DNA of 64,000 nucleotides, taken from the IMG/VR virus record IMGVR_UViG_3300040801_004532, positions 124,001 through 188,000 of that record; one strand, given 5' to 3'. A program made the translations under genes and the position numbers. The notes beneath the pieces were generated by a model, which made no database searches, was not told the origin of the DNA, and saw nothing but the letters and a program-made list of their open reading frames with translations. How positions within the stretch are numbered: the first letter of the stretch is position 1; each line of letters begins with the position of its first letter. Shown piece by piece: positions 1-64,000 of this stretch.

Positions 1-426
1 CACGAAGATAATATTAAGTTGGCGATTTCAAATTTATATCCTGATGTAAGAAAAATAGTCAATGCCCTACAACGAGCTTCTTGGGGTGGGAAATTAGACA
101 TCAAAGAGTCTGATGTTATATCAAATGAAAAACGAATAATTTCTTTCATTCTTGAAATTATTAGCAATATTGAAAAAGGGCAAGACAAAAAACTTGGTGG
201 GATTGTAAATTCAATTGTTGAAATTGTTTCAACATTAGATCTTGAATATAGGAATATTTATACTGAGTTATTCTTTTCAACAATACCTGCTCCAGCAAAA
301 ATTGTTATAAATAAATATTCAAACGGTCATCAAAATTGTCTTGTTCCACATATGCATTTTATGGCGATGGTATTTGATATTATCAAAGCATTGCAAGGAT
401 ATAGAAAAGCTTTAATGGGAAAGTAA
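1..426 (+). CDS. Clamp loader (RFC / T4 gp44-like) subunit, C-terminal part; starts before the window
   Basis: Frame 1 is open from base 1; YPDVRKIVNALQR resembles the RFC/gp44 sensor-2 region (xPDxRxxxNxLQ); next to primase and clamp-like genes. Confidence 0.6.
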   Translation, partial: HEDNIKLAISNLYPDVRKIVNALQRASWGGKLDIKESDVISNEKRIISFILEIISNIEKGQDKKLGGIVNSIVEIVSTLDLEYRNIYTELFFSTIPAPAKIVINKYSNGHQNCLVPHMHFMAMVFDIIKALQGYRKALMGK

Positions 427-427
427 A

Positions 428-760
428 ATGTATTTAGATGATACTCAAGAAAAGCGGGCTCTGAATCTGTATGAGCATTTGAAACGACAAGATGTAGACT
501 GTTTGAAAACTATTGGTATAGAAAAATGTGAAAAATGTAGTGGTACTGGATTATCTAAAATTTTTGGTGTAGAGGGAGATATTGGTTGGATACCTGGAAA
601 TTACTGTGAGAAATGTAGTGGGTTGGGGTTTGTTGGTGTTTTGGATGAATGGCAAGTTGATTTAATACATTACGTATGTAGAAAATGTGGAGGGTCTGGT
701 TGTTCAAAATGTAAATATAAAGGTGTAGTTGATTGGGTAGCACACACAATGGGAGAATGA
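428..760 (+). CDS. DnaJ-type CxxCxGxG zinc-finger protein
   Basis: CEKCSGTG, CEKCSGLG, CRKCGGSG, CSKCKYKG..DWV. Confidence 0.65.
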   Translation: MYLDDTQEKRALNLYEHLKRQDVDCLKTIGIEKCEKCSGTGLSKIFGVEGDIGWIPGNYCEKCSGLGFVGVLDEWQVDLIHYVCRKCGGSGCSKCKYKGVVDWVAHTMGE

Positions 761-761
761 A

Positions 762-1181
762 ATGAAATGGTACTGGGTATGTGGGGGAGATCCAAGAAAT
801 GGAAGGATTGTATTTAATGTAATTAAATGTACTAGAAGTAAAATTCGTGCACATTTGCTGGCAGCCACTAAAAAAAATGAAGACCCAAATTTTGATTATT
901 GGGTCAGAGAAGATGTTGAACATTCAGATCCAGATTACAAGCAGTATAAATGCCCGGCCTGTGGAAATGAAATGAGTAAAAGAGAGCTTAGTGATACATG
1001 GGATTGGGCGGGGCCACATTGTAATGAATGTGGTTGTACGGGTATGGCCATGTTTGCTGCAGTAACAAAAAAACCAATAACCACTGGGTACCAGGCATTA
1101 AGGGCAAAATTTGCTTCGATTCTTGGATGGGAAAAATTAGAAGAAATTGATAAGGAAGTTAAAAGAGAGAGAAACGAATGA
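762..1181 (+). CDS. Hypothetical zinc-ribbon protein
   Basis: CPACG...CNECGC; tightly coupled to neighbours. Confidence 0.5.
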   Translation: MKWYWVCGGDPRNGRIVFNVIKCTRSKIRAHLLAATKKNEDPNFDYWVREDVEHSDPDYKQYKCPACGNEMSKRELSDTWDWAGPHCNECGCTGMAMFAAVTKKPITTGYQALRAKFASILGWEKLEEIDKEVKRERNE

Positions 1182-2209
1182 TCGGAATTTATCATGACGA
1201 TTTTATTGATTATTTAAAGGAAAAGTTGGGACCAGTTCGAACTACCTCCAAAAATATAATCACACCCTGTCCATGGTGTGAATACGGAAAAGAAAAAGAT
1301 CATTACCATTTATATATTTCTTTGGAAGCTCCAATTTTTCACTGTTTTCATGCTGGATGTGAGCAGAGTGGAATATTAAGAAAATTCCTAAAGCGAATTG
1401 AAGGGCATGATATCTCAGATACTTTCATTGATCAAAATAAATTATCTGAGTTTAAAAGAAAAGAAAGAATATTAACTGAATATGATAAGGGTTTAAAAAA
1501 TGTTATTCTTCCAGAAATAAGATCAGGACAATTTACTTTAAAAGAAATGTATTTAATGAAGAGATTGAAATTTGCAAATATACACTTAAGTCAAATAAAA
1601 GGTTTGATTTTTGATGTGTACGAATTTATAAAAGTGAATCAAATCCCGAAAGACGAAACTCTGTTTAGACTTGAAGATTACCTTCATAACAATTTTATTG
1701 GATTTTTAACGGAACATGGGACAACAGCAATATTTAGAAACATAGATAATACCCATTCAATGAGATATTATAAACTGAAGATTCAGCAATCAACATTCGT
1801 TGATTATTATAAATTACCTGGCAATAATCCAAATTCAAGGAAAATTGTTCTTTCTGAAGGAATATTTGATATTTTTTCAGAACACACATATGATAACCTA
1901 AATATTAAAAATGGAGTAAAGTTATATGCATCAGCCTTATCTTCAAAATATAGTATGCTTGTTAAAAGCATAGTTTATTATGAACAGGTATTTAGACCAG
2001 AAGTTATAATCTTATCTGACCGTGGAATCAAATTACAAGATTATGAAAACCTTAAATTCTACAATAATCATATAATTGATACATTGAAAGTTTATTATAA
2101 TAAAACTGGAAAAGATTTCAATGACTCTCCAGTTACTCCAGTAATGGAAGTTATAGATAATAAAAAAAGAAGGAGACGACCAAATGACAGACAGATCTTA
2201 CATAAGTGA
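1178..2209 (+). CDS. Phage DNA primase (Zn finger + TOPRIM)
   Basis: N-terminal CPWC..H..CFHAGC; TOPRIM motifs LSEGIFD and ILSDRG; GKDFND. Confidence 0.8.
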   Translation: MIGIYHDDFIDYLKEKLGPVRTTSKNIITPCPWCEYGKEKDHYHLYISLEAPIFHCFHAGCEQSGILRKFLKRIEGHDISDTFIDQNKLSEFKRKERILTEYDKGLKNVILPEIRSGQFTLKEMYLMKRLKFANIHLSQIKGLIFDVYEFIKVNQIPKDETLFRLEDYLHNNFIGFLTEHGTTAIFRNIDNTHSMRYYKLKIQQSTFVDYYKLPGNNPNSRKIVLSEGIFDIFSEHTYDNLNIKNGVKLYASALSSKYSMLVKSIVYYEQVFRPEVIILSDRGIKLQDYENLKFYNNHIIDTLKVYYNKTGKDFNDSPVTPVMEVIDNKKRRRRPNDRQILHK

Positions 2210-2573
2210 AAAGTTAAAAGAGATTTTTGAAGATACAGTTGAATCTGGTTTGATTTATGAAGGTGATTTAGATCAAATAGATTATTATTCTCTTTTTTGT
2301 AAAACAGCAGCAAATAAGAAGCTGTATAAATTAATGGGTAATAATTTATGCATGTTAAAATGTAAATACGAAAATCAAGATTCAGTTTTGATAGTTTCAT
2401 TTATTCCAATTAATGTAGATGAAACTGGAGCAAAAAGTATTGCCGAAAGAGTCATTGAGGTTGTTTCTAATTTGGAAAGTTGTTTTGTAACCTTAGATAG
2501 TTTAAAATCAGAAGAGGTAAAAGAAGATAAATTCATCTATGTTACAGCAGTAAAAACCATAAAGGGAGACTAA
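2184..2573 (+). CDS. Hypothetical protein
   Basis: 129-aa ORF in the operon. Confidence 0.5.
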   Translation: MTDRSYISEKLKEIFEDTVESGLIYEGDLDQIDYYSLFCKTAANKKLYKLMGNNLCMLKCKYENQDSVLIVSFIPINVDETGAKSIAERVIEVVSNLESCFVTLDSLKSEEVKEDKFIYVTAVKTIKGD

Positions 2574-2574
2574 A

Positions 2575-2742
2575 ATGAACGAGAAGAAAGCTAAAAGACT
2601 GAGAAAATATATATTAAAGAATATGGATGAAGTATTGTTTTTAATACGAAATGAATTTGGAGCATTAACTGAAGAGATGGGTCCCAGAGCTGTTTACCAA
2701 AATGCTAAAAAATTATACTACCAAGGGAAACTAAATGTCTAA
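2575..2742 (+). CDS. Small hypothetical protein (55 aa, not in ORF track)
   Basis: ATG at 2575 after GGGAG; MNEKKAKRLRKY...KLNV*; fills the gap between neighbours. Confidence 0.45.
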   Translation: MNEKKAKRLRKYILKNMDEVLFLIRNEFGALTEEMGPRAVYQNAKKLYYQGKLNV

Positions 2743-2983
2743 TGGGGTTTATGTGTGCCCGATTTGTGGTGGTGTCGGATGGCATTTGAATAATGATCAT
2801 TATTATGCCTCATTGTGCTCATTATGTAATGGGAAGGGAGAAATTGATTGGGTAACAAAAATAATGAAACCCAAAAAGACAAAGGAACATGAAAATATAT
2901 TATCCTTACATGATTTCATAAAAAAACAATATAAAGGATTTAACAAAACAAAAAATGAAGGAGAGACGAATGACAAGAATTGA
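2735..2983 (+). CDS. DnaJ-type zinc-finger protein (paralog of 428..760)
   Basis: CPICGGVG...CSLCNGKGEIDWV. Confidence 0.6.
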   Translation: MSNGVYVCPICGGVGWHLNNDHYYASLCSLCNGKGEIDWVTKIMKPKKTKEHENILSLHDFIKKQYKGFNKTKNEGETNDKN

Positions 2984-3734
2984 ATTGGACGCAGAGGACT
3001 TTAATTCGTTGTTGAGATGTTTAATGAATCTAAAGGATCATTGTAATGATGTGGATATTAGGGGTGGATTTGTAAGACAAAGATCAAATGATGTAACCTC
3101 TGTTTTTGAATTTGATCTTACCTCAATAATTGGAGATATTAGTCTTCCCATTTCTGACCTAAAACAGAAACTGGATCTATTGAAAATTTTTGCTGGACAA
3201 GATGTTAGTGTTGAGGTTGAAGAAGGGGAAGATGAATCCAGCAGCTTTTTTACAATTGCTGATGAAATGTCTTCAATCAAATTTATGTTTCCTACCCTTC
3301 AATTTATGGATAATAAATATATGACAACTCAAGAACTTGAAAGTATTTTTAATCTTGATGATAATGATACATTTTTAAGTACAGAGATGACAAAGGTTAT
3401 TACTGACAGAATTAGAGTTATTTCTGAAAACTTCAATATTAAAGCGATTCAGGTTAAGTTTGAGAGAGACAAAGCTAGGGTCGTCTGTTCAACTCAATCA
3501 AAAGATCAGTTTGCATCATTTACACAAGATATCCCAACAACAATTGATTTTGAAGAAAACTATCTATCCAATTTGGGAACAGTTCCATTTTGTATTGACC
3601 ATGATACACCATTGACCTTTAAAATGTTCAAGGTCCCGGATCAAGAAATTTCATATAATAAATTTGAAACAGAACTAGGTTCAGTTGAGATAAAAATTTA
3701 TTCTAGATCATCTCTTGTTTCCGACGAAGAATAA
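2955..3734 (+). CDS. Putative DNA sliding clamp (gp45/PCNA-like)
   Basis: About 255 aa, acidic, alternating beta/alpha pattern, near clamp loader and primase; context-based. Confidence 0.45.
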   Translation: MKERRMTRIELDAEDFNSLLRCLMNLKDHCNDVDIRGGFVRQRSNDVTSVFEFDLTSIIGDISLPISDLKQKLDLLKIFAGQDVSVEVEEGEDESSSFFTIADEMSSIKFMFPTLQFMDNKYMTTQELESIFNLDDNDTFLSTEMTKVITDRIRVISENFNIKAIQVKFERDKARVVCSTQSKDQFASFTQDIPTTIDFEENYLSNLGTVPFCIDHDTPLTFKMFKVPDQEISYNKFETELGSVEIKIYSRSSLVSDEE

Positions 3735-3745
3735 AGGGGTAAATA

Positions 3746-4873
3746 ATGCACCCATCTAGTCTTTTGTCGTATTATCCAACCTATGCAATTTTAGATGAAA
3801 TTGTTTCTTATGGACCATATAAAAAACTAAATGTTTTTATTGATTTGAAAAACGCATTACAAACAACATATATGGAACATGCGATCATTAATATTGTTGA
3901 GTCATCTAAAAAGTCAAAATATTTAGACACGTCAATTTTCTCGTCGTTAATATCCTTCCTTTCATTTCATAAAATATACGGGATTAAACGAGGAATTGAT
4001 ATTGATTTTTATATCTTTTTTGAAACAGGTCAATCTTTATATCATAAAAACATAAGCAAAAAATATAAGATTTCAAGAAAGATTGATAGTTTGTATGGAC
4101 TCGAGAGAGCAGATCGAGATTTGTTTTATCGAGTCCTACAATCAAATTTTAGATTGATTGAACAAGCATGTAATAAGATGCCTTCATTGAAGGTTATACG
4201 GATGCCAAATCTTGAGGCTGATTTTATACCATACTATTTAATCACAAGAAATAAAGTGATTCAAGGGGAAGAGGTTGCTAGTGTAATCTATTCTAACGAT
4301 CACGACCTTTGGCAGTGTGCGAATAAAGATGTTTATATTTTTTCAAAATCTGCAAAGAGAAAAAGAATCATAAAATGTGGAAATATAATGACCACCTTTT
4401 TAGGAAAGAAGTGTGAAATCAACGATTCATTTTTTCCTTTAGCAATGAGTGTAATAGGTGATCAAGGCGACGATGTTGATGGTATTAAGAATGTTGGTCC
4501 GTCAAGATTCATTGAAATTTTTTCGCAGTTGATTTCTTTAACTGGTGATATGGAATCAATATTCAATAAAGTTGAGAACAAACAACCCTTGTTGGATTCA
4601 ATTCCACCCAGCATCTCGAACAAACATTTGAAGAAAGTAGTAGATGAAGAAATTGCGAATGAGGTAATCACAAAAAATTTGAGATTGGTTTCGTTTGAGT
4701 TGATTTCAAGAGCATTAGACAATCCTGATAAAACTGAAATGATTGAGAAACGAACCATAATTGAGAATATAATTAACAACGATCAGATATATCCCGTCGA
4801 CGCTTTAAAAACTGCATTAGAAAAGACAGGGGTGTTTCTAGAAGAAAGTTCAATAGATTTCTTATATATATGA
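3746..4873 (+). CDS. 5'-3' exonuclease / flap endonuclease (T4 RNase H-like)
   Basis: FIDL, LEADFI, YSNDHDL, GDQGDDVDGIKNVG (H3TH) motifs. Confidence 0.8.
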   Translation: MHPSSLLSYYPTYAILDEIVSYGPYKKLNVFIDLKNALQTTYMEHAIINIVESSKKSKYLDTSIFSSLISFLSFHKIYGIKRGIDIDFYIFFETGQSLYHKNISKKYKISRKIDSLYGLERADRDLFYRVLQSNFRLIEQACNKMPSLKVIRMPNLEADFIPYYLITRNKVIQGEEVASVIYSNDHDLWQCANKDVYIFSKSAKRKRIIKCGNIMTTFLGKKCEINDSFFPLAMSVIGDQGDDVDGIKNVGPSRFIEIFSQLISLTGDMESIFNKVENKQPLLDSIPPSISNKHLKKVVDEEIANEVITKNLRLVSFELISRALDNPDKTEMIEKRTIIENIINNDQIYPVDALKTALEKTGVFLEESSIDFLYI

Positions 4874-4882
4874 GGTAAAAAT

Positions 4883-5605
4883 ATGCTTTCACAAAATGAG
4901 GTACTGACTTATATAAAGGATAATTTGGGGTGGCCATTTATGCACCTTGAACTTGAAGACGAAAAGATAGTTGAGTATACTACGGAACATACGTTGAAAG
5001 AATTTACATACTATGTTCCGCAGGTTTGGAAAACCAGTTTAAATCTTGACCTGGCCAGAAATAAGGTTCCTGGTGTTGCGAATGAATGGTATATTTTTGA
5101 CGACCAGGGATTAGAAATTTTAAACGTGATTGATTTTTATACGACATCTGGCGAGCTTTATCTTCATGGTCATCCACCTCTAGGGCCAATGAGTATGGGC
5201 GAGCTTCCTGACTGGGCACTGTCAGTAAGTAATGCTATGACTGTAAAGATGTTTTCATCCTTTGATTACACCTTTGAATTTAGACATCCAAATATAATCC
5301 GAATATCTCCATTACCATCTTCGACTTTGGGGATCATAACTGTTGAATATGAGAGAGAACAACCTCATGATTTAAGTGGTGTACCAAATGATTTACATGA
5401 ATATTTCAAGAAGTTAGCGTTAGCTGATATAATGATGGTTATCGGTAGAATCCGAAAACGATATGGTGGTGGAAATTTAAGAACTCCATTTGGGGAAATT
5501 CCGCTTGAAAGCGACATCTATGACGAGGGGAAAGAACTTAAAAGAGAAGTCATTGAAGTACTTGAGAGGTTGTACATCCCAAATGTCAGAATTGACCACG
5601 GGTAA
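4883..5605 (+). CDS. Putative neck/head-completion protein (T4 gp13-like)
   Basis: YIKDNLGWP..LEL N-terminus and GRIRKRY..IYDEG C-terminus resemble gp13-like neck proteins. Confidence 0.55.
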   Translation: MLSQNEVLTYIKDNLGWPFMHLELEDEKIVEYTTEHTLKEFTYYVPQVWKTSLNLDLARNKVPGVANEWYIFDDQGLEILNVIDFYTTSGELYLHGHPPLGPMSMGELPDWALSVSNAMTVKMFSSFDYTFEFRHPNIIRISPLPSSTLGIITVEYEREQPHDLSGVPNDLHEYFKKLALADIMMVIGRIRKRYGGGNLRTPFGEIPLESDIYDEGKELKREVIEVLERLYIPNVRIDHG

Positions 5606-5671
5606 AATATTTATATTCACAAGGATGAATACTATAGTAGAAATCTATTAAAAAAGAAGGTATGTTAAATC

Positions 5672-6172
5672 ATGGTTAAGAAAAAGGTTGATAAAAAGAA
5701 TTGTATGTTTGTTGGACTAGATCCATCTTACAATGCGTTTGGTATAATTGTCGTTGATCAAGATGGTGAAATTGTTGAGAAAAAACTCCTGAAAAGTAAT
5801 ACAAATGATGAAGCAGAAGATCGAATAATAGAGATGGAAAAAGAATTTAAATTCATCCCTAATATTTATTGTCTTGAAACTGTTTACATTGAGGGGCCAT
5901 CATACTCAAGCACTGGAGCATTTGTCTTGCAAATGGGGGCTTTGCATTACTATCTGAGAATTTTTTTTCGTAAAAAAAATATTGATTATAGGATTATTCC
6001 TCCCGGAACACTTAAAAAATTTGTTGCTGGCGAAGGAAAAGGTAATGCAAAAAAAGAATTGATGTTACTCAAAGTCTATAAGAAATGGGGGGTTGAATTT
6101 GATGATAACAACCTTGCTGATGCTTATAGTCTAGCCAGAATGGCACTGGAGGATTTTAAAAATGGGAGTTGA
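5672..6172 (+). CDS. ruvC: Holliday junction resolvase, RuvC-like
   Basis: VGLDPS, YIEG, PGTLKKFVAG.G.AKK, DNNLADAY catalytic pattern. Confidence 0.85.
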   Translation: MVKKKVDKKNCMFVGLDPSYNAFGIIVVDQDGEIVEKKLLKSNTNDEAEDRIIEMEKEFKFIPNIYCLETVYIEGPSYSSTGAFVLQMGALHYYLRIFFRKKNIDYRIIPPGTLKKFVAGEGKGNAKKELMLLKVYKKWGVEFDDNNLADAYSLARMALEDFKNGS

Positions 6173-6593
6173 AAAATATCTAAATAAACTACAAGAAGCC
6201 ATTAAAAAAGGCGATCACCTAAAATGTGAAATTTGCGGCAGAACTGTAACCGTAAATAAAGCAGGTAGGGGACCCTTAATTTGCTGTGGTGAAGCAATGC
6301 AAAAAATTGGAATGGTTGTTGAGGCTGGATGGTCTGGAACACCAAAGGGTTGGGATGAAAAAAGCATAAAGAAATTTGCAAAAAGTCTTGTAAAGGGTGG
6401 CGCGAAGAAAGAAAACTTTTTTGATAAGTGCGTAAATAAAATGAAGGATGAAGCTGAGTTCAATGAAGATCGTGCGAAGAGATTTTGTGCGGGAATTAAA
6501 GATGAAGTGTATGGTTCTACTTATTGGAGGGGCAAAGGAAAGACTCCACAAGAAGTAGGCAAAGATGTTAAAAAACATAAAAATGTTGATTAA
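6162..6593 (+). CDS. Protein with desulforedoxin / desulfoferrodoxin N-terminal Fe(Cys)4 domain
   Basis: KCEICGRTVTVNKAGRGPLICCGEAM matches CxxCG-V-G-LxCCGxxM. Confidence 0.75.
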   Translation: MGVEKYLNKLQEAIKKGDHLKCEICGRTVTVNKAGRGPLICCGEAMQKIGMVVEAGWSGTPKGWDEKSIKKFAKSLVKGGAKKENFFDKCVNKMKDEAEFNEDRAKRFCAGIKDEVYGSTYWRGKGKTPQEVGKDVKKHKNVD

Positions 6594-6604
6594 GGAGTAA
6601 TGAG

Positions 6605-6919
6605 ATGAAATTAGTTGGTAACTATTTATCATATCTATATAGTGATCTTAGACCACAAGCTAAGGAATGGCGTGGTGCAAACAGACCCTATGGAGACGAT
6701 AGTTGTAGGCCCAATTTAATAATCAAATGCTTTGCACTTGAAAGTAGTCCGGCGAAGATAAGATGTTTGCGTAAACTACGAGATCAGGTAGCAATGAATC
6801 CATTTTATCAACATCGAATAGATCGGTTTATTGATGCAATAACACAGACATATGAGCCGACAGATTACCCCGGAACGATCCCGGGAAATGAATTTAAATA
6901 TCCAGAGGGCAAGGAGTAA
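6605..6919 (+). CDS. Hypothetical protein (N-terminal YLxxL motif)
   Basis: RBS AGGAG; MKLVGNYLSYLYSD. Confidence 0.5.
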   Translation: MKLVGNYLSYLYSDLRPQAKEWRGANRPYGDDSCRPNLIIKCFALESSPAKIRCLRKLRDQVAMNPFYQHRIDRFIDAITQTYEPTDYPGTIPGNEFKYPEGKE

Positions 6920-6921
6920 TC

Positions 6922-7257
6922 ATGACTATAGTTGATCGTTATTTAACTTATTTACATGAACGAGCATGGGACTATGATCAAAATTGGGAAAACCAAATTG
7001 ATATAAAACTTATACGTGATCTAATTGGCAAGAAAGATATTGATCAGGAAAAACTTAACAAAATTAGACATATAATACAACCAATGCTTATACAACTATT
7101 TATAAATGCGGGCGGTGATTACCGTGGACGAGCAACAACAAAAAATACAACGAGTGGTGATTTTTCTGGAATGGATTGGTTAGAAAAACAATTGCCCAAA
7201 GGATGGGAAGAAAAAGCCAAAAAATACATTGAGAAGGTTGCAAGGAAACATCAATAA
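6922..7257 (+). CDS. Hypothetical protein (N-terminal YLxxLxE motif)
   Basis: RBS AGGAG; MTIVDRYLTYLHE. Confidence 0.5.
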   Translation: MTIVDRYLTYLHERAWDYDQNWENQIDIKLIRDLIGKKDIDQEKLNKIRHIIQPMLIQLFINAGGDYRGRATTKNTTSGDFSGMDWLEKQLPKGWEEKAKKYIEKVARKHQ

Positions 7258-7829
7258 TGGCTACTAGATCAGAGTTCGTAATTATCGAGCATAAAGCAAA
7301 GAGAGCGGGCCTACACTGGGATCTAAGGTTTAAAATGCCAGGATCCAATATGTGGGCTTCATTTGCAGTAAGAAAAGGTGTACCAACAGATACGGGTGTT
7401 AAGAGGTTGGCTATTAGAACACATGATCATTCAAGAAAAGAAGCATTAATGACAGGCAGAATTGAATCTGGGTATGGTGCAGGAGATTTGAAAAAATGGG
7501 ATAGTGGTTCTTGTGAAATTATTAAATATTCGATTTCACATATTGCAATTGATTTCAAGGGTAGAAAAATTAAAGGTATTTATCATCTTGTAAATACTGG
7601 TTTAAAAGATAAAAAATACGAAGGAAAACAATATTGGCTTTTCAAGGGAAAGATAAAAACTGAGTCTTGTGGAATGATAAGTCGAGTACCTCATACATGG
7701 GGTGATGAAGTAGAACGAAATGAAATTGATGATTATAGTAAGAAATTACCATGGAGTAATACAAATTCAACTGTTGGTAAACCACTTTATAAATCCCTCT
7801 CTAGTGAGGATGAGCAGGAGGAACCATGA
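7257..7829 (+). CDS. Stand-alone LigD-type DNA 3'-phosphoesterase (PE domain)
   Basis: FVIIEH.A....HWDLRF, SFAVRKGVP, KRLAIRTHDH, GYGAG...WDSG. Confidence 0.85.
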   Translation: MATRSEFVIIEHKAKRAGLHWDLRFKMPGSNMWASFAVRKGVPTDTGVKRLAIRTHDHSRKEALMTGRIESGYGAGDLKKWDSGSCEIIKYSISHIAIDFKGRKIKGIYHLVNTGLKDKKYEGKQYWLFKGKIKTESCGMISRVPHTWGDEVERNEIDDYSKKLPWSNTNSTVGKPLYKSLSSEDEQEEP

Positions 7830-7830
7830 A

Positions 7831-8334
7831 ATGAATCGGACCATAGTACTTAATGGAGATTATACATTCCTTAATACTGTAAATTGGAGAAGGGCAATTA
7901 CTCTAATTATGGCTGGCAAAGCTGAGGCCTTAAAGTATTCAGATAGAATTCTCCGATGTGCAGATGGTTCGTGTATTCGTGTTCCTTCAGTAATGAAATT
8001 ACTAAAAGTAATAAGAATGATTTATAGAAATCGTGTACCATATAGTAAAAAGAATGTTATGGTTCGTGATGGATTCAAGTGTGTATATTGTGGAATAGAT
8101 GATGGTTTAACAATTGACCATGTTATCCCACAATCACGAGGCGGCAAATCTAATTTTGAGAATTGTGTAACCTCTTGTTTTAATTGTAATAACAAAAAAG
8201 GAAACAGAACTCCAAATGAGGCAAATATGTATATGAAGCGTCGTCCTTATGCACCCACAATATCTGAGTTTTTTAGGATTAAAATGAAACAACTTGGCTT
8301 AGATAAATTTTTGAAAGAATTAGGAGTATTTTAA
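7831..8334 (+). CDS. HNH endonuclease (McrA-like)
   Basis: VLNGDY start; RDGFKCVYCG..LTIDHVIPQSRGG...NCVTSCFNCNNKKG; likely start ATG 7831 inside track ORF 7720..8334. Confidence 0.85.
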   Translation: MNRTIVLNGDYTFLNTVNWRRAITLIMAGKAEALKYSDRILRCADGSCIRVPSVMKLLKVIRMIYRNRVPYSKKNVMVRDGFKCVYCGIDDGLTIDHVIPQSRGGKSNFENCVTSCFNCNNKKGNRTPNEANMYMKRRPYAPTISEFFRIKMKQLGLDKFLKELGVF

Positions 8335-8335
8335 A

Positions 8336-9091
8336 ATGGAAAAAAATGATTATTTAGATATACTTAAATCTACTGACTTAAGACCAAAAAGAATTAATGT
8401 TGAAGATAGACGTGAAACAATCATAATGGAACAAAAAAATGGAACTGATAAAATTCATTCAGATATAATTAAATGGTTTATGGAAAATCCTAATCCATCG
8501 GATAAGATGGTTCATACATTTGCTGATCAACTTGGAATTGCGCCAGATGAATTAGAGAGTCATATCTATATGATTCTAAGCGAAATTTTATCTGAAGGAA
8601 AATCAAAGGATTATAAAGGAAGCTACGATCCAAAAGAACTCGAAATGGGAATTAAGGTTGAAGTTGAACACACCCCAAACAAATTAGTTGCTGAAAAAAT
8701 TGCAAAGGACCATTTAGCAGAAATTAAAGATTATTATTCAAGATTAAAGAAAATGGAGGGTGAAGCTGGAGTTGTTCATGAAATTTTTGTTCAGGCAAAT
8801 GAAATTGAATCTATAGAACCAGGTCCAAGACGAGATATGCAGATCCTACGTTTATCAATTATAGCTGAATATGACGCAACAAATCTATATGAAAAATTTG
8901 CAGAGTTGACAGATAATATGGACATCCGAAGAGTCCTGCTTGAGGTCGCCAATGAAGAAAAAGCTCACATTGGAGAGTTTGAACTTTTACTTGAAGATAT
9001 AGATCCTGACCATGAAGAAAATAAGGAGGAAGGCGAGGAGGAAGTTGAAGACTTAACCGATTTGGGAGCGATGCCTGAAGAAGAAGAGTAA
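8336..9091 (+). CDS. Fusion of a DUF5661-like domain and a ferritin-like (rubrerythrin/EncFtn-type) di-iron domain
   Basis: ELEMGIKVEVEHT..IAKDHLAE..DYY, then AEYDATNLY...VANEEKAHIGEF (E..ExxH). Confidence 0.7.
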   Translation: MEKNDYLDILKSTDLRPKRINVEDRRETIIMEQKNGTDKIHSDIIKWFMENPNPSDKMVHTFADQLGIAPDELESHIYMILSEILSEGKSKDYKGSYDPKELEMGIKVEVEHTPNKLVAEKIAKDHLAEIKDYYSRLKKMEGEAGVVHEIFVQANEIESIEPGPRRDMQILRLSIIAEYDATNLYEKFAELTDNMDIRRVLLEVANEEKAHIGEFELLLEDIDPDHEENKEEGEEEVEDLTDLGAMPEEEE

Positions 9092-9120
9092 ATTAAACTT
9101 TAGTATATTGTGAACTTTTT

Positions 9121-9134
9121 TAGAACAAATATAT
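9121..9134 (+). promoter_or_regulatory. Putative phage promoter motif TAGAACAAAWAT
   Basis: TAGAACAAATATAT in the intergenic gap; recurs at 12394, 14189, 27341, 28405, 31295. Confidence 0.5.
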
Positions 9135-9162
9135 CTATAAAACGAATAATGAAGGGGGAAAA

Positions 9163-10017
9163 ATGAATGTAGTTGAACATGTATTTGAAATTGCTGAATC
9201 TTTTATGGAATGCCCAAGAGATGTTGTTATAAATGATTGGCAAATAAATTCTATTTCTAAACAATTAAAAAATTCTCAGAAACCAAAGTTTCCGACACCT
9301 GAAATTAATAACCCATTAGTTGGATGTATTCTTGAATTAACCGCTGCATCTATTAATTATTGTTATTGGTATGGTAAACATAATATTAGACCAGGCGGTT
9401 CGTCATCCACCTTGATGTATGAACTAATGCTTGAAAGTTTTAATGATTTTGAGCCTTGTCTTTACGATTTTAATAGGTGTATCAACAAATTCAAAGAGAC
9501 ATTGGCTTTAAATAGGTTTCCGCTTTTAGAAAAACGATGCCAACATCTAGATGAACTAGTTCAAAATGACGCAGTAGATTATTGCTCTAAAATTATTAAT
9601 GACCATGAATCTATAATGCCACACCTTAATGAATTAATTAGATTATTCCCAGGATTTGCATCAGATATATTTCTAAAGCGAGCCTCCCTATTCTTTATTC
9701 AATTATTTAGGAGATTTGGATGGTTTAATCATGACCTACACAAATTGCACGTACCTGCCGACTATCAAGTCCCAAAAATGCTGGAACATTTTGGCTGTTT
9801 CAGTTACTCACCTGAGCTATACAATAAGATTGAAAACGGACAGTTGATATTAAAAACTTCGTGGGAAGAGTGTGAGATTCGTTCGGCAACTATATTAGCA
9901 ATTAAACAATTATGTATAAACACTGGATGGAATGTTGCAGAAGTTGATGCGTTTTTCTTTCTAAAACGACGGGAAACTCAACGACCATTCCACCTGACTA
10001 TAACAACAGATTACTAG
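9163..10017 (+). CDS. Queuosine salvage-like hydrolase (DUF2419 / Qng1 family)
   Basis: SINYCYW, DIFLKRA.LF, PADYQVPKML, ECEIRSA, C-terminal HLTITTDY. Confidence 0.75.
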   Translation: MNVVEHVFEIAESFMECPRDVVINDWQINSISKQLKNSQKPKFPTPEINNPLVGCILELTAASINYCYWYGKHNIRPGGSSSTLMYELMLESFNDFEPCLYDFNRCINKFKETLALNRFPLLEKRCQHLDELVQNDAVDYCSKIINDHESIMPHLNELIRLFPGFASDIFLKRASLFFIQLFRRFGWFNHDLHKLHVPADYQVPKMLEHFGCFSYSPELYNKIENGQLILKTSWEECEIRSATILAIKQLCINTGWNVAEVDAFFFLKRRETQRPFHLTITTDY

Positions 10018-10028
10018 GAGATTAAAAT

Positions 10029-11759
10029 ATGAAGAAAATTAAGCTGTCTGAAAATGCTCAAGCAGTAGCTGAAAGTAGATATTTTTTAGACGGGGAGGAT
10101 TGGGAAAAATGTTCTCTTCGTGTAGCAAATACAATATCAACTCCAGAAGTAAACAACCGTGATAAAATCAGAGACATGTTTGGAGAAATGATTTACAACA
10201 TGGATGTTCTGCCTGGAGGTAGAATTTTAAGAAATTGTGGAAGACCCAGAGGATCATTATTTAATTGTTATCATCTTCCAATTGGAGATTCAATTGAAGA
10301 AATTGGTCAGTTTATTAAAGACTCTTTAATCCTTTGGTCGGAAGGAGGTGGGGTTGGATGTAATTTTACACCCCTAAGACCAAGGGGCGATACAATTTTA
10401 GGGAAGGGTGGGAAATCTTCTGGTCTTGTTAGTTTTATTGAGGCAGCAGACTCAGTTGCAAATACAATCGAAAGTGGTGGAGCAAGGCGAGCAGCAGCTA
10501 TTGGTCATGTGGATGTTTCTCATCCTGAAGTTATTGATTTCATTGATGCAAAAATTATGCATGGGCGTCTTTCACATTTTAATATTTCAGTTTCAGTAAC
10601 AAATGATTTTTTAGAAAAGGTTGAAACAGACGGCGAATGGACATTTAAATTTAAACAAAAAGATTATAGCACTGTAAAAGCAAGAGATATTTGGAATAAG
10701 ATTGTTTCAAATATGGTTTCGTGTGCTGAACCTGGTTTAATAAATTGGACATATTTTCAGAAGAATAACTCATATTATTTTGAACCTGTACTTGGAACCA
10801 ATCCTTGTGGAGAAACTACACTCGGGCCATATGGTGTTTGTGATCTTGGCTCATTGGTTCTTCCTAATTTCATCACTGGTAACATCAATACAAACTGGAA
10901 AAAACTTGAACTTGCAATTTCATTATTGGTAAGATTTTTAGATAACGTAATTGAGGTTAATAAATACACTTTAAAAGAGATTGATATTAATGCACATAAA
11001 TCCAGACGAATCGGCATTGGGGTAATTGGTCTTGCAGAATATTTATTTGCTAAAAAGGTAAGATATGGTTCAGAAAAGGCGGTAGCCGAAACAGAAAGAC
11101 TAATGAGATTTATCAGAGATGCTGCTTATAAATCATCAGTTGAACTAGCAATTGAAAAGGGAGCATTCCCACAATTTGATCCAGTTCAGTTTGGAAAAGC
11201 ATCATTCGTTAGAAAACTCCCTGCAATGATAAGAAAAGATATTAAGAAATTTGGTATAAGAAATTGTACATTGATGGCACTAGCTCCTACTGGAACAATT
11301 TCATTAATTGCTGATTATACAAGCGCAATTGAACCATTGTTTGCTAAAGCAATGATAAGGAAGGATCGAGTAAGCGAAAGGATGTATATTCATCCGAAAT
11401 TTCAAGAGATGATTTTAAACAATGAAGAAATTCCTGATTGGTTTGTTGACTCATTCGATCTTGAACCAAGAGATCATTTTGAAATGCAAGTTGCGTGTCA
11501 GCGTTATTGTGATGGCTCTGTAAGTAAAACTATTAATCTTCCAAAGGAAACAACCGAAGAAGATTTGAGTTCATTAATGCTTGAATATATTTATGATCTA
11601 AAAGGAGTTACAGTATATCGTGATGGCTCAAGAGAAGGGCAAATCCTAAATAGGGCTACAGAAGAACAAGTTAAGAAACATTTAATGAATGATAAAGCAT
11701 ATGAAGAAAATTTGGAAGTTGAAGATGTAAAATGTGTAAATGGAAAATGTGATCTATGA
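10029..11759 (+). CDS. nrdJ: Ribonucleotide reductase class II (adenosylcobalamin-dependent)
   Basis: PGGRIL..NCY, GGGVG, AEPG, TNPCGE, APTGTIS, SKTINLP, C-terminal CVNGKC; no R2 gene nearby. Confidence 0.9.
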   Translation: MKKIKLSENAQAVAESRYFLDGEDWEKCSLRVANTISTPEVNNRDKIRDMFGEMIYNMDVLPGGRILRNCGRPRGSLFNCYHLPIGDSIEEIGQFIKDSLILWSEGGGVGCNFTPLRPRGDTILGKGGKSSGLVSFIEAADSVANTIESGGARRAAAIGHVDVSHPEVIDFIDAKIMHGRLSHFNISVSVTNDFLEKVETDGEWTFKFKQKDYSTVKARDIWNKIVSNMVSCAEPGLINWTYFQKNNSYYFEPVLGTNPCGETTLGPYGVCDLGSLVLPNFITGNINTNWKKLELAISLLVRFLDNVIEVNKYTLKEIDINAHKSRRIGIGVIGLAEYLFAKKVRYGSEKAVAETERLMRFIRDAAYKSSVELAIEKGAFPQFDPVQFGKASFVRKLPAMIRKDIKKFGIRNCTLMALAPTGTISLIADYTSAIEPLFAKAMIRKDRVSERMYIHPKFQEMILNNEEIPDWFVDSFDLEPRDHFEMQVACQRYCDGSVSKTINLPKETTEEDLSSLMLEYIYDLKGVTVYRDGSREGQILNRATEEQVKKHLMNDKAYEENLEVEDVKCVNGKCDL

Positions 11760-12168
11760 AGGGGGATTAACAATGTCTGAAAAAATAGCTCAATTAAAAG
11801 TTTGGTTAAATAACCTTATATTTCCAGGAAAATTTGATAACTTCATTGAAGTATTGAAGGAGTATGAAAACGACGACGAGACTTTTTTGAATCTTTGTTT
11901 TTATACAGAAGAACATCAATATTTCATACGAGCAATTGATAAAAAAGGCGACGATGGATATTTGGGATGCATGGCTTCTTGTAGAAAACCAAGGGCGGGC
12001 GAAGACTGGACAAGAGGTAATGATCTCCCCGATGGACCTTTCAATGAGGAAACTTGGCGTGATATTGTAAGAGCAATTGTAAGATATGAAATAGTTAAGC
12101 TTTCTGATTTTAGAAGACAAGATCAAATTCCAGATGAAGTTATTGAAGATAATAGTAAGGAGGACTAA
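11740..12168 (+). CDS. Hypothetical protein (start probably the internal MSEK)
   Basis: ORF with GYLGC..GEDWTRGNDLPDG motif. Confidence 0.5.
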   Translation: MENVIYEGGLTMSEKIAQLKVWLNNLIFPGKFDNFIEVLKEYENDDETFLNLCFYTEEHQYFIRAIDKKGDDGYLGCMASCRKPRAGEDWTRGNDLPDGPFNEETWRDIVRAIVRYEIVKLSDFRRQDQIPDEVIEDNSKED

Positions 12169-12170
12169 AT

Positions 12171-12386
12171 ATGACAATGATTTTAGAAGCTGGGCAAATT
12201 TGTCCTTATGGGAACGTTTGCCCATATAACAACAATTCTGTAATGTCTGGTCCCTGTTATGGTACTGTGGGCAGCAGAGAATCAAGATTTATTTGTGACT
12301 TTGTTGTAAATGGAAAAATTGTTGAAGGTAATGGAGTAAGGTTACCCGAAGATAAAACTGGGAGAATGAAAATCATTACAGAATAA
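12171..12386 (+). CDS. Small Cys-rich hypothetical protein
   Basis: RBS GGAGG; CPY..CPY..C..C. Confidence 0.5.
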   Translation: MTMILEAGQICPYGNVCPYNNNSVMSGPCYGTVGSRESRFICDFVVNGKIVEGNGVRLPEDKTGRMKIITE

Positions 12387-12426
12387 TTTTTTTTGGAACA
12401 AAATAATGAGTAAATCAATATAGGTT

Positions 12427-12909
12427 GTGAGGTATAATATGGAATTAAATGAAGAATATATTCATGAGCAAGAAGAAAAAATCGACGCTCTGTTAGGTGA
12501 ATTTGAGTTACATCGTAATGAGATAAAGAAAATGATTAGCGAACTTGAAGACATTAGAAATAAAATTGATACGTTGATACCAACGTCTATTGATAAAAGA
12601 TACGTTAGATTTTTTGAAGAGAAGGTTAAATCTCTAACTAGCTTCTTTAATTCTTTACTAGAAATGAGAAAAGAAATTGCTAAAAGCGTTAAAGATGAAA
12701 TTGAAATTCGACGTAGAATTTCAAGAAGTGAAGATAAGTTAATTGATGTTGAAGATATGCTAGATGTAAGAAGCTTTGCAAATAAAATTGAAGAATTTAA
12801 AGGGGAGACAATTAATCTTAAAAAGAAAAGAAAAGAAAAATTTGGGAAACAGAAAATTGATCCTGAGATTGACATCCCTGGTTTAACAGGTGAAAATGAG
12901 GGGGTATAA
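12427..12909 (+). CDS. Coiled-coil hypothetical protein
   Basis: Charged heptad-rich ORF coupled to the recombinase gene. Confidence 0.5.
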   Translation: MRYNMELNEEYIHEQEEKIDALLGEFELHRNEIKKMISELEDIRNKIDTLIPTSIDKRYVRFFEEKVKSLTSFFNSLLEMRKEIAKSVKDEIEIRRRISRSEDKLIDVEDMLDVRSFANKIEEFKGETINLKKKRKEKFGKQKIDPEIDIPGLTGENEGV

Positions 12910-14174
12910 TGACTGAAGAAGAAAAAGAAATTGGTGTCGGCGAAGATCTAGAAGGAGATGAAGTTCCTGAGGTTGAAATAGATCCCGACGAGGTTTTAAA
13001 AAGCGTATCTATTGATGTTGATGATGATGAACCACCTCCAAAGGACGATACCGCAAAGGAAAAAAAGAAAAATAAGGTAAAGGCCGAAGTTAAAGAAGTA
13101 GATGAGAATGAAAAAATATCTCAAGAGTTATTTAATGAGTTTAGTTCATTCCTTGAAACAAAAGCTGATATTAAACCTGACCGAGGTGTAAAAGATACAA
13201 TCCCAACAGGAATAGATCTTGTTGATGCAATTCTTGGTGGCGGGTTTGCCGTTGGAGCATTGAATATTGTTGTTGGGCAACCGGGAAGCGGAAAAACAAT
13301 GATCGCCATGCAAAGTCTCGGTCAAGGTCAGAGACAATTCAATGGTAAAATGTTGGGGGGTGTTTTAGATTCAGAAGAAGCAACAACAAAACTAAGGTTG
13401 GCAAATTTAGGTGTAAGACATCCGCCATTGACTCCATACGCTGATATAACCGTTGAGAAAGTCTTTAAATTTGTTGAGGGGTTATGTGTTTTCAAGAAAC
13501 AAAAAGATATTGTTGATACCCCTTCAATGGTTGTATGGGATAGTATTGCAAATACCCTATCACAAAAGGAACGAGAGACAGACGATCCAAACACAGTTAT
13601 TGGTTATAAAGCAAGATTGCTTTCTATCTTGATTCCAAAATATGTTGCTAAATGTGCTCAACATAATATTTGTTTCCTTGCAGTAAATCAACTTAGAGAT
13701 GTTTTGGCGATGGGTCAATTCGCTCCAGCAAGAGATTTAAAATTTATGAGTTCAACAAAGGATATGCCCGGGGGAAACGTATTGAAGTTTAACGCATTTC
13801 AATTAATTGAGATGAAAGTTAAATCTGCAATTGTTGGAGAAAATGCAGCAAAATATGGTTTCGAAGGTATTATCTCAAAAATCAAATGTGTAAAAAATAA
13901 ATTATTCCCACCAAATATTGAAATTGAAATTGTTGGTTCTTTTACAAGTGGGTTTTCAAATTTCTGGACGAATTATAACTTTTTGGCAACATCAAAACGG
14001 TTGAATACCGGGGCATGGAATTATTTGGTTTCATTACCTGATAAGAAATTTCGTACCAAAGATGCACCAAGCCTTTATAAAAATGACGAAGAGTTTAAAA
14101 AGGCGTTTGATGAAGCAGCAAAAGAAGCTATACAAAGCGAAATTATTGACAAATACAATCCAGCGGTTGACTAA
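12909..14174 (+). CDS. uvsX: RecA/UvsX-like recombinase with acidic N-terminal extension
   Basis: IPTGIDLVDAILGGG, Walker A GQPGSGKT, LDSE, VWDSIA, VNQLRD, PGGNVLKF, VKNK. Confidence 0.85.
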   Translation: MTEEEKEIGVGEDLEGDEVPEVEIDPDEVLKSVSIDVDDDEPPPKDDTAKEKKKNKVKAEVKEVDENEKISQELFNEFSSFLETKADIKPDRGVKDTIPTGIDLVDAILGGGFAVGALNIVVGQPGSGKTMIAMQSLGQGQRQFNGKMLGGVLDSEEATTKLRLANLGVRHPPLTPYADITVEKVFKFVEGLCVFKKQKDIVDTPSMVVWDSIANTLSQKERETDDPNTVIGYKARLLSILIPKYVAKCAQHNICFLAVNQLRDVLAMGQFAPARDLKFMSSTKDMPGGNVLKFNAFQLIEMKVKSAIVGENAAKYGFEGIISKIKCVKNKLFPPNIEIEIVGSFTSGFSNFWTNYNFLATSKRLNTGAWNYLVSLPDKKFRTKDAPSLYKNDEEFKKAFDEAAKEAIQSEIIDKYNPAVD

Positions 14175-14234
14175 TATTAATCTAGAATTAGAACAAATAA
14201 AAAATATAGTTAAACATGGAATTTTAAAAAGAAA

Positions 14235-14546
14235 ATGGAGAAGGAGAAAACTACCATGAGCGGAATGTCAGATCTACTTCGGGACTATGTTGAGGAAACA
14301 ACCAAGAAAATAGTTGATAAACCAGATGATGTTGAAATCGGTTCATCTGTATCAACGAAGGCAATAATTTTACAGATTAAGGTTGCTCAAAGCGATTGTG
14401 GTAAAATTATTGGCAAACGCGGAAGAACAATTGATGCGTTAAAGGTTCTGTGTTTAGCCATTAAAAACACAAATTTTCCAGAGGACTCAAGACGAGTTAT
14501 GCTTGAAGTCCTAGAAGACGAAGACAGTAGTTTTTCGTATAAATAA
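14235..14546 (+). CDS. khpA: KH-domain RNA-binding protein (KhpA/UPF0109-like)
   Basis: IVDKPDDVEI...V..SDCGKIIGKRGRTIDAL (GxxG loop). Confidence 0.8.
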   Translation: MEKEKTTMSGMSDLLRDYVEETTKKIVDKPDDVEIGSSVSTKAIILQIKVAQSDCGKIIGKRGRTIDALKVLCLAIKNTNFPEDSRRVMLEVLEDEDSSFSYK

Positions 14547-15130
14547 TGGGAGGAAACTCAAAAATGTTATCAAAGGAAAGTAAAATTAGAGTCCTAGAAA
14601 ACTTCTACGGTGTTGACTATGTTCTCTTGGGCAAACCTGTGGGGAAAGTACAGAATTGTTGCCCGATTGTAAAGGAAGAGTATATCTCAATTAAGGGTGC
14701 TTTACTTTCTGTATTTGTTGAAATGTTGAGACTGATGGATCATTCTCCACAAAAACTGAAAGAAAAAGTAAATTCTTCAGACTTAAGAAGAATCGCAAAA
14801 GAGAACGCAAAGGTTTCTAGACTCGCTTCTAAAAAGATTGTAACGACAGAGCAAGCTAGACAGGATATTAAGGGAGAATTGAAAGCAGCTTTGACCGAAA
14901 ATAAAAAAGCTGACATTGCTTCCTTAGTCGAAACAAAAATCCGGGAGAAAGCTTTTAGGTTGGCAGTTGATCACCTATTGATTGCCAGAGCTTTAAATGA
15001 AGCCAAAAATTTGGAATCTATGAATGACTGGACAGGAAGGATCGTTGAAGATTCGTATAAGATTTTAAGAGACAGTCTATGCGAAACTGCAATGATGCTT
15101 TTAGACGATGAGGAACCAACAGATAACTAA
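14546..15130 (+). CDS. Hypothetical helical protein
   Basis: 194-aa coupled ORF. Confidence 0.5.
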   Translation: MGGNSKMLSKESKIRVLENFYGVDYVLLGKPVGKVQNCCPIVKEEYISIKGALLSVFVEMLRLMDHSPQKLKEKVNSSDLRRIAKENAKVSRLASKKIVTTEQARQDIKGELKAALTENKKADIASLVETKIREKAFRLAVDHLLIARALNEAKNLESMNDWTGRIVEDSYKILRDSLCETAMMLLDDEEPTDN

Positions 15131-16058
15131 TGAGTATCAACAACTATTAGATTATCTTACAGCTCAAGAAAAACCTAAAAGAAAACCGCCTGTCAAGGAA
15201 AAGAAAGCGAAAAAGGAAGCGAACTCTGTAGAAATAAAAAAGCTCATTGAAGAATCAAAAATTCATAGCTTTGTACCCGGTCAAACGGAAATTATGCCGG
15301 CATCAGATGGGTTTACGGTCAGAAGATTTGAATCTATGATGCGGGCTAAATTGATTGAAGAACATAAAAAAGTCCAAAGTTATGAAAGACCATATATTTC
15401 TGTTACTGAACTGATTGGTTGTGTCAGACAATCATTTTATGTTAGATTAAGATATCCTGTTGATCTAACCAAAATGTATCAGTACCCATATCTATATTTA
15501 ATTCAAAAGATTGGGAATAGAATACACGAGGTTATACAGGAGTTATACGATTTTGAAGAAATTGAAAAAACAGTTGTAAGCGAACGATTCAAAGTTAAGG
15601 GGAGAGTTGATGGGATACGTGAAAATTTTATAATTGAGTTAAAGAGCATTGATACAAAGAAATTCGATAACAAGTATCAACCAGAACATTTTTTGCAAGC
15701 TGACATCTATGCTTACATACTTAATACTGAATACGATTATAAAATCAGGACTGTTACAATAGTTTATGTTACTAGAGATTTAAAAAGAATTGTAGCATTT
15801 GATTTGCCTTATGATGAAAAATTGGCAGAAGCGATTTTAAGTCGTGCACCCATCTTATTATCTTCCCTGAAAACCTCACAAGTTCCCGATCCATTTGGTT
15901 CTACTAAAGAGCACTGTAAATATTGCCTTTTTAAAGAACGATGTAAAAACGATAAGGGAAACGAGGTCTTGCCACCATTTATGAGAAAGAAAAAACAAAA
16001 AGAAGAACCAACCAAAGAAAATAAAAAAGACAATAAGAAAACGGCCTTTTTACTATAA
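15108..16058 (+). CDS. Cas4-like PD-(D/E)xK exonuclease with probable Fe-S cluster
   Basis: SVTELIGCVRQ, GNRIHE, GRVDG, IELKS, Q..IY, C-terminal CKYC....C. Confidence 0.75.
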   Translation: MRNQQITNEYQQLLDYLTAQEKPKRKPPVKEKKAKKEANSVEIKKLIEESKIHSFVPGQTEIMPASDGFTVRRFESMMRAKLIEEHKKVQSYERPYISVTELIGCVRQSFYVRLRYPVDLTKMYQYPYLYLIQKIGNRIHEVIQELYDFEEIEKTVVSERFKVKGRVDGIRENFIIELKSIDTKKFDNKYQPEHFLQADIYAYILNTEYDYKIRTVTIVYVTRDLKRIVAFDLPYDEKLAEAILSRAPILLSSLKTSQVPDPFGSTKEHCKYCLFKERCKNDKGNEVLPPFMRKKKQKEEPTKENKKDNKKTAFLL

Positions 16059-16072
16059 CGGGGGAAAAGTTA

Positions 16073-17047
16073 ATGGTTATCATTTTTCCGATGCTGGTTT
16101 CTGAAGCTGTTTCTGAAAACTCAATACCAGCCATTGCAAAGACAGTTGAGGTATATCTCATAGGTAATGAGATGGATAGAATTATTAATCACCCCGACTT
16201 TGAGCAAAAAACCAATCTCAACTATAAGATAAAAGGGGGAGAAATAGTTGCTGAGCAGGGTGGACCTCCTGGGGCAACATCTGGGACAAAGAAACGAAGC
16301 CCTCAGTCACCGGCGTCCCCCCCAACACCAGCAGAAAAGGATACTGAGGAGAAAGATAAAAAAGCAACAGCCAAAATTACAGTCAGTGATTATAAAAGTA
16401 TTTCGTTGGAACCAACAACTATAACAATTAATGTTAAAGATCAACCTTATCGTCATATTGGTATAAAGGTTTTACCTCTAAGGGTTGAATCAGATGTTCG
16501 TCTATCACATCTAATCTTATATGATTATCATTTAAACTATTTTAATGCTAAAATAGTTTCTATTGGGCGATCTGTTATGAGATTTATTTGGAGGATGACT
16601 GACAGATGGGCAAAGAAATTGAGAATAGGAGAATTAACCCCCACTGGTGATCCAAGGAAAGATGTTCTAATGGGAAGAAGCGGACACAAAGGTCCTGCTT
16701 TTATCGTTCTAAACAAGTCAGAAGATATTGATGATGTATTTCTTAAAAATTATAAGAAGCTTCGTCGACTTTCAAAAATGGGATGGGGTAATTTTATCAT
16801 AGCTGATGATATAAACAGAATTGCATACTTTTGCATGGAAGAATTTAAAGGGGTCTGTAATGTCATTAGTTACGAGATGATGTATAATAAACTAGGACAA
16901 TTGAAGGTTTATGAATCTTTAGAGGATGCCAAAAAGAAAAGTAATTCGCTTTTCAAAGTCAGACAAAGATTTTCAAAAGTTATTGGGGAGTGGATTGCTA
17001 ATGATAAATTATCTAAATATAGCAATTTACAAGAGAGGATTAAATAA
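16073..17047 (+). CDS. Hypothetical protein, possibly virion-associated
   Basis: 324-aa ORF upstream of the baseplate cluster; Pro-rich linker. Confidence 0.45.
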   Translation: MVIIFPMLVSEAVSENSIPAIAKTVEVYLIGNEMDRIINHPDFEQKTNLNYKIKGGEIVAEQGGPPGATSGTKKRSPQSPASPPTPAEKDTEEKDKKATAKITVSDYKSISLEPTTITINVKDQPYRHIGIKVLPLRVESDVRLSHLILYDYHLNYFNAKIVSIGRSVMRFIWRMTDRWAKKLRIGELTPTGDPRKDVLMGRSGHKGPAFIVLNKSEDIDDVFLKNYKKLRRLSKMGWGNFIIADDINRIAYFCMEEFKGVCNVISYEMMYNKLGQLKVYESLEDAKKKSNSLFKVRQRFSKVIGEWIANDKLSKYSNLQERIK

Positions 17048-17700
17048 TGGATCTATTAAATGAATATATTTCAAATTTATATATTAGTGATGAATTAAAT
17101 AATCTTAATGAATTTGAAATCGAAAAAATAATGAAAAAGTTAATGCCTAAATCTAGGGGAATTTCATTAACCAACGAATTAATTAGTGCAGCCAATAATA
17201 AAGATCCAAAATCTATATTAACAATTGCTAATAAACTGGGAATAAAGAAAGTTAAGCAAAATACAATAGATGAGATTGGAAGTAAATCTGTAGATAATTA
17301 TCAAGAAAAGAAAGAACTTGCAATAAAAGTTCTTAAAAATTCCTTACGGGCAAAACCAAAAATTATTGAAGCGGCAGCGGCAACTTTAGCTTTTGCTAGC
17401 ATGATCAAACGACGGGGCGAAACTATAGATGATAATAGACGATTAAAATTGCTATTGAAAGACGTGGTTGAAAAGGCAAGGTCATTTTATGATGAAGAAG
17501 AAACGGAAGATCAAAAAACAAGGCAAGCAATTTCTTCTGATTGGGTTGTAGCTTGGGCAACAATAACTGTTACAACAGCTCTTCTGGGTTCCGTTCTTGT
17601 TTTAATTTATCTATTCTGGCCATTTGTTTTAGGAATTTTTCTTGGTATAATTTTGCTTGTGACATTCTTGGTTATAGGTAAGATTGTAGGACCAAAATAG
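17047..17700 (+). CDS. Hypothetical protein with C-terminal transmembrane hairpin
   Basis: Long hydrophobic C-terminus. Confidence 0.55.
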   Translation: MDLLNEYISNLYISDELNNLNEFEIEKIMKKLMPKSRGISLTNELISAANNKDPKSILTIANKLGIKKVKQNTIDEIGSKSVDNYQEKKELAIKVLKNSLRAKPKIIEAAAATLAFASMIKRRGETIDDNRRLKLLLKDVVEKARSFYDEEETEDQKTRQAISSDWVVAWATITVTTALLGSVLVLIYLFWPFVLGIFLGIILLVTFLVIGKIVGPK

Positions 17701-17711
17701 AGAGGGTTATA

Positions 17712-18335
17712 ATGAAAACAATTGAGATAAATCCATCTGAAGTTAAATCCAATGTTGAAAACTTAGAGTTATATAGTGATGCATACCCATTTCGCCTTTC
17801 TCTAAGAATCAAAAATTTTGAAAATGAGGCTGAATATAAAAAGTTTGTTAAAAACTGTGAGATGTTAGTTCGTCGTTGTAATGAATATAGATTATGGAAA
17901 AATTATATAATTGAGGTTCTACAAATTAATGAGTGTATGGTAACCCACGAAACATGCGAGGAAGTTTCAATTGAGGTTCATCATCACATTCCATCAATGT
18001 TTACTCTCGTTTCGGCAATAGTAAATAAGAAGATTGAAACAGATGAAGAATTTTGCGGTTTTGATATTGCGTACGAAGCAATTGAGCTTCATTTTAAAAA
18101 TAAGGTTGGTTATGTTACTTTAATCAAATCTATGCATGAAAAATTCCACAATGGATATCTAACCATTCCAGTAAGTTTTGTTAAGGGTGACTATAAATAT
18201 TTTATGGAAAACTATGGTAGATATTTAGATGAAACAGATATTGATACAATAAATTCAAGATTAGCAATAAATGAAAGTAACTGTACATGGAGTAAAGATG
18301 ACTATCCAGTAGCAGCGTCAGGGAGTTCTAGTTAA
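17712..18335 (+). CDS. Hypothetical protein with HNH-like His motifs
   Basis: IEVHHHIP ... MHEKFHNG. Confidence 0.4.
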   Translation: MKTIEINPSEVKSNVENLELYSDAYPFRLSLRIKNFENEAEYKKFVKNCEMLVRRCNEYRLWKNYIIEVLQINECMVTHETCEEVSIEVHHHIPSMFTLVSAIVNKKIETDEEFCGFDIAYEAIELHFKNKVGYVTLIKSMHEKFHNGYLTIPVSFVKGDYKYFMENYGRYLDETDIDTINSRLAINESNCTWSKDDYPVAASGSSS

Positions 18336-18727
18336 TGGCGATTTTTATAGATGAAGAAGCCATACGAGGATTACAATCTCCATTAGACATAGAAAAGTTT
18401 GGAGAACGATTTAAAACCATAAATGAGTATTATTCGTTTCCGGATCCAAATCTTGTAGCAATTGATAGAAATCTTTATTATCTTTTACGTCACTCAGAAG
18501 AAGTTCCCTTTGAATCAAAATATAGATATAGACCAGATTATATGAGTGCTGACTATTACGGAACTACTATCCTATGGGAACTTTTGATGTATGTAAATAA
18601 TATTTTTTCGTTAGAAGATTTTGACCTGGAAACGATTATTGTTCCTTCACTCGATGCAATAATATTTACAATTCAAGACCAGTTTCCAAGAGAAGACGTC
18701 GATGATTTAAAAGCTATTGAATGGTAA
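18335..18727 (+). CDS. Baseplate wedge protein (gp53 / LysM-like)
   Basis: YRPDYMSADYYG...LWELLMYVN. Confidence 0.65.
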   Translation: MAIFIDEEAIRGLQSPLDIEKFGERFKTINEYYSFPDPNLVAIDRNLYYLLRHSEEVPFESKYRYRPDYMSADYYGTTILWELLMYVNNIFSLEDFDLETIIVPSLDAIIFTIQDQFPREDVDDLKAIEW

Positions 18728-18739
18728 TGAGGAATCATA

Positions 18740-19630
18740 ATGGTAATAAAAGATAAGTTTAGATTGGTAACCAATGCCCCCAATATCCTCAACCTTTCGT
18801 CGTCAATAATCAATGCAAATTCAATAGAAGAAAATAATCCAAGACATGTTTTTGCAGTTTTGGAATTGAAAAAGAAAAGTATAAACCATTTTACAAGCAA
18901 AAAGATTTTTAATTTAATCGGGGATGTAAATCGACGAGACTCAATTCAGGTTGTAAGATTGGATGAGTATCCATTACATGTTTCATATAACAGACCAACA
19001 AAGGGACTTCTTATCAATTTAAAACTGTTTGATATTGATGAAGTATCAAATATGAACCCAAACGATTTATATGCTTCATTAACATATGCTTATGCTTTTT
19101 CTCTTTTGGTTAACAAAAAATTCAAGATATCTGAAGCATATGCAAAACCAATAATCGACTATATGCTTTCATTTTATATTCAGGTTTTTGGAAAGGAATA
19201 TGGTCTTGTTGGGATATATGCATCTGGTATACCAAAATTAAAATTCTTGATTGCTTGTTATATACTTTCGTCATATTTTGGTTACCCAACAAACAAGAAT
19301 TTATTTAATAAGGTCTCGTCCTTAGCACCATATTCATATTCGGAAGAATATGGAGATCTGTTAAGATATGATTTTAGCAAGGTCGAAGATTTTATAAAAG
19401 CATTATCAGAATTGAAGGTAATGCCTGGATTGTCAGTTACAAAATTTACTTCAAAACTGTACAGATTTTTTGGAATAAATATACTTCCTGCGATTGAGGA
19501 TTGTTCTAGATTTTTCTGTACAATTTTAACATCAAGCATATCTGGAAATAGTATGGTACCAAAATTCTTATTTAAATATAATGAAAGCAAATATCATACC
19601 CTAATTGATATTACCCGGAGGATGTTTTAA
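18740..19630 (+). CDS. Hypothetical protein
   Basis: 296-aa ORF in the structural operon. Confidence 0.5.
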   Translation: MVIKDKFRLVTNAPNILNLSSSIINANSIEENNPRHVFAVLELKKKSINHFTSKKIFNLIGDVNRRDSIQVVRLDEYPLHVSYNRPTKGLLINLKLFDIDEVSNMNPNDLYASLTYAYAFSLLVNKKFKISEAYAKPIIDYMLSFYIQVFGKEYGLVGIYASGIPKLKFLIACYILSSYFGYPTNKNLFNKVSSLAPYSYSEEYGDLLRYDFSKVEDFIKALSELKVMPGLSVTKFTSKLYRFFGINILPAIEDCSRFFCTILTSSISGNSMVPKFLFKYNESKYHTLIDITRRMF

Positions 19631-20442
19631 TGGGTTATGATCTAGACAAATATCTTGATGAAATTCAAGGTGATGTTGTTGTTCAAGAATTTGAACCCAT
19701 TACGACAGGACTTGCTATTTCGACAATTGCCGCAATTGGAAGTATGGTCTCTATCCTTATAACTGTTGCATCTATTAGAAATTCTGTTAAGGTTGATAAA
19801 AAATGGAGCAAAAGACTAAATGAAATTTTAGAGACAAATGATTGGAAGGTTCATTTGATTCCAGATGATTCTTCAAATGCTTTTTCAGTTGGCGGAAAAC
19901 ATGTTTTTTTGACAAGCGGTTTAATAAAATTTCTTAAACAGCGAGAGATTGAGGCCGTAATGCTTCATGAGGTTTATCATAGTGAAGCAAAACATTTACA
20001 AAAATCTATTGCATATAAATTTCCATTTATCTTTATGTTATTCTATTTGGCTGTAACTACAAGCATTGCTGCAGCAACTCCCATATTGGGAATTTTGATT
20101 TATGTTATGTTGAAGGGAGTTCCAGATGCAGCATATGCAATTATTGCTGGCAAGAGACACGAAAAGAAAGCTGACGAATATGCTGTTAAATATGGGTATG
20201 GAAATGAATTAGAATCATCATTAAGAAAAATTGAGGATGCACAAAAGAGAGCCAGTAGAGGAAGACCTTGTGGAATAATCTGTAAGGCAAATAATAAACT
20301 TGAAGAAATATTCGATGAGCATCCCTCAACAGCAAAACGTATTGAAAATATTCTTAGAAAGAAGAGAGAACTTGAACAGGCAATTAAATCAAAAAGTTTT
20401 AAGAAAATCAAAGCCTTCGTCATGGGAGAACTTAAAAAATAA
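19630..20442 (+). CDS. M48 (HtpX-like) membrane zinc metallopeptidase
   Basis: NAFS.GG...TSGL, EIEAVMLHEVYH (HExxH), EKKADEYA, HPST.KRI; TM segments. Confidence 0.85.
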   Translation: MGYDLDKYLDEIQGDVVVQEFEPITTGLAISTIAAIGSMVSILITVASIRNSVKVDKKWSKRLNEILETNDWKVHLIPDDSSNAFSVGGKHVFLTSGLIKFLKQREIEAVMLHEVYHSEAKHLQKSIAYKFPFIFMLFYLAVTTSIAAATPILGILIYVMLKGVPDAAYAIIAGKRHEKKADEYAVKYGYGNELESSLRKIEDAQKRASRGRPCGIICKANNKLEEIFDEHPSTAKRIENILRKKRELEQAIKSKSFKKIKAFVMGELKK

Positions 20443-21459
20443 ATGGATAAGGGTGTAACTCAACGACTTTTTGGAAACTATAGAGCGAAAGTCGTATCGA
20501 ATCGAGACAATGAAAAATATGGTAGGGTTCTTGTTTGGATACCCGACCTAATGCCAGAAGTATCTGATACGCAAGGTATTTGGGCACGCCCTGCAAATAA
20601 TCCAATTGGCGGACGAAATAAGCAAAGTGGTTCAGATGAAAATTATTATATGGGAACATCATATATTCCAAGAAAAGGAAGTTGGGTTTGGATATTCTTT
20701 GAGGCGGGAAATATAAACAGACCATATTATTTTGGAGCATTGGATTTACAAAATGCAAAGGTGCTTCCAGAAAATCAACTTGGGAGCAACTATCAAGACA
20801 AATGGACAATTTTTAAAAGTCACGAAGGACGAACAATTGTTATCTCTGATGATCCTGATGATGCAAGAACAGAAATAACTGGAAAGAAAAGAGAACTAAA
20901 AGAACCACCTTCTGGAGATACAGATTCAGTTTATAAGATTGATGATAACCAGACAACAATTCTTCTTGATGAAAGAAATGGGAAACAGAAATTATTAATT
21001 AGGACATATCAAGGAGATTATCTCAACATTGATATTGATGATCGAAAATTATACGCTGAGTTTGAAAGTGATATTGAGATCAAAACAAATGGTTCATTTA
21101 AATTAACGGCTAAAGATGATATTGACATTAAATCAAATAGTGCTGTTAAACTAACAGCTCAGGATAATATTGACATCAAATCAAAAACTGGAGATATTTT
21201 TATTCAAGCTGAAGCTAGTGAAATCAATCTAAAAGGTGCCGCAGATATTAAAATTACAGCAGGCGGAAATTTGGATTCAAGTGCAGGCGGGAATTATACA
21301 TATTCTGGTGGTGGCAATGTTAGTGGTCAAGCAGGAGGAACAATGGCACATGATGGTTCACAATTGCTTGAGCAACAAGGATCATCAACTCCAGCTCAAC
21401 AAGCATCAAATGCAACTGATGCAACTGATGCAAACCCGAAAGGAGAACGTGATTCCTAA
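20443..21459 (+). CDS. Baseplate hub/spike protein (gp5/VgrG OB-fold + beta-helix)
   Basis: YRAKVVSNRD..KYGRVLVWIP, P.KGSWVWIFFE.G...PY; repeated IDIKS/LTA beta-strands. Confidence 0.8.
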   Translation: MDKGVTQRLFGNYRAKVVSNRDNEKYGRVLVWIPDLMPEVSDTQGIWARPANNPIGGRNKQSGSDENYYMGTSYIPRKGSWVWIFFEAGNINRPYYFGALDLQNAKVLPENQLGSNYQDKWTIFKSHEGRTIVISDDPDDARTEITGKKRELKEPPSGDTDSVYKIDDNQTTILLDERNGKQKLLIRTYQGDYLNIDIDDRKLYAEFESDIEIKTNGSFKLTAKDDIDIKSNSAVKLTAQDNIDIKSKTGDIFIQAEASEINLKGAADIKITAGGNLDSSAGGNYTYSGGGNVSGQAGGTMAHDGSQLLEQQGSSTPAQQASNATDATDANPKGERDS

Positions 21460-22226
21460 TGGCACTGACACCAACTCAAACATCATTATGTAATAGTCTT
21501 TCACAACAATATGATACTCTTGTGGCTCCAGTGAAACTTTCAAAAAGTACCATAAGATCAAAAGTTAGAAATTTAGAATCATCTTTAAGAACTACTTCGT
21601 TTTCTCCTTTGAGTCAAGTTGAAAGTGCAGTAGATGATCTATTAACAGATACTCAGGCATCATTGCCTGGAGATACAGATGCTGATATGGAGGAGTTGAA
21701 AAATTTTATTGACGCATGTGATTTCTTTGGTACAGCATCTCCTGTATCTGCAGTTTTAGGAGCTGCAACTGGAGCATATGATGCTATTGATAATCTAGTA
21801 GATAATACATCACTTACCACACCAGAATTTGGTCTAGGAAGTATTGCTGATGAAATAAATAAACTTTTATCTGGAAGTGGTTTTCCAGGAGGTAGCAATC
21901 TCTCTGATCAATTGAAAAAAGCTGATAATCTATTGAATTGTCTATCAAGTCTTTGTCCCGGTTATAGCAGTCGTGTTAGTCAAATAGCTGCTGACCTTAC
22001 CGGACTTTATACTGATCTTAATATAGTTGATAATCCATTAGATCCAAATTATGGAAATCTTGATTATGATGCAATTTATTCAAACGCTGGAATTTCATCT
22101 GCCGATCAAGAGAAAGTCAATGTCGCAATAAATGGGATTGCCAATGCAAAATCTGCAGCAAAAACAGCAATTAGTAATGCTGCAGAAAAGGTTAAGGCAA
22201 CATTGAAGATTGGAGGATTATTCTAA
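21459..22226 (+). CDS. Hypothetical baseplate-associated protein
   Basis: Lies between the gp5-like and PAAR genes. Confidence 0.45.
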   Translation: MALTPTQTSLCNSLSQQYDTLVAPVKLSKSTIRSKVRNLESSLRTTSFSPLSQVESAVDDLLTDTQASLPGDTDADMEELKNFIDACDFFGTASPVSAVLGAATGAYDAIDNLVDNTSLTTPEFGLGSIADEINKLLSGSGFPGGSNLSDQLKKADNLLNCLSSLCPGYSSRVSQIAADLTGLYTDLNIVDNPLDPNYGNLDYDAIYSNAGISSADQEKVNVAINGIANAKSAAKTAISNAAEKVKATLKIGGLF

Positions 22227-22775
22227 ATGGCAGCGGCTGATAAACTACGAGAAATGATTAATGTTGCTCCAGATCAAGTTGAAAATCTAGATGGGAGCAT
22301 TGATCAAATAAACAATTTAATTGAGGACTTCAACGAAGAAATTGATGCAATTACAAACGCGTTATGTACTCCAGCTAAAAATGAACTAACAGACTACTTG
22401 AATAACACCAAGTTATCAGAGATTGAAGGACTATATGGGGATCCATTTAATACTCCCTTTACAGTTGATTATGGACCGAATTATGGCACTATCGCTTATT
22501 CAACTGGTGGGATTGATGATTTTAAAATAGCTGATTCAAGTGGTAATACAATGTACTCTTACGAAGGAGTGAATTGGGATGGAGATACTACAATAACCAA
22601 ATTAGTTGAGGATTATGCTTTTGGTAATGACTATTTAACAAGACCATTAACAACTGGTGCTAGTTATGGCATAATACCAAATCGTGATAATCTAAGTACT
22701 GCTAAAGCACTATTAACTGCGAACAAAACTAAAATTGATGAGTCAATAGATGTATTTGAGGACTATGCCAGTTAA
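22227..22775 (+). CDS. Hypothetical baseplate-associated protein
   Basis: Lies between the gp5-like and PAAR genes. Confidence 0.45.
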   Translation: MAAADKLREMINVAPDQVENLDGSIDQINNLIEDFNEEIDAITNALCTPAKNELTDYLNNTKLSEIEGLYGDPFNTPFTVDYGPNYGTIAYSTGGIDDFKIADSSGNTMYSYEGVNWDGDTTITKLVEDYAFGNDYLTRPLTTGASYGIIPNRDNLSTAKALLTANKTKIDESIDVFEDYAS

Positions 22776-22784
22776 GGAGACATT

Positions 22785-23087
22785 ATGCCATCTGTAGCAA
22801 GAATTGGAGATTTGTGGACTGGTATTTGTTGTTGTCACCCACCCATTCCATGTATTGGTATGTCAGGAACAATTATTACAGGAAGTGGTAACGCAAAATC
22901 TGGAGGTCCATCTGTGGCAAGACTGACTGATATTGTAATTGGGTATTGTGGTCATACTGGCGTAATTGTAACAGCCAGTGGTGTAAACTTAACAAATGCC
23001 TTAGGAAAAGCTAGAGTCGGAGATCAGGTAACAGGTTGTACAATTGGAACAATTGTAACAGGTAACCCAACTCATATAACAGGCTAA
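22785..23087 (+). CDS. PAAR-like spike tip protein
   Basis: VARIGD, VARLTD, KARVGD repeats with Cys/His ligands. Confidence 0.8.
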   Translation: MPSVARIGDLWTGICCCHPPIPCIGMSGTIITGSGNAKSGGPSVARLTDIVIGYCGHTGVIVTASGVNLTNALGKARVGDQVTGCTIGTIVTGNPTHITG

Positions 23088-23100
23088 GAGGAAGTTTAGA

Positions 23101-23613
23101 ATGAAAATTCAATTAAGGCCATCTTTATTAAAAGTTAGAAGACAAAGTATAAAATGGATTGTTATCCATCATACAGTTGAGATCTATCCGCAACCAGCAG
23201 CTCGGATTGATAACTCACAATATCAATTGCCTGAGTTGTTTAAAGGTGTCCTTGAAGATAAAACTGGAGATATTAATTATCACTATGTCCTTGAAAAGAT
23301 TAAAGAAGATTATGTTCCTATTGTTACAAGACCCTTCGTATACTTGTGTGATTGGCCCGATATTGATGTTAATATTAATAACCGTGCTATCCATGTTGCT
23401 CTATTAGGAAGCTATGATTTCAAGGTACCCGAGAAAAGACTCTATGAGGTACTTGCATACCGCCTTCTAAATCCCTTCATGAAAATGTTTCATCTCAACC
23501 CAAAAAGAATAAAGTTTCACCGGGATGTTTCTAGTGAAGATATAACATGCCCCGGAGACTTTATGGAAATGGCAAGAGTTGAAGCCCTCGTCCGTAGATT
23601 TGTTATCAAATAA
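23101..23613 (+). CDS. N-acetylmuramoyl-L-alanine amidase-like protein (Amidase_2)
   Basis: IVIHHT, YHYV, IHVALLG, KFHRDV...CPG. Confidence 0.7.
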   Translation: MKIQLRPSLLKVRRQSIKWIVIHHTVEIYPQPAARIDNSQYQLPELFKGVLEDKTGDINYHYVLEKIKEDYVPIVTRPFVYLCDWPDIDVNINNRAIHVALLGSYDFKVPEKRLYEVLAYRLLNPFMKMFHLNPKRIKFHRDVSSEDITCPGDFMEMARVEALVRRFVIK

Positions 23614-23637
23614 TTTCTTTATTTATTCACCTCTTAT

Positions 23638-23661
23638 CTATATATATAAATTAGTGATAGG
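23638..23661 (+). promoter_or_regulatory. Putative promoter motif CTATATATATWAAT
   Basis: Same motif at 29044 and 39775, each heading an intergenic gap. Confidence 0.55.
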
Positions 23662-23708
23662 CAGGGTTGGTTCGATTTTTTAGTTACCCATCAAAAGAGA
23701 GGTGATCA

Positions 23709-24263
23709 ATGTATCAAAAGATCATCGCGATTGTGTTGGCGTTGTTCATCGTGGGCTGCGCAACACAAAAGTACAATGTTGTTGACCCCGCAGGTCGAAA
23801 ATTGCCAAATCCACATTATGTTTTGAATGGTATTGGCAATGACATCTCCGTGATGTTTTACTACATGGAGGTAAGCGAGGTCAGGGATATCGACGGAACC
23901 TCTCTCAAAACCCCATCCTTTATTCCTCTCCATGAAAAGAAAATTTTTACATGGGAAGAGGATCATTCGTTGTTTCTCGTTACAGAGGTTCATAACCCAA
24001 AAAAGGTTAAATACTCTGTATATGAGAAATGGCAAATCAAGTATTGGAGTTTTGATCTGAGGACGGATGGGTTTTATCATAAGATTGCTGAAAGCCAAGC
24101 CCAATTCCGTCGGTATCAAATTCGTCTTCCTTATGTGGAAGATGGAATCAGGGAAGTACGCCATCATCTAGAAATACGTGTTGGTGATGGAGAAATTCCG
24201 TCTATGATGATTGGCGACTTCGTCTATCAAGTCAAAAAGAAAGGGGGTGAACAAACTAATTAA
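23709..24263 (+). CDS. Lipoprotein
   Basis: Signal peptide with lipobox-like IVGC; RBS GAGGTG. Confidence 0.65.
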   Translation: MYQKIIAIVLALFIVGCATQKYNVVDPAGRKLPNPHYVLNGIGNDISVMFYYMEVSEVRDIDGTSLKTPSFIPLHEKKIFTWEEDHSLFLVTEVHNPKKVKYSVYEKWQIKYWSFDLRTDGFYHKIAESQAQFRRYQIRLPYVEDGIREVRHHLEIRVGDGEIPSMMIGDFVYQVKKKGGEQTN

Positions 24264-24282
24264 CATCGAGAGGAGAATGAGT

Positions 24283-24573
24283 ATGAAAAACATCATCATC
24301 GTTTTACTGGCCCTCATGGTGGGCATCGGCACCGCCGGATTCGCTTTTGCGGATGAAGTTCCCGCGACAAACGTGGATCCCGTATTGCTGCAGAATGTGC
24401 CCACGGATGTGGATGATGAAACAGTGGCAAGTCGGTTGATTCATGACCGTGTGCTCCCGGAAGAGGCAAAAATGAATCTGAATCCGGAACCAAGAGCACT
24501 GGATGCCCCGTCCACATCGAAGAGTTCAAGAATCGAAAAACCTGTACGACCAACCAAACCTGCCCCCTGGTAG
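24283..24573 (+). CDS. Exported protein (Sec signal peptide)
   Basis: MKNIIIVLLALMVGIGTAGFAFA-DE; RBS GAGGAG; inside track ORF 24211..24573. Confidence 0.6.
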   Translation: MKNIIIVLLALMVGIGTAGFAFADEVPATNVDPVLLQNVPTDVDDETVASRLIHDRVLPEEAKMNLNPEPRALDAPSTSKSSRIEKPVRPTKPAPW

Positions 24574-24639
24574 TACACAATTGATTGTTTAGCGCTAAAC
24601 AACCAAAACAACAACTTACCAAAACACAAGGAGTTTTCA

Positions 24640-25764
24640 ATGAAGAAAATGTGGAAAGTATTTGCGGTATTTGCGGCAGTCGCCCTGATCAGCACCCCGA
24701 TGGCGTTTGCCGAACCGCCTCACTGGAGCGGCATCATCGGTGGAAATCCCGGAAACTTTGGGGGAAATCCCAACAATGGAAATGCCTTCTGGAAGGGCGG
24801 TCAGGATGAAGGTCCAGGAAATGGCCCCAGCGGTCAGACCGTGGCCTTCGGTGCCCTGGATGTGAAGTCCAAAGCCAAGGCGAAAGCCTTTGATGGTGAC
24901 CTGGAAGTGATCCCCAACGGCGCGGCCTTCGGGATCAGCGGAGCCAAGAGCAAGGCCGGCGCGGATGCCGATGGTTTCGTGCTCAATGGCGAAATCGAAG
25001 GTGAGGTCAATACGACCGCCGGCGCCCTGACCAACACCACGGCCTATACCTGGTTTCCGGGAGCGGGCGACCTCTCCATCGGAGTCGGAAGCTATACCCT
25101 GAATCAGACCTTTCTGGGTGCGGATGCCAAAATCAAGGCAGATCCGGATTTCGGTCTGGCCTTCACCGATGCCGATATGTATGGCAAGACCAGCCAGTTC
25201 TCCCTGAACGCCTCCGGGTTGGGCGAATCCCCGTTCTTCTTCCGTACCGATGGTTTTACCGGTGGTATTGCCACCCAGAATTCCAAGGGCGGATTCCATG
25301 GCGATGCCCATGCGGTAGATTTTATGATGGGAAAATCCGGCGCCGGAATGGGTGCTGAAATCGACATGCTCGGTCAGACCTGGTCCGAATCATATCGCTA
25401 CGTGGACTGGAACAACGGGGCCAGAACTGAAGGAATGGGCACCGTGGTCGGAGCCACCACCGATGTCGAAACCAATGGTTACGACTACGACTGGGATAAG
25501 GGCATTTTCAATTGCACAGACGCCGATGTTCATGGCGGTTTCAATGCCAGCGGCAACGTCGGAGCGATCACCGTCCAGGATACCCGGGGCGGCAAGGGAG
25601 TGGCCACAGCGACCGGGTTGTATGAAGGCGCGGGCCGTCTCGACGACGACTACAGTGGTTCGGCAATCGGCGGCACCTACACCAATATCACCACGGTTGA
25701 TGGCATGAAAGGTTCCGTGGTGAACTCCGGTGCCAACATGACGGTCCATAGTCAGATCGACTAA
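24640..25764 (+). CDS. Exported Gly/Ala/Asp/Thr-rich protein
   Basis: MKKMWKVFAVFAAVALISTPMAFA-E signal; GC-rich codons; RBS AGGAG. Confidence 0.7.
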   Translation: MKKMWKVFAVFAAVALISTPMAFAEPPHWSGIIGGNPGNFGGNPNNGNAFWKGGQDEGPGNGPSGQTVAFGALDVKSKAKAKAFDGDLEVIPNGAAFGISGAKSKAGADADGFVLNGEIEGEVNTTAGALTNTTAYTWFPGAGDLSIGVGSYTLNQTFLGADAKIKADPDFGLAFTDADMYGKTSQFSLNASGLGESPFFFRTDGFTGGIATQNSKGGFHGDAHAVDFMMGKSGAGMGAEIDMLGQTWSESYRYVDWNNGARTEGMGTVVGATTDVETNGYDYDWDKGIFNCTDADVHGGFNASGNVGAITVQDTRGGKGVATATGLYEGAGRLDDDYSGSAIGGTYTNITTVDGMKGSVVNSGANMTVHSQID

Positions 25765-25791
25765 CCGGATCATTTTCAATTCGATTAACCC

Positions 25792-25821
25792 GGGGGCCTG
25801 ATCTTTAGGCCCCCATTTTTT
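25792..25821 (+). terminator. Rho-independent terminator
   Basis: GGGGGCCTG-ATCTT-TAGGCCCCC followed by ATTTTTT. Confidence 0.75.
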
Positions 25822-25855
25822 CAAACCTCAAGATACACGAAGGGAGAAAGTACAA

Positions 25856-26314
25856 ATGAAGAAACTGTTTGCGGTATTGGCGCTCATTCTGTGCGTCGCT
25901 TTTGCCACACCCGCCATGGCTCAGGCCAATGACATCTGTTATGGCGGATGTTATGATGAAACCTACATGGATCAGCAAATGCTCGGACCTTTCAACCTGG
26001 TCGTCACCGGTGTCGAAATTGGCGGGATCGAAATGATCGACAACGACATCCGGGAATACTGCTGTGGATGCAAATACGACTACACCGAGTCCTTTACATG
26101 GGGCGGCCTTTCGGTGGATGTGATCATGCTTCAGGGTGCCGTCATGATGCAGGACATGCATACAACCAGCTGCTGCCCGGCCACCCAGATCCAGGGATAC
26201 GATGTGTCTCAGACCTTTACTTCCCCCGGCTTCACCGTTGAAATGAACGCGGAAGCCTTCCAGGTCCAGCACACCGGGTATTCTTACGGGTATGGAGATT
26301 TCGGCCCCCGGTAA
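25856..26314 (+). CDS. Exported Cys/Met-containing protein
   Basis: MKKLFAVLALILCVAFATPAMA-Q signal. Confidence 0.65.
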   Translation: MKKLFAVLALILCVAFATPAMAQANDICYGGCYDETYMDQQMLGPFNLVVTGVEIGGIEMIDNDIREYCCGCKYDYTESFTWGGLSVDVIMLQGAVMMQDMHTTSCCPATQIQGYDVSQTFTSPGFTVEMNAEAFQVQHTGYSYGYGDFGPR

Positions 26315-26380
26315 CAACAATGTTACTAACATTTTGTATTTTGGTAACAGTTTGAACAACCTACACCAAGGAGAAATTCA

Positions 26381-27301
26381 ATGCGGAAACTTTTCGTGAT
26401 CGCAACAGCAGTAATGTTTCTTTTCGCAATCCCCATGATTGCCCTTGCGGATTCCAACCATGCAACGGCAACCTCGGGTTCCAGTGCCAACGGATACAAC
26501 AACGGCCAAAACCAAGGACAGGATCAGGGTCAAACCCAAATGCAGGGTGTGGGCCTGAACGATGTCGGGAACATCAAAGACTCATTCAACAGCCAAGGCA
26601 TGCGCGGATTCGCCATCCCCGGCGAGATCATGTACGGCCCCTTGCTCAACTACTACCAGCAGGGAACCGCCAGCGGCTCCTTTCAGCGAATCGAAAACCT
26701 CATTCTTTACAGCAACGTGTTCACCGAGGGATCCCTTGAAAGCATCCTTTCCGGGATCGATCATGTGAAAGCTGAAATGAAAGTCGCCGCCGATGTCGCC
26801 CCGGCCAAACCGGCCAAACAGGATGGCGCGACCCGTTTCATCATGGTCGTTGTCACCATGCCGGATCAGTCCGGAAATGTTGCCAAACTGGACAACGTGA
26901 AGTTCAAAGGCTTCGTCAACGCCTGGAGCAGGGACCAGTACACCGCAATGCCTGAAGTCATGGCGGCCGCCGCCCTGGAAGCCCTGAAAGCGGGCTGCAA
27001 TGTGATTCAGTTCACAGCACAGGGCGCCTCCCGAGACACCGTATCCAGTGGATGGGGTGTTGGGATTTCGGCCACTTCCGTGAGCGTTTCTGGTTCTCAG
27101 AGCAGTTCAACCACCGGTACCGCCGGCATCGGTTACTCCGCCGGTCAGGCCGGAATGCGGGACAAACCCTGGCTGCAAGCCTTCGGACTGGTCGCCCCCG
27201 AAATGGATTACCCGGGTGATCTGACCGCCGCTGCAATGCCAGCAGGCAAACCCCAAACCGGTAACCACACCAAGTACGGAAGCGCTCAGGCCAAGAAGTA
27301 A
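26381..27301 (+). CDS. Exported protein with Gln/Gly-rich N-terminus and Ser/Gly-rich beta-hairpin-like segment
   Basis: MRKLFVIATAVMFLFAIPMIALA-D signal; NGQNQGQDQGQTQMQG. Confidence 0.7.
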   Translation: MRKLFVIATAVMFLFAIPMIALADSNHATATSGSSANGYNNGQNQGQDQGQTQMQGVGLNDVGNIKDSFNSQGMRGFAIPGEIMYGPLLNYYQQGTASGSFQRIENLILYSNVFTEGSLESILSGIDHVKAEMKVAADVAPAKPAKQDGATRFIMVVVTMPDQSGNVAKLDNVKFKGFVNAWSRDQYTAMPEVMAAAALEALKAGCNVIQFTAQGASRDTVSSGWGVGISATSVSVSGSQSSSTTGTAGIGYSAGQAGMRDKPWLQAFGLVAPEMDYPGDLTAAAMPAGKPQTGNHTKYGSAQAKK

Positions 27302-27350
27302 TCAACCGGCCTGGTGTTCTTAGATGCCATTCCGGTATCCTAGAACAAAA

Positions 27351-27463
27351 TGAAAATGCTAGTCCCGATTGGGCTAAAGGCCGACGTCCGTGGGCCGCTG
27401 CCGCCCCGAATAAAAGCATCTGCGGCTTTAAGGTAGGGTGAAAGGGTGCTGCTAGCATTTTCA
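27351..27463 (+). ncRNA. Candidate structured small RNA
   Basis: Perfect 12-bp closing stem TGAAAATGCTAG/CTAGCATTTTCA around a GC-rich interior; promoter-like motif at 27341 and terminator directly after. Confidence 0.45.
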
Positions 27464-27519
27464 AATCTGAGGGGGTGGGAAGCACCAGCGCGTCTTCGCG
27501 ACCCCCTCAGATTTTTTTT
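27463..27519 (+). terminator. Rho-independent terminator
   Basis: AAATCTGAGGGGGT...ACCCCCTCAGATTT running into a T8 tract. Confidence 0.75.
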
Positions 27520-27546
27520 GGTTAGAATATATGAAAGGAAATAATT

Positions 27547-28452
27547 ATGAAAATTGAAGACATACAAGTCCTAGTTGTTGGTGATATTATGATGGATAAA
27601 TACGTGGTTGGAAAAGTTGAAAGAATTTCTCCCGAAGCTCCAGTTCCGATTGTTAAAGTTACAGATGAATATGACACACTTGGTGGCTGCGGAAATGTTA
27701 CAAGGAATATTGCTGAGCTTGGAGCTAAAGTTGATTGTCTTGCATCAATTGGTCCGGATGAAGATGGTCTAATTATAAAGGGTGAATTATATGACATCGG
27801 CGCAAGACCACTATTATTTGAAGGTGCTGAAAGGACAATTGTAAAAGAAAGAATAATCTCTGATTATCGAGATGTTCAAATGTTAAGAATTGATCGAGAA
27901 GAAATTAAACCGGTTGATCCAAAATTATCAATTAATATGTTTAAGACAAATAGAAAAGTTGCTTATGATATTGTAATTATTTCTGATTATGCAAAGGGAA
28001 TGATTACTGATGGATTAATGACTTTTTTAAAGAAAGAATTGAAATGTAAAATAATAGTTGATCCAAAACCAATAAACAGACGACTTTATGATAATGTCTT
28101 CATGATTACTCCAAATGAAAAAGAATATATGGAAATGGCAATTCATAGTGACCCAACTCTCAAAAATATTGAATATATATTAAGGACTAGAGGAAAGCAT
28201 GGAATGGTTCTTGAAAGTAAAGGACAAGAATGGAACATTGAAGCTGAACCAGTTGAGGTTTATAATGTTTCTGGGGCCGGAGATACTGTTATTGCTACAA
28301 TGGGAGTTTGTTTATCTCTTGGATTGACTCCTATTCAATCTGCAAAAATTGCAAATAAATGTGCTAATTATGTAGTAACACAACCAGGGACATCGGTGGT
28401 TCCCAAGAACAAATATATGACCATCTTAGATAAGTGTTTATCGGAGGAGTAA
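27547..28452 (+). CDS. rfaE1: D-glycero-beta-D-manno-heptose-7-phosphate kinase (HldE/RfaE domain I)
   Basis: VVGDIMMDKYVVGKVERISPEAPVP, GGCGNV, SDYAKG, VDPK, TPN, NVSGAGDTV. Confidence 0.9.
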   Translation: MKIEDIQVLVVGDIMMDKYVVGKVERISPEAPVPIVKVTDEYDTLGGCGNVTRNIAELGAKVDCLASIGPDEDGLIIKGELYDIGARPLLFEGAERTIVKERIISDYRDVQMLRIDREEIKPVDPKLSINMFKTNRKVAYDIVIISDYAKGMITDGLMTFLKKELKCKIIVDPKPINRRLYDNVFMITPNEKEYMEMAIHSDPTLKNIEYILRTRGKHGMVLESKGQEWNIEAEPVEVYNVSGAGDTVIATMGVCLSLGLTPIQSAKIANKCANYVVTQPGTSVVPKNKYMTILDKCLSEE

Positions 28453-28457
28453 AACTA

Positions 28458-28780
28458 ATGTTTAAACTACTACACGAAGAAAGATCATATTTACAAGCAT
28501 TGAAAGAATCAGAACCAAAGGTTAAGATTCCGGTTGAAAATCCAGGTGTTCTTGAAGTTCCTGAAGGAAAAGATGTTGAAGATATGGGAGAGAATCATTT
28601 CAAAGGACTTATTAAAAAAAAAGTTGGGAAGTGATTTCTAAAGCATTAACAAATCTTATTACGTGGAATAAATCAAAAGATCCAAAACTGTCAAAGTGGG
28701 CTGACAAGATGCAACAAAAATTGTCAGATTGGGTCGATAAACAAAGAGAAGAAAAGGATGACCCAGATCTATATGCATAA
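28458..28780 (+). CDS. Hypothetical protein interrupted by a -1 frameshift at an A9 run (28614-28622)
   Basis: 0-frame stops at 28634; -1 frame continues SWEVISKALTNLITWNK...DLYA* to a TAA overlapping the next ATG at 28780. Confidence 0.55.
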
Positions 28781-29025
28781 TGGATACATTTGTTAAAAAT
28801 TCACTTAAACTGTTCAAGGCTTTTAGGGATGTCAAACCTAGGTCGTTGGGAGATAAATTACTATTAGAATACCATAGAAAATGTCATATGCTATATGCAG
28901 GCAATATCAAACGTACCCCACCAAATAAAACCTTCATAAACTCAATTGTTGAATATCACGATAGTTTAGTGAAAGAAATGCTAAGGAGAAATATGAGGCA
29001 CAATTCCCCCCTTAAAAAGATTTAA
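28780..29025 (+). CDS. Hypothetical protein
   Basis: HRKCH...H...EMLRRNMRHNSPL His-rich motif. Confidence 0.5.
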   Translation: MDTFVKNSLKLFKAFRDVKPRSLGDKLLLEYHRKCHMLYAGNIKRTPPNKTFINSIVEYHDSLVKEMLRRNMRHNSPLKKI

Positions 29026-29043
29026 ACCTTTAATAACCTACCA

Positions 29044-29067
29044 CTATATATATTAATTTATGGAAGG
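29044..29067 (+). promoter_or_regulatory. Putative promoter motif CTATATATATWAAT
   Basis: CTATATATATTAATTTATGGAAGG. Confidence 0.5.
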
Positions 29068-29171
29068 ACTATCTTGCATATTTTTTTATTGAAAGGAGGT
29101 GGGTTATTTCTAAGTTTGAAGTTATACCAATTTCAATTTTTATTACCATAATTGTTATTACTATCAATTCG

Positions 29172-29552
29172 TTGTTGGTCTTATTTTTTGGAGATAATAT
29201 AACAGAGATTGGAATACCTTTAGTCGAAGAAGGTGCAAGATTAATCTCGGTAATTATCGGTCCCCCATTATTATATGTATATACTACAGTATTTGTGATA
29301 TTTGAAAATATTGTTATATTAAGCGAGTATCCAATTGAACAAGGATATGAATTTAGTACTATAACTATTAGAATTTTTGTTTCTATGTTTCATTTCTTTT
29401 TGTTATGGATACAATATAGATGGTATAAAAAATATAAGGAAACTAATGATAAAATGAAAATTTTTATTGGATTTTTATTAGCATATATTATACATGTTTA
29501 TTGGAACATTGTGATTGGTCATAGAATATTTAATATTCTAATCTCATTGTAG
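29172..29552 (+). CDS. Membrane protein, PrsW-like intramembrane glutamic peptidase (start uncertain)
   Basis: Multiple TMs; PLVEEGAR, FEN, FHF, IIHVYWN resemble the PrsW EExxK/R, H and HxxxN motifs. Confidence 0.45.
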   Translation: MLVLFFGDNITEIGIPLVEEGARLISVIIGPPLLYVYTTVFVIFENIVILSEYPIEQGYEFSTITIRIFVSMFHFFLLWIQYRWYKKYKETNDKMKIFIGFLLAYIIHVYWNIVIGHRIFNILISL

Positions 29553-29563
29553 GAGGAAACTTT

Positions 29564-31003
29564 TTGCTAAAATTTGAGCAGAACGGACCGAAAGAGTGGT
29601 TGCTTTCTTATGATGATAGCGAACCAATAAAACTTTCCCTTGAGGCCTCCTCTGTTACAAATAAGTATTATCTTGTAACAGATTACATCACAAGGGTTGC
29701 TGAATTTCACGGAGAGCCATTCAGCAAATGGTTCATCAAGCTAGTTAATGACTGTGCTGACTCTGAACAACGGGCAGAAATAATTTCTAACAATCTTGAA
29801 TTATTAAAGAATTATTCAGATGAATATTTGGATTCATTGCAAATTGATTACAGTCAGTTTGTTGATGAATCAAAAGCAAAGAAAAATTCTATCTTATTCA
29901 AAGGCGATGAAATAAAAGAAATCATACGACTTTCGTGTTATTTGAAATTATATTCAGTATTTTCAAATAATACTACACTATCATTAAGTCTTGGGATGCA
30001 CCGAGAAATTTATAACACTCTAGCATCAACTGTTGTCACATCAGATATTGCTTCAAAGATCTTTGATGTTATTAAAACAAAGACATTCAGATATAACATG
30101 ACAGATAGGTTTATGTGGGACTATATTAAAACAATCCAATGTAAAGACATTGGAGTTCATATAATTGAAATATTTAATTTTATTATGAATAACATCATTA
30201 TTCTATGTGAAGAAAACAAAAACCCAATCACTTATTTTGTTGGTGTAATTGATGAATCGGTTAAGTGGTTCCTTCGTTCAGTATATAAGGGAACTATCGT
30301 ATATGATGATGAAATTTCAACTGAAGATATTCATGGTATACATATTAACAATCTTCGGACATACAGTTTTAATGATACATTGGGACGACTAAAGGGCATT
30401 GCATTTAACAAAATATATAATACGCTTGAAAAAGAAAATGCGATGTCAACAAAAGATAACACTGACCAATACATAATTGATTTTAATGGTCGGTTATCTT
30501 CTATAAACTTTATTTCTCCATTGTGTTCATGTTTGGTATTTCCTGTATTGTCAAAGATCACACAGATTTCATATGTTCATTTTAAAACAATTTCGCCTGA
30601 GCATTCTGCTGTTTTATCATATTATCTAAACAGATTACTTCAAAAGGTATTTAAGGCAGACTACAAACATTTATTTTCGTTGTTGGATTTTTATCCTGAA
30701 TCACAACCATCATTAAACACAACATATAAGATCAAAGCAATTCATGAATTTATAAACATGCAAGATAACACTAAAAATTTCTTTGGGTTTAATGTCAAAA
30801 TTCCCCCTCATAATTTCATTTGTCATTATGTTGGGCGTGTTTCAAGAATTAACTTTAGAAATCTATTAACTGGTCAAAGACTTTCGGGTATTCCATTAAG
30901 CAAAGTTGAGACAGATATGGTTCATTTTTACACTTTGTTTTTCGCTGGAAAACTCGATGACAAATTAGACCAATTAACCAAATTGGTAAACGAAGATTTT
31001 TAA
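29564..31003 (+). CDS. Hypothetical 479-aa protein near the RNAP genes
   Basis: RBS GGAGG, TTG start; mostly helical. Confidence 0.5.
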   Translation: MLKFEQNGPKEWLLSYDDSEPIKLSLEASSVTNKYYLVTDYITRVAEFHGEPFSKWFIKLVNDCADSEQRAEIISNNLELLKNYSDEYLDSLQIDYSQFVDESKAKKNSILFKGDEIKEIIRLSCYLKLYSVFSNNTTLSLSLGMHREIYNTLASTVVTSDIASKIFDVIKTKTFRYNMTDRFMWDYIKTIQCKDIGVHIIEIFNFIMNNIIILCEENKNPITYFVGVIDESVKWFLRSVYKGTIVYDDEISTEDIHGIHINNLRTYSFNDTLGRLKGIAFNKIYNTLEKENAMSTKDNTDQYIIDFNGRLSSINFISPLCSCLVFPVLSKITQISYVHFKTISPEHSAVLSYYLNRLLQKVFKADYKHLFSLLDFYPESQPSLNTTYKIKAIHEFINMQDNTKNFFGFNVKIPPHNFICHYVGRVSRINFRNLLTGQRLSGIPLSKVETDMVHFYTLFFAGKLDDKLDQLTKLVNEDF

Positions 31004-31007
31004 GGAG

Positions 31008-31229
31008 TTGAAGATGATCAAAAAATTCAAAGTAAACCGAGACGTTACAAGAACCGAATGTGGGTGGTTAAGTGAAACAGTAGAGAAAGACTCCGTTGTA
31101 TATGAATGTATAATGACCACATACGGATGTATTAGTCCTTCGGGAATTGCAGTAACCATAGATCAAGATGGAGGTTATCCCTTTTTTGAATTGCCATATG
31201 ATTCTCTAGAAGAAATGGCGACCTCATAA
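31008..31229 (+). CDS. Small hypothetical protein
   Basis: TYGCISPSGIAV..PFFELP; RBS AGGAG. Confidence 0.5.
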   Translation: MKMIKKFKVNRDVTRTECGWLSETVEKDSVVYECIMTTYGCISPSGIAVTIDQDGGYPFFELPYDSLEEMATS

Positions 31230-31238
31230 ATATCTATG

Positions 31239-31284
31239 ATGTCTGGGGCGGTGTTATAAAAATCACCCCCCAGACATTTTTTTT
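31239..31284 (+). terminator. Rho-independent terminator
   Basis: ATGTCTGGGG...CCCCAGACAT followed by a T tract. Confidence 0.75.
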
Positions 31285-31294
31285 GTAAAAAAAA

Positions 31295-31308
31295 TAGAAC
31301 AAAATATA
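31295..31308 (+). promoter_or_regulatory. Putative phage promoter motif heading the RNAP operon
   Basis: TAGAACAAAATATA immediately after a terminator. Confidence 0.5.
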
Positions 31309-31311
31309 AAC

Positions 31312-31779
31312 ATGCCTCGCAATCAGGAGGGAACAATGGCAGAAAAAAAATTACAACAACTTGAAGAGCTGATTAGAACAGCAACTGACCATCTACTAAC
31401 TGTAGATGAAAAAATTGGTTATCTAAAATATCCGGAGCTTAAAAAACGTCTTCATGGAAAATTTCCCGAGTGCTTTATTTCTCTAAAACGAATGGGACGA
31501 GATACTTCAGATTATTTGCTTCCATTATGCAATAGAGCGGGAATCATCGATCCAAAGGTTATCCACATTTCAATTTCAGCAGTAAAAAAATTAATGGCAG
31601 ACACCACAGGCATGTATGATACAAATGATCTTCAATCAATACTTAGCAAATTGGATCGAATCAAAGCTAGATACCAAAAAAATATACCAAAACCACCCCA
31701 ACAAGCAGGGAGAAAAGCAGTTGTGACAAGAATGTTTAACAACATCAAAGGTCACCTTGTAGTTCATGCAAAGGATTAA
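31312..31779 (+). CDS. Hypothetical protein (start probably the internal MAEKK)
   Basis: RBS GGAGG before the internal ATG; first gene of the RNAP operon. Confidence 0.5.
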   Translation: MPRNQEGTMAEKKLQQLEELIRTATDHLLTVDEKIGYLKYPELKKRLHGKFPECFISLKRMGRDTSDYLLPLCNRAGIIDPKVIHISISAVKKLMADTTGMYDTNDLQSILSKLDRIKARYQKNIPKPPQQAGRKAVVTRMFNNIKGHLVVHAKD

Positions 31780-31782
31780 TAG

Positions 31783-34782
31783 ATGAAACTTTTAAATGTT
31801 GAAAGCTTTACAAGGGGGCTAACTCCCGTAACTTCCACTGAATTAAAAACCAGATCTGGAGAACCACATCCAGAAGGATTATTTAGTGAAAAGATTTTTG
31901 GTGTGGAAGGTTCGTTGGACCGAAGCAAACGATATTCTTACATCAATTTAAATTCAAAAATCGTTCATCCTGCAGCATATAAACTCTTGAAACGTATTGA
32001 CTCACGAATTGAAAAATTCCTTAACACAGAGGAAAGTTATTCAGTAGATTCGGAAGGGAAAATGATAGCAGATGATAATGGAGTATCAGGAATTTCAGAG
32101 TTTATCGAAATATTTCCCAAAATAAAATTAAGGGGCGGAACAGCGGCCAGAGATAAGATTAATAAGGTTATAACTGATAGCTACAAAACAGGAACTCTAT
32201 TCATTGATAAACTCCCTGTTGTTCCGCCAGATTTCCGTCCGATGTACACAGACGAGGGAGGTAACTTAATTGTTGATGAACTAAATACATATTATCAAAA
32301 AATAATTAGAAAGGCTGCTCAAGTTAAAAGTGTTGGATCAGGAGGAGCACTTTTTAATCTATTGAATTTTTATTTGCAAATTGCAGTAAATGAACACGAT
32401 GAATATGTAAGGACAAAAATTGCAAAAAAGTCTGGACTAATTCGTTCTAACATGTTAGGAAAACGAGTTGATTTTAGTGCCCGTGGTGTTATTACTCCCG
32501 GACCACAATTAGATGTAAATGAAATAGGCGTTCCACTAAGATCAGCTGTAACTCTTTTTCAACCTTTTCTTATTCATTATTTCTTATTCTCAAAAAAATA
32601 TCCATATAAAGATATACTTGAGGAAGAAGTTAAAAAATTTACAGACTCCGAATTATCAGTTGATACACTTAACCGAGTGATTAAATCAATAAGAGTTGGA
32701 GATAAAGTTCCAGATAGACTTGAAAATTTATTTAAGCAAGCCGCTGAAGTTGTAATGAAGGGACGAGTTGTATTAGCAAAACGAGACCCTGCTCTTCATG
32801 AGGGTTCATACAGAGCTTTTAGACCAGTATTAGTTGATGGGCATACCATTCAAATGTGTACTCTCCAGGTTGGAGGTTTCAATGCGGATTTTGATGGTGA
32901 TATGATGGCATTATATCACCCTCTAACTAAAGAATCACAACAAGAAGCCAAAGAGAGAATGATGCGTGGGGTTGGCAGCAAGAATAGTAGACATGTAACA
33001 TTTGAACTTTCAAAAGAAATGGCTGTTGGACTTTATACTATGACAAAAAATGTTAGACGAGGGTCATCTCCAATTGCAGTTAGTGAGGAGGATCTTGAAA
33101 AAGCCAATGATCCATATATTCCCGTAAAGTATAGAGGAAAAGCTACAACAATGGGGCGAGCGATTTTCAATAGTGTATTTCCAACAAACTTTAGATTTAT
33201 TGATCAATTAGTAACAAAGAAAACAGTGAATAACTTGATACCTGAAATTATTGATCAATATGGCGATGAAGTGGCTGAAAAGGTTTTTTCAAAACTAGAA
33301 AAAATTGGCTTTAAATTTGCAACCATTATTTCTCCCACATTAACACTTGATATGATTGATATGCCTGATAGTATCGAACGAATCAGAGAAAAATTAAAAA
33401 ATTCAAGCCCGGGTGAAGCTGATAAACTACTTCGGGATGGCGAAAAAATAATGATTCAACATTTAAAAGATACTGGTTTATATGATCTCATTGAGTCAGG
33501 AGCAGGAAAGGGATGGGGACAACCAAGACAGATATTAGTTTCAAAGGGTGTAATATCAGATCCAAAAGGAAATGTTCTTCCGCCAATTGAAGGATCATTT
33601 GCTGAGGGTTTGAAAACAACAGAATTTTTTAATGCTGCATCCGGTGCTAGAAAAGGTATGGCGGACCGTGCATTGAATACAGCAGACACTGGTTATTTTA
33701 CAAGACAGCTTGTTTATGTTTTATCCCCAGTTGAAGCAAGCCCAACTATAAGAGATTGTAAAACAAAAAGAACTTTAAATTTAAGATTGACAAATGATCT
33801 AATAGATCGACTATCTGGACGATATATAATCGAGAGAGGAAGAGTTGAAAAATTTTCGTCAAGATATAAGGCTGGGGATACTATTAGATTAAGAACTCCA
33901 ATATTTTGTGAAACAAAAAAGATTTGTCATACCTGTTACGGAGATCTTTTAAAGAGACATAAAAGTCCCTTTGTTGGAATCATTGCTGGAGCATCAATTG
34001 GCGAGCGTGGAACACAGTTAATCATGAGAACATTCCATACTGGTGGTGCTGCAACATTTGCTCAATATGATGTTTTACAAGATATTTTTGACAATGATCC
34101 ATTAATTGAAGTAGACTTGAAGAAATACCTTACTCAATATGAGGATAAACTTATAGCTGCAAAACCATGTAAATTAACAATTGATTTGACCAATTATGAT
34201 ATGAATAATAATATCCAAATTAAAAGAGATTTAGTTTGGGTAAATCATTTGTTATCAAGAATTGAATATGATGATACAATCTTTAACATATCATTAGATT
34301 ATCCCGTTGAATTAACAAGAACTACAATGAATCAGATTGGAAAAGAATATTTAGAGTTTACATTTGCAAAGGATGATATAATGCTTGAAATTCCATTGCA
34401 AACTACAGAAATCAAAGAGCAGGTAAATTATGTTGGCAGGTTGTTGGGAGGAAAGGTTGTTTATAAAGATCCATCCCATTTATTGACAAAGATATTAAAA
34501 ATTTATGGTGGTAAGGTTTCTGATTTGGACCTTGTACATTTTGAGGTCTTGCTTTCACAAGTTTTACGAGATAAAAGAAATGATATGTTGCCAGCTCGAT
34601 TGGGACCAACTTGGGATCCAGTAATGATGAATATTAAAAATGTAGTATTTTCTTCAGGGTTCCTTCAGGGGTTGGCATTTGAAAATGTAAATAAGGCGAT
34701 AGAGACTGGGCTCATTTCAGAAGGAGAGCTTGAACCATCTATTCTCGGAAGGGTGTTGACAGGCGAGGTTATAACAAGATAA
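31783..34782 (+). CDS. rpoC: Phage multisubunit RNA polymerase, beta'-like subunit
   Basis: GLFSEKIFG, LPVVPPDFRP, LGKRVDFSAR.VI, catalytic NADFDGD, TADTGYFTRQL, trigger loop IGERGTQLIMRTFHTGG. Confidence 0.95.
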   Translation: MKLLNVESFTRGLTPVTSTELKTRSGEPHPEGLFSEKIFGVEGSLDRSKRYSYINLNSKIVHPAAYKLLKRIDSRIEKFLNTEESYSVDSEGKMIADDNGVSGISEFIEIFPKIKLRGGTAARDKINKVITDSYKTGTLFIDKLPVVPPDFRPMYTDEGGNLIVDELNTYYQKIIRKAAQVKSVGSGGALFNLLNFYLQIAVNEHDEYVRTKIAKKSGLIRSNMLGKRVDFSARGVITPGPQLDVNEIGVPLRSAVTLFQPFLIHYFLFSKKYPYKDILEEEVKKFTDSELSVDTLNRVIKSIRVGDKVPDRLENLFKQAAEVVMKGRVVLAKRDPALHEGSYRAFRPVLVDGHTIQMCTLQVGGFNADFDGDMMALYHPLTKESQQEAKERMMRGVGSKNSRHVTFELSKEMAVGLYTMTKNVRRGSSPIAVSEEDLEKANDPYIPVKYRGKATTMGRAIFNSVFPTNFRFIDQLVTKKTVNNLIPEIIDQYGDEVAEKVFSKLEKIGFKFATIISPTLTLDMIDMPDSIERIREKLKNSSPGEADKLLRDGEKIMIQHLKDTGLYDLIESGAGKGWGQPRQILVSKGVISDPKGNVLPPIEGSFAEGLKTTEFFNAASGARKGMADRALNTADTGYFTRQLVYVLSPVEASPTIRDCKTKRTLNLRLTNDLIDRLSGRYIIERGRVEKFSSRYKAGDTIRLRTPIFCETKKICHTCYGDLLKRHKSPFVGIIAGASIGERGTQLIMRTFHTGGAATFAQYDVLQDIFDNDPLIEVDLKKYLTQYEDKLIAAKPCKLTIDLTNYDMNNNIQIKRDLVWVNHLLSRIEYDDTIFNISLDYPVELTRTTMNQIGKEYLEFTFAKDDIMLEIPLQTTEIKEQVNYVGRLLGGKVVYKDPSHLLTKILKIYGGKVSDLDLVHFEVLLSQVLRDKRNDMLPARLGPTWDPVMMNIKNVVFSSGFLQGLAFENVNKAIETGLISEGELEPSILGRVLTGEVITR

Positions 34783-34794
34783 CGGAGAATTTGA

Positions 34795-37700
34795 ATGATC
34801 AAATATGACTCATTAATTCAGTACACAAGAGTTGTAGATTCATTAAGGTTTCCTCTAGATCGAGACAAGCCATTTTTAATGGTCTATTTCTCTGAAAACT
34901 CCTTGTTTGCAAAAGATTATCCAAAGCTTAATTTGAGGAGAGTTGATTTTCGGCATGTGATTGTTCCGTTTACAAGATTGCCTGTCACAAGGTTGACTCC
35001 AGAAGTACGCGCAGCTTATAAAGAGTACAACCTTCGTCCATATAGTATGCAAATGAAATTCCCCAGTGATAAAAATCTTATCTTTGATACTACATTTTAT
35101 ACCAACACAGTTGATAAAACATATAAACCAAATACATACAGACAAAGAGCTGGATTCTTAATTCAAAATATTCTTAGTAAATCTTTTCAATCATTTCCTG
35201 ATAATTATAGAAAGATTCTTGCATATGCGGTCGATAAAAACGAGCCTCTCAATACATTTGTAAATAGAAAAATTTTCCCGATTTTAAGACAACTACGTTC
35301 AAAAGAAATTTATTTTGATGATCTTCTTTTGATTGTCATTGGTGATACAGATGCCAGATATAGACTTTTGGTAAAAGATCAAGATTATAAATTTCAACGC
35401 GTGGTTCAGTATGTAAAAACAATAAAGGCTGATGATACAGAAGAAGAAAAAGAACAGGAAGTTATCAATGCAACAATGAAGATAATGAAGCATGTAGGGT
35501 CCGATGTTGCTAAACCAGATACTGTTAAATATGCTGTTAAGGATTATCTTGACAAGAATCCAAGTATGGTTGATAAAATTGCTAATGGTGAATTAAGTAG
35601 CGAAGAGATGGAAAAGCTTACTGCTGCATCAATATTTTTTAGAACAAGTGGGGATTTAAGCAAAGCCAATCGGTTGGCAAAAGCGATACCAGCAGGAAAG
35701 GCAAAGACAGCCGTTCAGAGAATTAGCAGACAATATGAAGATGACCTTCTTAAGAAACAACCATCAGAGAATTTAAGCGACTATATTTATAATCAAACTG
35801 AACCTTTGGCAGAAATGGTTGATAAAAAAACACCTGAGCATATCTTTGATAAACGGAGAATCGACTTTGAAACAAATTTGAAAAAAGATATGTCTAATGC
35901 ATTTAAGGTTCTTGAGAATAGGGATATCCCGTTATCATTTCAGTCAATATCAATTAAACCAAAACCTCAAAAGGCCGGGGAGCTTTCAAAGTCTGATGAA
36001 GCCTTAGTTGAAATCAAACTAAAAGATAAGAGCGGTAGGGTTCACGACGTTCAACTTTCAATCCCTAGAATTGATCCGAATACAGGAACATTCAGGGTTA
36101 ATGGTAAACGAAAATGTATGATCAATCAAATTGTCCTGAATCCAATTAGTTTTCCCAAGGCATATGACTCAAAATTTGAAAGTTCGTATTCAAGTTTTCA
36201 TATTTATAGCAAACGAACCAAAAAATTAAAATACCTTGAAGTGTATATGGGTTCATTTAGGATGCCTCTTATGATCCTACTTTGCTACGCATTTGGTTTT
36301 CAGGAAATCTTGCAGCAATATGGAATAAAAGCACAAATAGTAAAAGAAAAGCCAAATAAAGATAAATATTTTTCAGAAGTTCCTAGTTCATATCTACTTT
36401 TTGAAAATGTTGATACAGAATTAAAAGAAGAATTAGTATCTTCATTTATCCATGCAAAGATTAATCAATATGAAATTGATAAGGAATTTTTATCTAAAAA
36501 ATATTTTAATGATTTGATTATGAAGATGACTGGACGTGTTGATGCTACATACCTAATTTCAAATAACATTGAAAATATAGTTGATCCAATAGTAAGGCAG
36601 GTCTTGATAAACCAACAATTACCATTTGAGTTACCACACATCATTCAATATATGTCAGAAAAGGTTGTAGCTGGTTTTGTTCAAGATAGAAACGATCTGA
36701 CAAATCAACGAATACGAAATTCGGAACTTCTTGTTCATTTGGCTCAAAAGCAATTATTAACAGCATATACTGAATACAGGCAACAATATTTAGCAGGAAA
36801 CAAAGATGCAACATTAAATGTTCCAGAGGGAAAAGTTTTAAGACAATTCGTTGGTCTGGAAATTGTACAAGATATGGAGTATGCGAATCCTGCTGAGGAG
36901 ATGGCTGCTATTACAAAAACGTCTCCGGTAGGTAAAACTGTTGGAGGTATTCCCGATAAACAAGCTGTCCAGTTAGATGCAAGAAATGTTCATACAACAT
37001 ATTTCGGAAATATTGATCCGCTTGATACAGCAGAAGGACCAAACATTGGTATTACCCAACAATTAACTGTTGATGCATATGTCACATCGGCTCGTGGATT
37101 GTTTGGAAGAAAGGCAATGTTGGATTCTGAATCCTCGGGGATTCTTTCAACATCTTCAGCTCTTGTCCCATTTATTGAAAACAATGAAGGTGCAAGAATT
37201 ATCATGTCTTGTAACCAGGTTAAACAGATGTTGCCTTTAAAAAACCCAGAGCCACCAATAGTCCAAACAGGTTATGAGTCATTATTAACAAATGTTCTAT
37301 CTGACAGCTTTGTTAAAAAATCACCATGTAAAGGAAAAATTGATAAAATAACTAATGATTATATTGACATAATTTGTACTGGCAATAAGAAACAGAGAAT
37401 AGATATTTCGCCTGTTCAATTGAAGTCTGGTAGCGGTAAAAACACCTTAAGTACATTCAAACCAATTGTTTCAAAGAATCAGTCTGTTAAAGAAAAGCAG
37501 ATTATTGCTGAGGGGAGTTGTATCTCTGGCGGAACAATTTCAATGGGTAGAAATTTGGCTTGTGCATATATGCCATACAAAGGATATAACTTTGAGGATG
37601 GTTTAGTAATAAATGAAAAATTGGTTAGCCAAAATAAACTAACATCGCTTCATGGTATTGATGTTGAGGCAACAGTCGAAAAAAATGATCGAGTAATTAG

Positions 37701-38880
37701 TATTGTTGAGCTGGGAAAACACACAGAAAAGGGCGACCCACTTTTTAGAAAATTTCCTGGTGATATTGATGAACTATTGGGTTATGACCAAGAAGAGGAT
37801 GAAAGTGTTGATACATATGATGGTCAAATTATTATCAAAAGTCCAGGTGGTCGTGTAGTTGATATTGATGTTTTCTCTAATCTTCCGCCTGATCATTTTC
37901 CAGCATTAAAACCTTTGATTGAAAGAACCAATAAAAAATTCAAAAAGCCAGCAAAAGATAAATTTACAGATAGGGGTATATCAATCAAAGGTATAAAAAT
38001 AGTTTTTAAAGTAGAACAAGAATTGCCAATTGGAATTGGAGATAAACTGTGTAATAGATTTGGTAATAAGGGAATAATTTCTTTAATTGAAAAAGATGAA
38101 TTAATGCCAAGAACTCCTTGGGGTGAAAGGCTTGATATTATTCTTAATCCCCTTGGGGTAATAAGCAGAATGAATATGGGCCAAATTTATGAGTTGTATT
38201 GTGGGTTGATTTCAAGATATGTTGCCAATCAAATTAAACGAGGAGCAAACAAATCTGAAGTAATCTCAATGTTTAGCGCAGTTGTAAAGGGGCTTGACAC
38301 CTCTCCAAATAATAAATTCAGTACAAAATTTTTAGCGAATTTGAAAAAATTAAGTACAGCTCAATATAATAAAATGATTGATCAAATTAAAAATGCAGGA
38401 TATATTCCAATTATTGTACCTCCATTTAAGGCGCCTTCTCACAAACAAATATTGCCCTTACTGAAAAAATTTAATCTGAAAACTGGATATAATTTATCAT
38501 TGCCTGAGTTTAATACAAAAACAAAAAACTCTGTTCCGTTTGGTTATTTGTATATTGCAAAGTTGGAGCATATTGGTAAGGATAAATTACACTCAAGATC
38601 AACCGGACCAACTGTTGGGAAGATATTACAACCAACCGGAGGGAAAAGAAGGGAGGGCGGACAAAGAATGGGAGAAGGTGATACATGGTCATTAGCATCA
38701 TATAATTGTCCACATTTATTATCAGAATTCTTTGGGCCACTATCAGATGACGTGGTAACAAAAAATGAAATCCTTACTGATATAATTCAAACTGGTGAAG
38801 CTGATTTTAGAGCTACAAAATCATCACCAACCAAAGATTTACTAAACGCATATTTCACATCGTTGATGTTGGGGGGATAA
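34795..38880 (+). CDS. rpoB: Phage multisubunit RNA polymerase, beta-like subunit with N-terminal extension
   Basis: GTFRVNG, TAEGPNIG, GYNFEDG, GDKLCNRFGNKG, LNPLGVISRMN, KLEH, GGQRMGEGD. Confidence 0.95.
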   Translation: MIKYDSLIQYTRVVDSLRFPLDRDKPFLMVYFSENSLFAKDYPKLNLRRVDFRHVIVPFTRLPVTRLTPEVRAAYKEYNLRPYSMQMKFPSDKNLIFDTTFYTNTVDKTYKPNTYRQRAGFLIQNILSKSFQSFPDNYRKILAYAVDKNEPLNTFVNRKIFPILRQLRSKEIYFDDLLLIVIGDTDARYRLLVKDQDYKFQRVVQYVKTIKADDTEEEKEQEVINATMKIMKHVGSDVAKPDTVKYAVKDYLDKNPSMVDKIANGELSSEEMEKLTAASIFFRTSGDLSKANRLAKAIPAGKAKTAVQRISRQYEDDLLKKQPSENLSDYIYNQTEPLAEMVDKKTPEHIFDKRRIDFETNLKKDMSNAFKVLENRDIPLSFQSISIKPKPQKAGELSKSDEALVEIKLKDKSGRVHDVQLSIPRIDPNTGTFRVNGKRKCMINQIVLNPISFPKAYDSKFESSYSSFHIYSKRTKKLKYLEVYMGSFRMPLMILLCYAFGFQEILQQYGIKAQIVKEKPNKDKYFSEVPSSYLLFENVDTELKEELVSSFIHAKINQYEIDKEFLSKKYFNDLIMKMTGRVDATYLISNNIENIVDPIVRQVLINQQLPFELPHIIQYMSEKVVAGFVQDRNDLTNQRIRNSELLVHLAQKQLLTAYTEYRQQYLAGNKDATLNVPEGKVLRQFVGLEIVQDMEYANPAEEMAAITKTSPVGKTVGGIPDKQAVQLDARNVHTTYFGNIDPLDTAEGPNIGITQQLTVDAYVTSARGLFGRKAMLDSESSGILSTSSALVPFIENNEGARIIMSCNQVKQMLPLKNPEPPIVQTGYESLLTNVLSDSFVKKSPCKGKIDKITNDYIDIICTGNKKQRIDISPVQLKSGSGKNTLSTFKPIVSKNQSVKEKQIIAEGSCISGGTISMGRNLACAYMPYKGYNFEDGLVINEKLVSQNKLTSLHGIDVEATVEKNDRVISIVELGKHTEKGDPLFRKFPGDIDELLGYDQEEDESVDTYDGQIIIKSPGGRVVDIDVFSNLPPDHFPALKPLIERTNKKFKKPAKDKFTDRGISIKGIKIVFKVEQELPIGIGDKLCNRFGNKGIISLIEKDELMPRTPWGERLDIILNPLGVISRMNMGQIYELYCGLISRYVANQIKRGANKSEVISMFSAVVKGLDTSPNNKFSTKFLANLKKLSTAQYNKMIDQIKNAGYIPIIVPPFKAPSHKQILPLLKKFNLKTGYNLSLPEFNTKTKNSVPFGYLYIAKLEHIGKDKLHSRSTGPTVGKILQPTGGKRREGGQRMGEGDTWSLASYNCPHLLSEFFGPLSDDVVTKNEILTDIIQTGEADFRATKSSPTKDLLNAYFTSLMLGG

Positions 38881-39501
38881 ATGGCTGATAACTCAAATGA
38901 ATTATTAATTGGAAATTCGATTCCTCTGCCAGGACCTGGAGATGGTCCAGAATTTAATAACTATTCAGAGGGGTTGATTGAGCAAGATCAATATGCCATT
39001 TATACATCTACAAAAGATGCTCTAATAAATAATTTGGGTACAGAAAAATTTAAAAATTTGTGGCAATCGCTTAATGATGATATTAAGTTTAATACTCATG
39101 AACGTCAAAGAATTTTTTCAGAACAAATATTAGACAAAATTGGTGAAGTATATGATTTTCAATTTCCGACGAATATTTCATTAGAAACTGAATATGAAAT
39201 GAAGGATTTTTATAAATTTTTAGAATTTTTGGAGTATGATAATATCGAATTTATTTCATCGGTTTGGAGATTCGTTAAACCTGTCAATCTAATGAGATTT
39301 GATATTGAGAAATTTTGCAACGAAAACAAACAAAAGATTATAGATGAAATTGAAGAACAAGTTGATGCTCACCCTCAAACAGAGTTGATTACTATATTTT
39401 CCAGAACATATTATAAAGATGGAATGATCAATTGGTTTATTAAGAATACAAAAAGATCGAAGATTGATATAACGATCAATATCTTTGAAAGCGAGGGATA
39501 A
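38881..39501 (+). CDS. Hypothetical protein
   Basis: Coupled to the rpoB-like gene. Confidence 0.5.
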   Translation: MADNSNELLIGNSIPLPGPGDGPEFNNYSEGLIEQDQYAIYTSTKDALINNLGTEKFKNLWQSLNDDIKFNTHERQRIFSEQILDKIGEVYDFQFPTNISLETEYEMKDFYKFLEFLEYDNIEFISSVWRFVKPVNLMRFDIEKFCNENKQKIIDEIEEQVDAHPQTELITIFSRTYYKDGMINWFIKNTKRSKIDITINIFESEG

Positions 39502-39504
39502 CGA

Positions 39505-39753
39505 ATGTCAGAGATTACAGTAAAGGTTGGAAATGTTAGTTTAACCGCATCGAACAATGACTTGGTTTCTGTTGACGAAACACCAGATGGAGTTTCGTTT
39601 AGTTTTAAAGGTGGCCTTCAACTGCTCTTTACCGACCCATACATGCCATCTTCAGCAAAACAAATTATCAAAAATACTGCAGATAACATGAGCGGAAAAT
39701 TGGTTTTTGAATTAGACAATGCAAAACGTCCTGCCAGAGTTGAAGCAGTTTAA
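39505..39753 (+). CDS. Hypothetical protein
   Basis: 82-aa ORF with RBS GAGGG. Confidence 0.5.
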   Translation: MSEITVKVGNVSLTASNNDLVSVDETPDGVSFSFKGGLQLLFTDPYMPSSAKQIIKNTADNMSGKLVFELDNAKRPARVEAV

Positions 39754-39774
39754 ATTTCATTTAATCAAATACAT

Positions 39775-39800
39775 CTATATATATAAATAACTGAGATAGG
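39775..39800 (+). promoter_or_regulatory. Putative promoter of the RNA array / vWA operon
   Basis: CTATATATATAAATAACTGAGATAGG, near-identical to 23638-23661. Confidence 0.55.
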
Positions 39801-39812
39801 TGATTTATAACT

Positions 39813-39899
39813 AAAAAATTGGAAGACTTGTTTGTAGATTCAGGAATGCCACCGTTGAGGTAACCAACTCCAACTACAACAACCAGCTTCCAATTTTTT
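39813..39899 (+). ncRNA. Y-RNA-like array unit 1 (single-hairpin cargo)
   Basis: 13-bp stem AAAAAATTGGAAG/CTTCCAATTTTTT; GAAGACT; inner TTGTAG/CTACAA; TTCAG. Confidence 0.7.
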
Positions 39900-39908
39900 C
39901 ACTTTTTT

Positions 39909-40015
39909 AATCAGAAGACTTTGTGTAATTTCAGAGGTGATTGGTTCACCATTGCTCTACAAAAGCGACGCACCCGTTCGACTCGGGATAATAATTACAC
40001 GTTTTACTTCTGATT
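39909..40015 (+). ncRNA. Y-RNA-like array unit 2 (tRNA-like D, anticodon and T arms, no acceptor stem)
   Basis: AATCAGAAG/CTTCTGATT; GTGTAATT/AATTACAC; cargo GGTG-ATTGGTT-CACC, TTGCT-CTACAAA-AGCGA, CCCG-TTCGACT-CGGG. Confidence 0.75.
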
Positions 40016-40023
40016 TTAATTTT

Positions 40024-40115
40024 ATTCTAGAAGACTATTTGTAGTTTCAGAAGATACTTGAACGTATCACGCACTTGTAAATGCGCAAACCTACTACATT
40101 CAATTCTTCTAGAAT
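40024..40115 (+). ncRNA. Y-RNA-like array unit 3 (two-hairpin cargo)
   Basis: ATTCTAGAAG/CTTCTAGAAT; TGTAGT/ACTACA; cargo GATAC-TTGAAC-GTATC and CGCA-CTTGTAAA-TGCG. Confidence 0.7.
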
Positions 40116-40123
40116 CCTTTTCA

Positions 40124-40258
40124 AACCTGAAAGACTGTTGGTGGTTCCAGACAAAGAAGCTCGATTGGTTGAGCATTTGCTTAATGTGCAAACGGTTGTG
40201 GGTTCAAGTCCCATCATTGTCACCAAAAGGTGTAAACCACTGTCCTAACTTTCAGGTT
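40124..40258 (+). ncRNA. Y-RNA-like array unit 4 (encloses a full tRNA-like cloverleaf)
   Basis: AACCTGAAAG/CTTTCAGGTT; GGTGGTT/AACCACT; TCCAG. Confidence 0.75.
40150..40225 (+). tRNA. Degenerate tRNA / tRNA mimic, anticodon AAT (nominal Ile), encoded CCA
   Basis: GACAAAG AA GCTC-GATTGGTT-GAGC A TTTGC-TTAATGT-GCAAA CGGTT GTGGG-TTCAAGT-CCCAT CATTGTC ACCA; 76 nt; lacks U8, A14, A21 and has one acceptor mismatch. Confidence 0.6.
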
Positions 40259-40265
40259 CCATTTT

Positions 40266-40334
40266 GATTGATGGGCTGAGTGTGATTTTAGTGATCTTTC
40301 GGGGAGGGCTTGATCACATTCAGACCCATTAGTC
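40266..40334 (+). ncRNA. Long imperfect hairpin between the array and the vWA gene
   Basis: GATTGATGGG/CCCATTAGTC plus CTGAGTGTGAT/ATCACATTCAG with G-U pairs. Confidence 0.5.
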
Positions 40335-40439
40335 ATAACACAAACCTTTTAGCGAAAGAGGGTTCATTTGCAACATTCTAATTTCTAAAAAAATTGGATA
40401 TAAGAGTTTTACGTCGAAATTACGAAAGGAGGAAGGCGA

Positions 40440-41957
40440 ATGACGAGACAGCAGTTATCTATTGATTCTGGGATACTTCAGTTTGCGCCAAAAGGGGCGT
40501 TCTATGAAGAAACTGATGAACAATTCCAACAGGTTTCAAGGATGTGGAATGAGCTATTCAATTATGACAGAACCCTTTTTTGTTTAATCACTCTTCTTGG
40601 AGGGACAGGATTTTCAAAGGGGGTAATGAGCCACATTCTATTGTCAAATCCCCAAAGCTCCACAGGAAGAGAACTTATCCCAGAAGGTCTTTCGGTTGAT
40701 TATGAAACCGAGGTAATTCTATACAATCTATCAAAGGAGAAAACCCCAAGAGCATTAAAAAATCTTTTGATGTTGACCGGCCGTGAAGGTCAAACAAAAG
40801 TAAATAATGCAAGAACAAGGAAACTAATCCTTGAATATATCTTTAATCGAGGTCATGATTCCCTCGACAATTTGGCTGTAAATTATAAAGGAAAATTAAA
40901 AACTCTTGTTCGTCATGCCCTTGGAAGACAAGATCTGGCAAAGATTCTAATGGGCGACGACCAACTTTTTCAAAAGTGGATTGGTCGTTATCATAAAAAT
41001 GCACTTCCGGTTGTTTTATACCTTTTCGATAGACCAATACCAAACGATCAAGTGTTTGCATATTATAAGAAAGTTGAACAGGTGTTAAAGCTAAAGGAAG
41101 CAGCACAAAGACGTGACGTTGAAGCGTTTCGACATTTCATGGATGGGCTTCCGAGACTAACAGTTCTCGGATATCGAAATACATATAAGGTTCCAATCGA
41201 AAAAAGTGAAATTTTTGAAAAAACCCAAATGTCAAATCGTCAAGCCATTCAGATGGAAGCAGCGGCGAAACGATCTGGCACAAAGGTCAAGGTAAACTAT
41301 AAAAACCAAGACGTTTATGATTTATGGAAAGCATTGTATTTTAAGCTACAGCAAAGCGACGATGAAAATTTGGATAAGATTGTTGAGGCAATCGGAGAGA
41401 AGGATGGAAATAAACTTGACATCGGCGAAGTGAGTGTTGTATTTGATGTGTCAAGATCCATGGTTGGTAGCGACCAACGACCCCTTCATCCATTCCTTAC
41501 AGGGTTATCCATATTGTCTGTGCTGGATAATATCCAAAATGTTTTCTATGTTGGCGGAACATCAATTCCAACAAAAATCAATGACAAAGAAATGTACTTT
41601 GTTTTTCCATCAAACGAAACAGCATTGTGGAAGGGACTGGTAGATGCTGTAGCGTCTGGGTCAAAGAAAATTATTGTCATTTCAGATGCTTATGAAAATT
41701 CTCCAAAGGGTATGTTTCAACATGTATATAACCATTTCAAAGACAAGGAGAACATAGAGATTATTCATATTAACCCAGTATTCTCGGCTGATTCACAACA
41801 AGGGTCTGCTAGAAAATTAGCAGATGATATTGAGCCGCTTCCTGTCTCAAGTTATAAATTTCTCGAGACAGAAATTATTTTTAAAAGAATGTTGGAAAAT
41901 AAGGATCTCGTGAAAAACTTACTCGTTGGGAAATACAGAAAACTGATAGGAGGTTAA
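40440..41957 (+). CDS. Helical domain + C-terminal vWA protein; putative divergent Ro60/TROVE-like RNA-binding protein
   Basis: MIDAS VFDVSRSM, ETAL, ISDAYEN in the last ~180 aa; basic helical N-terminal ~320 aa; Ro60-like size; strong RBS. Confidence 0.55.
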   Translation: MTRQQLSIDSGILQFAPKGAFYEETDEQFQQVSRMWNELFNYDRTLFCLITLLGGTGFSKGVMSHILLSNPQSSTGRELIPEGLSVDYETEVILYNLSKEKTPRALKNLLMLTGREGQTKVNNARTRKLILEYIFNRGHDSLDNLAVNYKGKLKTLVRHALGRQDLAKILMGDDQLFQKWIGRYHKNALPVVLYLFDRPIPNDQVFAYYKKVEQVLKLKEAAQRRDVEAFRHFMDGLPRLTVLGYRNTYKVPIEKSEIFEKTQMSNRQAIQMEAAAKRSGTKVKVNYKNQDVYDLWKALYFKLQQSDDENLDKIVEAIGEKDGNKLDIGEVSVVFDVSRSMVGSDQRPLHPFLTGLSILSVLDNIQNVFYVGGTSIPTKINDKEMYFVFPSNETALWKGLVDAVASGSKKIIVISDAYENSPKGMFQHVYNHFKDKENIEIIHINPVFSADSQQGSARKLADDIEPLPVSSYKFLETEIIFKRMLENKDLVKNLLVGKYRKLIGG

Positions 41958-41961
41958 TTAT

Positions 41962-42930
41962 ATGGCAAATATCTTTGAAACCCTAAAAATCAAAGGAGTT
42001 GGAATCGGTTCTATTCAGAGCGTTGATGAAATGACAGTCATCCCTTTGATTGGTGAAGACCGTGGGGATGTTGCCAGTCCGTCCAGTTTAAAATTTCAAA
42101 GAACCACAAGTTATGGTTCAATGCAGTTTAAAAATGAAGACAGTCGCCCAGCTATTGTGCCATCCAATTTCATGATACGAGGTCGGGGAGCACAAGATCA
42201 TGCAATGGCCTCATCTGGAGTTCTGAAATCAAGGGAAGTGAAAACATTTGAAACTGCTTGTTGTATTGAAGAAACACAGGGCGGCTTCCTAACTCATGAA
42301 GGAAATGAAGAAGATATTCTACCTATAGAACTACGTCGAAATCTCTTGGATGCAAACAAGAGACGAGACAGAAACTATGGAAAATTGTGGAGCAATATTA
42401 AAGATTGGCTCAATGGGCTTACCCTACAAAGAAAAAGTCATGGCGCCCATTTAAGAAATTTCTATGATGATCATAACGTAAGAACAGCACTTGAAGCATT
42501 TGCTGCTGAGTTTGAACCGGTTGATGGTCAAATCGGGGCAATCATTATGTTTTCTGGGATCCCTGTCGGCATTGAGATTATGCCAACAGCAGATCATTGG
42601 AACTCATATTGGCAGCAGCTTCTGCGAGGGTGTTATGGTTCAGAACTTCTAAGGATGAAGATGTTGGGCAAAGTTTCACAGTCAACTCTAATTTTGCCTG
42701 ATATTCCAGATGATGCAAATCCTATGGAAGTCAAAAATATTTTAGAAACATTTATGAACCACATTCAACAGGAAGTTCTGCCTGTAATTCAGAACATTAA
42801 TATCACATCCAACACAAGAGTATCATCAGATGGATCACTTAGAACTCAGTTAGTTAGAACTGATGGCGGGGGTGGAGGAGATGTTATTATTCAAGAATCA
42901 ACCCCAATTTATGTCTCAATTATTTTATAG
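41962..42930 (+). CDS. ARPP-like (DUF6569-related) protein
   Basis: MTVIPLIG, F.NE....IVP, G.QDH, ACCIEE.QG, GQIGAII...GIE pattern recalled from ARPP families. Confidence 0.45.
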   Translation: MANIFETLKIKGVGIGSIQSVDEMTVIPLIGEDRGDVASPSSLKFQRTTSYGSMQFKNEDSRPAIVPSNFMIRGRGAQDHAMASSGVLKSREVKTFETACCIEETQGGFLTHEGNEEDILPIELRRNLLDANKRRDRNYGKLWSNIKDWLNGLTLQRKSHGAHLRNFYDDHNVRTALEAFAAEFEPVDGQIGAIIMFSGIPVGIEIMPTADHWNSYWQQLLRGCYGSELLRMKMLGKVSQSTLILPDIPDDANPMEVKNILETFMNHIQQEVLPVIQNINITSNTRVSSDGSLRTQLVRTDGGGGGDVIIQESTPIYVSIIL

Positions 42931-42939
42931 GAACGGTCC

Positions 42940-43119
42940 ATGAGCGAAAATGATGAACTAACTCAAAAACAATTAAAGAATCTAAAAAGAAAGATGGTTT
43001 CATTTATTTGGGAAACCACACCATCAAAGATTATTGAGTTGGCAATTATTTGCAAACTTAAACCACCAAAGCACTTACTTGACAAGTACTTGTCAGAGGA
43101 TTTGGATGAATCATCCTAA
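42940..43119 (+). CDS. Small hypothetical protein (59 aa, not in track)
   Basis: MSENDELTQKQLKNLKRKMVSFIWET...ESS*. Confidence 0.45.
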   Translation: MSENDELTQKQLKNLKRKMVSFIWETTPSKIIELAIICKLKPPKHLLDKYLSEDLDESS

Positions 43120-43148
43120 TTCAGCGACAACGCTTGTGTCAGAGTAAA

Positions 43149-43242
43149 GGAACGCCTCTCCACATAGTGGTGATCGGCAACACTTTATTTAGATCATTTA
43201 AATAATGTGTTTGCTGATCCCATTGTGTGCTGAGGCGTTTCC
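43149..43242 (+). ncRNA. Long imperfect intergenic hairpin
   Basis: GGAACGCCTC/GAGGCGTTTCC, CACATAGTGG/CCATTGTGTG, GATCGGCAACAC/GTGTTTGCTGATC. Confidence 0.55.
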
Positions 43243-43283
43243 CAAATTTAACCCTGACCATTTTTTGTTTAAGGAGAATTTAA

Positions 43284-43859
43284 ATGGAACAAGTTTCTAC
43301 TGAAAGATTTATTGAAAAATTAGGGGTGGATGTTTATCCAATCACAATTGTAAAGTTTCTATTGAATAAGAAACGAATTTTGTCTTATTTTAAAAAGGCA
43401 ACCGAAGAAGATTTTGAAATTAGAGTCAAATATTTAGTTGATCACTCTGACTGTGAAACCTGCAAGGAGAAAGCTCCAGAAGGAATTCTATGCAGGCAAC
43501 ACACATCAATCGATCGAGTTTTAAAAGCTCCAGAGGTTATGTATGATCTGGATACAAATACATATTTTTATAAAAATGAGATATTTAGAATGGTTGGAAA
43601 ACGTCTTGTTATTGTTTATTGTCCGCATCCAAAATTGATTTCGGGTGACATCACAGATTCAAAGGTAAGAAAAATCAATCCGATTACGATTGAAGATCCA
43701 GCTTTAACAGAACTCCCGCCATATGAACGGGTTCAAGAGTTTATTTCATCTGAGCTCTTAGATCAGCATTTAAGATGTTGGTTTAATTATGAGTTTTCGA
43801 TTGTAACTATCCCAAGGGATAGGAACGGGCAAGACTGGTGCTTGCTATCAAATAGATAA
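43284..43859 (+). CDS. Hypothetical protein with CxxC-x9-CxxH zinc motif
   Basis: CETCKEKAPEGILCRQH. Confidence 0.5.
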   Translation: MEQVSTERFIEKLGVDVYPITIVKFLLNKKRILSYFKKATEEDFEIRVKYLVDHSDCETCKEKAPEGILCRQHTSIDRVLKAPEVMYDLDTNTYFYKNEIFRMVGKRLVIVYCPHPKLISGDITDSKVRKINPITIEDPALTELPPYERVQEFISSELLDQHLRCWFNYEFSIVTIPRDRNGQDWCLLSNR

Positions 43860-43877
43860 TCAGGAGGATTACATTCT

Positions 43878-44831
43878 ATGGGTTTTGAAGAGTATACCGA
43901 TCTAGTTGACACAGGATTTCAGGGTGGGTCTGGCGCAGAACAAGTTCCGCCAGAGGAAGAATTTTTTCATAGTGTTTATGTTTCCGGATCAGACAGAAAG
44001 AATCATATTAACATTACCGAGAATGCCGGAAAGCTACAAATCAGAGGCGTTCAGTATAATTTAGATGAAGTTCATTTGGTCATTACACACACCAAAGAAA
44101 TTCTGTGCAACGTAAAAAATGAAAAAGGGAAAGAAAGTATTGTTTGTTTCTCGTTTAAAGAAGGAGCTCCCCCCTGGTTTGGTACCACAACACTTCCAGA
44201 TGGGTCAAAGCGGCAATGTCCGCAAACTTCCGCTGAACGAGCTATCAATGATTTCTGTAGTCCTTGTAGGGCACAAATTCTTGTAGCTGGTATTTATTGC
44301 AAACCAGATGGTTCCCCAATTCTCACAGAAGACAAGAAACCAATTTTTGTCTTTATGCGCGGCAAGGGAATGAGATATTCAAATATATCAACGTATCTGA
44401 GTGAAAGATTCAACGAGGATCTTCCTCCTATTTTTGAGCCTGTCACAGAACAGAGCAAAGAATTTGAAAAACGAGTTGTGAATAACAAACGATTCGTTAT
44501 AAAAGTTACAAGGGGTCAAGAGCAATCCAGTTATGGAAGCATGGTAAATGTCTTTGTATTAGAAAAAGGATCCGAGCTTCCCAAAGAATCAGTATTCACA
44601 ATTCTGAAGTTATCGAAACAAACAGTAGGAAAATTCAATGAAAAATTCGACTGGTCAAAAGGGAAACAGGCAGTCGGCTATGGAAGCAATCAAGCACCAG
44701 AAGGTGTAATGAGAATTGAGGATGAGCAAAAATCAGGCGAATCTAAATCTAAAGATGAAGGTTCTTCTGAGCAATCTTCAAGTGGCGGTGAACAGGGAAA
44801 AGTGTTTAGTTTCGATGATATTAATTTCTAA
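43878..44831 (+). CDS. Putative single-stranded DNA-binding protein
   Basis: Cys ligands in the core, flexible Ser/Glu linker, acidic-aromatic tail FSFDDINF. Confidence 0.5.
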   Translation: MGFEEYTDLVDTGFQGGSGAEQVPPEEEFFHSVYVSGSDRKNHINITENAGKLQIRGVQYNLDEVHLVITHTKEILCNVKNEKGKESIVCFSFKEGAPPWFGTTTLPDGSKRQCPQTSAERAINDFCSPCRAQILVAGIYCKPDGSPILTEDKKPIFVFMRGKGMRYSNISTYLSERFNEDLPPIFEPVTEQSKEFEKRVVNNKRFVIKVTRGQEQSSYGSMVNVFVLEKGSELPKESVFTILKLSKQTVGKFNEKFDWSKGKQAVGYGSNQAPEGVMRIEDEQKSGESKSKDEGSSEQSSSGGEQGKVFSFDDINF

Positions 44832-44851
44832 CCTTTTAGAGAGGGATACTA

Positions 44852-46108
44852 ATGACCGACGACACAGCCAAAGAAGAATTTAAATACCATGAACGATTGA
44901 ACATCCCCGTCCTTACAATCGAAAAGATCAAACAGCTTTTGAAGAATGATATTGCTGACACGCTACATGCGTGGAAGGAAGGGAGAAAAGTAGACAAACA
45001 ATGTTACAGGATCATTGGCCCTGCTGGTGTCGGCAAGACACAAATTTGTGGTCAAATCGCTGCTGAATTGACAAATGAACTATTCGGGGAGTGGAACAAG
45101 GCACGACCCACTCCAGAACATAAACTATTTGATATGATTATGGTCAAAGCTCCTGTTCTATCAAGGGATGACTTTATCATTCCGTTTCCGGTAACAGATG
45201 GCAAGGACTTTTCATTCAGAATGCTATATTCTGACTTTGTTCCGAAAGAGGTTGGATCATTTGGAATATTTGTCATTGATGAAGTATCAAGAGGTGATCA
45301 TCAACTCCAGCAGCTTCTATGGCAGGTCCAAAATGAGTACGCCGTCCACAATCTGCAATTCCCAGAAGGATGGTTTGTGATCTCAGTAGACAACCCTGAT
45401 GACTCAGAGTACTCCATGGATACGCTTGAAGATGCTGCTGGTTTACGAAGGCAATTGCATCTATACGTTGAGGTAAGTCCTATCGACTTCCTCAACTATG
45501 CAATTGCAAATGATTTTCACCCTCTTGTCATTGAGTGGATTCAGATGCGTCCGGAATATCTATACGATTTCAACGCTCAAAAGGTCGGGTCGGTTTATGC
45601 AAACCCAGCCAGCTATGAGAAGCTTTCGGATCATTTGTGGAAAATGCAAATGAGACGAGGAAGCTTGGATTATGATGAAATCGAAAACAAAGCATCTGGG
45701 CTTCTCAATACCAATATGTCCCAACTCTTTGTCTCGTTTGCAAGAGACAAGAAAGACATCAATCCAAAAGATGTATTCTATGAATTTGATAAGGTTGAAA
45801 AACAAATCAAGGCTCTATTAAAAGAAAACAATATGTCCAAATTGGGCGAGCTTATGATCGGGTTCTGTACGTTTATGACAACATCAATGCCCGAGTATGA
45901 CGATAGAAAGTTAGAAAACGTCTATAAGTTCCTATTGATGATGCCCATTGATACAGCGGCTCTTTTTATCTCACAAATTGATGGCTTTGACCGGTCATCA
46001 AAAGCATTTAAATACATGACTCAAATCCATCTCACTCTTCTGAAAAAGCATCCACAATACAAGAAAGAGTTCTATGATCCAATCGTAAGAGCTGGCGATG
46101 GACGATAG
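44852..46108 (+). CDS. MoxR-like AAA+ ATPase
   Basis: GPAGVGKT, FVIDEVSR, VDNP, LRRQ. Confidence 0.8.
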   Translation: MTDDTAKEEFKYHERLNIPVLTIEKIKQLLKNDIADTLHAWKEGRKVDKQCYRIIGPAGVGKTQICGQIAAELTNELFGEWNKARPTPEHKLFDMIMVKAPVLSRDDFIIPFPVTDGKDFSFRMLYSDFVPKEVGSFGIFVIDEVSRGDHQLQQLLWQVQNEYAVHNLQFPEGWFVISVDNPDDSEYSMDTLEDAAGLRRQLHLYVEVSPIDFLNYAIANDFHPLVIEWIQMRPEYLYDFNAQKVGSVYANPASYEKLSDHLWKMQMRRGSLDYDEIENKASGLLNTNMSQLFVSFARDKKDINPKDVFYEFDKVEKQIKALLKENNMSKLGELMIGFCTFMTTSMPEYDDRKLENVYKFLLMMPIDTAALFISQIDGFDRSSKAFKYMTQIHLTLLKKHPQYKKEFYDPIVRAGDGR

Positions 46109-46117
46109 GGGGAAAAC

Positions 46118-47374
46118 ATGCAACCCTCAAGTTCAGTTACAAGTGAACGAATAAAGGTTCTGATTGCCAAATTCGTCCTAAAATACAATTATTGGGGGTA
46201 TCTATTTTCTCGAGTCAGGAGACAGGCGGATCCAAACATGCCATCAATTATGGGCATTGCACCTGAACCTGACGGATCAATTTGTTTATATTATAACCCC
46301 CCATTGATTGATAATACAGACGATGAAAACATCACCAAGGTGATTGAGCATGAAGGACTGCATCTATTAAATAAGCATGTTCCAAGGCTTATTAGAATTC
46401 TTGCAAATGATCCTGATCCATTAAGAAGGGAATCTAAAGCAGAAATATGGAATATTGCAGCTGATTGCTGTGTAAACACACAAGGGAAACTAGGTGAAAG
46501 TCTTACCATTAATGGCAAACCCTGGCCCATGTGTCTCCCCGCAAGATATAAAATGCCTGAGGGACAAATAACCGAGTTTTATTATAACTGGTTGCTTGAA
46601 AATGCAAAAAGCCAACCTATGCCAATGATCGGGGACCATGGAAAATGGACCAAAAATCTAAAGGGAGTTGCTGATCTTAGTGCTCTCAGTAGAAAAGTAG
46701 ATCAACATATAAGATCAATAATCAAAGAATCAGCAAAGACCTTCAACAAGGATCGTGGAAGGTTGCCGTCACATATTGCTGATCTTATTCAGGGAGCTCT
46801 AGCTCCACCAAAAGCACCATACTATCAAATCATTAGAAAATTAATCAAGGGGTCAAGATTAACAAAATTCAAAAGATCCCCAACCAAAATAAATAGAAAA
46901 CGAACTTATACATTTCATTTGGCGTCAATGCCAGATCTCCCTCAAATTTCGCCCTTTCCTGGAAAGAGTCGAGATTTTACATTTGATATTGTCGTTATGA
47001 TTGATACATCAGGAAGTATGTCAAACGATGATATAAAAGAGGGATTGAGTGGTATTAAAAATATCGTTGAAAATGATAGACATTGTCATACCACAGTCCT
47101 GGAAGTTGATGCTGGCGTTGAAAAAGAATATGAATGTAAAAAAATAAGGGATATTCAATTTAATGTAAAGGGACGAGGCGGAACAACACTAACCCCTGGT
47201 TTAGAAAGAGCCAGAGAACTTGGTTGTGATGTTTGTCTTGCATTTACGGATGGGTATACCGAAAATATCAATGCCTTAAGCAGAAAAAGGCTACCTAAGA
47301 AACTTATTTGGGTTATAACCAAAGGTGGGTCGCCTAATCAGATTAATAAAACAGGATTTGTGGTGAAAATATGA
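46118..47374 (+). CDS. DUF2201-type metallopeptidase + vWA protein (AAA partner)
   Basis: HEGLH (HExxH), WNIAADCCVN, IDTSGSMS, GRGGT, FTDG. Confidence 0.8.
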   Translation: MQPSSSVTSERIKVLIAKFVLKYNYWGYLFSRVRRQADPNMPSIMGIAPEPDGSICLYYNPPLIDNTDDENITKVIEHEGLHLLNKHVPRLIRILANDPDPLRRESKAEIWNIAADCCVNTQGKLGESLTINGKPWPMCLPARYKMPEGQITEFYYNWLLENAKSQPMPMIGDHGKWTKNLKGVADLSALSRKVDQHIRSIIKESAKTFNKDRGRLPSHIADLIQGALAPPKAPYYQIIRKLIKGSRLTKFKRSPTKINRKRTYTFHLASMPDLPQISPFPGKSRDFTFDIVVMIDTSGSMSNDDIKEGLSGIKNIVENDRHCHTTVLEVDAGVEKEYECKKIRDIQFNVKGRGGTTLTPGLERARELGCDVCLAFTDGYTENINALSRKRLPKKLIWVITKGGSPNQINKTGFVVKI

Positions 47375-47532
47375 ATCTATTTATATTCCGATTTGCTTTG
47401 ATATGGGTTTGGATAACCCTATTTCAACTCGCTGCAGCAGCAGGAAAAATGGGAGAACCAATCTATCTATACTTTAGTATATTTATGGCATATCTATTAT
47501 GTGTAAAATATTTTCCATTCTATAAAAAATAA
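47371..47532 (+). CDS. Small two-TM membrane protein (53 aa, not in track)
   Basis: ATGA overlap with the upstream stop; hydrophobic. Confidence 0.4.
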   Translation: MNLFIFRFALIWVWITLFQLAAAAGKMGEPIYLYFSIFMAYLLCVKYFPFYKK

Positions 47533-47541
47533 CCGGAGGTC

Positions 47542-49335
47542 TTGATGACGAGTTCGTATAGTGCAAAAGATGTTAGAGTTCTAGAAGAGGTAGAACATAT
47601 AAGATTGAATCCTGGGATGTACATCGGCGAGACAAGTAACCCAGTACATTTAATAGAAGAAGCCCTTGATAATGCACTAGACGAAGCGTTGGCAGGCTAT
47701 GCAAAAATAATTGCGGTCATGATAAACTCGAAAGAGAATAAATTCTCTATATTAGATAACGGTCGGGGTATACCATTATCAAATGATACCCCGATCGTTA
47801 TCTCCACTAAGTTATTTTCTGGAGCTAAGTTCCAAGATAAAAAGGCTGCATACGAGATCAGTTCTGGTCTTCACGGAGTTGGTCTCGTTGCAGTCAATGC
47901 TCTAAGCAAATTTTACAAGGTTGAAATATATCGAAATAAAAAGAGGGCAATTTATGAGTTTCAAAATACAAAATTAAAGAAAACAAAAATTGACCCATTT
48001 ACAGACGAACCACCTTTTTCAACCAAAATTGAATTTATTCCAGATAAGAAATATTTTGATGATCTGTTTCCTGATACAGAACGAATTAGGGATCGCCTGA
48101 CAACTGCTTCAGCAGAAATGCCAAATGATGTAACATGTGTTTTGATTATTGATGATAACCGCGAAGTAATAAAACGTGATACAGTAACTCATTTCGTTGA
48201 GGAATGTTTAGCTGAAAAGAAAAGCTCAGTTAATGTTACTCATCTTCATTCAGAGAAAAAACCTGAAAAATTTGATGTAATGTTTACATATGAGGATGCT
48301 GGACCCGTTTCTCCAAAGATAATATCATCAGTGAATCTACTTCCTGTTAAATCAGGGGGTACACATGTGAATGTATTTTATGATGTGCTAAAAGATTTCT
48401 TCTCTGCAAAGGCGAAGAAACATGGTTTTCGATTTCAACCAAATGATTGTTTATATAGGTTGAGAGCGTATCTGATGTTAAGTCTTGTTGAACCCAAATT
48501 CTCTGGACAAACAAAAGATACTCTTATAAATAGAAAAGGTTATTTTGATAAGTTTGCAAAGGACTTCAGACAACAACTGGACGAATTTGCACAACAATTT
48601 GAACCATTGATGATTGAGTATCTTCAAAGATTTCATGATTACAGAACCAAGCTAGATTCAAAGAAAATTACAAAAACCGGAACGAATGGGAAACGAGCTT
48701 CAACAAAATTCACTAAACTACGAGATTGTACAAGTCGTAATGGTGAGCTATATATTGTTGAAGGTGAATCTGCTGGTGGTTCTATTATTCAATCTAGAGA
48801 TCCCAACAAGCACGCAATCCTGCCATTAAAAGGAAAATCTATTCCTAATGCTATTACCAAAAAAGATATTATCAAAAACAAAGAAATATCCGAATTGATA
48901 ATGGCTTTGGGTACAGGAGTAGGTCCACATTTTGACATATCCAAAATGAGGTATGACAAGATCATCTGTGCATCAGATGCGGACCCCGATGGTGGACATA
49001 TCACATGCCTTGTAACAATGGCGATTGCAACCTTGATGCCTGAAGTAATCAAGCAGGGAAGGTATTTCATAGCACAAACACCACTGTTTGCGATAAATGA
49101 AAAGAAAACCTTCTTGCCATTGTGGGATGAAAAATCTCTAAAAGAAGCCAGAGAGAATAACAGATCAATAACTCGTTTTAAAGGATTGGGAGAATTATCA
49201 CCCTTTCAATTAAAGATATGTTTATTAGAAGAAAAGACAAGACGAATAGAACCAATAACATATAGCGAAGACATTAATAGTCTTGAAAAGTTGTTTTCAG
49301 AAGCGAGCGAAAAAAGAAAGTTGGTGAGCGAATGA
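47542..49335 (+). CDS. gyrB: Type IIA topoisomerase, ATPase/TOPRIM subunit (GyrB/ParE-like)
   Basis: HIRLNPGMYIG, EALDNALDE, DNGRGIP, GLHGVG, VEGESAGG, PLKGK, DADPDGGHI, RFKGLGE. Confidence 0.9.
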   Translation: MMTSSYSAKDVRVLEEVEHIRLNPGMYIGETSNPVHLIEEALDNALDEALAGYAKIIAVMINSKENKFSILDNGRGIPLSNDTPIVISTKLFSGAKFQDKKAAYEISSGLHGVGLVAVNALSKFYKVEIYRNKKRAIYEFQNTKLKKTKIDPFTDEPPFSTKIEFIPDKKYFDDLFPDTERIRDRLTTASAEMPNDVTCVLIIDDNREVIKRDTVTHFVEECLAEKKSSVNVTHLHSEKKPEKFDVMFTYEDAGPVSPKIISSVNLLPVKSGGTHVNVFYDVLKDFFSAKAKKHGFRFQPNDCLYRLRAYLMLSLVEPKFSGQTKDTLINRKGYFDKFAKDFRQQLDEFAQQFEPLMIEYLQRFHDYRTKLDSKKITKTGTNGKRASTKFTKLRDCTSRNGELYIVEGESAGGSIIQSRDPNKHAILPLKGKSIPNAITKKDIIKNKEISELIMALGTGVGPHFDISKMRYDKIICASDADPDGGHITCLVTMAIATLMPEVIKQGRYFIAQTPLFAINEKKTFLPLWDEKSLKEARENNRSITRFKGLGELSPFQLKICLLEEKTRRIEPITYSEDINSLEKLFSEASEKRKLVSE

Positions 49336-49547
49336 AAAAGATAATTCTTCTGATGATCATTTTTCTATTATTTGGATGCACTGTATCAATGAAACCGGAT
49401 GGTTACGATACAGAAATGCGAAATACAAAGCGAGAATATATTTATGATAGGCATGGATATTATCAAGGCTACATTGAAAAAACAGACTATGGAACAACCT
49501 TTTATTATGATAAAGATGGAAGGTTGAAAGGATTTTCAAGAAAGTAG
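49332..49547 (+). CDS. Small lipoprotein
   Basis: MKKIILLMIIFLLFGC lipobox. Confidence 0.55.
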   Translation: MKKIILLMIIFLLFGCTVSMKPDGYDTEMRNTKREYIYDRHGYYQGYIEKTDYGTTFYYDKDGRLKGFSRK

Positions 49548-49561
49548 GAGGTAACATTAAG

Positions 49562-51001
49562 TTGAATGGAACAGAAAATTCTCTTTACTTAGCTGATTGT
49601 ATTGATCTTTTGAGAGAATGGTACTCAAAAGGTCAAACAAACTTTATTGATCTTATTTATATTGATCCTCCGTTTAACAGCAACAGAAATTATAATGTTC
49701 TGTTCAACTCAAAATTAACGGAGGAAGCATTCCAAGATACATGGTCAAGTGTATCATATTTGGATGAATTAGAAGGCATCGCTACAATGTCCCCAAATCT
49801 ATATAACTTTCTGAAGATGTTAGAAACAACAGGTCTTCCAAAATCATATATTTCATATTTAACAAAGATGAGTATTCGATGTTGGTATATGAAGGAAATG
49901 TTGAAAGATACGGGAAGTTTTTATTATCATTGTGATCCAACAGCTGGTCACTATATTAAAATAATTTTAGATTATATATTTGGAATGAATAATTTTAAAA
50001 ATGAAATTATATGGTGTTATAAAACTGGTGGACTTTCTACAGAATATTTTCCTAAAAAACATGATACTATATTTTTCTATACAAAAACAAATTCATATAC
50101 TTTTAATCCACAAAAAGAAACGAAATTATCAAATGAGATGCAAAGAGCTTTAAAAATACACCCAGAAGAATTTTTTGATGATAACGATGGAAAAGGTATA
50201 TACACATGGTATTATAGACCGGGACATAAAAAATATCCAAATGGACTAAAACAATACCTTGAAGCATACGTTAGAGATTATTGGGACATACCTGCTCTAA
50301 CAAATACATCAAAAGAACGTCTTGGATACCCAACTCAAAAACCAGAGAATCTATTAGAAAGAATAATTTTAGCATCTTCAAATGAAGACGATCTTGTAGC
50401 AGATTTCTTCATGGGTGGAGGAACAACAATTACAGTTTCTGAAAAGTTGAATAGAAAATGGCTGGGTGTTGATATTAACAACAGATCAATACAAATAACA
50501 CATGATCGAATAACATCTCTAAAGAAAATTTTGAAAAAAGATTATTTTATATATGGCATCCCAAGATCATCAGAAGAATTACGAAAACTTGTTGATGAAA
50601 ATGTTTTAGGAAAAGAGAAAAACAGCCGTTTTGCTTTTGAAGATGTTATTGTCAAATACTATCTTAATGATGTAATTGGTAATGAAAAGAAAGTGGGTGA
50701 TCATTCTATTGATGGTCGCTTTATGTTTAAATACAACGGAAAAATGAGAAATGGTCTTGTTCAGGTAACAACTGGAGCAGGTATTGGTCATTTCAAATCA
50801 TTCTGTTCTGAAATTGGAAAAGGTACTGGAAATCTTGGTGTTTATATTACATTTAAAGATAAAGTTTCTTCTGGTATGATCCGTGAAGCAAAGAGTTATG
50901 GAAAATTGGGTCATGTTGATAAGATCCAAATATTGACAGTTGAAGAACTAGTTGATGAACGAAAAATGTTTGAAGTACCAAAAGATGTAATGACAATTTA
51001 A
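49562..51001 (+). CDS. N6A/N4C DNA methyltransferase (beta class) with C-terminal Mrr-like domain
   Basis: IYIDPPF, YPTQKP..LLERII, DFFMGGGTT; tail SIDG...LVQV. Confidence 0.85.
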   Translation: MNGTENSLYLADCIDLLREWYSKGQTNFIDLIYIDPPFNSNRNYNVLFNSKLTEEAFQDTWSSVSYLDELEGIATMSPNLYNFLKMLETTGLPKSYISYLTKMSIRCWYMKEMLKDTGSFYYHCDPTAGHYIKIILDYIFGMNNFKNEIIWCYKTGGLSTEYFPKKHDTIFFYTKTNSYTFNPQKETKLSNEMQRALKIHPEEFFDDNDGKGIYTWYYRPGHKKYPNGLKQYLEAYVRDYWDIPALTNTSKERLGYPTQKPENLLERIILASSNEDDLVADFFMGGGTTITVSEKLNRKWLGVDINNRSIQITHDRITSLKKILKKDYFIYGIPRSSEELRKLVDENVLGKEKNSRFAFEDVIVKYYLNDVIGNEKKVGDHSIDGRFMFKYNGKMRNGLVQVTTGAGIGHFKSFCSEIGKGTGNLGVYITFKDKVSSGMIREAKSYGKLGHVDKIQILTVEELVDERKMFEVPKDVMTI

Positions 51002-51012
51002 AAGGGTGATAA

Positions 51013-51216
51013 ATGTCGATTGAAGATTGGCCATGCGAAACTTGTATAGTCCAAGCATGTTGTGGCAAAAGCGTATTTTTTGAAGATTGTGATCTTATCA
51101 GGGATCACTTTGCAAAAATAGTGTTTGGAAAGCCTGCGTATAAAGGAGGAAATATTTCCTTTGACCCGCGAAAAAATATGGTTCAAAATAGTCGAAAAGA
51201 AAAACGGTCAGTATAA
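51013..51216 (+). CDS. Small Cys-rich protein (PCxxCIVxxxC)
   Basis: WPCETCIVQACC. Confidence 0.45.
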   Translation: MSIEDWPCETCIVQACCGKSVFFEDCDLIRDHFAKIVFGKPAYKGGNISFDPRKNMVQNSRKEKRSV

Positions 51217-51526
51217 AACTCTTTATCATGGAGTAAATAAAAGTCGAATATTAGAAATTGGCAAATGGATTGCCTCTGAACAAAAAACAGTAAAAGATGG
51301 GCAAAGTACAAATAGATATACATCTGGGTGGCATATACTACCAAATCTTGCTGAGACATTAGAATATTTGAAAAAATTTAAGAAAGAGCGTGAGCTCAAA
51401 ATAATGTTATGTAAAGCCAAAGGAACTTGGAAAAAAGAACATAGCAGGAATGATGTATATTTGGCAAAGAAAATTTACATTTTGGGAGAATACGATGCAG
51501 CATTGTCATGTGTCGATTTCGTTTGA
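51125..51526 (+). CDS. Hypothetical protein (start uncertain)
   Basis: TLYHG..YTSGWH. Confidence 0.4.
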   Translation: MESLRIKEEIFPLTREKIWFKIVEKKNGQYKTLYHGVNKSRILEIGKWIASEQKTVKDGQSTNRYTSGWHILPNLAETLEYLKKFKKERELKIMLCKAKGTWKKEHSRNDVYLAKKIYILGEYDAALSCVDFV

Positions 51527-51722
51527 TCTAAATAAATTAGGGCAAGAAGGACTTGAAAAATTATCTAAAATTGAAAAGTTATTTGGTGAACTTGGAATCT
51601 ATTTCGATACCGGATCAGGTTTAGGAGGTAGAGATTGGGAATGGGATTGGAGTTTGACTGGACCTATAACAGTCCATTTAGTAGATGAAAGTATTTTAGA
51701 CAGATTAGAAAGGGTTAAATAA
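51450..51722 (+). CDS. Hypothetical protein (start probably the internal MQHCH)
   Basis: GIYFDTG....RDWEWDWSL. Confidence 0.45.
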   Translation: MMYIWQRKFTFWENTMQHCHVSISFDLNKLGQEGLEKLSKIEKLFGELGIYFDTGSGLGGRDWEWDWSLTGPITVHLVDESILDRLERVK

Positions 51723-51885
51723 TGGGGCATAAAAAAGCATTAACGTCAGATTGTCCTTCATGTGACTTATGTAAAGTCGATGAAAATAATAACTTTGTAT
51801 GTCATTGGGGTAAAGGGAAACCAAAAATCATGTTTCCAAAAAAGGGTAAAAAGCCCTTATTCTGTAAATTAGAAAGGAAATAGTA

Positions 51886-52200
51886 ATGCCGTATATTAAA
51901 GACGAAGATAAAAAAGAAATGCATAAAAAAGAAATGACAGCTGCAATTCATGACCTAAGCATATGGATAAAATCAAAGGGTGATTTGAATTATGCAATCT
52001 GCGAATTGATTGGTCAACTTATATTAGACACTAAAATTTCATATACACAAATATCAGAGTGGATTGATACTCTTCCGGATGCTGAAGCAGAATTAAGACG
52101 AAGAATATTAAATCCATATGAAGATCTTAAAATAATCGAGAATGGCGATGTTCCCAGCTTTGTTAAAATTCTTGAGAAAATTCAACCCCCAAAAGTCTAA
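51886..52200 (+). CDS. Conserved-looking phage hypothetical protein
   Basis: MPYIK..GDLNYAI..ELRRR.L.PYED.KI.ENGDV. Confidence 0.55.
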   Translation: MPYIKDEDKKEMHKKEMTAAIHDLSIWIKSKGDLNYAICELIGQLILDTKISYTQISEWIDTLPDAEAELRRRILNPYEDLKIIENGDVPSFVKILEKIQPPKV

Positions 52201-52211
52201 GAGGTTTCACA

Positions 52212-52604
52212 ATGAAAGCTGATTTCTACAATGGTCTAGAATGGATTGGCAGTATAAAAGAAGGTGGAGAAATATGGAATGTTCCCCTTTTAATATTAAT
52301 CCAGGTAAATCCAATAACTTTTGAAGAAGATGTATTTGATTACATTAGAAAATGTGATGGAATCATTGCAAATCATCCTTGTCAATGGCCTTGGGATTGG
52401 CCAGATAGTCGTATGACAGATTATACATATATCTTTCATCCTTCATATGGAAAGGTTTTTGTAAGTCTTGAAGGTAGCGATTTATTAGATCCCATTAAAA
52501 TATATCAGGGGTTTTCAATTGATGAAGCTGAAGCAGGAATAGTTGCATTATTCCCGACTATAAAAGAGGTAATGAATGGACAAACATCTTCCACGGTTGT
52601 ATAA
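52212..52604 (+). CDS. Hypothetical protein
   Basis: ADFY..EWIGS..WPWDWPDSRMTDYTY. Confidence 0.5.
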   Translation: MKADFYNGLEWIGSIKEGGEIWNVPLLILIQVNPITFEEDVFDYIRKCDGIIANHPCQWPWDWPDSRMTDYTYIFHPSYGKVFVSLEGSDLLDPIKIYQGFSIDEAEAGIVALFPTIKEVMNGQTSSTVV

Positions 52605-53874
52605 GGATTATGGATCTTATTCAAATTATCGGAATTTTCCTTTAGATCTCGATGGTTTAAAACCAGTTGAACGTCGAGTTTTGTTAGCAGCATTTAAGAT
52701 TTCAAAGAGTAAATTTGTAAAATCAAGACGTGTGGATTCTCATACAACAGGACATTATCATCCTCACGGTGAATGTTACGGAACAATTGTTCAATTGGTC
52801 AGACAGGGATTTCTAGACGGTCAAGGAAATTTCGGTACAAATGTTGGGGTTGAACCTGTGGGTGCAGCAGCACCAAGATACACAGAATGTAAAATTTCAG
52901 AAAATACAGTTGATCTTGCTTTTAAATATGTTAATTTCGTCCCGTGGGGCGACACTGAGTTGGAGGATAAAGAACCATTATTTCTTCCGACAAGATATCC
53001 ACTTTGTCTTATGGGGAATGATTATACTCAGGGTATTGGGTTTGGGTATAAAACATTTATCCCTTGTTATAAACGAGAGGACCTTTATAAAAGATTACTT
53101 TGGCTTTTGGGAATCAGAAAGAGAAAACCGATCATTCATCCGATAACAGATTGTACAATTGTTTCTGACCAAAAGGTTTTAGATCAGCTTCTCACAACTG
53201 GTTCAGCAAAAATTGATGTTGAAGGCATCATTGAAGAAATCCCAACCAAAAACAAAGTGGTTTTAAAATCATGGCCTCCAGGAAAAAGGTTTGCTTCATT
53301 TTTAAATAAATTTGCAACAGAACTTGATTCAAATATGATTGGTTTCACTGATTTGTCTGTCTCGGAAACACAAATTGTTTTTCAAGTTTTGAGGGAACGA
53401 AATCGAGATAAGATTTACAATGAATTTGTTGAGAAATTAAAAGAGGTTATAAAAGGGACAATTTCATTTGAAACAACGGTTGTTGACATTGACCACAAAG
53501 TTTTGGTAAAACCAATCGACCAAATGCTTCTCGATACATTCAAAATGTTTTCAGAAGCAAATGAAGCAATGCTTAAATATGAGATAGCAAAGTTTGATGA
53601 AAAGATAAACGAATATCAAATTCTTGAAAAGATTAGACAACCGATAAGTCATTGTGTTAGCAAAAGTTTGGATATAAAAGATACATTAAAATTTGTTCAG
53701 GATAAGACGGGAATATTACAAAAAGAAATATTGGAATTAATAAATAAATACCGAATAAGTAAAATGATGTCTTTAAATACTGATACAACAGAATTGAAGG
53801 AAAAACAAAAAGAGTTTAAAAATAATCTTAAAAATCTAAATAATTTTGTATTGGAGCAATATAATGAGTTTTAA
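52576..53874 (+). CDS. gyrA: Type IIA topoisomerase, breakage-reunion subunit (GyrA/ParC/gp52-like, no CTD)
   Basis: DGLKPVERRVL, YHPHG, GQGNFG, AAAPRYT (catalytic Tyr), GIGFG. Confidence 0.9.
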   Translation: MDKHLPRLYKDYGSYSNYRNFPLDLDGLKPVERRVLLAAFKISKSKFVKSRRVDSHTTGHYHPHGECYGTIVQLVRQGFLDGQGNFGTNVGVEPVGAAAPRYTECKISENTVDLAFKYVNFVPWGDTELEDKEPLFLPTRYPLCLMGNDYTQGIGFGYKTFIPCYKREDLYKRLLWLLGIRKRKPIIHPITDCTIVSDQKVLDQLLTTGSAKIDVEGIIEEIPTKNKVVLKSWPPGKRFASFLNKFATELDSNMIGFTDLSVSETQIVFQVLRERNRDKIYNEFVEKLKEVIKGTISFETTVVDIDHKVLVKPIDQMLLDTFKMFSEANEAMLKYEIAKFDEKINEYQILEKIRQPISHCVSKSLDIKDTLKFVQDKTGILQKEILELINKYRISKMMSLNTDTTELKEKQKEFKNNLKNLNNFVLEQYNEF

Positions 53875-54214
53875 TGAAAACGGAAGCACCACATGTGGTT
53901 TATGTAATGGTTATAACGCTATTGAAAAAGAAATTAAGATATATCAATGTTGTCCAAGATGTAATGGCTTTGGTACTCTTGATTGGGTAGAGAACGCAAC
54001 AAGAAAAATAAAAAGAGCAAATATGGACGTAAAGTCTAAAATTGCGTATAACAATATACATCTATTAATGCAGGCCATTAGAGAAGAGGGACAACATATA
54101 GGGGTAGATATAAAGGTATCAGTAGAAAGGGTTAATCTTATGTATGATCCAATAGAAAATTATCACACTTTTCAACCATATATGATCAAGCCATATACAT
54201 TCAACGGGAGCTAA
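53846..54214 (+). CDS. DnaJ-type zinc-finger protein (third paralog; start probably the internal MSFNE)
   Basis: CGLCNG...CPRCNGFGTLDWV. Confidence 0.55.
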   Translation: MYWSNIMSFNENGSTTCGLCNGYNAIEKEIKIYQCCPRCNGFGTLDWVENATRKIKRANMDVKSKIAYNNIHLLMQAIREEGQHIGVDIKVSVERVNLMYDPIENYHTFQPYMIKPYTFNGS

Positions 54215-54218
54215 AAAT

Positions 54219-54641
54219 ATGTATAGAATTGAAAAGAAGTTTTCATTTCCAATGGGACACAGATTGAGCAAACACAGTGGAAGGTGCCATTCGATCCATG
54301 GCCACAATTTTATAGTTCTGATTGGGGTAAAATCTGAACAGTTAAATGAAAATGATATGGTTATTGACTTTTCTCACCTGAAGGCTTTGGCATCTAGTTT
54401 TCTTGACGGATTTGATCATTGTCTTTTACTTAACGAAACAGATCAGGAAATACATGATCAATTTGAGAAACTTGGAATGCGAGTAATGACAATTAAAACT
54501 GATCCAACAGCCGAAAGGTTATGCAAATTAATCTATAAAGCACTACAGGATAGATTTGCTTATGATAAGTTGGATATACTAATGGATTATGTAACAGTTT
54601 ATGAGAACGAAAATTCAAAAGCCACGTATTCGGAGGATTAA
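54219..54641 (+). CDS. queD: 6-carboxy-5,6,7,8-tetrahydropterin synthase
   Basis: GHRL...CHSIHGHN, VIDF, FDH..LLN, PTAE, VYE. Confidence 0.9.
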   Translation: MYRIEKKFSFPMGHRLSKHSGRCHSIHGHNFIVLIGVKSEQLNENDMVIDFSHLKALASSFLDGFDHCLLLNETDQEIHDQFEKLGMRVMTIKTDPTAERLCKLIYKALQDRFAYDKLDILMDYVTVYENENSKATYSED

Positions 54642-54655
54642 TACCGAGGTATAAA

Positions 54656-56065
54656 ATGGATATCTTAAAGCGTTCAGGAATTCTAATTCCTACAAAATAT
54701 AGAAATAATAGATGGTATGTGAGGATTAAGGATAAATTAGAAAGACGAACGCAATCATACGACAGAAGTAATATTCAGTTTAATATATTTTATCTGGAGT
54801 CAGAAAAATTCCTTTTGATTCCCAGACACTTTCCATTACATAAATTTATTTTCGAACCATATGAGATTCATGATCATAGTCACACCGGCGAGAAAATTAA
54901 GATCGATCACAGAATCGAACCGAGAGATGAATTACAGAAAAATGCGATGGAAAAGTTAATGACATCTGAGAATTGTATTCTTCAACTTCCGCCTGGTGTT
55001 GGTAAAACGGTAATATCAATCTATATGATTGCAGAGAGAAAATTAAAAAGTTTTATCTTAGTGCACCGAGATGGTCTTGCTGATCAATGGAGAGATCGGC
55101 TATTAACATTTACAGATCTAGAAGAAGATCAAATTGCAAGACTCACAAGCCAAACATTTGAAGATGATTTACAAAAACCAATAATCATTTCTACAAATCA
55201 GACATTTACATCGCTATTAAAAAGACACAGAAGAAACTTTCTTACTAAATTGAATGAGGCGAACATTGGTATATTCGTTGCAGATGAAGTTCATACATCA
55301 GTTGGAGCGCCTACCTTTTCTGAATGTTCGATTCATATCCCTGCAAGGTATACATATGGATTAAGTGCAACTCCATATAGATATGACGGCAATGGGGATA
55401 TTATTGAATATCACTTAGGTCCAATATTTTCAAACGATGACTCATCTGGAACAATGGAATCAAATGTAACAGTTATACTATTGGATTATGAAATAGACAC
55501 ACCACGCAGGAGGATGTATGTGCGTTGGGGAGGTGAGTTTCAGCGATCCCGATATCTTAATCTATTAAAGAAATCAAAACCCTTTAGAGAGGTCCTCCGG
55601 GGTTTGTTGAGGCGATTAATAAAGGATGACCGGAATCTTCTCTGTATTTCAGAGAGAATCAATTTAATTGATGAGGTTTTTAACGAAACAAAAAGTAGTA
55701 GCAAATCTAGATTCTATAGAAATGCAAAATTAGACGAATTGAATCATAAAGTTACGTTTGCAACCCCAGGAAAATGTAGGGATGGTATTGACGCACCATG
55801 GAAAGATAGTGTGGTAATGACTTCGCCAATTACGAATATTGAGCAATTAACCGGAAGAGTTGTTAGAAAAAAGGAAGGAAAGAAAACACCCATAATAATT
55901 GATATGGTTGATTTCGGATGTGATGATATGTCGAAATCGTTCTTTCCAAGAAAAACTTTTTATGAAAGAAAAGGTTGGTCAATGCAATATATTCTATATC
56001 ACAATAATAAATTAAAACAAATTGATGAGGAGACAGCATTGGCAATCATCAGGAGAGAGCAGTGA
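54656..56065 (+). CDS. Superfamily 2 helicase (UvsW-like)
   Basis: PPGVGKT, DEVH, GLSATPYRYDG, DGID, EQLTGRVVR. Confidence 0.85.
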   Translation: MDILKRSGILIPTKYRNNRWYVRIKDKLERRTQSYDRSNIQFNIFYLESEKFLLIPRHFPLHKFIFEPYEIHDHSHTGEKIKIDHRIEPRDELQKNAMEKLMTSENCILQLPPGVGKTVISIYMIAERKLKSFILVHRDGLADQWRDRLLTFTDLEEDQIARLTSQTFEDDLQKPIIISTNQTFTSLLKRHRRNFLTKLNEANIGIFVADEVHTSVGAPTFSECSIHIPARYTYGLSATPYRYDGNGDIIEYHLGPIFSNDDSSGTMESNVTVILLDYEIDTPRRRMYVRWGGEFQRSRYLNLLKKSKPFREVLRGLLRRLIKDDRNLLCISERINLIDEVFNETKSSSKSRFYRNAKLDELNHKVTFATPGKCRDGIDAPWKDSVVMTSPITNIEQLTGRVVRKKEGKKTPIIIDMVDFGCDDMSKSFFPRKTFYERKGWSMQYILYHNNKLKQIDEETALAIIRREQ

Positions 56066-56406
56066 AAATCAAATCTGATTTTGTAACTAACAGTAGCTCA
56101 ACCGCGTTTATTATAACAAATCTAAGCGATAAAATTTTAACAATCGCTGATTTTGTAAATGAAAATCCTCAATTATTAGAAGAATTTATTGACACATATG
56201 GTACCTATAGCACACATGAACTTACTCAGGAAAATCTATTACAATCGGCAAGAGAAGAGGGTATTGTATTTAAACCCGGGGAATCAAAATATTGCATCTT
56301 CGGAGATGAACAAGACACCTTGATTGGAAGCGTCTTTGATTATATACTCAGAGATGGCGGGGTATCTAAAAATTTTAGATGGAGATTCGATGAATATCTG
56401 AGGTAA
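56062..56406 (+). CDS. MKIKxDFVTNSSS-family protein 1
   Basis: N-terminus MKIKSDFVTNSSSTAFII. Confidence 0.6.
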   Translation: MKIKSDFVTNSSSTAFIITNLSDKILTIADFVNENPQLLEEFIDTYGTYSTHELTQENLLQSAREEGIVFKPGESKYCIFGDEQDTLIGSVFDYILRDGGVSKNFRWRFDEYLR

Positions 56407-56409
56407 CAT

Positions 56410-56706
56410 ATGAAAATTAAAAATGATTTTGTTACAAATAGTTCATCAGCATCTTTTGTTATTTTACGTGAAAAGTTAACTGATTTTCAAATTCATGCAA
56501 TTGAGAATCATATAGAAGTTGCTTTAGCTATAATGAAAGTACGAGATATATCATTCTATGCTCATAGGCACGACAAATGGGATATAAAAATGGGCGGGAA
56601 TAAAATTACCGGATATACAACCATGGATAACTTTGACATGCTTGAGTTTTTAAAAATGATTGGTGTCAAAGAGGAGGACATGGACTTTGACGAATCAAAC
56701 TATTAA
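56410..56706 (+). CDS. MKIKxDFVTNSSS-family protein 2
   Basis: MKIKNDFVTNSSSASFVI. Confidence 0.6.
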   Translation: MKIKNDFVTNSSSASFVILREKLTDFQIHAIENHIEVALAIMKVRDISFYAHRHDKWDIKMGGNKITGYTTMDNFDMLEFLKMIGVKEEDMDFDESNY

Positions 56707-56887
56707 AAGCTATATGGAGTTATTTGTAACAAGAAAAGGCAGTCCGTGTATTAAATGCCTCGTTAGATCTACCTGTACTTACTCATTTATTAGTGGATCT
56801 GGATGTAAAAAATTAGCAGAATTTATAGTCGAAACTATAGAAAATGAATCTGGAAAACCAATTAAGGATAAAAAGGATTCAGAATGA
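56660..56887 (+). CDS. Small Cys-rich protein (start uncertain)
   Basis: SPCIKCLVRSTC...C, similar to 51013..51216. Confidence 0.4.
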   Translation: MVSKRRTWTLTNQTIKSYMELFVTRKGSPCIKCLVRSTCTYSFISGSGCKKLAEFIVETIENESGKPIKDKKDSE

Positions 56888-57315
56888 AAATAAAGCAGGA
56901 CTTTGTAACAAATAGTTCATCCACATGTTATATAGTTTATATCCCTCATGATTTTGTTATTAAAGAACAAGATATTTCAAAAAAAATAATAGAGTTACAA
57001 CTATATTATGGACCTCCAAAGATACCAGATAAAATATTCTATACCGAAATACCAGAAGCATTTGAGCATTTAAAACAAGGGCGAGATATATGGTCAGGGG
57101 GAAAATGGAACGGAAATGTATATCATACTTTGGTAGATCTTTGTAACCATTTTGGTTTTATATTGAAACAATTTGAAATTTCAGGCGACGGAGAAAATAG
57201 AATAGTTCCAATCTCAACAAAGGAAATTGAAAATATAATCATAAACCAAACCGGTCTTTGTAACCTCATACAAACCTTTTCTGGAGGAGTCAATGTTACT
57301 TCAAAAGATTCGTAG
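56884..57315 (+). CDS. MKIKxDFVTNSSS-family protein 3
   Basis: MKIKQDFVTNSSSTCYIV. Confidence 0.6.
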   Translation: MKIKQDFVTNSSSTCYIVYIPHDFVIKEQDISKKIIELQLYYGPPKIPDKIFYTEIPEAFEHLKQGRDIWSGGKWNGNVYHTLVDLCNHFGFILKQFEISGDGENRIVPISTKEIENIIINQTGLCNLIQTFSGGVNVTSKDS

Positions 57316-57541
57316 GAAAGCAGGATTTGCATTTATAGAACTAATGATTGTAACTGCAATTTTTGGAATTTTAGCTGCAATCGTTATCCCAGCTTTTTTA
57401 GCGGCAACATATAACAACAATGATAATGGAGATAAAAATATTACTGTACAAGAGGAAGTCATTCAACAACCTCAAAAGGAAGAGCATCAACAGGAGCAAG
57501 TTCAAAAAGACGAATCAAAAGGAGAATCAAACAAGCTATGA
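57293..57541 (+). CDS. Short type IV pilin-like protein
   Basis: Class III signal RRKAG|FAFIELMIVTAIFGILAAIVIP with E5 and P22. Confidence 0.8.
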   Translation: MLLQKIRRKAGFAFIELMIVTAIFGILAAIVIPAFLAATYNNNDNGDKNITVQEEVIQQPQKEEHQQEQVQKDESKGESNKL

Positions 57542-58566
57542 TCTTTGCCTTTATCGCTGATATTCACCTTTCACGCTACAGTCAAGACAAGGTAGAGGAC
57601 AAAACAAATCTTCCTGAGCGATTGCATAGCATTAAAAACGCAATTTATGATACCGCCAAATATTGTGTTCAAAATAATATTTGGAATATCGTAATCGGCG
57701 GTGATATTCTTCATGGGAAATCAATAATATATGCAATCGCTCAGGATATTATGTTACAATACTTTGAAGATTTTAAAGATAAACTAACCTTCTATGTTAT
57801 AGATGGAAACCATGATTTGTCTGGTAAAAGCGAAAGTGTTGTATCAGCACTAAGACCACTGAAAAATATATCAAATGTAAAATGGATACCACACTCAGAG
57901 ATATATCATAAAGAAGACGACGATATATTATTTGTCCCTTATTCAACAAAACTTCCAGAAATCATTAAAGATCAAAGAAGCAAAATTTTAATTTCTCATT
58001 TTGGATTAAGTGAAGGAATGCTAAATTCAGGAATGAGTATTGTCTCTGATATTAGTTTAAAAGATCTAATTGGAAGGTACCGGTTAGTATTGCTTGGCCA
58101 TTATCATAAACCCCAAGAAATTATAAGAGATGACATTTCTTTATATTATGTTGGTTCTTCTGTTCAATTGGACTGGGGCGAGAAAAATGATGAAAAACGA
58201 TTCTTGATAGTTGACTCTGATACCCTTGAAGTGGAGAGTATTCCAACAACAGGATATAAGAAACATGTTGAAATTGAGTTAACCGAAAACTCCAAAGAGG
58301 AATCGTTTAAATTGGCTGAAGCAGCAAGGGCTTCAGGCGATCATGTTAAACTTGTAATGAAGGAAAAAGTTGATTTAACAGATATAGATAAAGACTTCAA
58401 TATTATTGACAAAACAGAAAGAGATATTACAGATAGAGGCATTACAAGCTCAATGTCAGAGAACGATAAACTAAATAGATATCTAGAGATTAGAGAGATT
58501 CCAGAAGCAAAAAGGGAGCAATATCTAAAAGTAGCCCTAGAAAGCATTCAAAATTGTGAGGTATAA
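57538..58566 (+). CDS. sbcD: Mre11/SbcD/gp47-like nuclease
   Basis: ADIH, GGDILH, GNHD, SHFG, LGHYH. Confidence 0.9.
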   Translation: MIFAFIADIHLSRYSQDKVEDKTNLPERLHSIKNAIYDTAKYCVQNNIWNIVIGGDILHGKSIIYAIAQDIMLQYFEDFKDKLTFYVIDGNHDLSGKSESVVSALRPLKNISNVKWIPHSEIYHKEDDDILFVPYSTKLPEIIKDQRSKILISHFGLSEGMLNSGMSIVSDISLKDLIGRYRLVLLGHYHKPQEIIRDDISLYYVGSSVQLDWGEKNDEKRFLIVDSDTLEVESIPTTGYKKHVEIELTENSKEESFKLAEAARASGDHVKLVMKEKVDLTDIDKDFNIIDKTERDITDRGITSSMSENDKLNRYLEIREIPEAKREQYLKVALESIQNCEV

Positions 58567-60753
58567 ATGCGAAATATAGAATTTCAAGAAGTCGGGATGG
58601 AAAATTTTGGACCATATATAGAACCGATGATTCTTAATTTTAAAAATGACTCCCTTGTATTAATGACAGGCCCAAATGGTATTGGTAAAACCATGGCACT
58701 GGATGCAATTCCATTTACATTATACGGAGTAACAAGCAAAAAAGCAAGAGGCGATGATGTTGTAAATAATGTAACAGGAAAAAATTGCAAAACATGGGTC
58801 ACGTTTAAAATTAATGAGGACCAGTATATAATAACAAGATACCATAAATATACACGTCTTGGTAATACAGTGGTTTTAAATAAAAATGGGGTTGATATTA
58901 AAACCGGTCACAAAGAAGTATTGCCGGAGATCGAGAAATTAGTCCGTCCACAAAAAACATTTATGAATACATTATTTTTCGGACAGAAGGTTAAGGATTT
59001 CTTTACTGATTTGGTAGATTCAGAAAAGAAAGAAATCTTTAGGAAAATAATTTATCTTGATAGATATTCAGAATTTTATAAAGAAATTGATTCTCGGTTG
59101 AAAAAATTAAACGAAACCATTTCAGAAATAGAGAAAAAGATCGGGATCAATGCTGGTTTGATTCAAGATTCCAAAGAAAATATTGAAGAGTTGAAGAAAA
59201 AGCAAGAACAGTTTTATATTGATAAAGCCAAAGAACTAGAAGAAGTTAAGAAACAAGTAAGGGACAACGAAAGACTTTTAGAAAAGTGGAAAAAGTCTTT
59301 GAAAGAATTTAACATCGAATATAACATTGACGAAATTAACCAGTCAATTTCAGAAATATCCAACCAAATAAATCAACTTGAAACAAAAACTCAATCAAAG
59401 CTGCAAGAATTACAAATTCAAAAACAACAAAAGATATCTGAATTGAAGGAGGTTGCATCACAAAAGATTGAGGAAGTCCGAGATGAAATTTTAGAAAAAG
59501 AAGAGAATTATAGACACGCAATACTTGTATTGCAAACAGAACAACATGGATTCGTTAAGAAAAAAGACGATGAAATCAACAGCGTCAATTCGGAAATTAC
59601 AAAGATCAAAACTGATATAAAATACTTCAATGAAAGAATTTCTGAAATTGAAAGTAATATATTAGAAAAAGATATTTCATCATGCCCTACATGTGAACAA
59701 GAGGTAGATGAAACTACAAAAGAAAAGTTGATAAAAAAGATAAACAAATATAAATCAGAAATTGAGTTATTATCAGAATCAATACCACCTTTGGAACAAG
59801 ACATCATGGTTCTGAAAAATCGAAAAGTTGAAGGTAAAAACGAGTATGAGTCAAAGATACAAAAAATAAATGATGATTTAACAGAAGCTAAAGCCGAGAA
59901 AGATCGACGAGTTAAAGAGGTAAATGATAGACTCAATGAAACAATACAGAAGGTGGAGCTGGTCGAGGATTCACAAAAGAAAGAGATCAGAAACGAAATC
60001 GAGGAAGAAAAAAATTCTCTCCTTGACCAAAAAGACAAGCTATCTAAGGAAAAAGAAGAAGCAACAAAACAGTTAACCGAAAAAGAATCATATGAGAATT
60101 CTTTAAAAGAATGTGAGACAGCAAAAAATTCGCTAGAATTAAAATACAATTCTGTTGAAGAGTCTGAATTTGATAAAAGCTATCTTGAAAATTATCAAAA
60201 CAAATTGCATCGTTTAGCCGAAACGGCATCTTCTCTCAACATGGAATTAAAAGAGAGCAACGAACTTGCTGAAATCCTTTTGTTCTGGAAAACCGGATTT
60301 TCTCCATCTGGTATCCCATCAATGTTGATTGATGAAGCGATTCCTTTTATGAATGAGAAAATTTCAGAATATTTGGATATGATTACAAACGGAAGATATG
60401 TTGTTTCATTTGATACATTAGCTGAAACAAAAGCCGGAGAATTTCGTGATAAGATTTCTGTTCATGTTTTAGATACCTTTACAAGGGCAAATTCAAGAAC
60501 ACAACTTTCAGGCGGTCAAACTAGAATTATTGATATTGCTACAATTTTGACTCTGGCGGATTTAAATTCAATGATTCAAGATGTCAAAATAAACATCATG
60601 CTTTTTGATGAAATCTTTGATAGTTTGGATGATGAAAATGTTGGTTATGTTGCAAAAGTTTTAAATAAGTTAAAAATAGGAAAATCAATTTATATTATTT
60701 CACACCAACATCAAGATCATTTGGAGGCTGATGAAACGCTGAGATTTAACTAA
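58567..60753 (+). CDS. sbcC: Rad50/SbcC/gp46-like ATPase
   Basis: GPNGIGKT, coiled coils with CPTC zinc hook, LSGGQ, FDEIFDSLD, ISH. Confidence 0.9.
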   Translation: MRNIEFQEVGMENFGPYIEPMILNFKNDSLVLMTGPNGIGKTMALDAIPFTLYGVTSKKARGDDVVNNVTGKNCKTWVTFKINEDQYIITRYHKYTRLGNTVVLNKNGVDIKTGHKEVLPEIEKLVRPQKTFMNTLFFGQKVKDFFTDLVDSEKKEIFRKIIYLDRYSEFYKEIDSRLKKLNETISEIEKKIGINAGLIQDSKENIEELKKKQEQFYIDKAKELEEVKKQVRDNERLLEKWKKSLKEFNIEYNIDEINQSISEISNQINQLETKTQSKLQELQIQKQQKISELKEVASQKIEEVRDEILEKEENYRHAILVLQTEQHGFVKKKDDEINSVNSEITKIKTDIKYFNERISEIESNILEKDISSCPTCEQEVDETTKEKLIKKINKYKSEIELLSESIPPLEQDIMVLKNRKVEGKNEYESKIQKINDDLTEAKAEKDRRVKEVNDRLNETIQKVELVEDSQKKEIRNEIEEEKNSLLDQKDKLSKEKEEATKQLTEKESYENSLKECETAKNSLELKYNSVEESEFDKSYLENYQNKLHRLAETASSLNMELKESNELAEILLFWKTGFSPSGIPSMLIDEAIPFMNEKISEYLDMITNGRYVVSFDTLAETKAGEFRDKISVHVLDTFTRANSRTQLSGGQTRIIDIATILTLADLNSMIQDVKINIMLFDEIFDSLDDENVGYVAKVLNKLKIGKSIYIISHQHQDHLEADETLRFN

Positions 60754-61136
60754 TGAAAATAAAAACAGATTTTGTCACAAATAGTTCATCAACATGCTAT
60801 ATATTTTCATGTAAAAAATATATTCCCAAGGAAGAATTTGGGTTTAAAAGATTCTTAGCCTTTGATAGCTTTATATGCACAAATAAAAGAGAAGAACTAA
60901 TTGCATATGCAGATTGTATCCCCGTTAAGAAATGTGATTGGATAATGTCTGCAATAGGACCATCGAATTTTTATCAACTTTCAGAAAAAGAATTTAGCAT
61001 GTGTATTGATCTAATAAATGCAGGAAAACACGTAGTTACCGTAAGATTAGATCGTTCACAAGAATATAATATTAACTGTCTTATAGAAAAAATGGAGGAA
61101 ACAAATTCAGTATTGGTACTCAAGGAGGAACATTGA
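60753..61136 (+). CDS. MKIKxDFVTNSSS-family protein 4
   Basis: MKIKTDFVTNSSSTCYIF. Confidence 0.6.
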   Translation: MKIKTDFVTNSSSTCYIFSCKKYIPKEEFGFKRFLAFDSFICTNKREELIAYADCIPVKKCDWIMSAIGPSNFYQLSEKEFSMCIDLINAGKHVVTVRLDRSQEYNINCLIEKMEETNSVLVLKEEH

Positions 61137-62197
61137 AATCATTAAATACAGCAAAGAGTCCGATAGCAATTGTAAATTGGTTGCTTACAAGAAAATGTAA
61201 TCTTGAGTGCGACTATTGTGCAATTGTAAAAAATTATCCAGACATGCCAAAAAGCTATCCGTTTGTGGGGCATTATTATCAAAATGAAATGTCAACTGAG
61301 GTTGTTCTTAAAGCCCTAGAAAAATTTCATAAATATAATCCAAATACTTTTCATATCTTTTATGGAGGGGAACCCTTATTAAGAAAAGATTTAGCAACAA
61401 TAATAAGTTTCTGTAATAACTTGGAGATTCCATATACAATAATTAGTAATAACAGCGAAGCTGTGCAGCCTCTAATAGAAAAGCTTTTTGAAGAAGTTGG
61501 ATTTGTTGAGGGGTTTACAAGCTCTGTTGATCCTATTGTCTATACTCAAGAGGATTATGTTGATCCCTCAAGATTACACAAAAGCACTGAAGGATTATCT
61601 CGTTTAAAGCATATGAAGAAATGGGCAAATGTTAGGGACGTGGTTGCTGAAATAACAATTTCACAAGGCATGGAAAATTATTTAATTCCTTTAATTAAAG
61701 ATTTGAGCGAAAACCAAATTTATAGCGATATTACTTTCGTTGATATTGCTAAAAATGACTTTTACGATTTTTCAAATGTTAGAGACGAGGAGTTTTTAGT
61801 TAAACCAACATTGAAATTAGCAAAGATTTTTCTGGAGTTACTTGAAAGCGATTATCTAATTCATATGAAAGATCTTCTTCTCCCAGAAATGTTTGATACA
61901 CTCCCATCAAATTTTGATTGTGATCTTGAAAATCGAGTCCATAATGTTACAGTTGATGCAGATGGTAGTATGCGCTTATGTCTTAGAATAAAAGGTGAGG
62001 TAACTCCAACAATCCATGTTTCAAATTTGTTTGACTCATCAGGAGCCGTATCAAAAGATTTTTACGATTTAATGTGTGTTGATAAGAGAAGACATTGTGA
62101 ATTATGCAATCACTCGTGTTTAATGATGAGCAAACATATATCCAAAAGACCATCAAAGAAAGATATAATAGATAGTTTATTCCATAGGGAGGACTAA
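61133..62197 (+). CDS. Radical SAM protein with C-terminal SPASM/twitch-like Cys motif
   Basis: CNLECDYC, YGGEPLL, C..VDADG.MRLC..CELCNHSC. Confidence 0.85.
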   Translation: MKSLNTAKSPIAIVNWLLTRKCNLECDYCAIVKNYPDMPKSYPFVGHYYQNEMSTEVVLKALEKFHKYNPNTFHIFYGGEPLLRKDLATIISFCNNLEIPYTIISNNSEAVQPLIEKLFEEVGFVEGFTSSVDPIVYTQEDYVDPSRLHKSTEGLSRLKHMKKWANVRDVVAEITISQGMENYLIPLIKDLSENQIYSDITFVDIAKNDFYDFSNVRDEEFLVKPTLKLAKIFLELLESDYLIHMKDLLLPEMFDTLPSNFDCDLENRVHNVTVDADGSMRLCLRIKGEVTPTIHVSNLFDSSGAVSKDFYDLMCVDKRRHCELCNHSCLMMSKHISKRPSKKDIIDSLFHRED

Positions 62198-62200
62198 AAG

Positions 62201-62536
62201 ATGCCACAAGCTGACCAAGATGTTATTCGTAGCGCCATTGAGTTTTGGGAAAAGGTATATCAGGCGGGAGAAGCAAAGGTAAAATTTACTAAGAAAACAG
62301 ATGGAACAATCAGAATCATGCGGTTCACTCTTGATTTTAGCAGGATCCCAAAAAAGCAACATCCAAAAAGTGTAAATATGGCACAGATCCTAAGGTTAAT
62401 TCAAAAGAGTGGAATTATCCATGTTTATGATTTGGACAAAAAAGAGTGGAGATCGGTTCCTTTTAGAAGCGTTGATTGGCTTGAGATCGGAGATGAACGA
62501 TACAAGATAAGACCATTTAAAAGGGGTGAGAAATGA
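62201..62536 (+). CDS. WYL-like SH3/Sm-fold protein (DUF2693-like)
   Basis: VKFTKK.DGTIRIMRFTL..VYDLDKKEWRS. Confidence 0.65.
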   Translation: MPQADQDVIRSAIEFWEKVYQAGEAKVKFTKKTDGTIRIMRFTLDFSRIPKKQHPKSVNMAQILRLIQKSGIIHVYDLDKKEWRSVPFRSVDWLEIGDERYKIRPFKRGEK

Positions 62537-62913
62537 CAGTTATAAATGATATTTTGAAAGAAATGAAAACAACAGATCTGACCCAACAGGTCAGACAATT
62601 TTGTGATATAATAACAAAAGAAGAAAGAGAAAAATTTAAAAATCCGGAACTATTACCGAGAGGTGCCAATGTTTTCCTTTCAATTGAAGTACCAGGGAGA
62701 AGCGATAAGGAAATCGGTTTTTTAACATTAGAACGTGAAGGAGAAGAAGACTATTTAATTGTCTATCATACCCTGGAAAAATATAGAGTTTCATCTGATC
62801 CAGAGAATATGATACCACCAAGACGAAGAAAAGTATGGGCAGTTAATGAAAACAAGGCTGAAAAAATTTTAACCCAGTTTGCTAAAACCGTGAAACTTTT
62901 AAGAGGTGAATAA
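62533..62913 (+). CDS. Hypothetical protein
   Basis: 126-aa coupled ORF. Confidence 0.5.
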   Translation: MTVINDILKEMKTTDLTQQVRQFCDIITKEEREKFKNPELLPRGANVFLSIEVPGRSDKEIGFLTLEREGEEDYLIVYHTLEKYRVSSDPENMIPPRRRKVWAVNENKAEKILTQFAKTVKLLRGE

Positions 62914-64000
62914 ATGAAAGATGTTCTGTTAGGTACTTCGAATCTAGGAGAAAATCGAGCAGTTGAAGAGATAAGGATTAGCCCAAATTATGCAAATCTG
63001 ATAATATCAACATTCGAAGGTACAAAGGAGGATGATTCTACCCCAGCTATTAAACGAAAAACTATATTCACTAAAGATTATATTTCCAAATTAAATGAGT
63101 CAAATAAATTATTTACTGGAAATGTTATGCCTCCGAATTGCAGATATATAGAACCAATCAACAGAGGGGTCATTGCAGTTATTGAAGAACCCCCTTCATT
63201 TAGGACAATTTTTGTTGATAGAGACCTCCGGGAGGAATTTAATGTATTATCAAAACAAGGACGCTTGGATGAATATGAAATACCAAAGAATTTCTTAGAG
63301 AAAAACAGACAACCATACTACCTTAATTTAGCAATACCTTATACCATCTTTCTTATGTGGATAACGGAATATTTCAGCGTTGGAATAACTGAAGTATATT
63401 TTCGTACAAATCAATTGATGGGTCTTTCAGACAACCTTCTTTTAGCTCCATTTTTAAATATACCAACTGAGCAACGAATTTGCTATCAATCTGGAAATAA
63501 ATGTATATCCCTAACTGCAGCTATACAACAAGGGATTAAGGCCTTTTGGGAATCAACATTTAACTCAGATTATACACACAATTATGAAAGTTATAAAGAA
63601 ACCCCAGTCGTTGGAAATTATCTTGAATGGCAAGCTATGTCTAAAATAAATCCATTGTTTATCTATAACGCAGACTGGCAAGTTAGGCCTTATAATTTAG
63701 GTCAAAGAATTAACAATTTAATTGAGCAGGCAGGAGGAAGGTCAAAAAATAAATTCGGTTATGCAGAACTTGCTGACTTATTTTATTCAAGACTAGATTC
63801 AGGCGTTGATATAAAACCTTCTCCAAGATCTAAAAATAAATATAGATTGTTTTTTGATATAGCAAATAGTCTATATTTAGATGATATACTTCATATTGAA
63901 GTTGGCGATACATTTAAAACACATGATGGAAAGATAGCATATATTGACTCTCTTGCTGGATTTTCAGATGGGAGCGAAATTAAATATATCCAAATAGATA
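62914..64000 (+). CDS. Prokaryotic E2 (ubiquitin-conjugating-like, family D) domain protein; runs off the window
   Basis: Hand translation from ATG 62914: EEPPSFRTI..LAIPYTIF..LLLAPFLNI....RIC..AFWESTFN; RBS GAGGTG. Confidence 0.55.
   Translation, partial: MKDVLLGTSNLGENRAVEEIRISPNYANLIISTFEGTKEDDSTPAIKRKTIFTKDYISKLNESNKLFTGNVMPPNCRYIEPINRGVIAVIEEPPSFRTIFVDRDLREEFNVLSKQGRLDEYEIPKNFLEKNRQPYYLNLAIPYTIFLMWITEYFSVGITEVYFRTNQLMGLSDNLLLAPFLNIPTEQRICYQSGNKCISLTAAIQQGIKAFWESTFNSDYTHNYESYKETPVVGNYLEWQAMSKINPLFIYNADWQVRPYNLGQRINNLIEQAGGRSKNKFGYAELADLFYSRLDSGVDIKPSPRSKNKYRLFFDIANSLYLDDILHIEVGDTFKTHDGKIAYIDSLAGFSDGSEIKYIQID

What the first reader, a model, noticed from the sequence alone, without database searches (positions are those of the whole stretch)
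23709..27301. GC-rich cassette of five consecutive exported proteins
Seen: base composition shifts visibly to GC-rich (C/G-ending codons), most strongly over about 24300-27500. All five ORFs begin with signal peptides (one lipoprotein, four Sec-type), with strong RBSs, a phage-type promoter motif and terminators. Products are Gly/Asn/Gln/Ser-rich with no recognisable family. Inference: a host-codon-adapted or recently acquired module that remodels the cell envelope (surface fibre, pore or superinfection exclusion). The 306-aa protein has an amphipathic Ser/Gly hairpin like oligomeric beta-barrel formers.
Basis: partly seen in the sequence, partly recalled or inferred. Interest (0 to 1): 0.6.

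Follow-up and report, generated by a model that had tools for sequence, protein, structure and literature searches.

The report
Codon-shifted exported-protein operon of jumbo phage
A large T4-like phage from a microbial mat carries a conserved five-gene operon for proteins exported to the host cell envelope; its codons fit the host's tRNAs rather than the phage's own, it seems to be transcribed in nature, and its function is unknown.

Summary
Window 23709-27301 holds five consecutive + strand genes: one lipoprotein and four with Sec-type signal peptides. They lie behind a phage promoter motif. A hairpin follows the third gene and a strong terminator the fifth. GC rises from 0.35 to 0.52-0.57 over about 24250-27500, the highest in the 248 kb genome. 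GC3 is 0.54-0.67 in genes 2-5, against a genome mean of 0.27.

It is neither an assembly chimera nor a recent acquisition. The same operon sits at the same place in at least nine independently assembled related phages, always with raised GC3 and the same promoter motif.

The shift is codon-specific. CAG, CTG, ACC, GCC and ATC rise, while GAA and AAA stay. Spacers inside the operon remain AT-rich. The phage carries 28 tRNAs, mostly for A-ending codons. The promoter motif marks other genes with raised GC3, and the major capsid gene has ordinary GC3.

Mat metatranscriptome contigs, 100% identical, lie only on the operon.

No known family fits. The CsgG-like pore idea is not supported. My best reading is an early, host-tRNA-tuned operon that builds an outer-membrane-associated assembly, perhaps for exclusion or envelope protection. 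That function is inferred.

The parts
23638..23657 (+). Phage promoter-like motif CTATATATATAAATTAGTGA, 51 nt upstream of the lipoprotein gene
   Evidence: There are 11 copies of CTATATATAT[AT]AAT[AT]NNTGA in the 248 kb genome, all on the + strand and all upstream of genes. The motif is conserved upstream of the lipoprotein gene in L003, L006, L008, L009 and L013. It resembles predicted promoters of phiKZ-like jumbo phages (PMC7058600).
23709..24263 (+). Gene 1: a 184-aa lipoprotein (lipobox IVGC; mature part about 167 aa). GC3 is 0.43.
   Evidence: Homologues with a lipobox stand in the same module in L003, L008, L009, L013, L014 and L016, and an N-terminally incomplete homologue in L017. No family match; the PHROG 'Rz-like spanin' hit covers only the signal peptide.
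24283..24573 (+). Gene 2: a 96-aa exported protein (AFA|DE) with a Pro/Lys-rich C-terminus. GC3 is 0.54.
   Evidence: Proteins of similar size, position and Pro-rich tail occur in L003, L008 and L009. No sequence family was found.
24640..25764 (+). Gene 3: a 374-aa exported Gly/Ala/Thr/Asp-rich all-beta protein. GC3 is 0.66. It is probably the major component of the assembly.
   Evidence: It has 14 homologues at 34-54% identity, all from metagenomes. The AF2 model has pLDDT 84 and about 14 long antiparallel strands over residues 70-374. Only weak shape matches were found, to large outer-membrane barrels and to the hairpins of giant pores. It is followed by a conserved hairpin.
25792..25824 (+). 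GC-rich hairpin plus T run after gene 3 (a partial terminator or attenuator)
   Evidence: An equivalent hairpin follows the gene-3 homologue in L003, L008 (both paralogues), L009 and L013.
25856..26314 (+). Gene 4: a 152-aa exported protein (AMA|QA) with 8 Cys, one of them in the signal peptide. GC3 is 0.67.
   Evidence: Homologues occur in L008 and L009. It is absent from one relative.
26381..27301 (+). Gene 5: a 306-aa exported protein. In order it has a QGQ-rich linker, an RGFAIPG...NYF motif, an alpha/beta domain, a conserved Gly-rich hairpin (GWGxG...GxGYS...RDKPWLQ), a variable tail and a PQTGNHT end motif. GC3 is 0.66.
   Evidence: A profile search finds 350 cluster representatives at E<=1e-3. 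In the AF2 model the core (106-215) has pLDDT about 90 and the hairpin (220-257) about 53. The nearest folds are FvfA (Z 7.3) and RcsF (Z 6.5).
27350..27462 (+). GC-rich structured element in the 3' untranslated stretch
   Evidence: The fold of 27300-27520 has z = -5.35. There is no Rfam match. A c-di-GMP-I-GGC riboswitch aptamer lies at the equivalent site of L003.
27463..27522 (+). Intrinsic terminator that closes the operon
   Evidence: It has 14-nt perfect arms followed by T8. A terminator follows the gene-5 homologue in all relatives.

Best explanation
This is an old, conserved operon of a clade of T4-like jumbo phages, not foreign DNA.

**Transcription.** It is transcribed from a phage-specific promoter class, probably an early one read by the phage's own multisubunit RNA polymerase. 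An attenuator after the third gene should favour genes 1-3.

**Products.** All five products leave the cytoplasm:
- one outer-membrane lipoprotein
- one abundant Gly/Ala/Thr-rich beta-sheet protein (374 aa)
- one protein (306 aa) with a small periplasmic alpha/beta domain, a conserved amphipathic Gly-rich hairpin and long flexible tails
- two small accessory proteins

**Codon usage.** The high GC is codon selection. The operon uses codons read by host isoacceptors (CAG, CTG, ACC, GCC). The rest of the genome uses the A-ending codons served by the phage's 28 tRNAs. The operon can therefore be translated strongly before, or without, the phage tRNAs.

**Function (inferred).** The proteins assemble at the outer membrane and change the surface or envelope of the infected cell. 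The most likely benefit is to keep out competing phages or to protect the envelope during a long infection.

**Shown:** the anatomy, export signals, synteny, codon pattern, promoter class and presence in RNA libraries.
**Inferred:** early timing, assembly at the outer membrane, and the exclusion or protection role.
For: **Conservation**
- Synteny at the same locus (tail hub, PAAR, cell-wall hydrolase, then the operon, then a heptose kinase, then RNA polymerase) in L003, L008, L009 and L013, and in part in L002, L004-L007 and L010.
- GC3 is raised in the operon in every relative: 0.30-0.62 against 0.1-0.3 in the flanks.

**Codon selection**
- The shift is codon-specific. CAG is 80% against 23%, CTG 47 against 5, ACC 72 against 15, and GCC 59 against 10. 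GAA stays at 85 against 75 and AAA at 59 against 75.
- The same pattern appears in eight relatives.
- The two hairpin-free spacers inside the operon have GC 0.32-0.33.
- The phage has 28 tRNAs, mostly with U34.
- The gp23-like capsid gene has GC3 0.285.

**Promoter class**
- The motif is conserved in relatives.
- Genes within 1.5 kb downstream of the 11 motif sites have a median GC3 of 0.36 against 0.25 (p 7e-6). Without the operon, p is 6e-5.
- The motif resembles predicted promoters of phiKZ-like phages.

**Expression**
- Twelve metatranscriptome contigs at 100% identity all lie within 23966-27278, and none lies on the 2.2 kb of flanks laid with them.

**Evolution and partners**
- The operon proteins evolve faster than the flanks: 25-47% identity against 50-75%.
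- The lipoprotein and the 306-aa family co-occur in eight contexts.
- One relative of the 306-aa protein carries a C-terminal OmpA domain.
Against: - Timing of expression was not measured. The promoter likeness to phiKZ-type promoters is a resemblance to predicted motifs, not a test.
- The RNA evidence consists of contigs from one sample. DNA carry-over or a GC bias of the assembly cannot be excluded.
- No host is known, so 'host-preferred codons' is inferred from the phage's tRNA set and from general tRNA repertoires.
- No homology or fold match ties any of the five proteins to a known exclusion, lysis or fibre protein.
- The 374-aa model may be over-confident for a repetitive sequence with 18 aligned rows.
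- Distant relatives of the 306-aa protein lie in bacterial-looking contigs, so an ancient cellular origin is possible.
Confidence: 0.45

Rival explanations
1. Surface fibre or functional-amyloid-like system. The 374-aa protein is a secreted major subunit. The 306-aa protein, with its Q/N-rich N-terminus and its hairpin, is an outer-membrane anchor, nucleator or channel. The lipoprotein is a helper. The phage would coat or glue the infected cell within the mat.
For: - A hairpin attenuator directly after the presumed major-subunit gene is conserved in all relatives, as in many fibre operons (my own knowledge).
- The 374-aa protein is made of repeated Gly/Ala/Thr-rich strand units.
- Q/N-rich runs occur in the 306-aa family.
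- The Atlas feature search lists HfaD, FapB/C and YadA-stalk clusters at a score of 0.78-0.80. This is a lead only.
- A Gly/Ala/Thr-rich secreted protein stands beside relatives of the 306-aa protein in L016 and L018.
Against: - No member of the 374-aa family matches the curli, Fap or Hfa Pfam families, even at E<=1.
- Atlas scores of 0.8 are reached by shuffled sequences a third of the time.
- CsgG is absent from the fold lists for the 306-aa protein.
- No oligomer support was obtained (one search gave no answer).
Confidence: 0.2
2. Lysis or egress module. The exported proteins break or open the outer membrane at the end of infection, in the role of spanins or of a membrane-disrupting pore, working with the adjacent cell-wall hydrolase.
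For: - The operon always follows a cell-wall hydrolase gene, even where the enzyme type differs: Amidase_2 in most relatives and Peptidase_M15_3 in L008.
- The first gene is a lipoprotein, as o-spanins are.
- The long amphipathic hairpins of the 306-aa and 374-aa models give weak Foldseek matches, with very low TM-scores, to pore-forming toxins and giant pores.
Against: - The hydrolase follows the tail hub and PAAR genes, so it may be a tail lysin rather than the endolysin.
- No holin or inner-membrane-anchored coiled-coil partner lies in the operon.
- The lipoprotein is three times the size of o-spanins, and the PHROG spanin hit covers only its signal peptide.
- The codon usage differs from that of the late capsid gene, and the promoter class is not that of the capsid gene.
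- The T4-like relative L014 carries the module far from any recognised lysis gene.
Confidence: 0.15
3. Horizontally acquired host island (a classical moron), or an assembly chimera, whose GC simply reflects its donor.
For: - It has the highest GC of the genome, its own promoter and terminator, and proteins unlike the rest of the phage.
- Distant relatives of the 306-aa protein lie in bacterial-looking contigs of GC 0.47 and 0.61.
- Other genes with raised GC3 in the genome look like host-derived auxiliary genes.
Against: - The same operon lies in the same place in at least nine independent assemblies from different studies.
- An RNA contig bridges gene 1 into gene 2.
- The promoter is of a phage class and is conserved.
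- Spacers are AT-rich.
- No flanking repeats were found.
- Pattern scans of 185,579 species genomes find no relative of the 306-aa or 374-aa protein.
- The shift is codon-specific, with GAA and AAA kept.
- At 35-50% protein identity between relatives, a passive donor signal should have decayed (inference).
Confidence: 0.05

Closest known systems
T4 superinfection-exclusion proteins Imm and Sp (spackle)
   Same: They are non-virion phage proteins sent to the envelope of the infected cell. They are made early and evolve fast. Sp acts against the tail lysin of incoming phage. Here the operon sits directly after the tail hub, PAAR and cell-wall hydrolase genes. (The T4 biology is from my own knowledge.)
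   Different: There is no sequence or fold similarity. This is five genes, including large beta-rich proteins and a lipoprotein, rather than one small protein. No function has been tested.
Lambdoid morons bor (lipoprotein) and lom (outer-membrane barrel)
   Same: It is a self-contained transcription unit with its own promoter and terminator and a base composition unlike its neighbours. It encodes a lipoprotein and beta-rich envelope proteins.
   Different: It is conserved at one locus across a whole clade instead of being patchy. It is driven by a phage-class promoter rather than a host-type one. The composition shift is codon-specific. The phage is T4-like with no sign of lysogeny in the window.
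Curli (CsgG/E/F/A/B), Fap and holdfast-anchor (Hfa) systems
   Same: All products are Sec-exported. One is a lipoprotein. There are Q/N- or Gly-rich beta proteins. A putative major-subunit gene is followed by a hairpin.
   Different: There is no Pfam match. The hairpin protein is not lipidated. CsgG is not among the fold matches.
RcsF / FvfA / YdgH-YahO-SrfN type small periplasmic alpha/beta domains
   Same: The core domain of the 306-aa protein (residues about 128-273) aligns with FvfA (Z 7.3, rmsd 3.1 A, 95 residues) and RcsF (Z 6.5, rmsd 2.9 A, 79 residues). All of these are envelope proteins of diderm bacteria.
   Different: A Z below 8 is within the range of common arrangements. There is no sequence similarity. 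The long Gly-rich hairpin, the Q-rich linker and the PQTGNHT tail have no counterpart.
Codon-usage partition in tRNA-carrying phages (T4, cyanophages)
   Same: An AT-rich phage with a large tRNA set serves its bulk and late genes, while a minority of genes uses host-type codons. (The general phenomenon is from my own knowledge.)
   Different: The partition is extreme (GC3 0.66 against 0.27). It is concentrated in one exported-protein operon, tied to one promoter motif, and conserved across relatives at 35-50% protein identity.

Membership tests
CsgG-type outer-membrane secretion channel (306-aa protein) | Lipoprotein signal (lipobox Cys) | tested here: not met
   The signal ends ALA|DS, a signal-peptidase-I type with no Cys. 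The same holds in all 31 aligned homologues.
CsgG-type outer-membrane secretion channel (306-aa protein) | Sequence match to the CsgG family (Pfam) or a fold match to solved CsgG | tested here: not met
   Pfam finds nothing. CsgG is absent from the Foldseek PDB list and from the top 50 of the VIA-align wide list. A missing weak match does not prove a different fold.
CsgG-type outer-membrane secretion channel (306-aa protein) | Homo-oligomer whose hairpins form a barrel | tested here: inconclusive
   The job with four copies of residues 100-285 gave 'no answer' with a score of 0.00. This is not evidence either way.
BAM-inserted outer-membrane beta-barrel (374-aa protein) | Signal peptide and an antiparallel beta meander of amphipathic strands | tested here: met
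   The signal ends AFA|EP. The AF2 model has about 14 long strands at pLDDT >90. Nearly all of the nearest shapes are outer-membrane barrels, but weakly so (Z <= 6.8, TM 0.3-0.44).
BAM-inserted outer-membrane beta-barrel (374-aa protein) | C-terminal beta-signal ending in an aromatic residue | tested here: not met
   The protein ends ...MTVHSQID. Of 18 family members only one ends in F.
BAM-inserted outer-membrane beta-barrel (374-aa protein) | Continuous hydrophobic lipid-facing belt, or a match to an outer-membrane-protein Pfam family | tested here: inconclusive
   One strand face is Ala/Gly/Thr/Val-rich, with a mean hydropathy of only +0.28. No Pfam outer-membrane family matches.
Moron (independently transcribed insert of foreign composition) | Own promoter and terminator, and composition unlike the neighbours | tested here: met
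Moron (independently transcribed insert of foreign composition) | Patchy presence: related phages have the flanking genes adjacent, without the insert | tested here: not met
   Every related locus examined carries the operon between the hydrolase gene and the heptose kinase gene.
Spanin pair (o-spanin lipoprotein plus i-spanin) | Small outer-membrane lipoprotein paired with an inner-membrane-anchored coiled-coil protein | tested here: not met
   The mature lipoprotein is about 167 aa. The PHROG 'Rz-like spanin' hit (E 0.007) covers only residues 1-36. The 96-aa neighbour has a cleavable signal and a Pro-rich tail, and no coiled coil is evident by eye.
Curli / Fap functional amyloid subunit (374-aa protein) | Match to the Curlin_rpt or FapBC family | tested here: not met
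   None of the 18 family members matches at E<=1. There is only a weak Atlas feature lead of 0.78.
Superinfection-exclusion proteins (functional class) | Blocks entry of a second phage when expressed | not testable with these tools
   This needs an isolated host and phage, or heterologous expression with challenge phages.

The most novel reading that the evidence does not exclude
The lipoprotein, the Gly/Ala/Thr-rich beta-sheet protein and the hairpin protein may be the parts of a so far undescribed outer-membrane machine, either a fibre or a large pore. Some bacteria and many large phages would share it. The hairpin family alone has 350 cluster representatives and no Pfam family. Jumbo phages would deploy it early, from a promoter read by their own polymerase, with codons tuned to host tRNAs so that it is made before the phage's translation takeover.
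Probability: 0.2. Interest if true: 0.8.

Novelty: new variant of a known kind. Interest (0 to 1): 0.55.

Why it matters
- **Unknown envelope proteins.** Large phages are known to act on the host envelope through a few small proteins. A conserved five-gene exported operon that seems to be strongly transcribed in nature points to a much larger, unknown envelope function. It defines at least three uncharacterised protein families that can now be expressed and tested.
- **Codon selection inside one genome.** A GC-rich island in a phage is usually read as foreign DNA. Here the spacers, the conserved synteny and the parallel choice of codons argue for selection to use host tRNAs. The case links promoter class, tRNA carriage and codon use within a single genome.
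- **Timing of expression.** If the early timing is confirmed, GC3 could be used to predict temporal gene classes in uncultivated jumbo phages.

Tried and rejected
**Searches that found nothing useful**
- A blastn of the region and a tblastn of the conserved 479-aa neighbour against 50,697 phage records found no match.
- Pattern scans of 185,579 species genomes found no relative of the 306-aa or the 374-aa family. The first try with the wide alignment failed for lack of conserved columns. These scans need conserved 7-10-residue words, so distant bacterial relatives escape them, as L017 and L018 show.
- Profile searches of the PDB sequences matched only signal peptides.
- The word search for the lipoprotein found only one relative.
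- The first paper search gave nothing specific.

**Fold searches**
- For the 306-aa model, Foldseek against PDB and BFVD gave nothing at E<=0.001.
- The Atlas look-up for the 306-aa protein was uninformative.

**Complex prediction**
- Complex prediction with four copies of residues 100-285 of the 306-aa protein gave 'no answer'. I do not use it either way.

**RNA families**
- Rfam gave no family for the structured 3' element of the window, nor for the long GC-rich leader of L009.

**Ideas considered and dropped**
- Stop-codon recoding, because of the tRNA with anticodon CUA. The standard code already gives 86% coverage by ORFs of 100 aa or more.
- A T4 late promoter. TATAAATA is not enriched and is absent upstream of the capsid gene.
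- Flanking attachment-site-like repeats. None were found.
- The antisense ORFs inside the island (224 aa and 184 aa). I treat them as shadows of GC-rich coding sequence.

**Operators' limits**
- The reads call used 5,501 letters, within the stated limit.

Full report
**Where the window lies**

The window is bases 124001-188000 of a single 248,136-bp virus record, estimated 79% complete, with GC 0.352. The phage is T4-like and large.
- It has a gp23-type major capsid gene.
- It has genes for UvsX, topoisomerase II, ribonucleotide reductase and SbcC-like proteins.
- It has a gp5-like hub and a PAAR protein just upstream of the finding.
- About 4 kb downstream lie two large genes whose homologues in the relatives match the RNA polymerase beta' and beta families.
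- It has 28 tRNA genes, mostly with U at the wobble position, one tRNA with anticodon CUA, and a tmRNA.
- The standard genetic code fits.

Five + strand genes fill 23709-27301.
- GC rises to 0.47-0.63 in 200-nt windows from about 24250 to 27500. This is the highest stretch of the whole genome, at 0.571 per kb against a mean of 0.352 with sd 0.04.
- The rise is mainly at third codon positions. GC3 is 0.54, 0.66, 0.67 and 0.66 for genes 2-5 and 0.43 for gene 1, against 0.27 ± 0.10 for 193 long ORFs.
- All five products start with an export signal: a lipobox in gene 1 and AxA-type cleavage sites in the other four.
- A crude script flags only 13 of 326 ORFs in the genome, so five in a row is far from chance.
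- Each gene has a Shine-Dalgarno sequence.

**Operon anatomy**

- A 20-nt motif, CTATATATATAAATTAGTGA, lies 51 nt upstream of gene 1 at 23638-23657.
- Its core pattern occurs 11 times in the genome, always on the + strand and upstream of a gene.
- A GC-rich hairpin with a T run follows gene 3 at 25792-25814.
- A strong terminator follows gene 5 at 27463-27514, preceded by a 113-nt GC-rich structured stretch.
- The same layout appears in every related locus where those parts were captured: motif, lipoprotein, small Pro-rich protein, large Gly-rich protein, hairpin, Cys-rich protein, hairpin-bearing protein, terminator.

**Not a chimera and not a recent arrival**

*Synteny.*
- Homologues of the 306-aa and 374-aa proteins exist only in metagenome data, at 34-54% identity.
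- Their contigs show the operon in one fixed place: after the tail hub, PAAR and cell-wall hydrolase genes, and before a PfkB-type kinase and the RNA polymerase genes.
- These are independent assemblies from several studies.
- In L008 the hydrolase is a Peptidase_M15_3 instead of an Amidase_2 and the large Gly-rich gene is duplicated, yet the operon is there.

*Reads and repeats.*
- A transcriptome contig spans 23966-24307, from gene 1 into gene 2.
- There are no flanking repeats.

*Rate of change.*
- The flanking proteins are 50-75% identical between relatives and the operon proteins 25-47%, so the operon evolves faster.

**The GC rise is codon selection**

Four results point the same way.
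1. The shift is codon-specific.
   - Rising codons (cassette against bulk): CAG 80% against 23%, CTG 47 against 5, ACC 72 against 15, GCC 59 against 10, ATC 79 against 17.
   - GAA is 85 against 75, AAA is 59 against 75, and GAT and CAT remain the majority codons.
   - A plain drift to GC would move all of them.
2. The same pattern recurs in all eight related loci. This includes L013, where overall GC3 is barely raised but CAG is 0.60 against 0.11 and GCC 0.43 against 0.00.
3. The two hairpin-free spacers between the genes (after genes 2 and 4) have GC 0.32-0.33, like the rest of the phage.
4. The bulk genes use the A-ending codons that match the phage's own U34 tRNAs. The operon prefers codons that need other isoacceptors. 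GAA and AAA are also the codons best read in bacteria that have only one tRNA for Glu and for Lys (my own knowledge; inference).

The major capsid gene, surely highly expressed late, has GC3 0.285. High expression alone is therefore not the cause.

**Link to a promoter class**

- Genes within 1.5 kb downstream of the 11 motif sites have a median GC3 of 0.36 against 0.25 elsewhere (Mann-Whitney p 7e-6). Without this operon, p is 6e-5.
- Those genes encode small, membrane-anchored or zinc-finger proteins rather than structural or replication proteins.
- The capsid gene has no such motif.
- The motif (…CATTTAAA…TATATTAATTAGTGA) resembles the promoters predicted for phiKZ-like jumbo phages, TATATTAC…GTG (PMC7058600, table 2). 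I recall that phiKZ-type promoters of this kind are early promoters read by the virion polymerase. This is a lead, not a test.
- Together this suggests a temporal class that is translated with host tRNAs, most simply early genes.

**Expression in nature**

- Two metatranscriptome runs of one microbial-mat sample hold 12 contigs identical to the window. All lie within 23966-27278. None lies on the 2.2 kb of flanks laid with them.
- Under even coverage the chance of that is about 0.002 (my arithmetic: 0.6 to the power 12).
- Caveats: these are contigs, from one sample. DNA carry-over or GC bias is possible.
- Two DNA runs hold relatives that match the flanks at 90-99% but not the operon. This fits its faster divergence.

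**What the proteins look like**

None matches Pfam, PHROGs or NCBIfam beyond signal peptides.

*The 306-aa family.*
- A profile search finds 350 cluster representatives at E<=1e-3.
- Its parts are a Q/N/G-rich linker, an RGFAIPG…NYFG motif, an alpha/beta domain, a Gly-rich amphipathic hairpin (GWGIG…GGxGYS…RDKPWLQ), and a variable tail that ends in PQTGNHT in this clade.
- The AF2 model is confident for the domain and poor for the hairpin.
- The nearest solved folds are small envelope proteins: FvfA at Z 7.3 and RcsF at Z 6.5. CsgG is not listed.
- One relative ends in an OmpA domain.

*Where relatives of the 306-aa protein lie.*
- L013, a syntenic jumbo phage.
- L014, a T4-like phage with gp32 and RNase H.
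- Two bacterial-looking contigs. In L017 the gene sits near a YkuD L,D-transpeptidase. L018 has GC 0.61.
- The lipoprotein family travels with the 306-aa family in eight contexts.

*The 374-aa protein.*
- It models confidently as about 14 long antiparallel strands.
- It has only weak likeness to large outer-membrane barrels and to the hairpins of giant pores.
- It lacks the aromatic C-terminal signal of barrel proteins.
- Its less polar strand face is mostly Ala, Gly and Thr.

**Most likely working**

- I take the operon to be an early, host-tRNA-tuned unit whose products assemble at the outer membrane of the infected cell.
- The attenuator after gene 3 implies more of genes 1-3 than of genes 4-5.
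- Three features suit a function in phage-phage competition or envelope protection, as T4 Imm and Sp provide in a much simpler form: fast evolution, the position beside the tail lysin, and the inferred early timing. This step is inferred.
- A surface fibre system and a lysis or egress module are the live rivals.
- Recent transfer or chimerism is largely excluded.

**Verdict**

The feature is real and conserved, and its composition is explained better by selection than by foreign origin. The protein families are uncharacterised, and the function is open.

Noticed in passing
L003:10970-11043: A c-di-GMP-I-GGC riboswitch aptamer (RF03167, 67.9 bits against a gathering score of 59), followed by a terminator. 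It lies between the operon's last gene and the PfkB kinase gene of a related phage.
   Followed up: partly
window 27350-27462: A GC-rich structured RNA-like element (the fold of 27300-27520 has z -5.35), nested inside what looks like the ancestral terminator stem. It sits at the same site as the L003 riboswitch and has no Rfam match. It could be an unclassified aptamer.
   Followed up: partly
window 27547-28452: The PfkB gene next to the operon is close to the RfaE domain I heptose-7-phosphate kinase (TIGR02198, E 1.6e-76, below the equivalog cut-off). This is an LPS or glycan heptose pathway gene on a phage.
   Followed up: partly
genome 53.8-82.8 kb (outside the window) and window 40150-40225: An array of 28 tRNA genes, a tRNA with anticodon CUA (which ARAGORN calls Pyl), and a tmRNA with tag ADDYYTEVALAA. 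One further tRNA-Ile (AAU) lies in the window. ORF statistics give no sign of stop-codon recoding.
   Followed up: partly
genome 91277-92030, 49158-50043, 26979-27485 and 28175-28571 (all outside the window): Other genes behind the same promoter motif have raised GC3 (0.47-0.68). One is a membrane-anchored 171-aa protein with GC3 0.68, and another is a DnaJ-like Cys-rich zinc-finger protein with GC3 0.61.
   Followed up: partly
genome 17-23 kb (outside the window): A second, weaker GC-rich stretch (GC 0.44-0.49, GC3 0.41-0.57). By eye its genes look like an SPFH/band-7-like protein, an isochorismatase-like protein and a vWA-like protein. They may be host-derived auxiliary genes.
   Followed up: no
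L008:2157-6207: In this relative a Peptidase_M15_3 hydrolase replaces the Amidase_2 before the operon. The large Gly-rich gene is present twice (347 aa each), with different GC3 (0.36 and 0.21).
   Followed up: no
L017:5212-7618: A distant relative of the 306-aa protein and a lipoprotein-family gene lie about 350 nt downstream of a YkuD L,D-transpeptidase gene in a bacterial-looking contig. Many C-termini in the clade are Lys-rich, and one relative carries an OmpA domain. Together these hint at tethering to peptidoglycan.
   Followed up: no
L009:459-728: A 270-nt leader with a GC-rich structured-looking part lies between the promoter motif and the lipoprotein gene of this relative. It has no Rfam match.
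   Followed up: partly
window 31783-38880: Two large adjacent genes (999 and 1361 aa) whose homologues in the relatives match the RNA polymerase beta' and beta families. They are unsplit, unlike those of phiKZ-type phages, and sit in a T4-like genome.
   Followed up: no

What the first reader, a model, noticed from the sequence alone, without database searches (positions are those of the whole stretch)
39775..42930. Array of four tRNA-mimic RNA cassettes coupled to a Ro60/TROVE-like vWA protein and an ARPP-like protein
Seen: four back-to-back units (39813-39899, 39909-40015, 40024-40115, 40124-40258) share one architecture: a perfect 9-13 bp outer stem ending in AAG/CTT, an internal loop starting ACT, a 6-8 bp inner stem containing GTRR, an unpaired TYCAG, then a variable cargo. 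The stem sequences differ between units but pairing is kept (covariation), so selection is on RNA structure. Cargoes are tRNA-derived. A promoter-like motif precedes the array, and a 505-aa helical+vWA gene and a 322-aa ARPP-like gene follow. Established: bacterial Ro60 (Rsr; TROVE+vWA) binds Y RNAs by a bulged terminal stem, and YrlA Y RNAs carry a tRNA-like module made of D, T and acceptor elements without an anticodon arm. Inference: this is a different, modular phage RNP system in which a constant handle loads onto the vWA protein and displays exchangeable tRNA-like decoys that keep anticodon loops, possibly to titrate or mislead host anticodon nucleases or other tRNA-targeting defences. 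I do not recognise this handle motif from described Y RNAs.
Basis: partly seen in the sequence, partly recalled or inferred. Interest (0 to 1): 0.95.

Follow-up and report, generated by a model that had tools for sequence, protein, structure and literature searches.

The report
Phage Ro-like protein with tRNA-carrying RNAs
A giant phage carries a row of five small structured RNAs that share one conserved stem "handle" and display tRNAs or tRNA-like pieces, always next to a distant look-alike of the RNA-binding Ro60 protein and a putative enzyme; the trio recurs in many huge phages and seems undescribed.

Summary
The four units sit at the stated coordinates, and a fifth, degenerate one lies at 40265-40335. 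All share an outer stem, an invariant G|ACU, an inner stem, UCAG and a variable apical cargo. In 287 distinct units from about 70 related loci, 13 of 14 handle pairs covary and G·U outnumbers A·C 159 to 12. Covariance-model hits lie only on the coding strand, directly upstream of homologues of the 505-aa gene.

That protein has no sequence-level TROVE signal. A confident AlphaFold model (pLDDT 92.5) matches only Ro60 structures over its full length (TM 0.42-0.52), and its MIDAS motif is intact. The array, Ro-like gene and ARPP gene persist in phage lineages where all other neighbours differ.

Cargoes are full tRNAs (unit 4), acceptor-less three-arm tRNA mimics (unit 2), or short hairpins (about half). 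Anticodon loops keep U33 and R37, but the triplet drifts at about the neutral rate and includes UUA.

Best reading: a divergent Ro60/Y-RNA-type particle that displays tRNA bodies. The decoy function is untested. No Rfam, Pfam or literature match was found: a new variant of a known kind.

The parts
39754..39794 (+). Conserved AT-rich box (TCATTT ... CTATATATATAAAT ... CTGA) between the stop codon of the upstream 82-aa ORF and unit 1. It is a candidate promoter of the array for an unknown polymerase or sigma factor.
   Evidence: The same box precedes the first unit in nearly all lineage-0 loci. The 14-mer occurs three times in the window against 0.25 expected. There is no sigma-70 consensus match.
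39813..39899 (+). Unit 1: 13-bp outer stem, G|ACUU, inner stem, UUCAG, and a roughly 30-nt cargo with one small hairpin.
   Evidence: covariance-model hit at 39820-39892, 37.6 bits.
39909..40015 (+). Unit 2: handle plus an acceptor-less three-arm tRNA mimic (D arm, anticodon arm with loop CUACAAA, T arm with loop UUCGACU).
   Evidence: covariance-model hit at 39912-40012, 54.7 bits.
40024..40115 (+). Unit 3: handle plus a two-hairpin cargo. The second hairpin has an anticodon-loop-like CUUGUAAA loop.
   Evidence: covariance-model hit at 40028-40111, 50.6 bits.
40124..40258 (+). Unit 4: handle enclosing a complete tRNA (40150-40225, anticodon AAU, encoded CCA). The tRNA's first base is the G of the UCCAG motif.
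   Evidence: ARAGORN; Rfam tRNA 53.2 bits; covariance-model hit at 40128-40254, 21.1 bits, E 0.04.
40265..40335 (+).
   Evidence: Covariance-model hit at 40269-40331, 14.3 bits, E about 1. It aligns with the terminal units of relatives. The last unit is of the short class in 51 of 60 loci.
40440..41957 (+). 505-aa Ro60-like protein: an N-terminal alpha-helical repeat domain and a C-terminal vWA domain with a DxSxS MIDAS motif.
   Evidence: AlphaFold2 model with pLDDT 92.5 and pTM 0.90. The top Foldseek PDB hits are all Ro60, full length, TM 0.42-0.52. D336, S338 and S340 are conserved. No Pfam, PHROG or PDB-sequence hit.
41962..42930 (+). 322-aa ARPP-1 family protein, a putative enzyme.
   Evidence: Pfam PF20208, E 2.5e-25. 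Q19, Q78, H80, C101, E185, W217, R222 and Y225 are invariant in 123 homologues, and Q106 and R125 nearly so (122 and 121 of 123). It lies immediately downstream of the Ro-like gene in 75 of 80 distant loci.

Best explanation
This is a three-part module of huge phages. It consists of an array of small non-coding RNAs (five here, three to eight elsewhere), a highly diverged Ro60-like ring-plus-vWA protein, and an ARPP-family putative enzyme.

Each RNA closes its 5' and 3' ends into a two-tier stem, P1 then an internal loop then P2. The loop and the base of P2 carry near-invariant nucleotides: G|ACU, UGU/ACA and UCAG. On top of the stem sits a variable module: a whole tRNA, a tRNA body without an acceptor stem, or a small hairpin.

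By analogy with Ro60 and Y RNAs, I infer that the constant stem is the docking site for the Ro-like protein. I also infer that the apical tRNA-shaped module is what the particle presents to a tRNA-binding partner, such as a host tRNA-processing, tRNA-modifying or tRNA-cleaving enzyme, with ARPP as the catalytic partner.

What is shown: the RNA structure, its strand, its strict linkage to the two genes, the Ro60-like fold, and the unconstrained anticodon. What is inferred: protein-RNA binding, the discrete RNA species, and the biological role (management or protection of the tRNA pool during infection).
For: - Structure. 94% of cells are paired and 13 of 14 pairs covary. Across 287 units there are 3629 Watson-Crick, 159 G·U and only 12 A·C cells, so selection acts on the + strand RNA.
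- Specificity. In the window, hits occur only in the array. In 58 homologous loci all 281 hits are on the + strand and upstream of the gene.
- Deep linkage. In 80 loci with Ro-like proteins about 25% identical, ARPP follows in 75 and no other neighbour is shared. A variant handle (RAACU ... UUCAG) gives 137 hits, all on the + strand and upstream, in 35 of 35 group-2 loci.
- Protein fold. Ro60 structures are the only full-length matches. BFVD matches include a 'Ro-like RNA binding protein' of a Gordonia phage.
- Parallels with known Ro systems. Y RNAs are 80-130 nt, have a terminal stem with an internal loop, and are encoded next to Ro60. YrlA carries a tRNA-like domain (PMC4201824). Thermus phage phiLo has two Y-like RNAs upstream of its Ro60 gene (PMC12135203).
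- The cargoes are not ordinary decoders. Of 89 anticodon loops, 85 have U33 and 88 have R37, yet they carry 26 different anticodons, including UUA eight times and A34 23 times. The triplet diverges about as fast as 4-fold degenerate sites while the scaffold changes about ten times more slowly.
Against: - There is no sequence-level homology to TROVE, and TM scores are only about 0.5.
- The handle lacks the known Ro-binding motifs and matches no Rfam Y RNA model.
- No expression or binding data exist.
- Full tRNAs with encoded CCA, sitting inside phage tRNA islands, could simply be tRNA genes.
- One covariance-model-confirmed orphan handle lies in a contig with no Ro-like gene within 8 kb.
- Group-1 loci give few model hits.
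Confidence: 0.6

Rival explanations
1. These are ordinary phage tRNA genes and their decayed copies. The handle is a precursor-processing stem, for example for RNase III, RNase E or a phage nuclease, that releases each cargo from a polycistronic transcript. The Ro-like and ARPP proteins act in tRNA maturation or quality control rather than forming a stable particle with the handle.
For: - 34 units hold complete tRNAs, many with encoded CCA, and the tRNA 5' end abuts the UCAG motif.
- The module sits in tRNA islands in distant phages.
- Stacked P1 and P2 make an interrupted helix of about 17-20 bp.
- Spacers are short and U-rich.
Against: - About half of the units carry only a short hairpin, and 63 carry tRNA bodies with no acceptor stem, so there is nothing useful to release.
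- Anticodons drift neutrally and are often UUA.
- Ordinary tRNAs in the same islands, and the adjacent tRNA-Met, have no handle.
- The loop nucleotides are sequence-invariant, which suggests specific recognition.
Confidence: 0.2
2. The handle is a new self-cleaving ribozyme or other autonomous processing motif that flanks tRNA-like cargo, comparable in role to the ribozymes found beside phage tRNAs. Its linkage to the two genes is secondary.
For: Unpaired nucleotides are invariant (GACU in 286 of 287 units; UCAG dominant) at helix junctions.
Against: - No ribozyme family matches even at E<=10.
- The two-helix, internal-loop architecture matches no known small ribozyme core that I could recognise (my own knowledge).
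- The strict linkage to the protein pair across deep divergence argues for protein dependence.
Confidence: 0.07
3. The units are DNA-level cassettes, either hairpin recombination sites or miniature mobile elements that shuttle tRNA genes. The inverted repeats act in DNA, not in RNA.
For: Cassette number and content vary between related phages at one fixed site.
Against: - G·U pairs outnumber A·C 159 to 12, which is strand-specific and expected for RNA.
- All units have one orientation.
- No recombinase was found among the genes examined around the module.
- An unbiased pattern scan of viral contigs found almost no copies outside this locus type.
Confidence: 0.03

Closest known systems
Bacterial Ro60 (Rsr) with Y RNAs, especially YrlA (Chen et al. 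2014, PMC4201824)
   Same: - A ring-plus-vWA protein is encoded next to one or several small RNAs.
- The 5' and 3' ends of each RNA form a stem with an internal loop.
- A tRNA-like module sits at the apex.
- The RNAs are of similar size (about 60-135 nt).
   Different: - The protein has no detectable TROVE sequence signal.
- The handle has G|ACU ... UCAG instead of GNCGAAN0-1G.
- Cargoes keep the anticodon arm, where YrlA lacks it, or are whole tRNAs.
- Arrays hold three to eight units.
- The partner gene is ARPP rather than RtcB/RtcA.
- There is no Rfam match.
Thermus phage phiLo Ro60 with Yrl1 and Yrl2 (PMC12135203; PDB 9KOP, 9L5Y)
   Same: A phage-encoded Ro60 has Y-like RNAs just upstream of its gene. 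It is among the structural matches.
   Different: phiLo Ro60 is a recognisable Ro60, and its RNAs carry the CGAA motif and no tRNA. TM to the present model is only about 0.32-0.36.
tRNA gene arrays of jumbo phages
   Same: Unit 4 and 34 other units contain complete tRNAs, and distant versions of the module sit inside tRNA islands.
   Different: Ordinary array tRNAs have no handle and keep their anticodons. Here the anticodon drifts and many units have no acceptor stem.
ARPP proteins of ARG-centred ADP-ribose conflict systems (Iyer et al. 2022, PMC9503650)
   Same: It belongs to the same Pfam family (ARPP-1) with invariant Cys and Gln residues, predicted to act on ribose-containing substrates.
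   Different: That paper lists ARPP with ARG, HIRAN, WYL or deacetylase partners. Pairing with a Ro-like protein and an RNA array is not among them.

Membership tests
Ro60 / TROVE-vWA protein family | TROVE domain detectable by sequence profile (Pfam PF05731) | tested here: not met
   No Pfam hit for the window protein or for 10 distant relatives. Profiles A1 and A8 searched against PDB sequences find no Ro60.
Ro60 / TROVE-vWA protein family | Overall fold: helical-repeat ring followed by a vWA domain | tested here: met
   The model has pLDDT 92.5. Eleven Ro60 chains lead the Foldseek PDB list over 533-572 columns, with E 5e-6 to 1e-4 and TM 0.32-0.52. Ring closure was not inspected directly.
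Ro60 / TROVE-vWA protein family | MIDAS motif (DxSxS) in the vWA domain | tested here: met
   D336 and S340 are invariant and S338 is at least 90% conserved across 65 diverse homologues.
Ro60 / TROVE-vWA protein family | Binds Y RNA on the outer surface and single-stranded ends in the central hole | not testable with these tools
   Needs RNA immunoprecipitation, EMSA or a solved structure.
Y RNA / YrlA | Match to curated covariance models (Rfam) | tested here: not met
   Only tRNA reaches threshold, and no Y RNA family is listed at E<=10 over 39700-40450.
Y RNA / YrlA | Conserved Ro-binding sequence in the 5' strand (GGUCCGA in animals, GNCGAAN0-1G in bacteria) | tested here: not met
   0 of 287 units for either motif.
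Y RNA / YrlA | 5' and 3' ends pair into a long stem with an internal loop; encoded next to the Ro gene | tested here: met
   P1, internal loop and P2 with covariation. All units lie directly upstream of the gene.
Y RNA / YrlA | tRNA-like domain made of D and T arms without an anticodon arm (YrlA) | tested here: not met
   The tRNA-like cargoes keep a canonical anticodon arm. About half of the units have no tRNA-like domain at all.
tRNA (unit 4) | Cloverleaf scoring above the Rfam and ARAGORN thresholds | tested here: met
   53.2 bits against a gathering score of 29; ARAGORN tRNA-Ile (AAU).
tRNA (unit 4) | Anticodon conserved among orthologues, as expected of a decoder | tested here: not met
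   Orthologous scaffolds at least 95% identical differ in anticodon in 4 of 7 pairs. One example is UUA against UAU at 4-fold-site divergence 0.14.
ARPP-1 (Pfam PF20208) | Profile match above the curated cut-off, with conserved Cys and Gln | tested here: met
   89.8 bits against a cut-off of 27. C101, Q19 and Q78 are invariant and Q106 is in 122 of 123 homologues.

The most novel reading that the evidence does not exclude
Huge phages carry a previously unrecognised ribonucleoprotein system. A Ro-like ring docks on a constant RNA handle and displays whole tRNAs and tRNA bodies whose anticodon triplet is free to drift. An ARPP enzyme is the catalytic partner. The particle would act as a generic tRNA-shaped bait or adaptor that captures, blocks or redirects host enzymes acting on tRNA, such as anticodon nucleases or modification and repair enzymes. 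That would be a new counter-defence or tRNA-pool control strategy, and a new branch of the Ro/Y RNA world.
Probability: 0.3. Interest if true: 0.9.

Novelty: new variant of a known kind. Interest (0 to 1): 0.8.

Why it matters
Ro60 and Y RNAs are conserved from bacteria to humans, yet their mechanism is understood in only a few cases, and the purpose of tRNA mimicry by bacterial Y RNAs is an open question. This finding offers a large natural data set on that question:
- The protein family has at least 456 clusters at 50% identity.
- Hundreds of RNA units are available.
- The putative protein-binding handle and the displayed module are cleanly separable.
- The displayed module ranges from a hairpin to a whole tRNA.

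That makes the question of what the tRNA-like part of a Y RNA is for directly testable by swapping cargoes. The finding also gives ARPP, an enzyme family of unknown activity, an RNA context. And it flags tRNAs in huge-phage genomes that are probably not decoders, which matters for annotating phage tRNA sets and for inferring recoding from suppressor-like tRNAs.

Tried and rejected
- Rfam at gathering and at E<=10 gave nothing but tRNA.
- Pfam, PHROGs and phmmer or hmmsearch against PDB sequences gave nothing for the 505-aa protein, even with a 65-sequence profile.
- Ten distant family members scanned with Pfam showed no TROVE.
- blastn of the region against GenBank phages found no match. tblastn found only one uncultured 462-kb phage.
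- The sigma-70 promoter scan found none.
- My own regex-and-stem unit finders were either too insensitive or too noisy, so I dropped them in favour of the covariance models.
- I considered the archaeal bulge-helix-bulge motif, the kink-turn, and hammerhead or hairpin ribozyme cores by eye. The loop geometry and sequences do not fit. This rests on my own knowledge and was not formally tested.
- Gene neighbours in two distant loci include no RNA-repair genes: DnaB-like helicase, DUF932 and a sigma factor.
- The MoxR and metallopeptidase-vWA pair downstream in the window is not conserved with the module, so I excluded it.
- Literature searches found no description of this handle or of a Ro-like/ARPP pairing.
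Full report
**Context.** The window comes from a 248-kb viral contig, IMGVR_UViG_3300040801_004532. It is a jumbo phage with its own multisubunit RNA polymerase (31783-38880), a T4-like topoisomerase II, UvsX, ribonucleotide reductase and SbcC. All genes around the finding are on the + strand.

**Observation.**
- Placement: the four units are exactly as described. Their outer stems are 13, 9, 10 and 10 bp. Each closes with G-C and is followed by ACU, then an inner stem, U(U/C)CAG and a cargo.
- Unit 4: it encloses a real tRNA at 40150-40225, with anticodon AAU and an encoded CCA.
- Unit 5: a degenerate fifth unit lies at 40265-40335. It scores only 14.3 bits, but it aligns with the terminal short unit of related phages.
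- Rfam: there is no other match, even at E<=10.

**Related loci.**
- Homologues: the 505-aa protein has hundreds of metagenomic homologues, all without Pfam domains.
- Loci collected: I took 12 viral loci, 80 metagenome loci and 2 genome loci.
- Model R1: a covariance model built from eight short units found 59 hits in the window and 11 viral loci. Fifty-eight are on the + strand just upstream of the homologous gene. The one minus-strand hit mirrors a + hit.
- Model R2: a rebuilt model finds only the five array units in the whole window. In 58 further homologous loci it finds 281 units, every one on the + strand and upstream of the gene.
- Array size: arrays hold three to eight units, most often five, with spacers mostly 10-29 nt long and U-rich flanks.

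**Structure.**
- Covariation: on 56 units, 94.1% of cells pair against 75% in shuffles and 35-51% when partners are slid. Thirteen of 14 pairs show compensatory change.
- Strand: over 287 distinct units there are 3629 Watson-Crick, 159 G·U and 12 A·C cells. The structure is therefore selected in RNA of the + strand. One caveat is that these alignments were fitted by the model.
- Invariant bases: the closing G-C and ACU are present in 286 of 287 units.
- Ro-binding motifs: the known motifs are absent.
- Third helix: in many units a third helix starts at or near the G of UCAG; in the full tRNAs this motif abuts or overlaps the tRNA 5' end.

**Cargo.**
- Classes: the 287 units divide into 142 with a short hairpin, 34 with complete tRNAs by ARAGORN (most ending in CCA), 63 with three-arm tRNA bodies lacking an acceptor stem, and 48 other.
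- Anticodon loops: 89 cargoes have both a T arm and an anticodon arm. U33 is kept in 85, a purine at position 37 in 88, and A38 in 74. Yet they carry 26 different anticodons, including UUA eight times and A at position 34 in 23.
- Orthologous tRNAs: clearly orthologous tRNAs differ only in the triplet, for example UCC, UUA, AUC and ACG on one scaffold.
- Divergence rates: scaffold pairs at least 95% identical differ in anticodon in 4 of 7 cases. Per-site divergence is 0.38 in the triplet against 0.025 in the scaffold.
- Neutral yardstick: the same locus pairs differ by 0.12-0.69 at 4-fold sites of the neighbouring gene. The triplet therefore evolves at about the neutral rate while the body is strongly conserved.
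- Reading: these are not fixed decoders. They are tRNA-shaped modules.

**Proteins.**
- Sequence searches: the 505-aa protein gives nothing in sequence searches.
- First model: it had pLDDT 78 and already matched only Ro60 over its full length.
- Family size: a profile search of 1.84 billion representatives found 456 clusters (one search shows no TROVE in ten of them; the search itself is).
- Second model: a 65-sequence alignment raised the model to pLDDT 92.5 and pTM 0.90.
- PDB matches: Foldseek again lists 11 Ro60 chains first, with TM up to 0.52, followed by isolated vWA domains.
- BFVD matches: these include a Gordonia phage 'Ro-like RNA binding protein'.
- MIDAS motif: the residues are conserved.
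- ARPP: the 322-aa protein is ARPP-1, with invariant Cys, Gln and His residues.

**Linkage beyond synteny.**
- Lineage 0: the loci closest to the window share the whole neighbourhood: RNA polymerase beta, two small ORFs, the array, the Ro-like gene, ARPP and further genes. Adjacency there could be inherited.
- Distant subfamilies: I therefore fetched 80 loci of distant subfamilies. ARPP lies directly downstream in 75 of them, and none of the other neighbours is kept (Pfam confirmation).
- Variant handle: these loci sit in tRNA islands and carry RAACU ... UUCAG. A model of this variant gives 137 hits, all on the + strand and upstream. They occur in 35 of 35 group-2 loci but in only 4 of 26 group-1 loci.
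- Handled and unhandled tRNAs: handled tRNAs with varied anticodons sit beside unhandled ordinary tRNAs, and in group 2 beside a tRNA-Met.
- Protein-independent scan: a pattern scan of viral contigs recovered eight contigs already known to carry the gene, one orphan unit and about 20 chance matches.

**Interpretation.** The best-supported reading is a divergent Ro60/Y-RNA-type particle. The constant handle would dock on the Ro-like protein and the apical tRNA-shaped module would be displayed, with ARPP as the enzymatic partner. This follows the logic established for Rsr and YrlA (PMC4201824) and for phage phiLo (PMC12135203), but binding, expression and function are all inferred. The main rival is that the handle is a processing stem for tRNA genes. 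That rival is weakened by the hairpin-only and acceptor-less units, the drifting anticodons and the unhandled neighbouring tRNAs.

**Novelty.** I found no prior description. The published ARPP contexts do not include a Ro-like partner. Only one uncultured phage in GenBank has a homologue.

Noticed in passing
window 23638-23651, 29044-29057, 39775-39788: The 14-mer CTATATATAT[A/T]AAT occurs three times on the + strand against 0.25 expected. The third copy precedes the RNA array and is conserved in related phages. It may be a promoter consensus of this phage lineage, which encodes its own RNA polymerase.
   Followed up: partly
window 31783-38880: There are two large, unsplit genes for RNA polymerase beta-prime-like (999 aa) and beta-like (1361 aa) subunits. 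Across the lineage they lie directly upstream of the two small ORFs and the array.
   Followed up: partly
L184 8288-8350 (minus strand): An orphan handle unit (45 bits) sits in an unrelated 28-kb viral contig. There is no Ro-like or ARPP gene within the 8 kb downstream and no tRNA in that locus. It is the only such exception seen.
   Followed up: partly
L126-L175 (for example L143 1961-2169, L165 1771-1973): In the distant group-2 phages, a handle-embedded tRNA of variable anticodon is regularly followed by an unhandled tRNA-Met (CAU).
   Followed up: partly
window 44852-47374: A MoxR-like AAA ATPase and a metallopeptidase-vWA (DUF2201) pair lie downstream. They are conserved within the close lineage but not with the Ro-like/ARPP module in distant phages.
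   Followed up: partly
proteins P0113 and P0115: Two close homologues of the Ro-like protein are labelled in NCBI as belonging to Thermoplasmata and Heimdallarchaeaceae genome bins. These are probably viral contigs binned with archaeal genomes, but the host of this phage lineage remains unknown.
   Followed up: no
window 40027-40267: Four short ORFs (54-69 aa, on both strands) overlap the RNA array. They are most likely spurious.
   Followed up: no
window 40345-40368: A small hairpin (AACCUUUU ... AAAGAGGGUU) followed by U-rich sequence lies between unit 5 and the ribosome-binding site of the Ro-like gene. It could be a terminator or an attenuator.
   Followed up: no
L015 4001-4219: A Clostridia genome bin has a 29%-identical match to residues 51-128 only. 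It has no handle units, and its relationship to the family is unclear.
   Followed up: no

What the first reader, a model, noticed from the sequence alone, without database searches (positions are those of the whole stretch)
39844..40225. Cargoes form a graded series from one hairpin to a whole tRNA, with non-bacterial A34 anticodons
Seen: unit 1 has about one hairpin; unit 3 has D-like plus anticodon-like hairpins (8-nt loop CTTGTAAA); unit 2 has D, anticodon and T arms; unit 4 is a full cloverleaf with CCA. Units 2 and 4 share the D-loop ATTGGTT, and their anticodons are ACA (39959-39961) and AAT (40183-40185). Established: A34 anticodons are rare in bacteria outside tRNA-Arg(ACG). Unit 4 also lacks U8/A14/A21. 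Inference: tRNA genes were captured into the handle and eroded, and they are not meant to decode. Unit 4 might still be excised by RNase P and 3' processing, since CCA is encoded.
Basis: partly seen in the sequence, partly recalled or inferred. Interest (0 to 1): 0.75.

Follow-up and report, generated by a model that had tools for sequence, protein, structure and literature searches.

The report
Phage Y-RNA-like array with tRNA mimics
A jumbo phage carries five small RNA genes in a row, all sharing one closing stem and holding cargoes from almost nothing up to a complete tRNA look-alike; they sit just upstream of a very divergent Ro60-type ring protein, so they are most likely its Y-RNA partners and not decaying or decoding tRNA genes.

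Summary
Window 39817-40335 holds five tandem units, not four. Each is closed by a covarying two-part stem with an invariant ACU...UUCAGA motif. The cargoes are one weak hairpin, D+anticodon+T arms, two hairpins, a full cloverleaf with NCCA (ARAGORN Ile-AAT; Rfam tRNA 53.2 bits), and a minimal loop.

Every unit class is conserved with compensatory changes, so erosion is not supported. Non-decoding is supported. In 50 full-tRNA units position 34 is A in 16, position 8 is A in 27, and the triplet changes between close relatives (AAT, GAT, CGG) while the stems covary.

The units are best read as Y-RNA-like partners of an orphan Ro60-fold protein. They differ from YrlA in motif, topology, copy number and an obligate ARPP-1 neighbour. 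This is a new variant of a known kind.

The parts
39775..39791 (+). Conserved AT-rich element (CTATATATATAAATAAC); candidate promoter for the RNA array
   Evidence: Invariant in the relatives at 84% and 80% protein identity. Only two copies in the 248-kb genome, both on the + strand. No sigma-70-type site in 39600-40500. The promoter function is inferred.
39817..39895 (+). Unit 1: handle plus a short, weakly structured cargo
   Evidence: Fold z -3.67. CM R1 26.3 bits, E 0.004. The class alignment shows the handle covarying in 11 of 16 pairs, while the cargo aligns only among close relatives.
39909..40015 (+). Unit 2: handle plus D, anticodon and T arms. The handle's upper stem stands in for an acceptor stem. 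Triplet ACA at 39959-39961.
   Evidence: Fold z -4.33. CM R1 61.4 bits. In the 29-member class, 24 of 27 pairs have compensatory changes.
40025..40114 (+). Unit 3: handle plus two hairpins (40053-40068 and 40070-40085; the second has the loop CTTGTAAA)
   Evidence: Fold z -4.50. CM R1 42.5 bits. The handle covaries in 16 of 17 pairs; the cargo evolves fast.
40125..40257 (+). Unit 4: handle enclosing a complete tRNA-like module. Handle invariants are ACU 40134-40136, U40146, C40148, G40150, A40151 and A40248.
   Evidence: CM R1 119.7 bits. 27 of 30 pairs compensatory in 22 sequences. Per-column counts on 50 members.
40150..40225 (+). tRNA-like module of unit 4: 7-bp acceptor stem with an A6/A67 mismatch, A8, G14, U21, anticodon loop TTAATGT (AAT at 40183-40185), T loop TTCAAGT, A73, CCA 40223-40225
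   Evidence: ARAGORN. Rfam tRNA 53.2 bits. The acceptor stem and NCCA are conserved in the class. The Levitt 15:48 pair covaries.
40265..40335 (+). Unit 5: handle-like long hairpin with minimal cargo. The window copy deviates at two motif positions (GGCU for GACU, UUUAG for UUCAG).
   Evidence: Fold z -6.55. The orthologous elements in L014 and L015 score as units (33.7 and 34.7 bits). In the 20-member class, 14 of 18 pairs are compensatory.
40440..41957 (+). 505-aa Ro60-fold protein: helical-repeat ring domain plus a C-terminal vWA domain with MIDAS residues D336-x-S338-x-S340, T354 and D416
41962..42930 (+). ARPP-1 domain protein, the constant downstream partner of the Ro60-fold gene
   Evidence: Pfam PF20208, E 2.5e-25. 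It follows the Ro60-fold gene in 77 of 77 loci with enough sequence, including the 25%-identity relative L001. It is also present in the distant loci L099 and L100.

Best explanation
The region is a five-gene array of Y-RNA-like non-coding RNAs that serve the Ro60-fold protein encoded just downstream.

Shown:
- Each RNA pairs its 5' and 3' ends into a common handle. The handle is a roughly 9-bp lower stem, an asymmetric internal loop that begins with an invariant ACU and ends with an invariant A, a 6-9-bp upper stem, and then UUCAGA.
- The handle is the only part shared by all units and by all clades of the protein family.
- Two cargoes are tRNA mimics in the natural, non-permuted orientation. 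In unit 2 the handle replaces the acceptor stem. In unit 4 a whole tRNA with NCCA is nested in the handle.
- In these mimics the L-shape determinants (G18G19, T-loop, Levitt pair, U33, R37) are under selection, while the anticodon triplet is free to change. They are shape mimics, not decoders.

Inferred:
- The handle is the docking site for the ring protein, as the bulged stem of a Y RNA is for Ro60.
- The variable cargo is the effector module that recruits or occupies other factors.
- The array is made as one transcript from an AT-rich phage promoter and is cut in the roughly 11-nt U-rich spacers.
- The RNPs work with the always-adjacent ARPP-1 enzyme on RNA, most likely tRNA, surveillance or repair during infection.
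- RNase P and 3' trimming may open unit 4 at its acceptor end.
For: Protein:
- The Ro60 fold covers both domains, and the only full-length structural matches are Ro60/Rsr/TROVE.
- A MIDAS motif is present.

RNA-protein linkage:
- 262 CM hits in 74 sources, all on the gene's strand and upstream of the gene.
- The motif is enriched about 49-fold there.
- The handle cluster is unique in the 248-kb genome.
- The same handle design sits upstream of a 25%-identity homologue in a 462-kb phage.
- It also sits upstream of a GC-richer distant clade, with at least 6 copies carrying T-arm cargo.

RNA structure:
- Compensatory changes in 27/30, 24/27, 16/17, 11/16 and 14/18 pairs for the five classes.
- The acceptor stem has at least 6 of 7 pairs in 36 of 50 units, with 31 different strands.
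- G15 always pairs with C48 (13 of 13), and no shuffle out of 5000 reaches the observed Levitt compatibility.

Non-decoding:
- A34 in 16 of 50, A8 in 27 of 49, and high entropy at positions 35/36.
- AAT, GAT and CGG among close relatives.
- L026 and L089 are 93% identical overall, yet their units differ at only four bases, all consecutive and all in the anticodon loop.
- A separate, normal tRNA set exists in the genome.

Precedent:
- Y RNAs with tRNA-like modules lie next to Ro60 in more than 250 bacteria and phages, and one of them is cut by RNase P and receives CCA (PMC4201824).
- Phage phiLo Ro60 binds two upstream Y-like RNAs and host PNPase (PMC12135203).

Spacing: spacers have a median of 11 nt.
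Against: - No binding or expression data exist; everything here is comparative.
- The protein is Ro60-like by predicted fold only. TM is about 0.45, rmsd about 6 A and sequence identity 11-15%. The Pfam TROVE model misses it and 10 distant relatives.
- The classical Ro-binding motif GNCGAAN0-1G/CGAA is absent, and no Rfam Y-RNA model matches.
- ARPP-1 co-occurs as strictly as the Ro60-fold gene, so comparison alone cannot say which protein binds the handle.
- In some distant members (L099, L100) model R1 finds no unit.
- The record encodes no RtcB. It was not searched for a PNPase, so the downstream effector is unknown.
Confidence: 0.68

Rival explanations
1. The handle RNAs are partners of ARPP-1 (or of an ARPP-1 plus Ro60-fold complex), or they act on their own as decoys or sensors for host tRNA-targeting nucleases. 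In this reading the Ro60-fold protein is not the direct handle binder.
For: ARPP-1 follows the Ro60-fold gene in 77 of 77 loci and also in distant clades. ARPP is predicted to act on ribose/ADP-ribose moieties (PMC9503650). Among close pairs the anticodon triplet diverges 2-3 times faster per site than linker positions, as expected for a bait that tracks host nucleases.
Against: No RNA-binding role is known for ARPP, and its published contexts lack structured RNAs. A closing stem with an effector module next to a Ro60-fold gene is the Y-RNA arrangement. The pairwise divergence test uses few, non-independent pairs.
Confidence: 0.15
2. Unit 4 is a genuine decoding tRNA made from a precursor with a long leader-trailer duplex. 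The other units are by-products or processing scaffolds.
For: Unit 4 has a full cloverleaf, and its 53.2 bits lie within the range of the phage's own tRNAs, 47.6-72.3. The class conserves NCCA, U33, R37, G18G19 and the T loop.
Against: The triplet is not conserved among orthologues with the same body. A34 occurs in 32% of the class and A8 in 55%. The window copy has A8/G14/U21. The same handle carries non-tRNA cargo. The unit sits by the Ro60-fold gene and not in the tRNA cluster, which already has Ile-GAU and Ile-UAU.
Confidence: 0.07
3. One reading: tRNA genes were captured into a repeat and are decaying, so the series is a set of pseudogenes at different stages.
For: In this one window the cargoes do look like a deletion series. 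Units 2 and 4 share D-arm sequence.
Against: Every stage is a conserved class with compensatory substitutions in its stems. The order of the classes is kept across relatives. Unit-2-type and unit-4-type RNAs coexist in most loci.
Confidence: 0.05
4. The array is a cis-acting 5' leader that regulates the Ro60-fold mRNA, or a set of terminators or RNase III sites, and not a set of trans-acting RNAs.
For: It lies on the same strand immediately upstream of the gene. Spacers are short. No separate promoters were found.
Against: Unit number varies from 1 to at least 5. In L001 the units are separated from the gene by several ORFs. The only terminator-like site the scan reported is the D arm of unit 4, not a handle, and the handle stems are AT-rich. 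A conserved tRNA L-shape is not needed for a terminator.
Confidence: 0.05

Closest known systems
YrlA-type bacterial and phage Y RNAs bound by Rsr/Ro60 (Chen et al. 2014, PMC4201824; YrlA structure preprint 10.1101/312249)
   Same: They are encoded beside a Ro60-type gene. The 5' and 3' ends form a stem with an internal loop. A second module mimics tRNA, with D/T arms, elbow contacts and a covarying Levitt pair. There is often more than one Y RNA per locus.
   Different: YrlA is a permuted tRNA: the protein-binding stem continues from the anticodon stem, the acceptor stem is a closed loop, and there is no anticodon loop or CCA. Here the handle joins at the acceptor end, the anticodon stem-loop is intact and free, and unit 4 has its own acceptor stem with NCCA. 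The motif is ACU...UUCAGA and not GNCGAAN0-1G. Arrays reach five or more units. No Rfam Y-RNA model matches.
[quoted passage not shown]
   Same: It is a Y RNA with a 7-bp acceptor-like stem that tRNA-processing enzymes treat as a tRNA end.
   Different: There, CCA is added after cleavage and nibbling. Here NCCA is encoded and conserved (29 of 50 units). Processing was not tested here.
Thermus phage phiLo Ro60 with Yrl1/Yrl2 (PMC12135203)
   Different: phiLo Ro60 is recognisable by sequence. It has two RNAs with the CGAA motif, and no tRNA-like module is reported in the passages read (the search term tRNA-like occurs zero times). No ARPP-1 partner is described.
Deinococcus radiodurans Yrn1
   Same: Its tRNA-like part keeps an anticodon-arm-like stem-loop, a topology closer to the one here.
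   Different: Yrn1 has a 6-nt loop, no full D arm and no variable arm. It is a single RNA with a different binding motif.
Phage tRNA gene clusters
   Same: Unit 4 passes tRNA detectors.
   Different: The real cluster lies about 90 kb away and has canonical U8/A14 (read from the sequences). Unit 4 is embedded in a handle, and its triplet is not conserved among orthologues.

Membership tests
Y RNA (bacterial/phage, YrlA type) | Encoded adjacent to, and on the same strand as, a Ro60 orthologue | tested here: met
   All 262 CM hits are on the gene's strand, upstream of the gene. The neighbour has a Ro60 fold. Orthology rests on fold only.
Y RNA (bacterial/phage, YrlA type) | 5' and 3' ends pair into a long stem interrupted by an internal loop or bulge | tested here: met
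   The lower stem, internal loop and upper stem covary in all five classes.
Y RNA (bacterial/phage, YrlA type) | Conserved Ro60-binding motif GNCGAAN0-1G (CGAA) in the stem | tested here: not met
   No occurrence in 39801-40350. The invariant positions are instead ACU, UUCAGA and a 3' A.
Y RNA (bacterial/phage, YrlA type) | At least one RNA per locus has a tRNA-like module with tRNA tertiary pairs | tested here: met
   All 48 hits above 85 bits are single unit-4-type matches from 48 different sources. G18G19, the T loop and the Levitt pair are conserved or covary.
Y RNA (bacterial/phage, YrlA type) | YrlA topology: the binding stem continues from the anticodon stem, the acceptor stem is a closed loop, and there is no anticodon loop or CCA | tested here: not met
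   Here the handle joins at the acceptor end, the 7-nt anticodon loop is intact, and NCCA is present.
Y RNA (bacterial/phage, YrlA type) | Match to a curated Y-RNA covariance model | tested here: not met
   cmscan of 39700-40460 at E up to 10 lists tRNA and chance hits only.
Y RNA (bacterial/phage, YrlA type) | Physical binding to the Ro60 protein | not testable with these tools
   Needs EMSA, co-purification or a structure.
Ro60 / TROVE protein | Helical-repeat ring domain followed by a vWA domain | tested here: met
   AF2 model pLDDT 82.8. The top 13 Foldseek hits and top 10 VIA hits are all Ro60/Rsr/TROVE and span model residues 5-503.
Ro60 / TROVE protein | MIDAS motif in the vWA domain | tested here: met
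   D336, S338, S340, T354 and D416 are invariant in 37 sequences.
Ro60 / TROVE protein | Sequence match to Pfam TROVE (PF05731) | tested here: not met
   No hit for the protein, for 37 family members, for 10 distant members or for the six-frame genome.
Decoding (elongator) tRNA | Cloverleaf that passes tRNA detectors | tested here: met
   ARAGORN and Rfam tRNA at 53.2 bits.
Decoding (elongator) tRNA | Near-universal U8, A14 and A21 | tested here: not met
   The window copy has A8, G14 and U21. In the class, position 8 is A in 27 and U in 22, A14 is present in 35 of 48 and A21 in 26 of 50.
Decoding (elongator) tRNA | Anticodon conserved among orthologues and of a type used in bacteria | tested here: not met
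   AAT, GAT and CGG in close relatives. 20 of 27 close pairs differ. A34 in 16 of 50.
Decoding (elongator) tRNA | Aminoacylation and use on ribosomes | not testable with these tools
   Needs charging assays or polysome profiling.

The most novel reading that the evidence does not exclude
Huge phages carry a previously unrecognised Ro60-like RNP system. One ring protein plus ARPP-1 is loaded with a panel of exchangeable RNA modules. The fast-changing anticodon loop of the tRNA mimic would be a specificity element under diversifying selection. It could be a bait or sensor for host anticodon nucleases, or a guide that selects which damaged tRNAs are handled. That would make the array a counter-defence device against tRNA-targeting immunity.
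Probability: 0.18. Interest if true: 0.85.

Novelty: new variant of a known kind. Interest (0 to 1): 0.62.

Why it matters
Ro60/Y-RNA particles are conserved from bacteria to humans, yet the role of the tRNA-like module of bacterial Y RNAs is still open. Four things here bear on that question.

- There is a large protein family with a Ro60 fold that sequence models miss: 466 cluster representatives, all unannotated.
- It comes with a new handle motif.
- It comes with natural panels of one to at least five RNAs. These present the same handle with graded cargo, including a non-permuted tRNA mimic with a free anticodon loop and an encoded CCA.
- That series is a ready-made experiment for asking which part binds the ring, which parts recruit tRNA enzymes, and what the module is for.

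The strict pairing with ARPP-1, a predicted enzyme acting on ribose/ADP-ribose, links Ro60-type RNPs to a chemistry not previously associated with them. For annotation, it means lone tRNAs with odd anticodons next to such genes in phage genomes should not be counted as decoders.

Tried and rejected
Searches and scans that found nothing:
- Sequence searches of the 505-aa protein against PDB chains, Pfam and NCBIfam found nothing, and PHROGs gave only a weak hit to a family of unknown function. Only the fold comparison identified it.
- A single-sequence scan of viral contigs found no relative. The alignment-based scan did.
- DNA search of the phage collection gave no match.
- Pfam TROVE found nothing on the six-frame genome or on family members. 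The record has no RtcB.
- The sigma-70 promoter scan found nothing. The single terminator-like hit is the D arm of unit 4.
- The Rfam sensitive scan of the array gave only tRNA and chance hits.
- Rfam and Pfam on the GC-rich island at 24.3-27.5 kb gave nothing.

Analyses that were uninformative or weak:
- U-tracts after units are no more frequent than before them (92 against 87 of 150). They say nothing about termination.
- Model R1 gave only a weak hit in distant members (20.3 bits in L097/L098) and none in L099/L100. The L097 handles were found by repeat analysis instead.
- The cargoes of the unit 1 and unit 3 classes could not be aligned beyond close relatives, so no consensus cargo structure is claimed for them.

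Considered and rejected:
- CRISPR-like repeats: the units are closed stems with cargo, and there are no spacers.
- Retron or DGR: no reverse transcriptase is nearby, and the anticodon changes are not specific to adenines.
- Eroding pseudogenes: rejected on covariation.
Full report
**1. What is in the sequence**

The window is bases 124001-188000 of a 248-kb jumbo-phage record. Between a small ORF ending at 39753 and a 505-aa ORF starting at 40440 lies a 686-nt gene-free stretch. It contains tandem units. Each unit is closed by pairing of its own 5' and 3' ends.

| Unit | Coordinates | Cargo |
|---|---|---|
| 1 | 39817-39895 | one weak hairpin |
| 2 | 39909-40015 | D, anticodon and T arms |
| 3 | 40025-40114 | two hairpins |
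| 4 | 40125-40257 | full tRNA-like cloverleaf |
| 5 | 40265-40335 | minimal loop |

- The 5' sides of the units share AAGACU-N-UGUAG/A-UUCAGA (families D1, D2 and D5).
- Each unit folds far better than shuffles, with z -3.2 to -4.5 for units 1-4.
Unit 2's triplet ACA is at 39959-39961. Unit 3's second hairpin has the 8-nt loop CTTGTAAA.
- Unit 4 holds a full cloverleaf at 40150-40225 ending in CCA. ARAGORN calls it tRNA-Ile(AAT). It scores 53.2 bits on Rfam tRNA and is the only tRNA in the window.
- Reading the sequence, unit 4 has A8, G14 and U21.
It is a long hairpin (z -6.55) that belongs to the same repeat class (section 3).

**2. The neighbour is a Ro60-fold protein**

- The 505-aa product has no hit in Pfam, NCBIfam or PDB sequences, and only a weak PHROGs hit to a family of unknown function.
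- It belongs to a large family with no functional annotation: 248 proteins in the word-index search and 466 representatives at 50% identity in the exhaustive profile search.
- An alignment of 37 members shows invariant D336-x-S338-x-S340, T354 and D416. This is a vWA MIDAS signature.
- AlphaFold with that alignment gives pLDDT 82.8 and pTM 0.79. The model has helical repeats over residues 24-320 and an alpha/beta domain over 331-505.
- In Foldseek against the PDB, all 13 significant hits are Ro60, Rsr or TROVE structures aligned over the full length.
- The Pfam TROVE model does not detect the protein, its family, ten distant members or the six-frame genome.
- So it has the Ro60 architecture, but by sequence it is an orphan family.

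**3. The RNA array goes with this protein everywhere**

- I fetched 12 viral and 80 metagenomic loci, plus loci for the two closest relatives.
- The loci at 84% and 80% protein identity have the same five elements in the same order.
- A simple motif detector finds 202 handle motifs in the 96 kb upstream of the genes, against 17 in 393 kb elsewhere in the same loci. With a complementary 9-bp closing stem the counts are 161 against 3.
- A covariance model built from 22 unit-4-type RNAs finds 262 matches in 74 sources. All are on the gene's strand and upstream of the gene. The four window units score 119.7, 61.4, 42.5 and 26.3 bits.
- The 48 matches above 85 bits come from 48 different sources, one unit-4-type RNA each.
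- A homologue of only 25% identity, in a 462-kb phage, also has one. It carries a variant handle, GA(A/G)AACU...UUACAGA.
- A still more distant, GC-richer clade has at least six GAGACU...UACAG handles with T-arm-like cargo in the 2-kb gene-free stretch upstream of its gene.
- In the window's own genome, the handle cluster occurs only here.

**4. Every unit type is a conserved, covarying class**

| Class | Pairs with compensatory changes |
|---|---|
| Unit 4 type | 27 of 30 |
| Unit 2 type (29 sequences) | 24 of 27 |
| Unit 5 type (20 sequences; last, minimal-cargo unit) | 14 of 18 |
| Unit 3 type (handle only) | 16 of 17 |
| Unit 1 type (handle only) | 11 of 16 |

- For the unit 1 and unit 3 types, the cargo aligns only among close relatives.
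- Many loci carry a unit-2-type and a unit-4-type RNA together.
- So the graded series is a set of distinct RNA species. It is not a decay series.

**5. Anatomy of the handle and of the tRNA mimic (50 best unit-4-type RNAs)**

- Handle invariants, in window coordinates:
  - ACU 40134-40136 (50 of 50);
  - U40146 (50 of 50);
  - C40148 (49 of 50);
  - G40150 and A40151 (48 of 50 each);
  - A40248 (50 of 50).
- The classical bacterial Ro-binding motif GNCGAAN0-1G is absent.
- tRNA features under selection:
  - G18G19;
  - T54-T55-C56 and A58;
  - U33 (47 of 50);
  - a purine at position 37 (49 of 50);
  - a Levitt pair in which G15 always faces C48 (13 of 13), with no shuffle out of 5000 reaching the observed compatibility.
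- The acceptor stem has at least 6 of 7 pairs in 36 of 50 units, built from 31 different 5' strands. NCCA follows directly in 29 of 50.
- In the window, the stem starts with the GA of the UUCAGA motif.
- Features not under tRNA-type selection:

| Position | Counts |
|---|---|
| 8 | A 27, U 22 |
| 14 | A 35 of 48 (the window is the only G) |
| 21 | A 26, U 15, G 9 |
| 34 | U 30, A 16, C 3, G 1 |

- Positions 35 and 36 have entropies of 1.75-1.80 bits, the same as unpaired linker columns.
- Close relatives carry AAT, GAT and CGG on an otherwise conserved body, while the T stem changes by compensation.
- Two loci that are 93% identical overall differ in this unit at only four bases, all consecutive and all in the anticodon loop.
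- Among 27 pairs with body divergence below 15%, the triplet diverges 2-3 times faster per site than linker positions. This is suggestive only. The pairs are few and not independent.
- The phage's real tRNAs (28, plus a tmRNA) sit about 90 kb away. They include Ile-GAU and Ile-UAU.

**6. Interpretation**

- The arrangement is a Ro60-type gene with small RNAs just upstream on the same strand. Each RNA has a terminal stem with an internal loop plus an effector module, and at least one is tRNA-like. This is the Y-RNA arrangement described for more than 250 bacteria and phages (PMC4201824) and for Thermus phage phiLo (PMC12135203).
- I therefore read the handle as the docking stem for the ring protein and the cargo as the effector part.
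- Shown here: the structures, their conservation, the linkage to the gene, and the lack of decoding constraint.
- Inferred: the binding, co-transcription from the conserved AT-rich element at 39775-39791, cutting in the spacers of median 11 nt, and any downstream function.
- ARPP-1 follows the gene in 77 of 77 loci and in the distant clades. It is a predicted enzyme acting on ribose or ADP-ribose moieties, and its published contexts do not include Ro60 (PMC9503650).
- Given that pairing, a role in handling damaged or modified RNA, most likely tRNA, during infection is my best guess.

**7. How it differs from known Y RNAs**

- YrlA is a permuted tRNA mimic. Its protein-binding stem continues from the anticodon stem, its acceptor stem is a closed loop, and it has no anticodon loop and no CCA (10.1101/312249).
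- Here the orientation is the natural one. The handle joins at the acceptor end, and the anticodon stem-loop is intact and exposed.
- In unit 4, a complete acceptor stem with encoded NCCA is nested inside the handle.
- The binding motif differs, no Rfam model matches, arrays reach five or more units, and the protein is not detectable as TROVE by sequence.
- The nearest precedent for processing is M. smegmatis YrlA, which RNase P cleaves and which then receives CCA.
- I therefore file it as working like a Y RNA/Ro60 system. It is a new variant, not a member of the YrlA family.

**8.

- 'Not meant to decode' is supported.
- 'Captured and eroded' is not supported.
- Possible RNase P excision is plausible and untested.
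- The A34 anticodons are a by-product of an unconstrained, or possibly diversifying, triplet and are not a designed feature. They are common across the class (32%).

**9. Limits**

- There are no expression or binding data.
- The Ro60 assignment rests on a predicted model with modest TM (about 0.45).
- The handle binder could be ARPP-1 or a complex.
- The fast-triplet result needs a tree-based test.
- The host is unknown. The tmRNA and bacterial-type tRNAs in the genome suggest a bacterium.

Noticed in passing
window 24300-27500: A roughly 3.2-kb island of GC 0.51-0.58 sits in a genome of about 0.33 GC. Its three + strand ORFs (24640-25764, 25856-26314, 26381-27301) have no Pfam hit, and there is no Rfam match. 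It could be a foreign insertion or a large structured RNA. It remains unexplained.
   Followed up: partly
genome C1:53842-82768 (outside the window): A cluster of 28 tRNAs plus a tmRNA (tag ADDYYTEVALAA), including a tRNA with anticodon CUA that ARAGORN labels Pyl. This is an amber-suppressor-type tRNA, which may indicate TAG reassignment in this phage.
   Followed up: no
window 39775-39791; genome C1:91274: CTATATATATAAATAAC occurs only twice in the genome, both times on the + strand, and is invariant in close relatives upstream of the array. It is a candidate promoter for the phage's own RNA polymerase.
   Followed up: partly
window 31783-38880: Two large multisubunit RNA-polymerase genes lie in the order beta-prime-like (999 aa, Rpb1 domains) then beta-like (1361 aa, Rpb2 domains). 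This is the reverse of the bacterial rpoB-rpoC order. They are syntenic with the array across the clade.
   Followed up: no
window 44852-47374: A MoxR-like AAA+ ATPase is followed by a metallopeptidase-vWA (DUF2201) protein. This pair was reported for group 2.2 jumbo phages as a likely assembly chaperone (PMC7824862). It is probably clade synteny and not part of the RNA system.
   Followed up: partly
L026:561-564 vs L089 (unit at L026:507-624): Two loci that are 93% identical overall differ in this unit at only four bases, all consecutive and all in the anticodon loop (ATTGAAA vs ATACTCA). This looks like a multi-base replacement and not point drift.
   Followed up: partly
L097:2591-3440: A distant, GC-richer clade of the protein family has at least six handle copies and several T-arm-like hairpins, but no ARAGORN tRNA, in a 2-kb gene-free stretch. 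The cargo repertoire differs between clades.
   Followed up: partly
window 40053-40068; unit-3-type and unit-2-type RNAs in A5 and A6: Many non-tRNA cargo hairpins carry 7-nt loops of the form C-U-U-N-N-A-A (for example CUUGAAA, CUUGUAA), like the anticodon-arm loop of unit-2-type RNAs. An anticodon-loop-like hairpin may therefore be the minimal functional cargo.
   Followed up: no
protein family hits P0113, P0115: Some family members are deposited in MAGs labelled Thermoplasmata and Heimdallarchaeaceae archaeon. They are probably phage contigs binned into MAGs, since this phage has a tmRNA and bacterial-type tRNAs.
   Followed up: no
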